From contig CBDAFS010000010.1 in assembly GCA_965195285.1 (NCBI GenBank), positions 1 through 28,392 on the forward strand: a stretch of 28,392 nt of DNA, read 5' to 3'. The DNA comes from an uncultured Aminicenantes bacterium. GTDB taxonomy: Bacteria > Acidobacteriota > Aminicenantia > UBA2199. Shown here in pieces: positions 1-28,392 of this stretch. A model generated the notes under the pieces. The model saw only the letters and a list, made by a program, of their open reading frames with translations, was not told the DNA's origin and did no database searches. A program made the translations under genes and the position numbers. How positions within the stretch are numbered: the first letter of the stretch is position 1; the number at the start of each line of letters is the position of its first letter.

Positions 1-1
1 G

Positions 2-1867
2 GAACAGGCAACCGGAGACAAAATGGATCACCGTTCCGACATCTGGTCCCTGGGTGTGCTGCTATACGAAATGATCACCGGCCAACTTCCCTTCAAAGGC
101 GAATACGAACAGGCCGTCATGTACGCCATCATGAACGAAGATCCGGAACCTGTGACTGGCCTGAGGACTGGTATTCCCAAGGAGCTGGAACGCATCGTCA
201 ACAAAACCCTGAATAAAAATCCGCAGGAGCGTTACAACAATACGGGCGACCTCATCGTCGATTTAAAAAATCTGCAAAAACAACAGAACTCCAAAGGGAT
301 CAAACATTCCCGGGATTTAGCCACGTGGAAAAAGCCAAGCGCCCAAAAACAATGGCTGCCCTTCATCATGGCCGCGCTGATCATACTGATTGTGGCTGGG
401 TATTTTATCCTGAAGCAACCGCAACGATCTGGAGAATCGCAAACTCAAAAACCCTCTGAACAAACTTCCACGACGCACAGCCAATGGAAAAACTCCATCG
501 CGGTTCTCCCGTTCACCAATATCAGCGCTGACCGGGAGCAGGAGTATTTCTGTGACGGTATGACCGAAGAGATCATTACCAAGCTGACTACTATCAATGA
601 TCTGAAGGTGATTTCCCGAACCTCGGTGATGAGATTTAAAAACAGTAAAAAAACCATCAAGGAAATCGGCCGGCAACTGGCAGTGAAAAATGTGTTAGAG
701 GGCAGCGTGAGAAAGGATAAAAACCGGATCCGGATTACGGCCCAGTTGATAAGGGTGTCTGACGACGCCCACCTGTGGGCCAAGAACTATGACCGGAAAC
801 TTGAAGATATTTTTACTATTCAGGACGAGGTGTCCAAGGCAATTTCCAATTCACTGGAAGTCACCCTTTCTCCCGGAGTACTGGATCAGTTTAAATCGAG
901 GGAAACCCAAAATATGTTGGCCTATGAGTATTATCTGAAAGGCATATTTTTGATGAATTCCCGATATTTAAACACACTGGAAGAGGAAGATTTTCGGCAG
1001 GCTGTCAGGATGCTGGAAAAGGCATTGGAATTGGATCCCACATATGCCAAAGGCTACATCGGACTGGTGTGGGCTTACACCAGCCACTTGATGTATACTG
1101 GAAACCAGGGGGATCTTAAGGAAGTCTTGAAATTATCTAAAAAACTGGAGGAAATCGCGCCGGATTCTACGCGGGGACACTTTGTTCTAGGGATGTATTA
1201 CACATTAAAAAAAGATTTTGACCGGGCCTTTGCCCATCTTAAAAGGGCATGGACAATTTCCTCCAATGATGCAGATTTATCATACATGATCGGTTTCTTT
1301 TATTATCGGGCCGGCCTTTACAAGAAAGCCATCAGATTCTGTGACAGGGCGATTGATCTCGACCCGCTCATGCCCCATTCCTATACGACGCCGATCCTCT
1401 GTTCCATTTATTTACAAGAATACAGAAGAGCGGAATCTTATATCAAAAAGGCAACCGAACTTCGCAAAGATCATCCCGTTCTCCTGCTATTTATATGCGG
1501 CTTCTATCTCCGTACCGGCCAATATGAAAGGGCGGAAAAAATCCTGGAGAAGTTGAAGGAAGTTAACCACAATCCCGGAAATGTTAACTCTTTGCAGGCG
1601 ATTTTGTATGCTCTCAGGGGTGAACGGAACAAGGTGCTGGAATTGAACCATACATCCTCCCAGGCATTCGCCATTCTGGGTTTAAAAGATCGGGCCATTG
1701 CCATCATCCAAAAATCTCTGGAATCCAATCAAGATTCCAATAAATATTTATTCTTAATCAATCAGTCTTTCTATGACAATTTGAGAGATGATCCCCGCTT
1801 TCAAAAGATCGTGGCGGATGCCAAAGAGATTTATGAAGAGCGGTTGAGGAAATATGGGGATTTGTAA
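2..1867 (+). CDS. Ser/Thr protein kinase (5'-truncated by window edge) with TM helix, TolB-like/adenylate-cyclase-associated domain and TPR repeats
   Basis: The frame is open from base 2 (EQATGDKMDHRSDIWSLGVLLYEMITGQLPF = kinase subdomains VIII-IX). It continues with a hydrophobic helix (WLPFIMAALIILIVAGYFIL), the TolB-like motif SIAVLPFTNIS...EYFCDGMTEEII, and TPR-like repeats (EKALELDPTYAKGY, DRAIDLDP). Confidence 0.9.
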   Translation, partial: EQATGDKMDHRSDIWSLGVLLYEMITGQLPFKGEYEQAVMYAIMNEDPEPVTGLRTGIPKELERIVNKTLNKNPQERYNNTGDLIVDLKNLQKQQNSKGIKHSRDLATWKKPSAQKQWLPFIMAALIILIVAGYFILKQPQRSGESQTQKPSEQTSTTHSQWKNSIAVLPFTNISADREQEYFCDGMTEEIITKLTTINDLKVISRTSVMRFKNSKKTIKEIGRQLAVKNVLEGSVRKDKNRIRITAQLIRVSDDAHLWAKNYDRKLEDIFTIQDEVSKAISNSLEVTLSPGVLDQFKSRETQNMLAYEYYLKGIFLMNSRYLNTLEEEDFRQAVRMLEKALELDPTYAKGYIGLVWAYTSHLMYTGNQGDLKEVLKLSKKLEEIAPDSTRGHFVLGMYYTLKKDFDRAFAHLKRAWTISSNDADLSYMIGFFYYRAGLYKKAIRFCDRAIDLDPLMPHSYTTPILCSIYLQEYRRAESYIKKATELRKDHPVLLLFICGFYLRTGQYERAEKILEKLKEVNHNPGNVNSLQAILYALRGERNKVLELNHTSSQAFAILGLKDRAIAIIQKSLESNQDSNKYLFLINQSFYDNLRDDPRFQKIVADAKEIYEERLRKYGDL

Positions 1868-1882
1868 AATCAAAAAAGAGGT

Positions 1883-3409
1883 TTAAAGATACTTATCCAG
1901 GCTCATGACCTTGGGCGGATTGCTCTGCCCCCAGAAATATTGATTGATCAGTTTCAGGGAATCGGTAGCCTCCTGGCCGGACATGAACCGGCCCCAGAAA
2001 ACCAGGTAACAAATCCGGTTTCCCAGGTCGCGTTTCAGAATAAAAAACTGGTCTTTCCGGTCAATCCGGTTGTAGGCATTCAGAACCGACTCTTTCTGGC
2101 AATCCAGCTCCAGCAGAATACTGTGGCTGATACCGGCCCGTTTGAGTTCCTTCTTCCAGGCATCACAGGCCTCGTAAAAATCACCATCTTTAAAATGGAT
2201 AATAGCGGTTTTTCCGGTCTTGGGTTTTTGGGTTGGCTTGACGACCGGGGACACAGATTCTTTCGGAGTCTGCCTGGGAGGAGTGGTCTTCTGCTGAGCT
2301 CCTTTCGCTTTCTGCATTTTTATGACAATGGGCTGGTCTTTATCGGTTGCAGCTTTCGGCTTTTTTTCTGTAACGGTTACTACATCTTTCCGGATTGACC
2401 GGTCTGGTTTTTTATCCGGGGCCTCATCATCCATCAACAAAATGAAAATCAAACCGCCCAGGACAAATATCAGAATAATGAAAATAATGATGTAGCTGAA
2501 TTGCTTTGATTTCTTCTTTTCATCCACGCGTTTTTCCGGCATAGAAAAGGGAGCCTTGGCTCTCGGCGAAACCTCATCAGGTTTTGCCTTCTGTTTTTTT
2601 CCGAAAACAAAGGCATCCTTCTGGGGCATTTTTTTCGGGTCCGCAGATGCCTTGGGATCCTGATCCTCTACCAAAATCGTTTTTTGAACGGGTTTGGGCT
2701 CGATTTTCAGGATCAATTCGCTCAGAAAAAAGAAATAGATAATTTTCAAAATCGAGCCCTGGTGTTCCTCGGGATAGGAAGTAAGAATATTAGCTATGGC
2801 AACCTTACCGTTAAAGCGGCTCAGCAGTGTTTTCTGTTTATCATTCAAATTGTATTTGTTTAACTTTTCTGCATCCGGGTTGCTGCTCAGCATCAATTCC
2901 ATCGAACCGATTTGCTTTTCGATATATTCCTCATCCAGAAACTGGGTAATGTAATTAAATACAAAATTTAAAATATTGATATCAAGATTCAGCAGGGCAT
3001 CGGGCGGAGATTCTTCAACGAACTGGAATCTTCCTTCATCCCACTTTAAAACACTCATCACGATATTTCTGAATTGTTCCTTGGTAGATTCAATCAAATC
3101 CTCCAGGGTAATCATGCCCTTTTCAACCAGGATTTTCCCCTTTGATTCCGAAATATGCTCTTCCTCATTGACCTGGTTGAGTGCTTTTTCATCCAGCAGC
3201 TTCTTGGCCAGCAGTATATTTTCAAGCCGGTCCACATCCGAATTGGATATAGCCGCATAAAATTTTCCCCGGTTGAAATACAGAACCTTCAGCGCCGCCT
3301 CAGGCCCCTCCTTTTTTAAATACAGTACCCCAGAGGAATTTTGTTCAAAAATTGTAATCAACAACTTGACAATTGGAATCTGGCTCAGGGAACCTTTATT
3401 CATGTCCAT
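1883..3409 (-). CDS. DUF4388 (PatA_N-like) domain membrane protein with probable C-terminal SPOR-like domain
   Basis: N-terminal GSLSQIPIVKLL...SGVLYL...LYFNRG...LKWDEGRFQF pattern, one TM helix (YIIIFIILIFVLGGLIFILL), a Lys/Pro-rich linker, and C-terminal YLVFWGRF..QEA..SLKLI resembling SPOR. Confidence 0.7.
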   Translation of the reverse strand: MDMNKGSLSQIPIVKLLITIFEQNSSGVLYLKKEGPEAALKVLYFNRGKFYAAISNSDVDRLENILLAKKLLDEKALNQVNEEEHISESKGKILVEKGMITLEDLIESTKEQFRNIVMSVLKWDEGRFQFVEESPPDALLNLDINILNFVFNYITQFLDEEYIEKQIGSMELMLSSNPDAEKLNKYNLNDKQKTLLSRFNGKVAIANILTSYPEEHQGSILKIIYFFFLSELILKIEPKPVQKTILVEDQDPKASADPKKMPQKDAFVFGKKQKAKPDEVSPRAKAPFSMPEKRVDEKKKSKQFSYIIIFIILIFVLGGLIFILLMDDEAPDKKPDRSIRKDVVTVTEKKPKAATDKDQPIVIKMQKAKGAQQKTTPPRQTPKESVSPVVKPTQKPKTGKTAIIHFKDGDFYEACDAWKKELKRAGISHSILLELDCQKESVLNAYNRIDRKDQFFILKRDLGNRICYLVFWGRFMSGQEATDSLKLINQYFWGQSNPPKVMSLDKYL

Positions 3410-3538
3410 AAAAAGCCTCTTATTTCTTTATACATATATATAACAGCCGGCAAAAAAAATCAAGCCCCCAGGCGCTTATATTTCACAAGGCCAGGTCCGG
3501 GCCGGGTTTTAGCCAGAATTTTAAAAACATTTTATGGT

Positions 3539-3567
3539 TTGACAAACCATATGAAAAGGATTAAAAT
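3539..3567 (+). promoter_or_regulatory. sigma70 promoter for the cobalamin riboswitch/B12 operon
   Basis: TTGACA (3539-3544), 17 nt, TAAAAT (3562-3567). The predicted start at about 3574 coincides with the 5' arm of the riboswitch closing stem. Confidence 0.85.
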
Positions 3568-3573
3568 AATTTT

Positions 3574-3790
3574 TTAAGGCTTGATTCAAGGGAAGAGGCA
3601 AAAGCGCGGATCCCTGTTGATCCCCTTTAAGCCCACAGCCCCCGCTGCCGTGACCGTGGAAAAGTCTTTAAAATGAATCACCACTTCTTCGCCAGCCGGA
3701 GAGGGAAGGTGTTTTAAAGATCCCGGGAGTCGGAAGACCTATTAAGCCTTAACTTTTTATATACATGCTGCGGAGGGCAGTGTGTATAAA
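3574..3790 (+). promoter_or_regulatory. Cobalamin (B12) riboswitch with downstream P13-like hairpin
   Basis: AAGGGAA; CAGCCCCCGCTGCCGTGA (variant of GCCCCCGCnACTGT); CACCACT...GGGAAGGTG; B12-box GAGTCGGAAGACCT. A 12-bp closing stem pairs TTAAGGCTTGAT (3574-3585) with ATTAAGCCTTAA (3741-3752). The hairpin TATACATGCTGC-GGAGG-GCAGTGTGTATA has a GCGGAGG segment that can kiss CCCCCGC. It lies directly upstream of btuB. Confidence 0.92.
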
Positions 3791-3862
3791 TTAAATGCTC
3801 CCTCCAAAAATTTAAACCTGTATTACTCATAAGTTTTGTAATGCAGATTAAAGGAGACTTTT

Positions 3863-5713
3863 ATGTACAAAAAAATCTGTTTCTTTTTTATGTGCCTGGT
3901 ATTGTCTTTCACACTTTTTTCAGAAAAAGCAACATCTGATGAAAAAAAGGAATCCTCTTCTACAAAAAAACCCACTGAAAAATCAATGTTTGTAGAAGAG
4001 GTTGAAGTGTTGGGGAAAATCCCTGTTAACAGGGCCATCCAGAGTGTAACAGTTTACAGCAAGGAGGAGATGGAACAATTCAACAACGAGACTTTAAAAT
4101 CATTATTAAACCAGACAGCAGGATTCCTGGTACTCGGTAGTGGCCATCCCGGTCAGTTCGCCTATTCATTTGCCAGGGGAGCTTCACTAAACCAGACTCT
4201 TTTTCTTATCGATGGCTTTAAAATGACCGATCCTTCAACCTCAATCGGCTTAAATCTGACTTTTGTTTCACCCAATCTATTTGAAAAAATTGAAATTGTC
4301 AGAGGGCCACTTGGTTATATATACGGTTCCAATGCCATGGGCGGTGTCATCAATCTGAAAACCAGAGAAAAGGAGGGCATCGAACTGACAACATTTGCCG
4401 GCAGTCACGGCACTTACGAAGGCAACTTCTACCTTTCCAAAAAGGCAGGGGATTTCAAATTCATCCTGAACGGCAATTTACTGAGGTACAGTGACGGAGT
4501 CGAGAACGATGAATTTAAAAACAGAAGCATTAAAGCAAAGATAGGATATGATAAAGAGGGATTAAAAACAGGATTTATATTTTTTGGGAATTTTGCCAAC
4601 TCCGGTATCCCCTTCAGCATGGGTAATCCTACCCCAAATCGAATATATTCCCAGAATAACTATCTTTTTGCTTTACCCTTCAGTTATAAATTCCCAGGAC
4701 CTACAATCCTTAATATTAAATTGTCCCACAACTATAACATGTATGAATTTGAAGACCCCGACGACACCTGGAATTCATATTTCATGAATAAATCAAGAAT
4801 AAATGAAGCTCAGGTTGCGGTTCGCACAAAACCATTAAAAAATCTATTTATAAATACGGGAATAGATTATTCCGATCAGAAAATAACAAACGAGGATAAT
4901 ACAGAAAAACAACTTGATGATGAAAACACAAATTATATCTCCGCTTTCCTAAATGCCGGACTGGAGCTAGAAAGACTTTTTATATCGGCCTCGCTTCGTT
5001 ATGACAAGTATAGAGATATAGATGAAGAGTTCTCGCCTCAGCTGGGTTTATCTTACCTCTTCTCAGGCATCTTTAAAATCAGGGCTTCTTACTCAGAGAA
5101 TTTTCGCGCCCCAACCCTTCCAGAACTGTTGAATCCTATGTGGGGAAATCCAGATTTACAACCGGAAAAGGGAAAATCTTTTGAAATCGGAGCCGATATT
5201 TACACCAAAGCGGCAACCTTCAGCCTGGTATATTTCAATTCTGAATATAAAAACCTGATCGGGTTTAATCCCACCACCTGGGTATTTGACAATTTAAATG
5301 AAGCTGATATATCAGGAATAGAATTAAGTGCCAGGGTGATCCTATTCAAGCAGATCACATTATGGGCGGCCTACACCTATCTGGACACTTATGATATTCA
5401 GCATGATCAGGAGTTACTGAGACGCCCCAAACACTCGATTTCGGCCATGATATCCTATAAACACAAATATTTTTTCATCTCTGGTGAAATGATCTATGTG
5501 GGTAAAAGACTGGATTACGATGAACTGCTCTGGGAAACCTCTGAAAGCCCCTCTTTCAATACCTTTAATTTCAATCTGTCCATTCCCCTGAATGAAAAAC
5601 TGTCCTTGATCGGAAAGGCTACCAATGCTTTCAATCAGGAATACCAGGAAGTTTTAGGTTATCCGGCCCCGGGAAGCCGTTTCATTTTGGGAATAAAATA
5701 TAAAATAATGTAG
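3863..5713 (+). CDS. btuB: TonB-dependent corrinoid (vitamin B12) receptor
   Basis: Signal peptide, TonB-box-like EEVEV, plug motifs (RGASLNQTLFLIDG; EKIEIVRGP...YGSNAMGGVINL), GNPDLQPE, C-terminal GYPAPGSRFILGIKY. RBS AAGGAG upstream; downstream of a B12 riboswitch. Confidence 0.9.
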   Translation: MYKKICFFFMCLVLSFTLFSEKATSDEKKESSSTKKPTEKSMFVEEVEVLGKIPVNRAIQSVTVYSKEEMEQFNNETLKSLLNQTAGFLVLGSGHPGQFAYSFARGASLNQTLFLIDGFKMTDPSTSIGLNLTFVSPNLFEKIEIVRGPLGYIYGSNAMGGVINLKTREKEGIELTTFAGSHGTYEGNFYLSKKAGDFKFILNGNLLRYSDGVENDEFKNRSIKAKIGYDKEGLKTGFIFFGNFANSGIPFSMGNPTPNRIYSQNNYLFALPFSYKFPGPTILNIKLSHNYNMYEFEDPDDTWNSYFMNKSRINEAQVAVRTKPLKNLFINTGIDYSDQKITNEDNTEKQLDDENTNYISAFLNAGLELERLFISASLRYDKYRDIDEEFSPQLGLSYLFSGIFKIRASYSENFRAPTLPELLNPMWGNPDLQPEKGKSFEIGADIYTKAATFSLVYFNSEYKNLIGFNPTTWVFDNLNEADISGIELSARVILFKQITLWAAYTYLDTYDIQHDQELLRRPKHSISAMISYKHKYFFISGEMIYVGKRLDYDELLWETSESPSFNTFNFNLSIPLNEKLSLIGKATNAFNQEYQEVLGYPAPGSRFILGIKYKIM

Positions 5714-5716
5714 AAC

Positions 5717-5736
5717 GGCAGCCCTTTGGGGCTGCC
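5717..5736 (+). other. Intercistronic GC-rich hairpin after btuB (mRNA stabiliser or weak terminator)
   Basis: GGCAGCCC-TTTG-GGGCTGCC, a perfect 8-bp stem 3 nt after the btuB stop, with no U-tract on the + strand. Confidence 0.6.
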
Positions 5737-5747
5737 CAATAAATATT

Positions 5748-6572
5748 ATGAAAATTATTAAGATATTATTAATTTTTATTACCATTTTCCCATCCCTTAT
5801 CTTTTCCGAAAGAATCATCACCCTGGCTCCGGCCTTAACTGAAATTGTTTTTGCCCTGGGTAAAGGAGACTCTATAGTCGGTAATACACGGTTTTGTGAT
5901 TTCCCTGAAAAAGCCAGAGCCATCACCAAAATCGGTGGCTTTATGGATCTGAATATTGAAATGGTCATCAATCTGAAACCGGATTTAATCATACTATATC
6001 CGGAAAATTTTGAAAAAATGAAAATATTAAAAAACCGAACAAAACTTTTAACTGTCAATCATAAGACTCTGAATCATCTCTATGAGGCCATTACAACAAT
6101 ATCGAAGGAATTGAAGGAAATCACAAAAGGGGAGTTCATGGTCTCAAACATAAAAATAACACTGGAAAATATCCGCAACAAATCTCAAAATAAGAAAAAA
6201 AGGAAGACATTATTAATTGCTGGAAGAAATCCGGATCAATTATCAAACATGTATGTGATCGGAAACAAGGATTTTTTAAACGATATACTTGAGATTTCAG
6301 GTGGAATCAATGCTTACACCGGCAATATACTCTACCCTAATATATCAATCGAATCAGTTGTTAGTATGAACCCGGACTATATAATAGAGCTTTCTGCTTT
6401 CAATCAACAAATTCAAGAAGATAAAATATTAAAGCTTTGGGAAAAATATAAAATAATAACTGCAGCCAGAAGAAACAGAATAATAATTATAAAAGACTCA
6501 TTTTGGTTCAGACCCGGACCCAGGGTTGTAAAAATCGCAGAAAAACTATATGAACTGTTTTCAAATAATTAG
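5748..6572 (+). CDS. btuF: Periplasmic cobalamin-binding protein (helical-backbone class III SBP)
   Basis: Signal peptide; RIITLAPALTEIVFALG...VG.TRFCDFP; LKPDLI; RPGPR motif; operon context. Confidence 0.88.
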   Translation: MKIIKILLIFITIFPSLIFSERIITLAPALTEIVFALGKGDSIVGNTRFCDFPEKARAITKIGGFMDLNIEMVINLKPDLIILYPENFEKMKILKNRTKLLTVNHKTLNHLYEAITTISKELKEITKGEFMVSNIKITLENIRNKSQNKKKRKTLLIAGRNPDQLSNMYVIGNKDFLNDILEISGGINAYTGNILYPNISIESVVSMNPDYIIELSAFNQQIQEDKILKLWEKYKIITAARRNRIIIIKDSFWFRPGPRVVKIAEKLYELFSNN

Positions 6573-6733
6573 ATAATTGTTAACTTCCTGCAAAAAACAC
6601 AGACAGGAATACATTATAAATGCAGTAATGTTGTAAAATGCATTTTAATAAATAAAGATAGAAGAGGATAAAATGTTTGAAGAAATAAAAAAACTATTGA
6701 ATGATTTTGTTGTCAGATGCGAAGTGAGATAAA

Positions 6734-7456
6734 TTGAGAAGTATAAAGAATATTATTGCCGCCTTTCAATTCTTGACATCCATTCCGCTTCCTATAAAAA
6801 CCGACCGTGATAATTTAAATAAATCTATTCTTTGGTTTCCTTTAGTCGGAGCCGTAATCGGATTTATAACGGGCTATGGATATCTATTCCTGAATCAATA
6901 TGTAAGCGATAATCTTTCATCAATATCCGTTATTTTTATTTATTTACTTATTACCAGGGGATTACACCTTGATGGTTATATAGACACTATCGACGGATTT
7001 TTCAGCAGAAAAAACAGACATACAATTTTAACAATAATGAAAGAACCGACAGCAGGAAGTTTTGCGGTTATGGGAACGGGAATATGGTTTTTAACCATGT
7101 TCTCCACACTTCCGTTACTTAAACCCGAAGATCAAATAATAATTCACACCCTGTCACGATTGAATATAATTCTTTTAGCTGTTTTATTTCCCTATGCCAG
7201 GAAAGATGGTTGCGGTAAATTTTTTGTAAAAAGTGTAAATAAAAATACATTTATTCTTGCTATGATTCCAACCTTTATCACCATTTGTTTAATAAATTTA
7301 TCTTATGCTAAATATTTTTTTCTTTCTATTTTAATATCACTTTTTATAGGAATATGGTCAGAAAAAAAGATAAACGGTATAACCGGTGATATATTAGGTT
7401 TTACAGTTGAAGCAACAAACCTTGTTTTATTGGTATCATTGAATATAAAAATTTAA
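6734..7456 (+). CDS. cobS: Adenosylcobinamide-GDP ribazoletransferase (cobalamin synthase)
   Basis: AFQFLTSIP, WFPLVG, TRGLHLDGYIDTIDG and GITGDILG motifs; multi-TM protein; TTG start. Confidence 0.92.
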   Translation: MRSIKNIIAAFQFLTSIPLPIKTDRDNLNKSILWFPLVGAVIGFITGYGYLFLNQYVSDNLSSISVIFIYLLITRGLHLDGYIDTIDGFFSRKNRHTILTIMKEPTAGSFAVMGTGIWFLTMFSTLPLLKPEDQIIIHTLSRLNIILLAVLFPYARKDGCGKFFVKSVNKNTFILAMIPTFITICLINLSYAKYFFLSILISLFIGIWSEKKINGITGDILGFTVEATNLVLLVSLNIKI

Positions 7457-7504
7457 TTGAGGTACCGATTTGCTTTTTTATCTACGATTTTTTTATGGCA
7501 GGAA

Positions 7505-8566
7505 ATGAAAGATTTAAATAAATATATGAATGAAATTGAGGATATCGATACTTTTTTCTCGAAAAAAGCGAGAGAAAGAGAAGATATCCTGACAAAACCC
7601 AATGGAAGCCTTGGAAAACTTGAAGAAATTGCAATTGAAATAGCCGCCATGAAAAGAGAGGAAATCCCCAAGATACACAGAAAAGTCATATTCACCTTGG
7701 CTGGAGATCATGGTGTTGTTGAAGAAGGTGTGAGTGCCTACCCACAAGAAGTAACATCCCAGATGATTTATAATTTTATTGAAGGAGGCGCTGCAATTAA
7801 TATTCTTGCCTCACATGCCGGCTCTGAAATCATTGTGGCTGACTTTGGTGTTGCCTCGGAGTTGAATATTGCCGGCAATAACTTCAGAAATAGAAAAATA
7901 AACTACGGAACCAAAAATATAGCAAAAGAACCTGCCATGACAAAGGAGGAAGCGATAAAGTCAATAATGACGGGTATTATATTGTTTGAAGAAGAATATA
8001 AAAAAGAGAAAATCGATCTTGTAGGTATCGGAGAGATGGGAATAGGAAATACCACGCCTGCGACTACAATACTTGCTGTGATTAACGGAGAAAAAATAGA
8101 AACAATCGTCGATAGAGGAACGGGTATCTCCGATAAAGGATTAAAAAGAAAAATAGCTGCTATTAAAAAGGCAATAAAATTACATAAACCGGAAAAAGAT
8201 AACGGAATTGACATTCTGCAAAAGGTTGGCGGATATGAAATCGGAGGTCTTACCGGAATCATACTGGCAGCAGCAAGAAATAGAACTCCTATTCTAATCG
8301 ATGGATTTATTTCCACATCTGCGGCTTTAATCGCCAAGATATTAAATCCTGTATCAATCAGTTATATAATAGCATCTCACAAATCAAAAGAATCCGGACA
8401 TGAAAAAATGCTGGAAATACTTAAAAAGAAACCCATTTTAAATTTAGATTTACGACTTGGTGAGGGTAGCGGCGCTGCACTTGCCATGAATATTGTAGAA
8501 TCAGCAATCAAAATTTTAAATAAAATGGCAACTTTCGAATCTGCCGGAATAAGTAAAAAAAAATAA
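7505..8566 (+). CDS. cobT: Nicotinate-nucleotide-dimethylbenzimidazole phosphoribosyltransferase
   Basis: LTKPNGSLGKLE, AGDHGV..EGVSAYP, GEMGIGNTT, DGFIS, LRLGEGSGA. Start placed at ATG 7505 after GCAGGA; the ORF is open from 7457. Confidence 0.95.
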   Translation: MKDLNKYMNEIEDIDTFFSKKAREREDILTKPNGSLGKLEEIAIEIAAMKREEIPKIHRKVIFTLAGDHGVVEEGVSAYPQEVTSQMIYNFIEGGAAINILASHAGSEIIVADFGVASELNIAGNNFRNRKINYGTKNIAKEPAMTKEEAIKSIMTGIILFEEEYKKEKIDLVGIGEMGIGNTTPATTILAVINGEKIETIVDRGTGISDKGLKRKIAAIKKAIKLHKPEKDNGIDILQKVGGYEIGGLTGIILAAARNRTPILIDGFISTSAALIAKILNPVSISYIIASHKSKESGHEKMLEILKKKPILNLDLRLGEGSGAALAMNIVESAIKILNKMATFESAGISKKK

Positions 8567-8568
8567 CC

Positions 8569-9858
8569 ATGAAAAAAATCACTTTAATACTCGGCGGTAT
8601 AAGAAGCGGTAAATCATATTTCGCTGAAAAAAAAGCGCTGTTTTATTCTGATAAACCGGTATATATCGCCACTTCGATACCATTTGATGAGGAAACAATA
8701 TATAGGATTAAAATTCACAAAAAAAGAAGAAAATTAAAATTCAAATTAATTGAAGAACCTTATGACCTGACAAAGGTATTAAATAATTTATCCAGGCAAA
8801 CGGTTATTATTGACTGTTTAACTTTAAATTTATCAAACAGGTTGCTATTAAAAAAAAAGAACCTGAATCTTGAAAATTTAATTAAGGATGATGAAATATA
8901 TTTAAATAAAATTTATAAAATCATTAATAAGAATGAGTTAAATATTATTTTCGTTAGTAATGAGGTCGGTTGCGCACCGGTAGAAATAAATAAGCTCGGA
9001 AGATATTTTCAAGAACTTCAGGGAAGATGGAACAGAATAATAGCCGGATATGCAAATGAAGTATATAATGTTCAGGCCGGTATAACGAGAACAATTAAGA
9101 AAGAAGATATTTTTCCCTTTAAAATCAGTGCCCCTTCCTACCTGTTACCAACAGGATATATTGAAAATGTAACCTATTTATTGAATAAGGTGGATGATAT
9201 CCAACTTCTACTTTTTGACAGCATGTCAGACGACCCTTTATTTAAGGACAGTACTATAAACACACTTAATTATTTAGCAGAAGAATCAAATATTACTTAT
9301 TCTATTCATATGCAGGTAAGACCTAAAATATTTGAAGATTATGAAAAAAGATTGGATATAACACTATTTACAATAGAGAAATTAAATAAATTAAATATCA
9401 GTTCATTCATGTTCCATTATGACTTGCCGGATAATGTTAAATGGGAAAATTTAAAAGAAAAAGAAGCCAAAGAAATCGATGATAAATATATTATATTTTT
9501 ACAAACCATAAAAAATAATTTTAAAAAAATCAATATATCTCTTGAAAACACAGAAACTCCCTTATCCGCACTCGATAGAGTCGTCTTAAAATGTGATATA
9601 ACTTATTGTATCGATATTGGCCACCTGCTATTTCAAAAAAGAGATCTATCTGAAATTGAAAGCCGATTAATTAAAACCCGTGTTTTACACATACATGGAA
9701 TTGAAAAAAAAGGAAATAAATTTTGTGACCATAAGGCAATAACCTACAATCGAGACATTTTTAAAATTATTGAGAAATTTAAAGGAATTTTAACAATTGA
9801 AAATTATCATCCAACCCTGTTCGAAAAAAGCCTAAAAGTTTTACAAGAATATTTTTAA
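8569..9858 (+). CDS. cobU: Fusion: N-terminal adenosylcobinamide kinase/Cbi-phosphate guanylyltransferase (CobU/CobP, aa ~1-178) + C-terminal AP-endonuclease-2/xylose-isomerase-like TIM barrel resembling cobamide-remodelling phosphodiesterase CbiR (aa ~182-429)
   Basis: CobU motifs GGIRSGKS, YIAT, RIKIHKKRR, IDCLT, VSNEVG, VQAGI. Then FKISAPSY...NVTYL...VDDIQLLLFDS, SIH, SLEN, CIDIGH, HIHG, DH, LTIE, which fit the metal-ligand pattern of AP_endonuc_2 barrels. One uninterrupted 429-aa ORF. Confidence 0.85.
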   Translation: MKKITLILGGIRSGKSYFAEKKALFYSDKPVYIATSIPFDEETIYRIKIHKKRRKLKFKLIEEPYDLTKVLNNLSRQTVIIDCLTLNLSNRLLLKKKNLNLENLIKDDEIYLNKIYKIINKNELNIIFVSNEVGCAPVEINKLGRYFQELQGRWNRIIAGYANEVYNVQAGITRTIKKEDIFPFKISAPSYLLPTGYIENVTYLLNKVDDIQLLLFDSMSDDPLFKDSTINTLNYLAEESNITYSIHMQVRPKIFEDYEKRLDITLFTIEKLNKLNISSFMFHYDLPDNVKWENLKEKEAKEIDDKYIIFLQTIKNNFKKINISLENTETPLSALDRVVLKCDITYCIDIGHLLFQKRDLSEIESRLIKTRVLHIHGIEKKGNKFCDHKAITYNRDIFKIIEKFKGILTIENYHPTLFEKSLKVLQEYF

Positions 9859-9900
9859 CATAAATTATAAAAATGTATAATATTTTATAAATATTATAAA

Positions 9901-10698
9901 ATGAAAAAGATGCAGAGTAACAGAAATGCCGATTATGGAAATGAAATAGAAATACATGATTTAACCTATCAGATAAAGGGAAAAACAATCCTGAATGATG
10001 TAAATTTAAAAATAAAAAAGAGTGATTTCTGGCTGATTTTCGGTCCCAATGGAGCCGGGAAAACAACTTTATTTAAAATTTTGACTGGATTGATCGGGAA
10101 TTATAAAGGCGAAATTCATGTCGATACCGAGAATATAAAGAAAAAATCAAGAAAAGAAATAGCAAAAAAAATTTCTTACCTCCCCCAGTTTGATGAATTT
10201 TCACTCCCGTTATCGGTAAAGGAAATTCTTCTGGCAGGACGATATCCCTACACTTCTTTTTTTAGGGATTATTCAACAAATGATTACGCCATATTGAATG
10301 AGGCTGTTGAACAATTCGGACTCGACGACTTTCTAAATCGGGACATCAATACCCTGAGCGGAGGCGAGCGGAAAAAAGTCATGCTGGCATCCGCTTTTAT
10401 TCAGGATGTATCCATCATTCTCCTGGATGAGCCATTCACATTTCTTGACCCTCAGGCGGCTTCGAATCTGAAAAAAAACCTGGTCACATTGAATAAGGGA
10501 GGGAAAACCATAATCATCATATCCCACCATATCGAAACTTTATTCCCTCTGGTCAATAAAACAGCGGCTTTGAAATCAGGCAATCTCATCTATTCCGGTG
10601 ATAAGGTATTTGACCGGGATATTTTAGCCAAAACTTATGGAATTCAATTCAATCATCTGGTCCTGGAAAACCGAGAAATCATTTTCATCGATGAATAA
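9901..10698 (+). CDS. btuD: ABC transporter ATP-binding subunit (cobalamin/iron-siderophore type, BtuD-like)
   Basis: Walker A GPNGAGKTT, LSGGE signature, ILLDEP Walker B, H-loop ISHH. Confidence 0.85.
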   Translation: MKKMQSNRNADYGNEIEIHDLTYQIKGKTILNDVNLKIKKSDFWLIFGPNGAGKTTLFKILTGLIGNYKGEIHVDTENIKKKSRKEIAKKISYLPQFDEFSLPLSVKEILLAGRYPYTSFFRDYSTNDYAILNEAVEQFGLDDFLNRDINTLSGGERKKVMLASAFIQDVSIILLDEPFTFLDPQAASNLKKNLVTLNKGGKTIIIISHHIETLFPLVNKTAALKSGNLIYSGDKVFDRDILAKTYGIQFNHLVLENREIIFIDE

Positions 10699-11665
10699 AA
10701 AATATCTTCTGCTTTTGATTATTGGCCTTGTAATGGTAATGTTACTCCCCTTTATCGGAATTATTAACATAAATTTAGCTTCTCTTTTTGAGAACAGCAA
10801 CAGCAGTTTTATCTTCTGGCAAATCCGGATTCCCCGGACATTACTGGGATTCATGGCCGGTTCGTCCCTGGCCCTGGCCGGCCTCATTTTTCAAAATATA
10901 TTTAAAAATAGCCTGGCCACACCCTATACCCTGGGAGTGTCTTCCGGTGCAGCGGCTGGTGTTGTCCTGGGTATCAAACTAAATTTATCCATGACTTTTC
11001 TGGGCCTAAACGGTCTTTATATATACGGTTTTGCCGGGGCCCTGCTATCGATCGGGGTGATCCTGGGAATTGCCCGAATAGTAAAGAGTTATTCAATCTA
11101 TACCCTTCTGATGTCCGGAGTGGCTCTTAATTTCCTTTTCTCATCCATTATCGTACTGATTCAATATCTTTTTGATTTCACCCAGACCATTTCCATCCTG
11201 CGCTGGTTGATGGGAGGAATTACCCCTATCGGGTACAAGGAATTATTGTTTTTATTCCCCCTGTATATTTTTTTCATCCTGGGAACTTATTTTTTGAAAA
11301 ATGAGTTGCTCATCGCATCCGCCGGAGAAGAATTTGCCTATTCCAAGGGATTGGATATTCGAAAATTCAGAATCATTATTTTCGTTGCTGTGTCTTTCAT
11401 GATCGGGATTCTGGTTTCTTTTGTCGGCCCCATCGGGTTTATCGGACTGATTGTCCCTCACACTGCCAGACTTTTATTTAAGAGAGACTTCAAGTTAATG
11501 CTTGGTTTTACCATAATTTTAGGAGGAATGCTGCTGACCTTGACTGATTTTTTGGCCCGCACCATGATTCCGCCGGCCGAAATTCCGGTGGGCATCATCA
11601 CTTCATTGATGGGAGCTCCCTTCTTCCTCTTTGTGCTGATCACCCATTTGCGAAAGAGCCGGTGA
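10691..11665 (+). CDS. btuC: FecCD-family ABC permease (BtuC-like)
   Basis: IRIPR...G..LALAGLIFQ..FKN.LA.PY.LGVSSGA; GPIGFIGLIVPH; EIPVGIITSLMGAPFF. ATG 10691 overlaps the btuD stop by 8 nt. Confidence 0.88.
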   Translation: MNKKYLLLLIIGLVMVMLLPFIGIININLASLFENSNSSFIFWQIRIPRTLLGFMAGSSLALAGLIFQNIFKNSLATPYTLGVSSGAAAGVVLGIKLNLSMTFLGLNGLYIYGFAGALLSIGVILGIARIVKSYSIYTLLMSGVALNFLFSSIIVLIQYLFDFTQTISILRWLMGGITPIGYKELLFLFPLYIFFILGTYFLKNELLIASAGEEFAYSKGLDIRKFRIIIFVAVSFMIGILVSFVGPIGFIGLIVPHTARLLFKRDFKLMLGFTIILGGMLLTLTDFLARTMIPPAEIPVGIITSLMGAPFFLFVLITHLRKSR

Positions 11666-13771
11666 AATAATGCCCCGGATAACCATCATGGCTTCCTCCA
11701 GATAATTGTCTTTTTTCAACTGCTTAAACCATTCCTGCCGGATATCTGCGGCAATTTTCCGCTGCTCCCCGGACCGCTCTTCCGCAGCCCCTGAAACCGG
11801 ATTGAGGGCCGTCCCCAATGAGGAGACGGTTATATGGGGGAATTCTTTCTGAAGCTGATCGATCTCTTTTTGCTGCTGCAGCACTTGCTGCTGTTCCTGG
11901 TAAAAGGTTTCAAAGTGGAGGCTTTTCCGCGTATTTTCCCGGGCAGCGCTTAGATTTTCAACATATAATTTCAGGCCCTTAAAATAGGGGTTACTTTCTA
12001 TTCTCTTTTGACTCTCCGAGGAAAGGCTTTCCAGATCAAGCGGGTAGGCATCCCATTTTGAAAAGGAGACGGCAGTGATGGTATCCCAGGGCAGTGAATG
12101 ATCCAGGTATTTTTCACCAATCTCCAGGTAATCAAAGCGGTCCGGGAAAATAATGTCCGGAATAATCCCCTGGAACTGATTGGAGGAGCCGTTAATGCGG
12201 TAAAACTTCTGGATAGTTAATTTCAATGCCCCCAGTTTATCCATTGCTTTCACATCCCGGCCATCTGTGGTAGTAGCCAGATAACGGTCCAAATCAACCA
12301 TGATTTGAACGGTCCCCTTACCATACGATTGGTTGCCGCCCAGTATAACCGCTCTTCCATAATCCTGGAGAGCCGCCGCCAGTATTTCTGAAGCCGAAGC
12401 ACTCAGGACATTGAGCATGACCACCAGCGGTCCGTTAAACTGGATCTTCCGGTCGGTATCCTTCAGAACCCGGATGCCCTGCTGCCGGTTTTTGACCTGA
12501 ACAATCGGTCCCCTGGAGATGAACAGCCCGGAGATGCGGACGGCATCAATCAAAGACCCGCCGCTGTTGTTTCTAAGGTCCAGGACAATTCCGTCCATTT
12601 GTTTCCGGGTGAAATCAGCCAGAATCTTCTTGATATCATCGGTTGCATTCCGGCCCTTGCTGTTGGAAAAATCCCGATAAAACCGGGGCAAATAGATGTA
12701 ACCGATGGTTTTTTTTATTTTTGAATTATACAGATAGGCGGATTTGGCAAAAGATTCCTCGACAATGACCACATCCCGGACAATGGGGATAACCTCTATC
12801 TGTCCGTCCGGTTTCTTAACGGTCAGCCGGACCAGGGTTCCCTTTTTACCCCGGATCAATTTTACTGAATCCACCACCCGCATGCCCACGATATCCACCG
12901 GTTCTTCCTCACCCTGGGCCACCTTCAATATCGAATCACCGGGCTGCAGCTCCTTCTGACGCCAGGACGGGCCGCCCGGAATGATGCGGGCTACTTTGAC
13001 CAGTCCCCCCTCCTCTCTGAGCAGGGCCCCGATTCCCTCGAATTGACCGGTCATCTCAATATCAAAATCTTCCTTCTCCTTGGGAGGCAGGTAATTGGAA
13101 TGGGGGTCAAACACCTGAACCAGGGCATTAAAATAAAGCCGGGAGGCATCATTTTGACTGGTCTGGAGCATTCTGGAAAACTGGGATTTGAAACTTTTCT
13201 CAACCGATTTGCGGGCTTTTGACTCCAGTTCGGGCGAAAAGTCCTTCTGCTCTTTGACCCGGACCAGATTGACATAATTGATCAGGCAATAATATTTTAA
13301 TATTTTCCGCCAGTATTCCTTCAGCTCCGCCCGGTCCTGACAGTAGGCCCGCTTATCGGCATCCAGTTCCAGAGTTTCAAGCTCTGAGAAATCAAAAGGC
13401 CGGGAGAGGATTTCGGCATAAAATCCCATGACCTCCCTTATCCGCTGCTGTAAACGCTGACTGGCCATGATCATCAGGTCCATGTCCCCCTGTTTCAGCC
13501 CATCATCAATGCGGGTCAGATACGGTTTGAGTTCATCGATGTCAGTCTGGATAAAAAATCGCTTGTTATAATCCAGAATCTCCAGGTATTCCTTGAACCC
13601 CTGGATCGAAAAATCATCATTTATTTTCCTTTCACTATAATGAAAGTTTTCCAGGCTCTGATAGAGAAGCCGGGATAATAATTTTTCCCGGGTCAGATCG
13701 CCCTGCCCCTGAACCAGCTGGCCGGCCAGTAAAACCGCCAATACAATCCGTACAATTATTTTCATTTTCAT
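11603..13771 (-). CDS. prc: Carboxy-terminal processing (tail-specific) protease, S41A family
   Basis: Signal peptide; DPHSNY, PDZ (GIGALL...GGP), VLDLRNNSGGSL, SASASEI (catalytic Ser), YGKGTVQ (Lys), KFYRINGSS.Q..G..PDI. Confidence 0.93.
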   Translation of the reverse strand: MKMKIIVRIVLAVLLAGQLVQGQGDLTREKLLSRLLYQSLENFHYSERKINDDFSIQGFKEYLEILDYNKRFFIQTDIDELKPYLTRIDDGLKQGDMDLMIMASQRLQQRIREVMGFYAEILSRPFDFSELETLELDADKRAYCQDRAELKEYWRKILKYYCLINYVNLVRVKEQKDFSPELESKARKSVEKSFKSQFSRMLQTSQNDASRLYFNALVQVFDPHSNYLPPKEKEDFDIEMTGQFEGIGALLREEGGLVKVARIIPGGPSWRQKELQPGDSILKVAQGEEEPVDIVGMRVVDSVKLIRGKKGTLVRLTVKKPDGQIEVIPIVRDVVIVEESFAKSAYLYNSKIKKTIGYIYLPRFYRDFSNSKGRNATDDIKKILADFTRKQMDGIVLDLRNNSGGSLIDAVRISGLFISRGPIVQVKNRQQGIRVLKDTDRKIQFNGPLVVMLNVLSASASEILAAALQDYGRAVILGGNQSYGKGTVQIMVDLDRYLATTTDGRDVKAMDKLGALKLTIQKFYRINGSSNQFQGIIPDIIFPDRFDYLEIGEKYLDHSLPWDTITAVSFSKWDAYPLDLESLSSESQKRIESNPYFKGLKLYVENLSAARENTRKSLHFETFYQEQQQVLQQQKEIDQLQKEFPHITVSSLGTALNPVSGAAEERSGEQRKIAADIRQEWFKQLKKDNYLEEAMMVIRGIISPALSQMGDQHKEEEGSSHQ

Positions 13772-13844
13772 TTTATCCTCTTGTTATCTGTTATACGATA
13801 TTTGGTCCATATTGTATCAAAAAAAATCCCGATTCGCCACCGGT

Positions 13845-15824
13845 TTAAAAAACCGGCCCCACTTTCCGGTTTTCAAGCATCCATTGGCTGGCCTGCAGCA
13901 TGGACAGGCAATAGGTCTTCATTTCAGATGCCAGCACCTTCCGGCTGTTGATATGGTCCCGGGGATCCAGGGAATGATAATGATACAGCGATTCATTCTC
14001 CACGGACCGGATCACCAGAAAATATTCATGGTTCAGACAGCCCACCTTGTCATCACTGCAAAAGTAGATAAAAGGCCGCCTCTCTTTTATCAGGTCGATG
14101 CCAAAGGTATTGTTCACATAGCTCAGGTTCAGCAGCCCCATGATGGTCGGAAACACATCGATCTGCCCGCCAATCCGGGTAAAGCGACGGGGTTCTTTAA
14201 GGATATGGGGAGCATGAATGATGAGGGGGGTATGAAAAAATGACAGGGGCAGGTCATAGGAGTTCCTCACATGGCTGCCGCTGTCGGCAATAAAAACAAA
14301 GATTGTATTGGCATACCACTCCTGGCGGGAGGCCAGTTTCATAAACTTTCCCAGGGCCCAGTCGGCATATTCCACAATCCTGTGTTTCAGTTTCCGGCTC
14401 CGCGGCCGGAAGGGGATATCATCGGGAATGATAAAGGGCTGGTGATTGCTGGCGGATAAAAATACAGCAAAAAAGGGCCGGCCTTCCCGGTTCAGACGGT
14501 TCAGCCGGGGAATAGAAAACTCAAACATATAGTCATCCGGAACTCCCAGGGTGCTCAACACCTTTTCAGCCGGATAGTCATCTTCGGCAATAATTCGGTC
14601 CATTCCATTGGCCCTTAAAAATCCGCCGACATTATCGAACTGATCGTCATGGGTAGTAAAGAATATGGTCTGATAGCCCTGTTGCTTAAGCATATTGGGA
14701 AGCCCCGAATAGACCATTATGGAAGCCCCTTTTAGCGGATTCCGGCGCCTCCAAACCGGGTAGGCAAACAGGCTGGAATATATTCCCGAATAAGTATGGG
14801 TTCCGGCTGTGTAAATATTGTCAAACATATAAGATTCCCCGGCCAGCCGGTCCAGGTTGGGAGTCAGCCGGCGGTTATTGCCGAAATGTTCCATCAGTTC
14901 AGCCGACATGCTCTCCATGATCACCAGAATCACATTGGCACGCAGCGGTTCACCATCTGAAACCACCCGGCGGGCAATGGGCGAATCCTTCGGATCTGAT
15001 TCCCGAATATTGAAATATCTCCTTGCCTGCTCCAGGAACCGGCCGTCATCCATGAAGGCGGGATCCCGATTGTTATCAGCCCTATCATCCAGAATACTTC
15101 TCGTCAGGGTAAAAACCGGGTTCAAACCGAGTTGATTCGGAAACCCGTAAGCGGAAAAATAGGCGGTTCCGACCCGGATCGGGGACTTCACCGCCAGCCG
15201 CCCCCGGATGCCTATAAATATTATAATGGAGAAAAGAATAAAAAAAGCAATTCCATTCACCAGCTGATGAAACCGCGACATACCGGACAGGTTTTTTTTC
15301 TGCCGCTGGATTTTTTTTCTGATCCTCAATAGAAAAAACCAGAATAACACACAGCTCAAGATAAAGGGAAAGATGAATACCCAGTAGCGTACATCTTGAA
15401 TAATCATCTTAAAAACGAAATTCGGATTGTTGGCACCGGCAAAAATTCCGGTGGATGCCCGGGAAAAAAAATGATTAAAATAAGGGACATCAACCGAACA
15501 GATCAGGAAAGCCAGGGAATACAAAATTCCCGTGTAAAGGGTGGATATTTTTAAGACCCATTCATTGTTCCGGTTTCGAAAAAATGAAAAAACCGAAAGA
15601 ACCAGAAAAGGGATGACCAAAATATAGCCGGAAACAACCGTATCAAATCGCAAACCCATTAAAAAAGCCCGTAAAATCAGACTGACGTGGGGAGAAGAAA
15701 GTGCGGACAGCCGGTCCAGGTTGTTGAGAAAAAGCAGGATCCGGAACAGGGTAAAGAAAACCATGCCCATGAGGTACACCCGGACCAAAAACCGGATGTG
15801 CAGGGGAATAAAAATTTTTTTCAT
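13845..15824 (-). CDS. LTA synthase family / alkaline-phosphatase-superfamily membrane phosphotransferase
   Basis: Five N-terminal TM helices (GLRFD motif), NVILVIMES, catalytic-Thr region AGTHT, SNHQPF, YADWALG, QIDVFPT. Confidence 0.85.
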   Translation of the reverse strand: MKKIFIPLHIRFLVRVYLMGMVFFTLFRILLFLNNLDRLSALSSPHVSLILRAFLMGLRFDTVVSGYILVIPFLVLSVFSFFRNRNNEWVLKISTLYTGILYSLAFLICSVDVPYFNHFFSRASTGIFAGANNPNFVFKMIIQDVRYWVFIFPFILSCVLFWFFLLRIRKKIQRQKKNLSGMSRFHQLVNGIAFFILFSIIIFIGIRGRLAVKSPIRVGTAYFSAYGFPNQLGLNPVFTLTRSILDDRADNNRDPAFMDDGRFLEQARRYFNIRESDPKDSPIARRVVSDGEPLRANVILVIMESMSAELMEHFGNNRRLTPNLDRLAGESYMFDNIYTAGTHTYSGIYSSLFAYPVWRRRNPLKGASIMVYSGLPNMLKQQGYQTIFFTTHDDQFDNVGGFLRANGMDRIIAEDDYPAEKVLSTLGVPDDYMFEFSIPRLNRLNREGRPFFAVFLSASNHQPFIIPDDIPFRPRSRKLKHRIVEYADWALGKFMKLASRQEWYANTIFVFIADSGSHVRNSYDLPLSFFHTPLIIHAPHILKEPRRFTRIGGQIDVFPTIMGLLNLSYVNNTFGIDLIKERRPFIYFCSDDKVGCLNHEYFLVIRSVENESLYHYHSLDPRDHINSRKVLASEMKTYCLSMLQASQWMLENRKVGPVF

Positions 15825-15904
15825 TTCAAATCACCCTCAAGGGTTTCACCTACCCCATTCATGGCAGAGATTGGCATAATGTATGTAGTAAATATTTTAT
15901 CACA

Positions 15905-17017
15905 TTAATTTTTTTTGACTGTTCTGACAAAATGATTTGATAAGGCTTTATACAACTTTCCTTGAAATATATTGTCGATTTTTTTCAAACTTTTTAAGCC
16001 AAAAACAAAAGCTATGGCAATCGGATCGGCCCGGTAATCCGTATGCCCTTCATAAAAACCATATCTCATAATGTAATAAGGAGCCATCTCACTGAAATGA
16101 ATACAGCAAAGTTTCTTTTCAAGTTCAGCCATTTGTTTTTTGGAGAGATGGGAATATTTTTTCTCTACATATAATTTTTCTTCAAGGGATAATTGATATT
16201 GAATATTCATACTGAACGTTCCCTGGATTTCATCCTGAAATATGGATACCTGCCATCCCTTGGTTCCACTTGCATTCAGTTTGATCTTCCTCCCATTGTA
16301 AAACACATATTGAATGTTGGCCCAGAACCTCCCCCAGTTTTTTAATTCAATTTCCTTAAGGATGATATTCCAGATATGAAAAAGAGGTTTGGCCATCTGA
16401 GGATGGGTCAGGTTTAGCTTTCTAACCAAACGGTTATCACCTTTCAAAACCGAGATGATGTCTTCATCATGGGCCATGAAACCCGCTCCTGAAAACCTTC
16501 CGGGACATCCAATATAGGTGATAACTTCAACAGGAATACCGGTAATCATGGTTTTTTCATTCAATTGCTGCTCGTTGTGCAGCCCGGTTTTTACCAGATC
16601 AGGAAAATCGCCCGAGTCCACCTCCAGCTGACGGTCTTTTCCAAATAAAGATTTAATTTTTCTGCTATAAAGTAAAGGATTTCCATTTTCTACTGTAACC
16701 GGGATAAGAGTAAATTTATTTTTTTTTGTAAAGGCGATCACCACCTCCATGCCATCCTCAGTCCTGAATGGAGAAGGCACATCGGGCATTTGATCAAGGG
16801 TTTTGGGATAGAGAAGATAGGTTTTTTGATTATGGTAAATCTGAACAGGTTTGTCCTCTGAAGAACCTATTGATTTATCGACAACCAATAAAACAAATAA
16901 TAAAAAAATAATCAACTGTAATTTGGTTTTGCGTATTATTCTTATTCTCCATGCTAAAAATCCATCATCATTATTAATATACCAGTATAATTCTTTATTT
17001 ACAAACGATATGCTCAA
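15905..17017 (-). CDS. Hypothetical, probably exported/membrane-anchored protein (start uncertain)
   Basis: 370-aa ORF with the hydrophobic segment LIIFLLFVLLVV after basic residues; natural-looking composition; no recognisable catalytic motif. Confidence 0.65.
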   Translation of the reverse strand: MSISFVNKELYWYINNDDGFLAWRIRIIRKTKLQLIIFLLFVLLVVDKSIGSSEDKPVQIYHNQKTYLLYPKTLDQMPDVPSPFRTEDGMEVVIAFTKKNKFTLIPVTVENGNPLLYSRKIKSLFGKDRQLEVDSGDFPDLVKTGLHNEQQLNEKTMITGIPVEVITYIGCPGRFSGAGFMAHDEDIISVLKGDNRLVRKLNLTHPQMAKPLFHIWNIILKEIELKNWGRFWANIQYVFYNGRKIKLNASGTKGWQVSIFQDEIQGTFSMNIQYQLSLEEKLYVEKKYSHLSKKQMAELEKKLCCIHFSEMAPYYIMRYGFYEGHTDYRADPIAIAFVFGLKSLKKIDNIFQGKLYKALSNHFVRTVKKN

Positions 17018-17061
17018 TCACAGTCCCCGTTCTTTTTTTTTGCTTAAATTTTGACCATTTA

Positions 17062-17090
17062 TTGACAAAAATTTTTAATTTAAATATTAT
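17062..17090 (+). promoter_or_regulatory. sigma70 promoter for NSS transporter
   Basis: TTGACA (17062-17067), 17 nt, TATTAT (17085-17090). Confidence 0.7.
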
Positions 17091-17142
17091 CTAGTTCTGC
17101 GATTACAATAATGTCATTAAAATTCAGAAGGGTAATTAGAGT

Positions 17143-18528
17143 ATGAAAAAAGGACGAGGAATTTTCGGTCGCTTTGGATTCATTTTAGCTGCTACCGGTT
17201 CGGCAATAGGCCTGGGAAATCTTTGGAAATTTCCCTATATAACATGGCACAATAATGGTGGGGCATTTGTGCTGGTCTATTTAGCCAGTATTGTTGTTAT
17301 TGGTTGGCCTATCATGATGGCTGAAATTCTGATTGGTCGGAAAACCCAGAAAAATCCTGTGCCTGCATTTGAGGAACTGGGTTCAAAAAAATGGAGTTCA
17401 GTTGGCTGGTTGGGTGTTATAACCGGCCTGGTTATTCTCGGTTATTATTGCGTAATTGCCGGGTGGACCATTACATCTTTTATAAAATGTTTGGGATGGA
17501 GTTTTTCAGGATATGTAAAACCAGCAGAGGGCGCTTTTGATAATTTCACCAGCAATGGACTGCTTCAACTCTCATTATCATTTACATTTATTGTGATAAC
17601 TGCCCTAATAATATGGAGAGGTGTAAAAAGAGGTATTGAGCGTACGACCAAGATTCTAATGCCCATACTCTTTGGAATTATAATTTATCTGGTAATAATG
17701 GTTTTTTCTTTACCGGGTATTGGTGAAACCTTTAGATTCTTATTTAGTGCAAACTTTGCGGATTTGCCCAGCACTGCAATACTTGAATCCGTGGGTCATG
17801 CTTTCTTCACGCTTTCACTGGGCATGGGGGCAATGATCACATACGGCTCTTATATGAGCCGCAAAGAATCAATAGCACGTAATGCTGCATTGGTGGTTTT
17901 TTTAGATACACTGATAGCAATAAGTGCCTGTATTATCATGTTCACTATTATTTTTTCTGTTCCTGATGTAAAAGAGAGTGTTTCCGCTAACCCAATAGGT
18001 ATGCTGTTTGTCACACTTCCCAATCTGTTGTATACTCAAATCCCATTTGGATCTACTTTAGCACCCATATTTTATATTCTGGTTGGATTTGCTGCTCTTT
18101 CCTCAACTATATCGTTACTGGAAGTTCTTGTCTCATTTCTTGTTGATAAATTGAAAATGGGCCGTCATAAGGCAACACTGGTGGCTACAGCCTCATCATA
18201 TGTTATTTCCATCTTTGCAGCGCTTTCGTTGGGTGCGTTGCCGTTTTTATCCAATCTAAATATATTTGGTGAAGGTAAAAATGGGGTGCTGAACACCCTT
18301 GATCATCTGGCATCCAACTGGATGCTTCCTGTTGGAGGGCTGTTTATTACTATTTTTGTCGGCTGGTTCATGGATAAAAAGATCTGTCAGGATGAGATCA
18401 GGTTGTATAAACCTGATGGCAGTCCTAAATTAACCTATAAATTCTTTCGTTTTTTTATAAAATTTATTGCGCCTCTGGCAATTCTGGCAGTTATCATAGC
18501 GGTTATTCTTGGAAAGGACTTCAGTTGA
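17143..18528 (+). CDS. Sodium-dependent transporter, neurotransmitter:sodium symporter (NSS/LeuT) family
   Basis: GSAIGLGNLWKFPY, GGAFVLVY, AFFTLSLGMGAMITYGSY, AALSSTISLLE; about 11 TM helices. Confidence 0.93.
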   Translation: MKKGRGIFGRFGFILAATGSAIGLGNLWKFPYITWHNNGGAFVLVYLASIVVIGWPIMMAEILIGRKTQKNPVPAFEELGSKKWSSVGWLGVITGLVILGYYCVIAGWTITSFIKCLGWSFSGYVKPAEGAFDNFTSNGLLQLSLSFTFIVITALIIWRGVKRGIERTTKILMPILFGIIIYLVIMVFSLPGIGETFRFLFSANFADLPSTAILESVGHAFFTLSLGMGAMITYGSYMSRKESIARNAALVVFLDTLIAISACIIMFTIIFSVPDVKESVSANPIGMLFVTLPNLLYTQIPFGSTLAPIFYILVGFAALSSTISLLEVLVSFLVDKLKMGRHKATLVATASSYVISIFAALSLGALPFLSNLNIFGEGKNGVLNTLDHLASNWMLPVGGLFITIFVGWFMDKKICQDEIRLYKPDGSPKLTYKFFRFFIKFIAPLAILAVIIAVILGKDFS

Positions 18529-19159
18529 AATAGGGACAGTCCAAATTCACCGGGCACTTTCCGCAGTCCGGATTCCGGGGTTTGCAAATCGTTTGTCCGA
18601 ATCCGACAAGGGTTTTATTCAACTTTTTCCAGAGGTGAACCGGAAACAACTCTTTCAGCTCACCCTCTACCGTTTCCGGAGTGTTTCCGCCAGCCCAGCC
18701 CAGTCGCCTGGATATCCTGAATACATGGGTGTCCACGGCCACGGCCGGCCGGTCAAAGGCTAAGGCCAGAACCAGGTTGGCGGTTTTCCGGCCCACACCC
18801 GGAAGCCTGACCAGTTCTTTAAATCCTGACGGCACCCCCCCCCTTTCCGGTATGGCCAGGCAGATCTTCAGGATGTTGGCGGCCTTCTGCCGGTAAAATC
18901 CCACCGGGTAAATCAGGCGGCTGATTTTATCCGCTCCCAGTTTCAGCATCTTTTCCGGGGAATCCGCAGCTCCGAATAATGCCTTGGAAGCTTTCAGGGT
19001 CACCCCGTCCTTGGTCCGGGAACTGAGGAGAACGGAGATCAGTATCCTGAAGGGGGTGGTTCGGATGCTGTTTTCAAAGGCATTGACCGGGGGTTGCAGA
19101 TCCCGAATATGATTCTCGATGATTTGCAGCAGTTTCTCAGGACTTGATTTTTTCTTCAT
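18521..19159 (-). CDS. nth: Endonuclease III (HhH-GPD DNA glycosylase, 4Fe-4S)
   Basis: LPGVGRKTANLVL, VDTHVFR, C-X6-C-X2-C-X5-C (CKPRNPDCGKCPVNLDC). Confidence 0.95.
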   Translation of the reverse strand: MKKKSSPEKLLQIIENHIRDLQPPVNAFENSIRTTPFRILISVLLSSRTKDGVTLKASKALFGAADSPEKMLKLGADKISRLIYPVGFYRQKAANILKICLAIPERGGVPSGFKELVRLPGVGRKTANLVLALAFDRPAVAVDTHVFRISRRLGWAGGNTPETVEGELKELFPVHLWKKLNKTLVGFGQTICKPRNPDCGKCPVNLDCPYFN

Positions 19160-19562
19160 TAACCAGGATTTCGGTCTTAATGTTGACCGAGGACACCAGA
19201 GTGGCCGACACCCCGCAGTATTTTTCCTGGGACAGGGTTATGGCTTTTCTCAATTTGTCAACGGGCAGGTCTTTTCCCCGGAAGCGGTAGCGCAGCACAA
19301 TTTCAACAAACCTTCGGGGATGCTCCCGGGCCAGGCTGGCATCGGCTTCCACTTCAAAGGCATCCACATCCACCTTCATTTTTTTCAGTATGGACATCAC
19401 ATCCATCCCGGTGCAGCCGGCCAGGGACACCAGGGTCAACCCTTTGGGTTTGGGACCCTTTTCCTGGCCGCCCACTGATTTATCGGCATCAATCACAAAA
19501 CGGAACCCATCCAATTCCGCCTCAAATGACAGACCCTCCTGCCAGGTGATTTTTGATTTCAT
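19137..19562 (-). CDS. OsmC/Ohr family (YhfA-like) protein
   Basis: GPKPK..L.SLAGCTGMDV and KYCGVSATL two-Cys motifs; RBS GGAGG; overlaps the nth start by 23 nt (operon). Confidence 0.9.
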   Translation of the reverse strand: MKSKITWQEGLSFEAELDGFRFVIDADKSVGGQEKGPKPKGLTLVSLAGCTGMDVMSILKKMKVDVDAFEVEADASLAREHPRRFVEIVLRYRFRGKDLPVDKLRKAITLSQEKYCGVSATLVSSVNIKTEILVNEEKIKS

Positions 19563-19611
19563 TTAACCTCCTGAATCTGAAAAAACAACGGATATGATTT
19601 CATGATTTGAC

Positions 19612-19640
19612 ATTATAAGAACTTCTTCAACTTTTTTCAA
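19612..19640 (-). promoter_or_regulatory. sigma70 promoter for OsmC-nth operon
   Basis: On the minus strand: TTGAAA (19640-19635), 17 nt, TATAAT (19617-19612). Confidence 0.75.
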
Positions 19641-19707
19641 CCAATAAAAAGTGGGTTCAATTTTTTTATACATTAATGCAAGGAGATATTGTTCATTCAT
19701 CACACTC

Positions 19708-20041
19708 GCTATAATAACAACCGTTTATGTCTCGTTCACCCGTCCGGTAATTGACCGGATCACGACTCGTCTCACTAAAAATGTCCAACTCAGCCTTCGG
19801 CCTCAGCCAGAGACATTTTTTCCAGAAGATGGGATCATTCGACTCGTTCTCACCGGTACCCAATTCCCTTCCTGAGGTTCACTCGATCATGAACGGTTGT
19901 TTATAGCAAGGAGCGGGCGGAGCAAACAATCTCCGTAACGGCTTCTGAAGCCAATTTCTCGAACATCGAAAATTGGCGGAAGGCTCCCGAAAATGAGAAC
20001 ATTTTCGGGTAAAGTGGAGGAGACTGTTTGCGCAAGCCCGC
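19708..20041. other. Highly structured intergenic element (candidate ncRNA or non-autonomous palindromic repeat)
   Basis: Two multibranched domains closed by long inverted repeats (19708-19729 with 19888-19907; 19913-19934 with 20019-20041) and at least 5 internal hairpins. Confidence 0.6.
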
Positions 20042-20227
20042 CATTAATTGACGGAATTAAATCGGATATATCCAGAAAAAAAGGAGTTCTGTCATTTATA
20101 TATCAAAATAAATAAATGTTCATTAATTCGTCCATGCAAACTATGTAGAGGAATGGTGAACGAACAACATATCCTTGCATTATCTCTTCTGGGCATGATA
20201 TGATTGGATCGGGGACGGTAACGTACC

Positions 20228-21394
20228 ATGAAGCTGAGCAAGGCAAAAATCATTGATATCCTAAAAATCACCGAGGATATCAACCATATCAAGGACATCG
20301 ATTCGTTACTGGACCGGGTCCTGACCGAGGCCCGCCATTTCACAGGAGCGGATGCCGGCTCCATTTACCTGGTCAGGGGAAATAAATTGTCCTTTGAATA
20401 TGTCCATAATGAAACCCTGGAAAAAGAGGATGCCTCCAGCAACCGCCATATATATCAAAAAAAGGAAATGGACATTGATCCGCACTCCCTAGCCGGTTAT
20501 GTGGCCCTGACAAAGCTGCCCCTGGCCATCGATGATGCCTACCGAATCGGCAAAGGCCTCCCCTATTCCTTTAATAAGTCCTTTGACCTGCAGTCGGATT
20601 ACCATACCGGTTCCATCCTGACCGTGCCCCTGGTCACCAGCCGGGACCATATCACCGGGGTGATGCAGATCATCAATCCCACCGATAAATCGGGCTCTCC
20701 CGTCACCTTCAGCCAGGATCATCAGCTGCTGGTCTCCTACCTGGCTTTTCATGCGGCTGTGGCCATTGAAAAGGCCATGATGACCCGGGAAATGATCCTG
20801 AGGATGATTAAGATGGCCGAGCTCCGGGACTCCAAGGAAACCGGGCCACATGTCAACCGGGTGGGCGCCTACAGCATTGAGATTTATCATCGCTGGGCCC
20901 TGTCCCGTCAGATCCCTCTGGACAAAATTAAAAAAACCAAAGACATTCTGCGTATTGCCGCCATGCTCCATGACATCGGTAAAATCGGGGTCACCGATGC
21001 CATACTGAAAAAAAAAGAAGAGTTGTCCGAAGCCGATTGGGAGCAGGTCAAGAGGCATGCCGAATACGGGTTCCGCCTGTTTGAGGACACCAGTTCGGAA
21101 TGGGAAGACATGGCGGCTGAAGTGGCCCTGTGCCACCACGAGAGATGGGATGGCCGGGGATACCCCCGGCAGATAAAGGGAGATAAAATTCCCATCACCG
21201 CGCGGATCGTGGCCCTGGCCGATGTGTATGACGCACTGGTGTCCAAGCGCAGTTACAAGGATTCCTGGGATGAGCAAAAAATACTGGAATTCATCCGGCA
21301 GGAACGGGGCAAGCATTTTGACCCGGGAGTGGCGGATGCCTTTTTATCTATCATTGACATCATCAAGGCCATCCAGGGAAAATACCCCATATGA
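20228..21394 (+). CDS. GAF + HD-GYP domain cyclic-dinucleotide phosphodiesterase
   Basis: GAF (ADAGSIYL...SILTVPL...GVMQIIN); ETGPHVNRV, LHDIGKIG, HHERWDGRGYP, ARIVALADVYDAL. Confidence 0.93.
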   Translation: MKLSKAKIIDILKITEDINHIKDIDSLLDRVLTEARHFTGADAGSIYLVRGNKLSFEYVHNETLEKEDASSNRHIYQKKEMDIDPHSLAGYVALTKLPLAIDDAYRIGKGLPYSFNKSFDLQSDYHTGSILTVPLVTSRDHITGVMQIINPTDKSGSPVTFSQDHQLLVSYLAFHAAVAIEKAMMTREMILRMIKMAELRDSKETGPHVNRVGAYSIEIYHRWALSRQIPLDKIKKTKDILRIAAMLHDIGKIGVTDAILKKKEELSEADWEQVKRHAEYGFRLFEDTSSEWEDMAAEVALCHHERWDGRGYPRQIKGDKIPITARIVALADVYDALVSKRSYKDSWDEQKILEFIRQERGKHFDPGVADAFLSIIDIIKAIQGKYPI

Positions 21395-21470
21395 ATTTGC
21401 CTTAATAACCTGAATAAATACCCGAAGTCATATCAAATCCATTTGGATTAACTTTTGGTGATTTCAGGCA

Positions 21471-21499
21471 TTGAAATTTTTTTTCCGGAATTGTATATT
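21471..21499 (+). promoter_or_regulatory. Possible sigma70 promoter for the kinase/sigma54-regulator pair
   Basis: TTGAAA (21471-21476), 17 nt, TATATT (21494-21499). Confidence 0.5.
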
Positions 21500-21593
21500 T
21501 AAGAGGGGGTAAAATTAAATCACATATGAAAAAAATGAAAGCAGATTTATGATGTCAATTATTCAAGAACGCCAGGGGGACTGATCCCGGAAA

Positions 21594-22598
21594 ATGACAA
21601 AAACAGAAAACTCAGGCCAATTAAAAAAATATGCCGAAGACCTGCAAAAGGTTGCCAAATCTGAAAAAGAAAAACGGACGGAACTGGATGCGGCCAATAA
21701 GCAGTTAAGAGCCTATGCCGAGGCCCTGAATGAAACCGTCCGCAGGTTAAAAAAGACCAACAAAAAACTAAAAAATCAGGTTGAGTTTGAAGAACGAGAA
21801 AAACTGTTGCAACAGAAGCTCATTCACACAAATAAAATGACCTCCCTGGGAAGCCTGGCCTCGGGGATCGCTCACGAGATCAATAATCCGGTTACTTTTA
21901 TTATGGGAAATTGCCAGATACTCCTGGATATGTGGACGGATATGGAGAAAATATTCCAGAAGTATTCCGAAGATCATGGGAATTTTATAATGGGGGGAAT
22001 ACCCTTTACCGAAATCAAAGAAATGGTCCCCAAAGTACTTACCAATAATATCGAAGGTGCCAGAAGGATCAGTCAGATTATCGGTAACTTAAAAGATTTT
22101 AACCTGCCTAAAAGCCGCCTATCCCCTGAGAAAATCAATATCAATGAAGTCATAGATTATGCAATCACCATCCTGAACAGCCAAATTAAAAAAAGAACAA
22201 CTGCCTTCAGTATAAATCTGGACAATAATCTTCCCCTGACAACAGGAAGCAGCCGTGAGATAGAACAGGTCATCATCAACATTATTCAGAATGCCCTCCA
22301 GGCTTTACCAAAAAAAACATCTGCCATTAAAGTTTCATCCGCATTTCTTAAAAAATCGGGTGTTCTCCAGATAAAAGTTGAAGATGAGGGTATGGGTATG
22401 GGAAAAAAGACTTTAGCTCGAATTTATGAACCATTTTATACTACCCGGGAAAAAAGTGGAGGTACCGGTCTGGGACTTTACATTTCCTATGCCATTGTAA
22501 AAAAACATCGGGGAAACCTGGAAATTATTTCTCAACCGGGGAAGGGAACAACGGTTACCTTAGAATTACCGGTTGAAAACCAAGGAGATAAGCCATGA
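21594..22598 (+). CDS. Cytoplasmic NtrB-type histidine kinase with only a coiled-coil N-terminus
   Basis: H-box GIAHEINNP, N-box QVIINIIQNA, DEGMG, EPFYTT, GTGLGL; no TM, PAS or GAF domain. Confidence 0.9.
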   Translation: MTKTENSGQLKKYAEDLQKVAKSEKEKRTELDAANKQLRAYAEALNETVRRLKKTNKKLKNQVEFEEREKLLQQKLIHTNKMTSLGSLASGIAHEINNPVTFIMGNCQILLDMWTDMEKIFQKYSEDHGNFIMGGIPFTEIKEMVPKVLTNNIEGARRISQIIGNLKDFNLPKSRLSPEKININEVIDYAITILNSQIKKRTTAFSINLDNNLPLTTGSSREIEQVIINIIQNALQALPKKTSAIKVSSAFLKKSGVLQIKVEDEGMGMGKKTLARIYEPFYTTREKSGGTGLGLYISYAIVKKHRGNLEIISQPGKGTTVTLELPVENQGDKP

Positions 22599-24037
22599 CA
22601 AATTCGGATCCCAAATTCCCTCCAATACTTTTAGTGGATGATGAAACCAGGGTATTACTCAGTTACAGCTACATGATAAAGAGTGCGGGGATAGAAAACA
22701 TTGTTACCCTGGACGATCCAAGGCTGGTCATGCCCTTTTTATCCGAAAATTCAGCGGCGGTAGTTGTGCTGGACCTCAACATGCCTTTTATAAGCGGAAA
22801 GGAACTTCTGGACCGAATCAAAAAGGAGTACCCGGAGATTCCGGTCATCGTTGCCACAGCCACCAACGAGGTGGACACTGCGGTTGATTGCATGCTGACC
22901 GGCGCCTGTGACTACCTGGTCAAACCCATTGAAAAAAACCGGCTGATCTCCAGTATCACCAGGGTGCTTGAACTCAGAGAACTCGAAAACGAGGTGTCGG
23001 CACTAAAAGACTCCCTGCTCTCTCAGGGATTGAAAAACGAAGATGCCTTTTCCCATTTTGTGACCTGCAGCAAATCCATGCTGTCCATATTCAAGTACAT
23101 TGAAGCCATCGCCGACTCCCCCTTCCCGGTACTCATCCTGGGTGAGACCGGGGTGGGCAAAGAACTGATTGCCCGGTCCATTCACCTTTCCAGTTCCGGA
23201 AGTAAAAATTTGGTGGTGGTAAACGTTTCCGGACTGGACAACCAGCTTTTTACCGACACGCTCTTCGGTCATAAAAAAGGTGCTTTTACCGGGGCTGCCT
23301 CGCATCGTGACGGCCTGATTGTCCAGGCTGAGGGAGGAACCCTGTTCCTGGATGAAATCGGAGACCTGGGTACGCCCTCCCAGGTGAAGCTTCTGAGGTT
23401 AATCCAGGAAAAGGAATATTATCCCCTGGGCTCAGATCTCCCTCAAAAAACAGACTGCCGCATTATTACCGCTACCAATCGGGATATCAAAGCACTGTTA
23501 AAAGAGGGTAAATTCAGGAAGGATCTGTACTACCGGTTTATGGCCCACCAGATTTATATACCGCCTCTGAGAGAAAGAAAAGATGATATCCCCCTGCTGG
23601 TCCGCCACTTCTTAGCTGAAGCAGCCAGATCCCTTCATAAAAAAGTACCCGCTTATCCCCCGGAGCTGATTACCCTTTTAAAAAGCTATGACTTTACGGG
23701 GAATGCCCGCGAACTTCAGGCCCTCATATACGATGCCATGTCCAGGTATGAATCCGGTATCCTTTCGTTAAAAAGTTTCAGGAAACTCATTGAACTTGAA
23801 AAAAATGAGAGACATGATGACTCGGCTGCCTCCGATGACACAACCCAAATCAGCCAATTCATAGACGGGTTTCCCACCCTGAAGCAGAGCGAAGAGTTCT
23901 TGATTGATAAGGCGCTCAAAATTTCAGAAGGGAACCAGGGTGTGGCAGCTTCGATGCTGGGAATTTCCCGGCAGGCGTTAAATAAAAGGCTTCAGCGCAG
24001 TAAACAAAATCTGAAGAACACAAAAGAAGGCACCTGA
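22595..24037 (+). CDS. sigma54-dependent response regulator (NtrC family: REC-AAA+-HTH)
   Basis: LLVDD...LDLNMP...K receiver; GETGVGKE; GAFTGA; LFLDEIG; Fis-type HTH (GNQGVAASMLGISRQAL). ATGA overlap with the kinase. Confidence 0.95.
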   Translation: MTNSDPKFPPILLVDDETRVLLSYSYMIKSAGIENIVTLDDPRLVMPFLSENSAAVVVLDLNMPFISGKELLDRIKKEYPEIPVIVATATNEVDTAVDCMLTGACDYLVKPIEKNRLISSITRVLELRELENEVSALKDSLLSQGLKNEDAFSHFVTCSKSMLSIFKYIEAIADSPFPVLILGETGVGKELIARSIHLSSSGSKNLVVVNVSGLDNQLFTDTLFGHKKGAFTGAASHRDGLIVQAEGGTLFLDEIGDLGTPSQVKLLRLIQEKEYYPLGSDLPQKTDCRIITATNRDIKALLKEGKFRKDLYYRFMAHQIYIPPLRERKDDIPLLVRHFLAEAARSLHKKVPAYPPELITLLKSYDFTGNARELQALIYDAMSRYESGILSLKSFRKLIELEKNERHDDSAASDDTTQISQFIDGFPTLKQSEEFLIDKALKISEGNQGVAASMLGISRQALNKRLQRSKQNLKNTKEGT

Positions 24038-24077
24038 ATTTAGTTCTCAAAATATTTTTCAGGATTTCTTAATGGGG

Positions 24078-24566
24078 TTAATGGTTTTGATGCATGCGGC
24101 TTTCCATTTCAGGAGTGATAAAATTCCTCAACTTCTTCATGCCATCCATTTTTTCAGCCTTAAATTGACCTATGACACGAATCAATTCATCTGTGGACTG
24201 TTCAACGATCTCATAGAATTTCGAAGCAATAAATCCTGATTCGATTCCTAAAGCCAGAACCACCGCTTCTTCCCGGGTGAACCTAATCGATCTGGCATTC
24301 CGTATGAGCTCCTGAAGGAAATCCAATCCGGTCAGAACGGTTTCAATGGTAAAACGCATCATATTATAGTGAAAGCTGCCCTCAGCAATTTTTCCGATAC
24401 AGGAACGCAACCAGTCTGCATACCTTACTTTGGGGACGGCAAGTTTCAGCCAGAAGTGTTTATCGGCGGGAAATTTTTTACTGTATAATGTATAAAGGTA
24501 AGCTAACATATCCTGGTATTCGGCCAAGGTTTCAATTTTTTGCTTCTGCCAGCCTGAAAAATTCAT
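24078..24566 (-). CDS. Ferritin/rubrerythrin-like four-helix protein with degenerate metal ligands
   Basis: Start at ATG 24566 after RBS AAGGAGG. The pattern LAYLY..YSKKFP...FW..LA......ADWL...AL.IE...I..KFYE resembles small rubrerythrin-like proteins. Confidence 0.6.
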   Translation of the reverse strand: MNFSGWQKQKIETLAEYQDMLAYLYTLYSKKFPADKHFWLKLAVPKVRYADWLRSCIGKIAEGSFHYNMMRFTIETVLTGLDFLQELIRNARSIRFTREEAVVLALGIESGFIASKFYEIVEQSTDELIRVIGQFKAEKMDGMKKLRNFITPEMESRMHQNH

Positions 24567-24602
24567 GTTGGCCTCCTTGTTTGGTTCATTACACAAACAT
24601 GA

Positions 24603-24618
24603 TGCAACTTGAATGCCA
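24603..24618 (-). promoter_or_regulatory. sigma54 (-24/-12) promoter
   Basis: Minus strand TGGCATTCAAGTTGCA = GG-N10-GC, matching TGGCAC-N5-TTGCW, 36 nt upstream of the ATG at 24566. Confidence 0.8.
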
Positions 24619-24692
24619 ATCATAATTAACAAAAATATCTTTTTATAATGCCTGTTTCAGATTAATTTGAAAAAATATTAAAAAAAAAAGGC

Positions 24693-24729
24693 TGCGATGA
24701 AAATTGACACAATGTCAACGAAAATTACA
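24693..24729. promoter_or_regulatory. Candidate enhancer (UAS) for a sigma54 activator
   Basis: Two tandem 17-bp TG...CA sites (TGCGATGAAAATTGACA, TGTCAACGAAAATTACA) with starts 20 bp apart. They contain the palindrome TTGACA-CAA-TGTCAA and lie 75-110 bp upstream of the sigma54 promoter. Confidence 0.5.
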
Positions 24730-24763
24730 GCGCTATTTGTTTTAGATTTGTTGTTAAAATTTA

Positions 24764-24792
24764 TTGATTTATTTTTGTGGTTACATTATTAT
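24764..24792 (+). promoter_or_regulatory. Possible sigma70 promoter for the PAS/kinase/receiver operon
   Basis: TTGATT (24764-24769), 17 nt, TATTAT (24787-24792). The AT-rich context lowers specificity. Confidence 0.45.
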
Positions 24793-24864
24793 ATTAATAT
24801 TTTACAAGAGTAACGAGGGTTTGGAAAAAGTATCTCTACTCAAAAGTATTAGGGGAAAGAAAAA

Positions 24865-26043
24865 ATGAAAGATGAAATAATAAAAAAAGACCATGAAATA
24901 AATCGTCTGAAAAACCGCATAAAAGAACTTGAAAAGTCAGAAGCCGAACGCCAACAGGCCGAGGAAAGAATTAAACACCTGAACCGGGTACTTCGTGCTA
25001 TTCGCAAGGTCAACCAGCTTATTATCAGAGAAATAAACCGGGATGCGCTTATTCAAAAAACTTGTAAAATCCTTATTGAAACACGTGGTTATTATAATGC
25101 ATGGATAGTGCTTTTGGATGAAAAGGGAAAATATCTTGCGTCTTCCAGAACCGGATTTGGAAAAGACTTTGCTCCGATGAAAAAGTTACTTGAGCAAGAA
25201 AAATGGACAGAGTGTGGAAAGAGGGCACTGAAACAAAAGGAATTGATCATTACAGAAGACCCAAAAAAAGAATGCCCGGATTGTCCGCTTTCCTCAGCCT
25301 ATGCCGGGCGGGGTGCTTACACGGTTTGCCTTGTTCATCATGACAGAATTTACGGACTGCTCTCGGTATCCATTCCCATAGAATTTGCACAAAACCAGGA
25401 AGAACAGTTATTATTCAGGGAAATTGCCAGCGATATTTCCTTTGCACTTCACAATATCAGAGTCGTACAAGATCAAAAGAAAGCGGAGAAAATGCTTCAA
25501 CAAAATGAGGATGAATTAAACGCAATTTTCAACGGAGCTAATGACGGCATAGTTTTACTCGATAAAACCGGTAAAATTTTAAGAATCAATAAATATATAG
25601 TTGAAATTGGAGGTTATACAGAAGAGGAGATCTTAGGAAAACGATTTAGTGCTTTGAAAATGTTCCCCAAGAAGAGCATGTCAAAAATGATAACCGTTTT
25701 TGGTAAACTGATTAAAGGTCAGGAAATTTCTTACGAAGTGGAAGCGAAGACTAAAAAAGGTGAAAAGAAGATTATTGAAGTTCATAATTCATTTGTAAAG
25801 AAAGAAGGAAAAGTCAAAGGAGTTATTGCAATCTTGAGAGATATCACCAAGCGCAAGAAGTCAGAAGAAGAATTAAAAAAACATAAGAATCACCTGGAAG
25901 AATTGGTTAAGGAGCGAACTGCGGAGCTGGAAAAGAAAAATAAAAAGCTCAAACACTTTAATGAACTATTTGTAGGAAGGGAATTCAGGATAAAGGAACT
26001 GAGGGATAAAGTGAAGGAATTGGAGAAGGTAAGGAAAAAATAA
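24865..26043 (+). CDS. GAF + PAS sensor protein lacking an output domain
   Basis: Coiled coil, GAF (GYYNAWIVL...CPDCPL...YGLLSV), PAS (IFNGANDGIVLLD..G.I..IN...RDIT). Ends in HLEELVKERT...FVGREFRIKEL; no H-box, GGDEF or HD motif. Confidence 0.85.
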   Translation: MKDEIIKKDHEINRLKNRIKELEKSEAERQQAEERIKHLNRVLRAIRKVNQLIIREINRDALIQKTCKILIETRGYYNAWIVLLDEKGKYLASSRTGFGKDFAPMKKLLEQEKWTECGKRALKQKELIITEDPKKECPDCPLSSAYAGRGAYTVCLVHHDRIYGLLSVSIPIEFAQNQEEQLLFREIASDISFALHNIRVVQDQKKAEKMLQQNEDELNAIFNGANDGIVLLDKTGKILRINKYIVEIGGYTEEEILGKRFSALKMFPKKSMSKMITVFGKLIKGQEISYEVEAKTKKGEKKIIEVHNSFVKKEGKVKGVIAILRDITKRKKSEEELKKHKNHLEELVKERTAELEKKNKKLKHFNELFVGREFRIKELRDKVKELEKVRKK

Positions 26044-28139
26044 TGAAAGATAAGAAAGTAATAAAAGAAAAAGAAATAAGGATATTCAAAAAAAAGATAA
26101 AAAAACTTGAAAAATCAGAAGCCGATCGACAATGGACCGATGAAGAAACGATCCTATTATCGAATGCAGTGAGGATGTCCAGGGACAGCATTGTAATCTC
26201 TGACCTGGAAGGTAAGATCACCTATGTGAATGACGCCACCCTAAAAATGTACAGAATCGATGACAGAGAAACCCTGATCGGAAGAGACTCATTCGAATTG
26301 ATCATTCCTGATGAACGAGACATTGCAATAAATGGAAAAAAGGAGTTGCTGAAAACCGGAAACCTGGAGGAGCGAGAACACCACATCACCACCAGGAGTG
26401 GTGATACTATCTCCGTGGAGATGGGTATTGCTATTGTGAAAAATGCAAAAGGCGAACCGATAGGGTTTGTAGCTATAAGCAGAGACATCACCGAACGCAA
26501 GAAGGCGGAAAAAGAGCTATGGAAAGCGTACAAGCAATGGGAAACAACTTTTGATGTCATTGAAGACTCGATTTTCATGTTAGATAAGGATCTTAAGATA
26601 TTAAAATGCAATTCTTCAACCGCCCGCTTATTCGGAAAATCATATAAAGAAATCATCGGTAAGCACTGCTGGCAACTCGCTCACGGCACATCGAGTCCGA
26701 TTGAAGGATGTCCACTCATGCGAATGAAAAAAACCCTGAAAAGAGAATCGATGCAGCTTCCCATAGGTGATAAATGGTTTGAAGTCAGCGTTGATCCAAT
26801 ATTAGATTCTACTAATAAACTATTTGGCGCAGTCCATATTATGCAGGACATCACCGATCGAAAGCGGACTGAAGCGGAACTGAAAAAACACCGGTTACAC
26901 CTGGAAGAATTGGTCAAAAAGCGAACATTAGAGCATGAAAAATCACAGCAAGCTCTCACCTTCCTCCTGGAAGATGTAAACGAATCCAGTGATGAACTCC
27001 AAGATAAAACCGAAAAGTTGAATGATTCATTAAAAGAGGTGGAAAAAGCCAGAGACAATATCGATGCAATTTTAAAATCGATTGTTGACGGACTTATTGT
27101 AACCGATCTGGAAAACAGAATAATATTAATGAATCTTGCTGCCGAAGCTTTACTAAAGGTTAATTTCATAAAGGTTCTGAATAAACCGCTTGATTCGGTT
27201 ATAAAAAATAAAGAGTTAGCTGAAAAGTTTAAGGTTACGGTTTTTAAAGCGGAAAAAGGGTATCAATTTGATTTTAAATTATTAATAGGAAATACCAAAT
27301 ATCCCCGTACTTTTAACGCCAGGACTTCGACTATAAAAAATAAAAATGGTAAAACCACGGGAATAATATCTGTCTTCAGCGATGTGACCCGGGAACGTGA
27401 AATCGACCGGATGAAAACCGAGTTTCTCTCCACTACTGCCCATGAGCTCAGAACGCCTTTAACCACCATTCAGGGATTCTCCGAGGTTTTGCTTACCCGG
27501 AACGACCTGAAAAGCGAGGAGAGAGAAAAATTCCTTAACTACATCAACAAACAGGCAGTCAATCTTGGCAATATCATCAGTGATCTGCTGGATGTTTCCC
27601 GGATTGAATCCGGGATTGGATTCACATTGAAAAGAAAAGAAATCAGCATAAATCATATTATTTCCAAACTTACCGAAAGCTACCAGATCGCCAATCCGAA
27701 GCACAAGTTTATTAACCATCTGGAGAAAACAAATACATCGGTTTTTGCCGACAGTGAAAAAATCGAGCAGGTAATGCAAAACCTGCTCAGCAATGCGGTA
27801 CATTATTCACCCGGAAGAGGAGAGATTCGGATAACCTCCGAAATATCTGATAACCAATACCGGGTGATGGTGGTAGATGATGGATTGGGAATGACAACGC
27901 AACAGGTAAGCCAGATATTTGAAAAATTCTACCGGGCCAATTCATCAGATACGGCGCCACCGGGAACCGGACTGGGGATGAGTATCGTTAAGCTTATCAT
28001 CGATGCCCATAAAGGAAAAATCCGGGTGGAAAGCGAACCGAAAAAAGGAACCCGGGTGATTTTTTCCCTTCCGGTCGGATTGAAAGGTGCTGATCGGGGT
28101 AATGGCAATGATGTGAAGGAGATCAACACAAAGGATTGA
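26043..28139 (+). CDS. Cytoplasmic histidine kinase with three PAS domains
   Basis: Three PAS repeats ending RDIT/QDIT/SDVT; H-box AHELRTPLT; NLLSNA, DDGLG, FEKFYR, GTGLGM. TAATG coupling to the upstream gene. Confidence 0.93.
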   Translation: MKDKKVIKEKEIRIFKKKIKKLEKSEADRQWTDEETILLSNAVRMSRDSIVISDLEGKITYVNDATLKMYRIDDRETLIGRDSFELIIPDERDIAINGKKELLKTGNLEEREHHITTRSGDTISVEMGIAIVKNAKGEPIGFVAISRDITERKKAEKELWKAYKQWETTFDVIEDSIFMLDKDLKILKCNSSTARLFGKSYKEIIGKHCWQLAHGTSSPIEGCPLMRMKKTLKRESMQLPIGDKWFEVSVDPILDSTNKLFGAVHIMQDITDRKRTEAELKKHRLHLEELVKKRTLEHEKSQQALTFLLEDVNESSDELQDKTEKLNDSLKEVEKARDNIDAILKSIVDGLIVTDLENRIILMNLAAEALLKVNFIKVLNKPLDSVIKNKELAEKFKVTVFKAEKGYQFDFKLLIGNTKYPRTFNARTSTIKNKNGKTTGIISVFSDVTREREIDRMKTEFLSTTAHELRTPLTTIQGFSEVLLTRNDLKSEEREKFLNYINKQAVNLGNIISDLLDVSRIESGIGFTLKRKEISINHIISKLTESYQIANPKHKFINHLEKTNTSVFADSEKIEQVMQNLLSNAVHYSPGRGEIRITSEISDNQYRVMVVDDGLGMTTQQVSQIFEKFYRANSSDTAPPGTGLGMSIVKLIIDAHKGKIRVESEPKKGTRVIFSLPVGLKGADRGNGNDVKEINTKD

Positions 28140-28164
28140 TATAAGAAGGGGGAGGAGAAAGAGG

Positions 28165-28392
28165 ATGAAAATAATTTTAATCGTTGATGATCAGCTTGAG
28201 GTGAGAGAACTGGTGGATGTAACCCTGCGGACATCCGGGTTAACGATTTTACAGGCCAAAAACGGAGAGGAGGCAATTGATATTGCCCGCCAGGAGAAAC
28301 CTGACCTGATCATCATGGATATCATGATGCCGGGAAAAATCGATGGGCTCGAAGCAACCCGAATAATAAAGAGTGATCCTGAAACCAGAGGA
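28165..28392 (+). CDS. Response regulator receiver domain (3'-truncated by window edge; absent from the ORF track)
   Basis: Manual translation: MKIILIVDDQLEVRELVDVTLRTSGLTILQAKNGEEAIDIARQEKPDLIIMDIMMPGKIDGLEATRIIKSDPETRG. Purine-rich RBS upstream. Confidence 0.92.
   Translation, partial: MKIILIVDDQLEVRELVDVTLRTSGLTILQAKNGEEAIDIARQEKPDLIIMDIMMPGKIDGLEATRIIKSDPETRG

Follow-up and report, generated by a model that had tools for sequence, protein, structure and literature searches.

Organization of the locus

The window analyzed here is a 28,392-nt stretch of DNA from an uncultured Aminicenantes bacterium (GCA_965195285.1, CBDAFS010000010.1). In it, a cobalamin riboswitch is followed, between positions 3863 and 11665, by genes for a BtuB-like receptor, a BtuF-like protein, CobS, CobT, a CobU::CbiR fusion, an ABC ATPase and a FecCD permease, all on the + strand. 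An original prediction, made from the DNA alone, had named the riboswitch and the order btuB-btuF-cobS-cobT-cobU::cbiR-btuD-btuC, and both were recovered with RF00174 and domain models. The short gaps or overlaps that it described between the genes hold except at btuF-cobS, where 161 nt intervene.

The aptamer (3565..3760, +) scored 56.3 bits against the Rfam gathering threshold of 31.5 and covered the full model (positions 1-189 of 189), which places it in RF00174; it is the sole cobalamin riboswitch detected in the 3.28-Mb genome. A homologous cobalamin riboswitch precedes btuB in all three congeners. Just 5′ of the aptamer, at a fitting position, lies the best promoter-like -35/-10 pair of the region (TTGACA-17-TAAAAT, 3539..3567, +; 11/12), within a region where promoter-like sites overall are not enriched (32 found vs 31.2 expected). 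The expression platform (3761..3862, +) carries a Shine-Dalgarno GGAG at 3853-3856, which pairs with CUCC at 3802-3805 in the minimum free energy fold of 3755-3880 (-30.7 kcal/mol, z -3.55), and no terminator-like site was found in this leader segment. The folding suggests that the platform is a translational switch, which would sequester the btuB ribosome-binding site rather than end transcription.

The transport genes belong to their general families and score below the B12-specific models. The receptor (3863..5713, +) contains Plug and TonB_dep_Rec_b-barrel domains, and its best NCBIfam match is the B12 receptor TIGR01779 (219.1 bits, cut-off 599.7); it also fell short of the second BtuB equivalog, NF007926 (206.9 vs 836). 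Its identity as a TonB-dependent receptor stands, and we infer its corrinoid specificity from the riboswitch. The periplasmic binding protein (5748..6572, +; PF01497, Peripla_BP_2, 105.6 bits) best matched BtuF NF002894 (97.2 bits, cut-off 234), the ATPase (9901..10698, +; PF00005, 114 bits) reached 116.2 of the 281 bits set for the BtuD equivalog, and the permease (10691..11665, +; PF01032, 262.4 bits) best matched BtuC NF003001 (192.3 bits, cut-off 334). The longest btuC frame opens at 10637, but the start is most likely the ATG at 10691, which gives an 8-nt overlap with the btuD stop.

Between these genes lie cobS (6734..7456, +), encoding adenosylcobinamide-GDP ribazoletransferase (PF02654, 169.3 bits; TIGR00317, 123.7 vs 110), and cobT (7457..8566, +), encoding NaMN:base phosphoribosyltransferase (PF02277, 433.8 bits; TIGR03160, 433.2 vs 319.3; NF000996, 445.3 vs 306), both above their equivalog cut-offs. 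The NF000996 alignment begins at CobT residue 18, and translation may start at ATG 7505 instead of TTG 7457. Two spacers have features of their own. A G+C-rich hairpin with an eight-pair stem and no U tract (5717..5736, +) occupies the btuB-btuF spacer, and the surrounding region (5700-5760) folds at -20.7 kcal/mol (z -4.25), a value that none of 200 shuffles equalled. The AT-rich btuF-cobS spacer lacks structure (z +0.42), matched no Rfam family at E values of 1 or below, and contains a 19-codon small ORF (6673..6732, +), read from the sequence, which has an AGAGGA-like site upstream, stops 1 nt ahead of the cobS TTG and showed no conservation.

A fused CobU-CbiR protein

The cobU::cbiR gene (8569..9858, +) is a single frame of 429 aa. 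Its CobU domain (residues 1-178; 8569..9102, +) scored 146.7 bits with PF02283 (threshold 27) and 140.8 bits with the NF004469 equivalog, below the cut-off of 161. Across 22 fusions the P-loop G9-K15 is invariant and H50 nearly so (at least 90%); H50 aligns with the His of the solved CobU 8yep, which we take to be the GMP carrier. After a linker of about 5 residues comes the CbiR domain (residues 184-429; 9118..9858, +). The model NF041277 aligned along its full length (profile positions 1-249 of 249) to residues 184-427 with 133.9 bits, above its equivalog cut-off of 105, and the original call of a CbiR-like domain was thus right. In a set of 38 CbiR-like sequences, both fused and stand-alone, six residues (H247, H283, E326, H352, H374 and E411) never vary, and D349, H376, D387 and H388 are conserved in at least 90% of the set. 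In a profile search, these conserved motifs aligned with 3wqo, one of the solved AP endonuclease 2 superfamily members; the conserved His/Asp/Glu positions probably bind metal. The AF2 model of the fusion is confident (pLDDT 92.3, pTM 0.87) and joins a CobU fold to an AP-endonuclease-2/xylose-isomerase-like TIM barrel; Foldseek matched the former to Akkermansia muciniphila CobU 9vit (TM 0.87-0.88) and the latter to endonuclease IV 2nq9 (0.71), MJ1311 3wqo (0.68) and Art22 (0.69). Mok et al. look for CbiR genes next to and co-oriented with cobamide genes; here the domain is fused to cobU and follows cobS-cobT.

The fusion recurs well beyond this genome. Of 88 matches, 76 span the whole fusion and form 76 full-length clusters; the order cobS-cobT-fusion recurs in relatives, and six of the seven CobS-bearing genomes of the family carry the fusion. 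Of 10 genomes examined, 5 have a cobalamin-type riboswitch upstream. MAGs of Leptospirales-like spirochaetes carry copies of the cassette that are nested among those from Aminicenantes. The clade was found neither in the text nor in Table S1 of the CbiR paper, as far as these were available to us (Mok et al. 2020, mBio, PMC7733943), and Table S1 in that form has no entry for Aminicenantes, Acidobacteria, GWE1, Leptospir, CobU or fused. We report the CobU-to-CbiR fusion here as a new, conserved and divergent clade. It is an undescribed fused enzyme, with a predicted function that follows from known enzymes.

Divergence raises the question of whether the domain acts on complete cobamides. The fused CbiR domain is just 24-32% identical to stand-alone CbiR-like proteins, and a tree that took in CbiR-like sequences only, with no outgroup families, placed the fused clade on a separate stem 2.46 changes per column long. 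For cobinamide salvage, CobU kinase, CobS and CobT are enough. The operon could accordingly serve import and cobinamide salvage only, with the CbiR-like domain, its activity in this clade being predicted from sequence, acting on another phosphoester substrate or having a structural role. We regard this as improbable, given that the domain passes the NCBIfam CbiR equivalog model over its full length and retains the His/Glu positions invariant across CbiR-like sequences. Moreover, the fused-type domain stood beside nucleotide-loop genes only, in the loci examined, and CbiR-like domains are fused to CobT, CobS or CobU in other lineages, a link between the family and the nucleotide loop.

Genome census

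The rest of the genome was surveyed in its binned assembly of 62 contigs, which is 94.87% complete and on which the following absences rest. At this completeness, no CbiB or cobD-type gene, no CbiZ and no corrin-ring methylase was found (the lone TP_methylase is RsmI), nor was BluB or BzaF detected above cut-off. The lack of corrin-ring genes, cbiZ, cbiB and cobD that had been pointed out for the operon thus extends to the genome scan. The same scan, which the original prediction had called for, revealed cobamide-dependent enzymes, namely NrdJ (649.9 bits vs 399.95), methylmalonyl-CoA mutase (MCM; 1294.9 vs 876) and IcmF (1716.8 vs 1500), as well as a MetH-like protein, a corrinoid protein and B12-radical-SAM proteins. 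MetE and NrdD were found in none of the four genomes of the genus. Judged by its gene content, this sediment bacterium is a cobamide auxotroph, unable to make B12, and its synthesis of deoxyribonucleotides and methionine appears to require cobamides.

An adenosyltransferase, a cobC phosphatase and tonB, missing from the window, had been expected to lie elsewhere or to be dispensable, and all three were located: a CobA-type adenosyltransferase on contig C40 (PF02572, 192.2 bits; equivalog 166.5, cut-off 185), a CobC-like phosphatase on contig C44 (best match TIGR03162; 135.9 bits, cut-off 162.9) and TonB on contig C43. With three needed functions on other contigs, the description of the operon as self-contained was too strong.

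A probable remodelling cassette within an older transport operon

In three congeners the operon reads riboswitch-btuB-btuF-btuD-btuC, without cobS-cobT-cobU::cbiR, and btuF runs directly into btuD in all three (an ATGA overlap was read in genome G138). The segment absent from them (6573..9945, +) comprises the spacer, cobS, cobT, cobU::cbiR, an AT-rich spacer and a new 5′ end of btuD. Residues 16-265 of BtuD are 64-92% identical to the product of the congeners' gene after btuF, whereas its first 15 codons have no counterpart there. At 30.9%, the G+C content of the 3.3-kb block 6573-9900 is lower than the genome mean (42.2%) and falls in the lowest 2.2% of 3115 windows. Since the block is low in G+C and the congeners lack its genes, it looks inserted, and cobS-cobT-cobU::cbiR is most likely a cassette acquired within an older btuBFDC transport operon.

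The same unusual composition and absence from congeners, in a bin of 62 contigs, could also arise if a foreign cobSTU-cbiR piece had been misjoined into a transport operon or if the contig came from another genome. Such an artefact is very hard to credit. Two further runs of another study (X2 and X3) gave unbroken contigs over 3300-10145 and 5113-11900, which bridge both ends of the cassette and show 19 and 15 letter differences from the window. Two contigs have yielded a recorded fusion protein with 97% identity, and the flanking genes are syntenic with the congeners and with G134, another member of the family.

Transcription of the operon

Co-transcription of the seven genes, from the single promoter and riboswitch that the original prediction had given them, is only partly supported. 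The leader, btuB, btuF, the spacer with cobS, and btuD are represented in contigs from two RNA libraries, which bridge one of the six gene junctions, cbiR/btuD (contig 9656-10035); DNA carry-over is possible in such libraries. The genes might instead form two or more transcription units, with the riboswitch governing btuB (perhaps also btuF) and the cassette and btuDC expressed from a promoter in the btuF-cobS spacer. The platform looks translational and its leader has no terminator-like site; since it would hide the btuB ribosome-binding site without termination, its control of distal genes would be indirect at best. The stable hairpin 3′ of btuB and a weak promoter-like site (6645-6674, 9/12) in the 161-nt AT-rich spacer agree with separate units, as does an RNA-library contig that begins at 6604, within this spacer. 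No RNA-library contig bridges 5713-5748 or 6572-6604, and in G134 an opposite-strand GNAT gene parts the riboswitch-btuB-btuF unit from cobS, with no second riboswitch found in that genome.

However, contig ends are not transcript ends, no terminator-like site was found on the + strand from btuB to btuD, and a riboswitch does precede the cassette genes in G162, L040 and L041. In the congeners, btuD and btuC are part of the riboswitch operon, with btuF and btuD overlapping, and their expression would be maintained most simply by transcription running on through the insertion. We consider separate units possible but rather doubtful. If they exist, cobamide would not repress remodelling; the alternative bears on regulation alone and does not conflict with the function proposed below.

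Proposed function

As a whole, we estimate at roughly 80% the probability that this is a riboswitch-led operon of a cobamide auxotroph that combines uptake with nucleotide-loop replacement. Each step of the scheme is drawn from family membership and known enzymology. The BtuB-like receptor, with energy from TonB encoded elsewhere, would bring corrinoids across the outer membrane, and the BtuF/BtuD/BtuC-like ABC importer would bring them across the inner one; in the cytoplasm they would be adenosylated by the CobA-type enzyme encoded elsewhere. The CbiR domain of the fusion would then cut the phosphoribosyl bond, freeing the old lower-ligand nucleoside and leaving AdoCbi-P, which the CobU domain of the same polypeptide would convert to AdoCbi-GDP; its kinase activity would also admit plain cobinamide to the pathway. 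CobT would activate a new base, presumably scavenged or a purine because no BluB or BzaF was found, CobS would join both halves, and the CobC-like phosphatase encoded elsewhere would take off the last phosphate. The claim that a CbiR route needs neither cbiZ nor cbiB is borne out by the characterised CbiR, the product of which, AdoCbi-P, is the substrate of the CobU step and enters at guanylyltransfer. In the inferred wording of the original prediction, the organism might take up "any corrinoid" and rebuild its "preferred cobamide".

More tentatively, cobS-cobT-cobU::cbiR may be a transferable "cobamide editing" cassette, able to move between phyla and to slot into operons for corrinoid transport, with the fused enzyme passing AdoCbi-P directly from the phosphodiesterase to the guanylyltransferase site. 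If so, every imported cobamide would be re-tailed on entry, with neither loss of Cbi-P nor the futile re-cleavage that was a puzzle to the discoverers of CbiR. To our knowledge, CbiR-based cobamide remodelling has been demonstrated in one organism, and two questions about CbiR concern the coupling of cleavage to uptake and the means by which a cell spares its own product. Such coupling has direct genomic support in a stable fusion, encoded within a riboswitch-led transporter operon, that joins CbiR to the enzyme acting on its product; the fusion also offers a single protein for testing channelling. Genome-based predictions of cobamide remodellers undercount, because the original BLAST survey did not pick up the fused clade, which is absent from its text and Table S1 in the form available to us. 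The congeners import cobamides and cannot re-tail them, which may amount to a difference in sediment ecology.

Comparison with known systems

Remodelling through CbiZ is described, in the parts of PMC7733943 that we drew on, for Rhodobacter sphaeroides and Dehalococcoides, with a proposed link to uptake; CbiZ is an amidohydrolase that yields cobyric acid, and the route needs CbiB and further steps. The Aminicenantes system would share its purpose, to open a cobamide that is unsuitable and reassemble it with a different base, but neither CbiZ nor CbiB was found in this genome. The btuB riboswitch and BtuFCD operons of the congeners have the same gene order and the same flanks, DUF4388 and tsp, whereas here btuF and btuD are separated by the 3.3-kb low-G+C block, which provides btuD with a new start. 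The fusion keeps the fold (TM 0.78-0.88), the P-loop and the aligned His of stand-alone CobU from Salmonella (1cbu/1c9k) and A. muciniphila (9vio-9vit), but adds a TIM-barrel domain of 246 residues.

The closest parallel is A. muciniphila. According to the same parts of PMC7733943, its CbiR locus contains cobDQ, cbiB, cobT, cobS, cobU and cbiR, the characterised CbiR converts AdoCbl to AdoCbi-P and alpha-ribazole, and CbiR with CobT, CobS, CobU and CobC remodels cobamides in Escherichia coli. Both organisms lack de novo corrin synthesis and carry a CbiR-family phosphodiesterase near cobT, cobS and cobU, and the predicted route is the same, from AdoCbi-P through AdoCbi-GDP to a new cobamide. 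Transporter genes adjoin here, as the paper gives for 25% of homologues. Unlike in A. muciniphila, the Aminicenantes genome showed no cbiB or cobD-type gene, CbiR belongs to a divergent clade and forms the C-terminal half of a polypeptide with CobU, and the three genes interrupt a riboswitch-led transport operon between btuF and btuD.

Organization of the operon and its leader

In the 28,392-nt contig (C10), all of which is the window, seven genes assigned with Pfam and NCBIfam models follow one another on the + strand, encoding a TonB-dependent receptor (btuB, 3863–5713), a Peripla_BP_2 protein (btuF, 5748–6572), CobS (6734–7456), CobT (7457–8566), a 429-aa protein that carries CobU at residues 2–178 and CbiR at residues 184–427 (8569–9858), an ABC ATPase (btuD, 9901–10698) and a FecCD permease (btuC, 10637–11665). 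The operon is flanked on both sides by unrelated genes on the other strand, which encode a DUF4388 protein and a tail-specific protease, and the remainder of the contig carries signalling and housekeeping genes. The genome assembly is 3.28 Mb in 62 contigs, 94.87% complete and 1.72% contaminated.

The leader contains a Cobalamin riboswitch aptamer (3565–3760, + strand) that matched the full Rfam model with 56.3 bits (gathering threshold, 31.5). No other Rfam family reached gathering level in the window, and no second copy was found genome-wide. A promoter-like sequence, TTGACA-17-TAAAAT (3539–3567), lies directly upstream of the aptamer and scored 11/12, the best of a region in which such sites are not enriched (32 vs 31.2 in shuffles). 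In the minimum-energy fold of the leader, the btuB Shine-Dalgarno sequence GGAG (3853–3856) pairs with CUCC (3802–3805), and no terminator-like site or classical terminator was found in the leader; the predicted switch therefore looks translational.

The intergenic distances are mostly short. The cobT and cobU reading frames are 2 nt apart, cobS and cobT abut (or, with ATG 7505 as the cobT start, are separated by 48 nt), and the start of btuC is most likely ATG 10691, which overlaps the btuD stop. The spacer between cbiR and btuD is 42 nt with 4.8% G+C. The 34-nt btuB–btuF spacer holds a stable G+C hairpin of eight pairs (5717–5736; z, −4.25) with no U tract, which could set receptor and downstream gene levels apart or stabilize the btuB message. 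The btuF–cobS spacer is longer (161 nt), AT-rich and unstructured (z, +0.42, no better than shuffles); a second riboswitch or other RNA in it was rejected on this z value and on the lack of any Rfam match at E up to 1. A small ORF of 19 codons with a Shine-Dalgarno-like site (6673–6732) stops 1 nt short of the TTG that opens cobS, and may be translationally coupled to it.

Two metatranscriptomic libraries yielded contigs over the leader and over parts of btuB, btuF and btuD. One RNA-library contig (6604–6962) covers spacer and cobS sequence, and another (9656–10035) bridges cbiR and btuD; the other five junctions were unbridged, and DNA may be present in such libraries. For operon stretches with no RNA-library cover, such as 7031–8752, contigs cannot show absence. 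Co-transcription of all seven genes is therefore a prediction. An RNA-library contig from sequencing run X8 (3324–3682) joins the interior of the divergently oriented DUF4388 gene to the riboswitch and so includes the predicted promoter. This extent disagrees with a single transcription start at ~3574; overlap of divergent transcripts, read-through and carried-over DNA are possible causes. In an RNA-library contig from run X5 (depth, 53.5), one base is missing at 6736, within the start codon annotated for cobS. Contigs from runs X2 and X3 of the same study share its three other differences and retain this base, and either a variant or a misassembly may account for the loss.

A CobU–CbiR fusion protein

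The C-terminal half of the 429-aa protein matched the CbiR model NF041277 over the full profile with 133.9 bits (cut-off, 105), so that its original description as CbiR-like was correct. A search of 5.8 billion proteins returned 88 matches to the fusion, 76 of which span all 429 residues at 36–97% identity; several were named Aminicenantes, and NCBI and JGI records label some members CbiR and others CobU. When the CbiR half alone was the query, the close matches were again all fusions, and stand-alone proteins appeared only at 26–27% identity. When 1.84 billion representatives were searched exhaustively with HMMER, 478 relatives emerged at E up to 0.001. Only five of them had E values of 1e-30 or better, of which three are fusions and the other two are shorter and may be fragmentary. 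A quick maximum-likelihood tree was built from 63 CbiR-like domains, and in it a single branch (SH-aLRT, 100; stem, 2.46) sets the 11 CobU-fused rows apart from the others.

Both halves retain their conserved residues. The P-loop was invariant and H50 nearly invariant in 22 fusions, and H247, H283, E326, H352, H374 and E411 were invariant in 38 fused and stand-alone sequences; the invariant His/Glu motifs of the CbiR domain align with those of solved superfamily members. The AF2 model of the fusion is a confident single body (pLDDT, 92.3; pTM, 0.87), the halves of which matched CobU, including the Akkermansia muciniphila enzyme, and endonuclease-IV-like TIM barrels in Foldseek. Sequence and profile searches of the PDB found CobU chains and distant TIM barrels only, and no solved CbiR structure.

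CbiR-like TIM barrels have further fusion partners elsewhere among bacterial lineages, namely CobU in reverse order (P0165), CobT (P0174, P0205), CobS (P0179), the precorrin-6x reductase CbiJ (P0206) and an ABC-transporter ATPase (P0224). These proteins scatter among stand-alone sequences in the quick tree, which suggests that they arose independently.

No description of a CobU–CbiR fusion was found in the literature, where the 2020 paper describing CbiR (Mok et al. 2020, mBio; PMC7733943) was the only relevant publication besides reviews that cite it. In its main text, “fused” does not occur and “fusion” occurs once, and two of its supplementary files, Fig. S3 not among them, contain none of the terms fused, fusion, CobU, Aminicenantes, Acidobacteria, GWE1 or Leptospir.

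Distribution of the fusion

Among 301 genomes sampled from the class, 11 had any match and seven had the full-length fusion. All seven belong to one family, and the fusion is found in none of three genomes of the same genus (the congeners). Of 72 genomes in this family, 7 have CobS, and six of these 7 also carry the fusion. The order cobS-cobT-fusion recurs in relatives, and a cobalamin-type riboswitch lies upstream in five of ten genomes examined. Among species-representative genomes, the full-length fusion also occurs in three spirochaete MAGs (L040, L041 and L042; two labelled Leptospirales) at 50–51% identity; ahead of it, L040 and L041 have an AdoCbl riboswitch (RF01482), a TonB-dependent receptor, cobS and cobT. 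Because the spirochaete copies nest between Aminicenantes branches in the quick tree, their placement hints at transfer between phyla.

A divergent copy (L133; 37% identity; open frame of 575–580 aa) is located at 8160–9887 of contig C19 in genome G046. It has no cobS or cobT nearby, and CobS was not found in this 91% complete genome.

Origin of the cassette

All three congeners carry DUF4388, riboswitch, btuB, btuF, btuD, btuC and tsp as far as their contigs reach, and in them btuF is directly followed by btuD (an ATGA overlap was read in G138). In the present genome a 3.3-kb block (6573–9945) lies between btuF and btuD, and BtuD is extended at its N terminus by 15 codons that have no equivalent in the congeners. 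The block has a G+C content of 30.9%, whereas the genome mean is 42.2% (sd, 4.6), and ranks among the lowest 2.2% of 3115 windows; third-position G+C is 25–30% in the block vs 40–51% in btuB, btuD and btuC. Both boundaries of the cassette are spanned by contigs from two runs of another study, and the arrangement is therefore not an assembly artefact. On the simplest reading of these data, an ancestral transport operon acquired the cassette by recombination. The absence of the cassette from the congeners may also be due to one loss in their ancestor, because in G134, another family member, the cassette likewise follows btuF. As to the manner of a gain, there was no sign of a transposon-type insertion: a search of 6400–10100 for target-site duplications and terminal repeats gave only AT-rich matches of 69–94% identity, none of them at the boundaries.

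Identity to the congener G138 (locus L143) is mosaic, being 92–93% for BtuD and BtuC, 74–76% for BtuB and BtuF and 67% for the neighbouring protease, which suggests recombination within the locus.

Cobamide supply and demand in the genome

The census covered the genome itself, then the genus and the family in searches that included it. The only TP_methylase in the genome is RsmI, and CbiB, CbiZ and a PduO-type adenosyltransferase were not found there. The adenosyltransferase, CobC phosphatase and TonB, which the original prediction had placed elsewhere or deemed dispensable, do have candidates elsewhere: a CobA/BtuR-type adenosyltransferase on contig C40 (PF02572, 192.2 bits; NCBIfam, 166.5 vs 185), a histidine phosphatase on C44 that matched the alpha-ribazole phosphatase model best (135.9 bits vs 162.9), and TonB on C43. 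No BluB above cut-off was found in the genome (best, 69–78 bits vs 150), nor BzaF (one ThiC-like match, 546 bits vs 700). The BluB-like match on C44 (77.8 bits vs the cut-off of 150), for which BluB is the best NCBIfam model, was taken as a generic nitroreductase. Its gene is the second one upstream of that for the CobC-like phosphatase (C44:15857–17923; L027, L025), a proximity that may be due to chance.

NrdJ, methylmalonyl-CoA mutase and IcmF are present, each above cut-off, together with a three-module MetH-like protein, a corrinoid protein and two B12-binding radical SAM proteins; MetE and NrdD were not found in the genome. The NrdJ model also gave matches in control genomes that, to our knowledge, have no class II reductase, yet it detected a single candidate here, from which we infer that a second ribonucleotide reductase large subunit is absent. 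Judged from a binned, incomplete assembly, the organism looks like a cobamide auxotroph that would need cobamides for deoxyribonucleotides and methionine.

Two weak B12-binding matches were not counted as cobamide users: the translation of C31:68365–69831 reads like IMP dehydrogenase, and C3:48533–50398 fell in no NCBIfam family. The latter (L034) encodes a 621-aa protein with a B12-binding-domain match of 22.9 bits, and could be an uncharacterized cobamide-binding protein or a false match.

Predicted remodelling pathway

The characterized CbiR is reported to convert AdoCbl, MeCbl and cobamides with other lower ligands to Cbi-P and an alpha-riboside, to require a metal and anoxic, reducing conditions, and to remodel cobamides in E. 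coli together with CobT, CobS, CobU and CobC (PMC7733943). Judging from family membership, a corrinoid taken up by the present organism would be adenosylated, cleaved by the CbiR domain and guanylylated by the CobU domain fused to it; CobT would activate the base, CobS would join the two, and dephosphorylation would complete the cobamide. The kinase activity of CobU would add cobinamide salvage. Since neither BluB nor BzaF was found, the new lower base has to be either a scavenged one or a purine.

As a whole, the operon first noticed from the sequence alone is real, and family models and the genome census support its interpretation as a remodelling operon. The fusion and the cassette make the coupling of uptake to remodelling a testable question. 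The predicted system is of the CbiR type, and it differs from known systems of this type in that the enzyme is fused and carried on a compact cassette within a riboswitch-led BtuBFCD operon, while its chemistry is predictable from known parts.

What the first reader, a model, noticed from the sequence alone, without database searches (positions are those of the whole stretch)
8569..9858. CobU fused to a CbiR-like phosphodiesterase: candidate single-chain cobamide 'cut-and-reactivate' enzyme
Seen in the sequence: an intact CobU domain (P-loop G9-S16; RxxxH50 equivalent to the guanylylated His) continues with almost no linker (junction ~9100-9111) into a ~250-aa TIM barrel. The barrel has AP-endonuclease-2-type ligands H247, E326-N327, D349-x-G-H352, H374/H376, D387-H388 and E411. 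Established knowledge: CobU is normally a stand-alone ~180-aa protein, and Akkermansia muciniphila CbiR is an AP-endonuclease-2-superfamily phosphodiesterase that cleaves cobamides to cobinamide-phosphate. Cobinamide-phosphate is the substrate of CobU's guanylyltransferase step. Inference: the fusion removes the lower ligand from an imported cobamide and passes Cbi-P directly to the GDP-activating site. I do not know of a characterised CobU-CbiR fusion, but cannot confirm it is undescribed.
Basis: partly seen in the sequence, partly recalled or inferred. Interest (0 to 1): 0.88.

Follow-up and report, generated by a model that had tools for sequence, protein, structure and literature searches.

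The report
Natural CobU–CbiR fusion for B12 remodelling
This gene joins two known vitamin-B12 salvage enzymes into one protein, one that cuts the lower part off an imported B12-type cofactor and one that re-activates the remaining core for rebuilding, and this natural fusion seems not to have been described before.

Summary
ORF 8569..9858 (+) is an intact 429-aa protein. Residues 1-178 are a CobU domain: Pfam PF02283 at 147 bits, P-loop G9-S16, and H50 aligned with the His mutated in PDB 9vit. Residues 184-429 pass NCBI's CbiR equivalog model (134 bits, cut-off 105).

The fusion is not an artefact. 76 of 88 database hits cover the whole protein. The linker length is fixed in 73 of 78 homologues. 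No in-frame start codon lies at the junction.

The C-domains form one clade inside the CbiR clade. They keep all 12 columns that are invariant in 51 canonical CbiRs.

The gene sits in a cobalamin-riboswitch operon: btuB-btuF-cobS-cobT-cobU/cbiR-btuD-btuC. I found no CbiB, CbiZ or CbiC in the genome, and no second CobU. It does encode methylmalonyl-CoA mutase, MetH-like and B12-radical-SAM enzymes.

The most likely function is import of a cobamide, CbiR cleavage to cobinamide-phosphate, CobU guanylylation, and rebuilding by CobT and CobS. Direct hand-over between the two sites is untested.

Other CbiR fusions also exist: CbiR-CobU, CobT-, CobS-, CbiJ- and BtuD-CbiR. I found no paper describing the fusion. 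I rate it a new variant of a known kind, of moderate interest.

The parts
3539..3567 (+). sigma-70-like promoter match (TTGACA-17-TAAAAT, 11 of 12) just upstream of the riboswitch
   Evidence: This is weak evidence: the region has 32 such matches against 31.2 expected. It is, however, the best-scoring + strand match, and it abuts the riboswitch.
3565..3760 (+). Cobalamin riboswitch aptamer (RF00174)
   Evidence: 56.3 bits against a gathering score of 31.5, E 1.2e-11, full model 1-189.
3863..5713 (+). BtuB-like TonB-dependent outer-membrane receptor
   Evidence: the best NCBIfam matches are TonB-B12 TIGR01779 (219 bits) and BtuB NF007926. Both are below their equivalog cut-offs.
5748..6572 (+). 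BtuF-like periplasmic corrinoid-binding protein
   Evidence: the best match is NF002894 BtuF (97 bits, below cut-off). The TroA-like subfamily is matched above its cut-off.
6734..7456 (+). cobS, adenosylcobinamide-GDP ribazoletransferase
   Evidence: TIGR00317 at 123.7 bits against a cut-off of 110.
7457..8566 (+). cobT, nicotinate-nucleotide:base phosphoribosyltransferase
   Evidence: NF000996 at 445 bits against 306, and TIGR03160 at 433 bits against 319.
8569..9102 (+). CobU domain of the fusion (aa 1-178): cobinamide kinase / cobinamide-phosphate guanylyltransferase, with P-loop G9-S16 and H50
9103..9117 (+). short linker (aa 179-183, E-D-I-F-P). It contains no in-frame ATG, GTG or TTG.
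   Evidence: DNA; same junction length in 73 of 78 homologues.
9118..9858 (+). CbiR domain of the fusion (aa 184-429, plus stop): metal-dependent TIM-barrel phosphodiesterase. Conserved residues are S190, N200, H247, H283, E326, D349, H352, H374, H376, D387, H388, E411 and S421.
9901..10698 (+). BtuD/FecE-type ABC transporter ATPase
   Evidence: the top matches are iron/haem/corrinoid ABC ATPase families, all below equivalog cut-offs.
10637..11665 (+). BtuC-type ABC transporter permease
   Evidence: the best match is NF003001 BtuC (192 bits, below the cut-off of 334).

Best explanation
The gene encodes a genuine two-domain enzyme of cobamide (vitamin B12 family) remodelling and salvage.

Proposed mechanism. 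The operon is switched on by a cobalamin riboswitch when the cofactor is scarce. BtuB, BtuF, BtuC and BtuD import a corrinoid. The C-terminal CbiR domain, a metal-dependent AP-endonuclease-2-type TIM barrel, hydrolyses the phosphoribosyl bond of the nucleotide loop. That releases the unwanted lower-ligand riboside and leaves cobinamide-phosphate. The N-terminal CobU domain of the same polypeptide transfers GMP from GTP through His50 to give cobinamide-GDP. CobT activates the preferred base, CobS joins it to the activated core, and a phosphatase finishes the cofactor. If cobinamide itself is imported, the CobU kinase activity would feed the same route.

Shown here: the domain identities, conserved catalytic residues, conservation of the fusion, the operon, and the auxotrophic genome background.

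Inferred: the enzyme activities themselves, taken from A. muciniphila CbiR (Mok et al. 2020) and from characterised CobU. Any kinetic advantage of the fusion (proximity or channelling of cobinamide-phosphate, or fixed 1:1 stoichiometry) is also only inferred.
For: Domain identities: CobU PF02283 at 146.7 bits. The CbiR equivalog NF041277 scores 133.9 bits against 105 over model positions 1-249 of 249.

Catalytic residues: all 12 columns invariant in 51 canonical CbiRs are kept in the window protein and in at least 77 of 79 fused homologues. The P-loop is invariant and H50 is conserved in at least 90% of 78. H50 aligns with A. muciniphila CobU H49 (9vit title).

Structure: the AlphaFold2 model has pLDDT 94.9 and pTM 0.90. 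Foldseek matches the N-domain to CobU structures (TM 0.79-0.89 normalised to the target) and the C-domain to xylose-isomerase-like TIM barrels.

Conservation of the fusion: 76 of 88 hits cover 100% of the query at 36-97% identity. 78 of 78 aligned fused proteins match CbiR at E <= 1e-30, and 76 of 78 match CobU at that level. The fused C-domains form one clade (SH-aLRT 100) inside the CbiR clade.

Operon: riboswitch, transport genes, cobS and cobT. The order cobS-cobT-fusion recurs in L032, L033, L034, L044 and L045.

Genome background: one CobU and one CbiR, both in this gene. I found no CbiB, CbiZ or CbiC, in a genome estimated 94.9% complete. Cobamide users are present: methylmalonyl-CoA mutase, a MetH-like protein, a corrinoid protein with a homocysteine methyltransferase, and a B12-radical-SAM enzyme. 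In 5 of 5 other fusion-bearing genomes checked, the fused frame is the only CobU match.

Chemistry: Mok et al. 2020 (PMC7733943, passages read) showed that CbiR turns AdoCbl into AdoCbi-P plus alpha-ribazole. They also showed that E. coli needs only cobT, cobS, cobU and cobC to rebuild a cobamide from that product.
Against: No activity was measured for this protein or for any fused homologue.

The CbiR domain is divergent. It scores 134 bits where typical CbiRs score 225-270. It is 23-32% identical to stand-alone CbiRs and sits on a long stem of 1.83 changes per column.

One near-invariant canonical residue is changed. The Asp of the H-L-P-x-D motif (49 of 51 canonical) is R251 here and mostly Lys in fused proteins. 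Canonical Tyr and Trp positions are T330 and I303.

The CobU domain scores 140.8 bits, below the NCBIfam equivalog cut-off of 161. Pfam PF01261 does not hit the sequence.

No cobC lies in the operon. The only candidate is a histidine phosphatase elsewhere, at 136 bits against a cut-off of 162.9.

In G643 the most divergent fused gene sits among unrelated genes. Three genomes of the same genus gave no full-length match to this protein, at 70, 87 and 91% completeness, and no CobU above cut-off. The trait is therefore accessory.

Nothing here shows channelling.
Confidence: 0.8

Rival explanations
1. Both domains are active, but the fusion has no kinetic meaning. It is a neutral or merely co-expression-fixing fusion of two neighbouring genes. 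Cobinamide-phosphate diffuses freely, and the CobU domain serves mainly as the cell's ordinary nucleotide-loop assembly enzyme.
For: cbiR and cobU are adjacent separate genes in another genome of the phylum (G011, order cbiR-cobU-cobS), so a fusion could arise by simple loss of a stop codon. CbiR is also found fused to several different partners, some of which catalyse no adjacent step, such as precorrin-6A reductase. The fused CobU is the only CobU in 6 of 6 genomes checked, so it must also do the ordinary job.
Against: The junction length is fixed in 73 of 78 homologues, and K177 and F184 at the junction are invariant. The single-chain model has pTM 0.90. The fused C-domains carry their own set of conserved residues that canonical CbiRs lack: P189, D222, M248, P252, D285, D336, Y346, R366 and H414. 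All of this suggests a fixed, selected arrangement. None of it proves coupling.
Confidence: 0.4
2. The C-terminal barrel has drifted from CbiR to another phosphoester reaction of the same pathway. One candidate is removal of the 5'-phosphate from the cobamide-phosphate product or from alpha-ribazole-phosphate, a CobC-like role. Another is hydrolysis of a different corrinoid or nucleotide ester. In that case the protein would be an assembly enzyme and not a remodelling enzyme.
For: The domain lies on a long stem and scores low against the CbiR model. The near-invariant canonical Asp is replaced by Arg or Lys. No cobC lies in the operon, and the only genomic candidate is below the CobC cut-off. 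From memory, not from any call: endonuclease IV relatives can also act as 3'-phosphatases.
Against: The domain still passes the CbiR equivalog cut-off over the whole model. It keeps all 12 CbiR-invariant columns. It is nested within, not beside, the CbiR clade.
Confidence: 0.07
3. The fusion is an assembly, binning or gene-calling artefact that joins two separate genes.
For: The genome is a draft of 62 contigs.
Against: There is one open frame with no stop and no in-frame start codon at the junction. 76 of 88 hits, from JGI, NCBI, ENA and Logan, cover 100% of the query. Fused frames occur in 7 of the 8 family-f1 genomes that have CobU and in 9 full-length loci of named public records.
Confidence: 0.01

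Closest known systems
CbiR of Akkermansia muciniphila (Amuc_1679), cobamide remodelling phosphodiesterase (Mok et al. 2020, mBio, PMC7733943)
   Same: Same family by the NCBIfam equivalog NF041277 and by tree placement. The invariant His, Asp and Glu columns are the same. The genomic setting is the same: next to cobS, cobT and cobU and to transport genes, which the paper reports for 80% and 25% of homologues.
   Different: A. muciniphila CbiR is a stand-alone protein, whereas here the domain is the C-terminal half of a CobU fusion. The domain is divergent: 134 bits against 225-270 for typical members. It has R251 in place of a near-invariant Asp and a set of clade-specific conserved residues. 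I could not obtain the A. muciniphila sequence from any tool, so no direct residue-by-residue mapping to the published mutants was made.
CobU / CobP, bifunctional adenosylcobinamide kinase / adenosylcobinamide-phosphate guanylyltransferase (PDB 1cbu, 1c9k, 8yes, 9vio-9vit)
   Same: Same fold (TM 0.79-0.89 normalised to the target). Same P-loop and catalytic His position. About 30-36% identity.
   Different: Known CobU proteins are about 170-200 aa and stand alone. This one carries a 245-aa CbiR barrel at its C-terminus and scores just under the NCBIfam equivalog cut-off (140.8 against 161).
CbiZ amidohydrolase route of cobamide remodelling (Rhodobacter sphaeroides, Dehalococcoides)
   Same: Same physiological purpose: remove an unwanted lower ligand and rebuild the cofactor (as described in PMC7733943).
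   Different: The bond cut and the fold are different, and the CbiZ route needs CbiB afterwards. I found neither CbiZ nor CbiB in this genome.
Other natural CbiR fusions found here (CbiR-CobU, CobT-CbiR, CobS-CbiR, CbiJ-CbiR, BtuD-CbiR)
   Same: Each contains a CbiR domain scoring 225-260 bits joined to another cobamide pathway or transport protein.
   Different: The partners or the domain order differ. Their CbiR domains lie elsewhere in the tree. Each is a single-member cluster seen on 1-2 contigs, so they are much less well supported than the CobU-CbiR clade.

Membership tests
CbiR (NCBIfam NF041277, cobamide remodelling phosphodiesterase) | Scores above the curated equivalog cut-off over the whole model | tested here: met
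   133.9 bits against a cut-off of 105, model positions 1-249 of 249, aa 184-427. The genome search gave 135.6 bits. None of 14 control genomes exceeds the cut-off.
CbiR (NCBIfam NF041277, cobamide remodelling phosphodiesterase) | Falls in the CbiR clade of the AP-endonuclease-2 superfamily, not with isomerases, epimerases or endonuclease IV | tested here: met
   Quick IQ-TREE of 74 rows. The CbiR clade of 67 rows has SH-aLRT 95 and is separate from 6 sub-cut-off relatives and the genome's own PF01261 paralogue. Caveats: this was a short search, long branches are present, and no characterised isomerase or endonuclease IV sequences were available as outgroups.
CbiR (NCBIfam NF041277, cobamide remodelling phosphodiesterase) | Conserved His, Asp and Glu metal-ligand columns | tested here: met
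   S190, N200, H247, H283, E326, D349, G351, H352, H374, H388, E411 and S421 are invariant in 51 of 51 canonical CbiRs. All are present here and in at least 77 of 79 fused proteins.
CbiR (NCBIfam NF041277, cobamide remodelling phosphodiesterase) | Near-invariant Asp of the H-L-P-x-D motif (49 of 51 canonical) | tested here: not met
   It is R251 in the window protein, and Lys is the commonest residue in fused proteins (39 of 79). The role of this Asp is not known to me.
CbiR (NCBIfam NF041277, cobamide remodelling phosphodiesterase) | [quoted passage not shown] | tested here: met
   cobS and cobT lie directly upstream on the same strand, and the domain is fused to cobU. The criterion was read.
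CbiR (NCBIfam NF041277, cobamide remodelling phosphodiesterase) | Hydrolyses cobamides to cobinamide-phosphate plus alpha-riboside | not testable with these tools
   This needs an anoxic enzyme assay.
AP endonuclease 2 / xylose-isomerase-like TIM barrel (Pfam PF01261) | Pfam model match and TIM-barrel fold | tested here: inconclusive
   There is no PF01261 hit at E <= 1 on this sequence. Many fused homologues carry PF01261 in the precomputed column. The model's C-domain matches PDB members of the fold (9koj, 3wqo, 3dx5, 1i60, UVDE) at E 5e-8 to 2e-5.
CobU/CobP (Pfam PF02283) | Pfam match over the gathering score | tested here: met
   146.7 bits against 27, model positions 1-166 of 168.
CobU/CobP (Pfam PF02283) | NCBIfam equivalog NF004469 cut-off | tested here: not met
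   140.8 bits against a cut-off of 161. The match is full-length but somewhat divergent.
CobU/CobP (Pfam PF02283) | P-loop and the His that carries GMP | tested here: met
   G9, G10, S13, G14 and K15 are invariant in 78 fused proteins, and H50 is conserved in at least 90%. H50 aligns with H49 of A. muciniphila CobU, which is mutated in PDB 9vit (title). That this His is the guanylylated residue is established knowledge recalled from work on Salmonella CobU.
CobU/CobP (Pfam PF02283) | CobU fold | tested here: met
   Foldseek matches 8yes, 9vis, 1cbu and 1c9k at E 1e-13 to 1e-11, TM 0.79-0.89 normalised to the target.
CobU/CobP (Pfam PF02283) | Homotrimer | not tested
   Three full-length copies exceed the size limit of complex prediction. 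The trimeric state of CobU is recalled knowledge.

The most novel reading that the evidence does not exclude
The fusion may be a dedicated remodelling machine and not merely two enzymes on one string.

In this reading, a CobU trimer core carries three rigidly docked CbiR barrels. These hand AdoCbi-P straight to the guanylyltransferase site, so the cleaved corrin never leaves the complex. The clade-specific changes in the barrel (Asp to Arg/Lys at 251, T330, R366, H414 and others) would build that interface or retune which cobamides are cut.

Together with the CobT-, CobS- and BtuD-CbiR fusions seen elsewhere, this would point to a membrane-associated import-and-remodel complex in many bacteria, including those where the genes are separate. 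It would also answer the question Mok et al. left open: how CbiR is kept from destroying the finished cofactor.
Probability: 0.25. Interest if true: 0.7.

Novelty: new variant of a known kind. Interest (0 to 1): 0.5.

Why it matters
CbiR was described only in 2020. I found no solved CbiR structure by sequence or by fold. How cells stop CbiR from re-cutting the finished cofactor is an open question stated in the original paper.

A natural, well-conserved fusion to the enzyme that consumes its product gives three things:
- It is independent 'Rosetta stone' evidence that CbiR and CobU act in one pathway.
- It gives a compact one-gene module (cut plus re-activate) for engineering cobamide remodelling.
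- It gives a confidently modelled target (pLDDT 95) for the first CbiR structure and for a clean test of substrate channelling.

It also predicts that these uncultured anaerobes are corrinoid scavengers that tailor other organisms' cobamides, which bears on B12 exchange in sediments and bioreactors. They comprise MAGs labelled Aminicenantes, plus a few labelled Spirochaetes or Leptospirales.

Tried and rejected
1. Complex prediction with the CobU domain (aa 1-178) and the CbiR domain (aa 185-429) as separate chains, each with the 78-row alignment. The verdict was 'no answer' (score 0.01, mark 0.32), and the controls were not folded. I do not use this as evidence either way.

2. I wanted the distance and orientation between H50 and the barrel's metal site.

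3. I wanted to map the alanine mutants of A. muciniphila CbiR. The residue numbers are only in a figure, and I could not obtain that sequence from any tool. I used conservation across 51 canonical CbiRs instead.

I relied on conservation across independent assemblies.

6. L007 (G220) was dropped from the tree and from the residue counts. The ORF I picked matched only part of my CbiR profile, possibly because of a frame problem.

7. The tree used 38 of the roughly 135 stand-alone representatives listed (the best-ranked, 240-300 aa). It used 16 of the 79 fused proteins used for the residue counts. It was a 'quick' search only. No AU test and no careful search was run.

8. Literature. Searches 'CbiR + cobamide remodeling', 'CbiR + fused' (swamped by image-retrieval papers), 'Aminicenantes + cobamide' (0 papers), 'CbiR + cobamide + CobU', 'CbiR + corrinoid + fusion', 'CobU + Akkermansia + crystal structure' and 'cobamide remodeling + gene fusion' found no description of the fusion. 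For Mok et al. 2020 I read passages only. In them, 'fused' occurs 0 times and 'fusion' only in the reference list. Its Table S1 and Fig. S3 list homologues and neighbourhoods and might show the fusion, but they are supplements and could not be opened. For the other papers I saw only the search listings.

9. The sigma-70 and terminator scan gave no more sites than chance. Only the single site before the riboswitch is mentioned.

10. Assembly artefact: rejected (see the rival explanations).
Full report
**1. The observation**

The window has one open frame at 8569..9858 on the + strand. It starts with ATG, two bases after the stop of the upstream gene, and encodes 429 aa.

Pfam finds CobU (PF02283) at aa 5-174 (146.7 bits, E 6.4e-43) and nothing else of note. 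NCBIfam finds two full-length matches. The first is the CobU equivalog NF004469 at aa 2-178, at 140.8 bits, just under its cut-off of 161. The second is the CbiR equivalog NF041277 ('cobamide remodeling phosphodiesterase CbiR') at aa 184-427. It covers model positions 1-249 of 249 at 133.9 bits, over its cut-off of 105.

The junction is therefore about five residues long (aa 179-183, nt 9103-9117). It contains no in-frame ATG, GTG or TTG, so the second half cannot be restarted as a separate protein there.

**2. The fusion is real, not an artefact**

A search of 5.8 billion protein clusters returned 88 hits. Of these, 76 cover 100% of the query at 36-97% identity and are 421-512 aa long. They come from JGI, NCBI, ENA and Logan assemblies.
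- In an alignment of 78 fused proteins, all 78 match the CbiR model at E <= 1e-30, and 76 match the CobU model at that level.
- The stretch spanning the junction has the same length in 73 of 78. K177 and F184, which flank the linker, are invariant.
Independent recurrence makes an assembly error untenable anyway.

**3. What the two halves are**

*The N-terminal half.*
- G9, G10, S13, G14 and K15 of the P-loop are invariant, and H50 is conserved in at least 90% of the 78.
- H50 aligns with H49 of Akkermansia muciniphila CobU. That residue is replaced in PDB 9vit, whose title reads 'CobU H49A'.
- That this His carries the GMP intermediate is established knowledge from Salmonella CobU, which I recall and did not test.
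- The AlphaFold2 model is confident (pLDDT 94.9, pTM 0.90, no segment below 50). Its N-domain superposes on CobU structures 8yes, 9vis, 1cbu and 1c9k with TM 0.79-0.89 normalised to the target.

*The C-terminal half.*
- An exhaustive HMMER search with aa 182-429 found 521 relatives at E <= 1e-3. Most of the 150 listed are stand-alone proteins of about 250-290 aa, at 23-32% identity.
- All 38 stand-alone proteins that I aligned match NF041277 at E <= 1e-30.
- I built a quick maximum-likelihood tree of 74 rows. It held 16 fused C-domains, 38 stand-alone CbiRs, 9 CbiRs with other extensions, 4 CbiRs from the window's phylum, 6 sub-cut-off relatives and the genome's own PF01261 paralogue.
- In that tree the fused C-domains form one clade (SH-aLRT 100) on a long stem of 1.83 changes per column. 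This clade sits inside the CbiR clade (67 rows, SH-aLRT 95), away from the sub-cut-off proteins and the paralogue.
- Caveats: the search was short, long branches are present, and no characterised isomerase or endonuclease IV was available as an outgroup.
- Twelve columns are invariant in 51 of 51 canonical CbiRs: S190, N200, H247, H283, E326, D349, G351, H352, H374, H388, E411 and S421. All are present here and in at least 77 of 79 fused proteins. H376, D387 and C347 are also kept.
- The spacing of these His, Asp and Glu residues resembles the nine metal ligands of endonuclease IV as I recall them. This was not tested.
- The model's C-domain matches xylose-isomerase-like / AP-endonuclease-2 TIM barrels at 8-17% identity: Art22 9koj, 3wqo, AsbF 3dx5, IolI 1i60, MbnB and UVDE. 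No CbiR structure turned up by sequence or by fold.

*Points against a textbook CbiR.*
- The score is about half that of typical members: 134 bits against 225-270.
- Pfam PF01261 misses the sequence.
- The near-invariant Asp of the canonical H-L-P-x-D motif (49 of 51) is R251 here and mostly Lys in the clade. A canonical Tyr is T330 and a canonical Trp is I303.
- The clade has its own conserved set: K177, P189, D222, M248, P252, D285, L335, D336, Y346, R366 and H414.

**4. Surroundings**

A cobalamin riboswitch lies at 3565-3760 (56.3 bits against 31.5). A near-consensus promoter-like site lies just before it at 3539-3567 (weak evidence). Seven same-strand genes follow, with short or no gaps:
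- a BtuB-like TonB-dependent receptor
- a BtuF-like binding protein
- cobS (over its cut-off)
- cobT (over its cut-off)
- the fusion
- a BtuD/FecE-type ATPase
- a BtuC-type permease

A convergent tail-specific protease gene ends the block.

The order cobS-cobT-fusion recurs in L032, L033 and L034 and in L044 and L045. L033 and L041 also have btuB and btuF upstream. In G643, which carries the most divergent fused gene (37% identity), the neighbours are unrelated: a ClpB-like ATPase, a GNAT acetyltransferase, an aldehyde dehydrogenase and a phosphofructokinase.

**5. The genome**

The assembly is 3.28 Mb in 62 contigs and is estimated 94.9% complete.
- It has exactly one CobU match and one CbiR match over cut-off, both in this gene.
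- I found no CbiB/CobD, no CbiZ and no CbiC. With the completeness caveat, that means no de novo corrin pathway and no CbiZ route was found.
- It encodes cobamide users: methylmalonyl-CoA mutase, a MetH-like methionine synthase, a small corrinoid protein next to a homocysteine methyltransferase, and a B12-binding radical-SAM enzyme.
- A histidine phosphatase elsewhere is the only CobC candidate, at 136 bits against a cut-off of 162.9.

The organism therefore looks like a cobamide auxotroph. Its only nucleotide-loop activating enzyme is physically tied to a loop-cutting enzyme.

**6. Mechanism**

Mok et al. 2020 showed that CbiR hydrolyses AdoCbl, MeCbl and other cobamides to (Ado/Me)Cbi-P plus the alpha-riboside. 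It does so only anoxically, with a reductant, and is inhibited by EDTA. They also showed that E. coli then needs only cobT, cobS, cobU and cobC to build a new cobamide (passages read).

Cbi-P is the substrate of CobU's guanylyltransferase half-reaction, which is established knowledge. The fused protein therefore carries two consecutive steps, cut and then re-activate, and the operon supplies import and the remaining assembly steps.
- What is shown here is identity, conservation and context.
- The activities are inferred from homologues.
- Direct transfer of Cbi-P is a hypothesis. The fixed short linker, the high pTM and the clade-specific conserved residues are compatible with a rigid two-domain unit. 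I could not inspect coordinates, and the one complex prediction I ran gave no verdict (see Tried and rejected).

**7. Distribution**

- In the window's class, 7 of 339 genomes, including the window's own, carry a full-length fused match. One more carries a copy cut by a contig end. All eight are in the window's family.
- In that family, 8 of 72 genomes have CobU over cut-off. Seven of the eight are fused frames of 430-580 aa, and one is stand-alone (G649, with no cbiR nearby).
- Three genomes of the same genus gave no full-length match to this protein and no CobU above cut-off. Their completeness is 70, 87 and 91%.
- In a 401-genome sample of the phylum, only 6 genomes have CbiR over cut-off. 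In one of them, G011, cbiR and cobU are adjacent but separate, in the order cbiR-cobU-cobS.
- A pattern scan of 185,579 species genomes kept the best 80 of the 500 stretches that encode a relative of the query. Among those 80, 9 loci are full-length fused and 1 is truncated at a contig end.
- The record titles of those loci name Candidatus Aminicenantes and Acidobacteria. Three records, at 50-51% identity and 34-35% GC, name Spirochaetes or 'uncultured Leptospirales'. Such labels are therefore not always reliable.
- The three spirochaete-labelled genomes were not among the 339 class genomes. In the tree their proteins branch between two groups from the window's family. That suggests transfer of the fused gene between phyla. 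This is an inference only.
- In 5 of 5 other fusion-bearing genomes checked, the fused frame is the only CobU match.

**8. Other CbiR fusions**

Among the 150 listed representatives, 13 are longer than 300 aa. I scanned 10 of them. Two of the unscanned three are known CobU-CbiR proteins, and the third is 310 aa. The ten were:
- one further CobU-CbiR (P0091)
- one CbiR-CobU in the reverse order (P0147)
- two CobT-CbiR
- one CobS-CbiR
- one precorrin-6A-reductase-CbiR
- one BtuD-like-ATPase-CbiR
- three CbiRs with unassigned 80-93-aa N-terminal extensions

The reverse-order protein sits elsewhere in the tree, with stand-alone CbiRs, so CobU and CbiR have been joined at least twice. The six fusions to other partners or in reverse order are each single-member clusters seen on 1-2 contigs. 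They are leads, not established families.

**9. Novelty and verdict**

Both domains belong to known families, and the pathway logic is the one published for A. muciniphila. What is new is the conserved single-chain architecture.
- I found no paper that mentions it.
- The main text of the CbiR paper does not mention it. Its supplementary table and figure could not be opened and may list such proteins.
- Public annotation names these proteins after one half or the other, or calls them 'hypothetical'.

I rate it a new variant of a known kind. It is a solid and useful finding for cobamide biology: Rosetta-stone evidence, a structural target, and a test case for channelling. It is not a categorically new system. 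Interest 0.5.

Noticed in passing
proteins P0147, P0186, P0216, P0192, P0204, P0230 (metagenomic; not in the window): CbiR domains scoring 225-260 bits occur fused to other partners: CobU in the reverse order, CobT (two proteins), CobS, precorrin-6A reductase, and a corrinoid-type ABC ATPase. Each is a single-member cluster on 1-2 contigs. If real, they tie CbiR to every nucleotide-loop enzyme and to import.
   Followed up: partly
L044, L045, L046 (records titled 'uncultured Leptospirales' and 'Spirochaetes bacterium GWE1_32_154'): The same CobU-CbiR fusion (50-51% identity) occurs in low-GC (34-35%) genomes outside the window's class. L044 and L045 have cobS-cobT upstream, and L046 has cobS downstream. 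In the tree these proteins branch between two groups from the window's family, which hints at horizontal transfer of the fused gene.
   Followed up: partly
L047 / L036 (G643), fused gene at L047:6001-7272: This is the most divergent fused homologue (36-37% identity). It lies among unrelated genes: a ClpB-like ATPase, a GNAT acetyltransferase, an aldehyde dehydrogenase and a phosphofructokinase. Its open frame extends about 150 codons upstream of the likely start.
   Followed up: partly
window 3565-3760 (+): A cobalamin riboswitch heads the operon. The best + strand promoter-like match of the region, TTGACA-17-TAAAAT, lies at 3539-3567, directly before it.
   Followed up: yes
window 15905-17017 (-) and 1883-3409 (-): A 370-aa ORF has no Pfam or NCBIfam match. 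A 508-aa ORF has only an N-terminal DUF4388.
   Followed up: no
window 20228-28139 (+): A signalling cluster: a GAF-HD protein, a histidine kinase, a sigma-54-dependent response regulator, a GAF-PAS protein and a multi-PAS histidine kinase. It appears unrelated to the cobamide operon.
   Followed up: no
window 2-1867 (+): An ORF cut by the window start carries the tail of a Ser/Thr protein kinase domain followed by TPR repeats.
   Followed up: no
G000:C44:17312-17839 (locus L031): A histidine phosphatase (His_Phos_1) is the genome's only CobC-like candidate, at 136 bits against the cut-off of 162.9. It lies away from the operon, next to a TPR protein.
   Followed up: partly
window 10637-10698: The listed btuC ORF overlaps the end of the ATPase gene by 62 nt. 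The true permease start is probably a later start codon.
   Followed up: no
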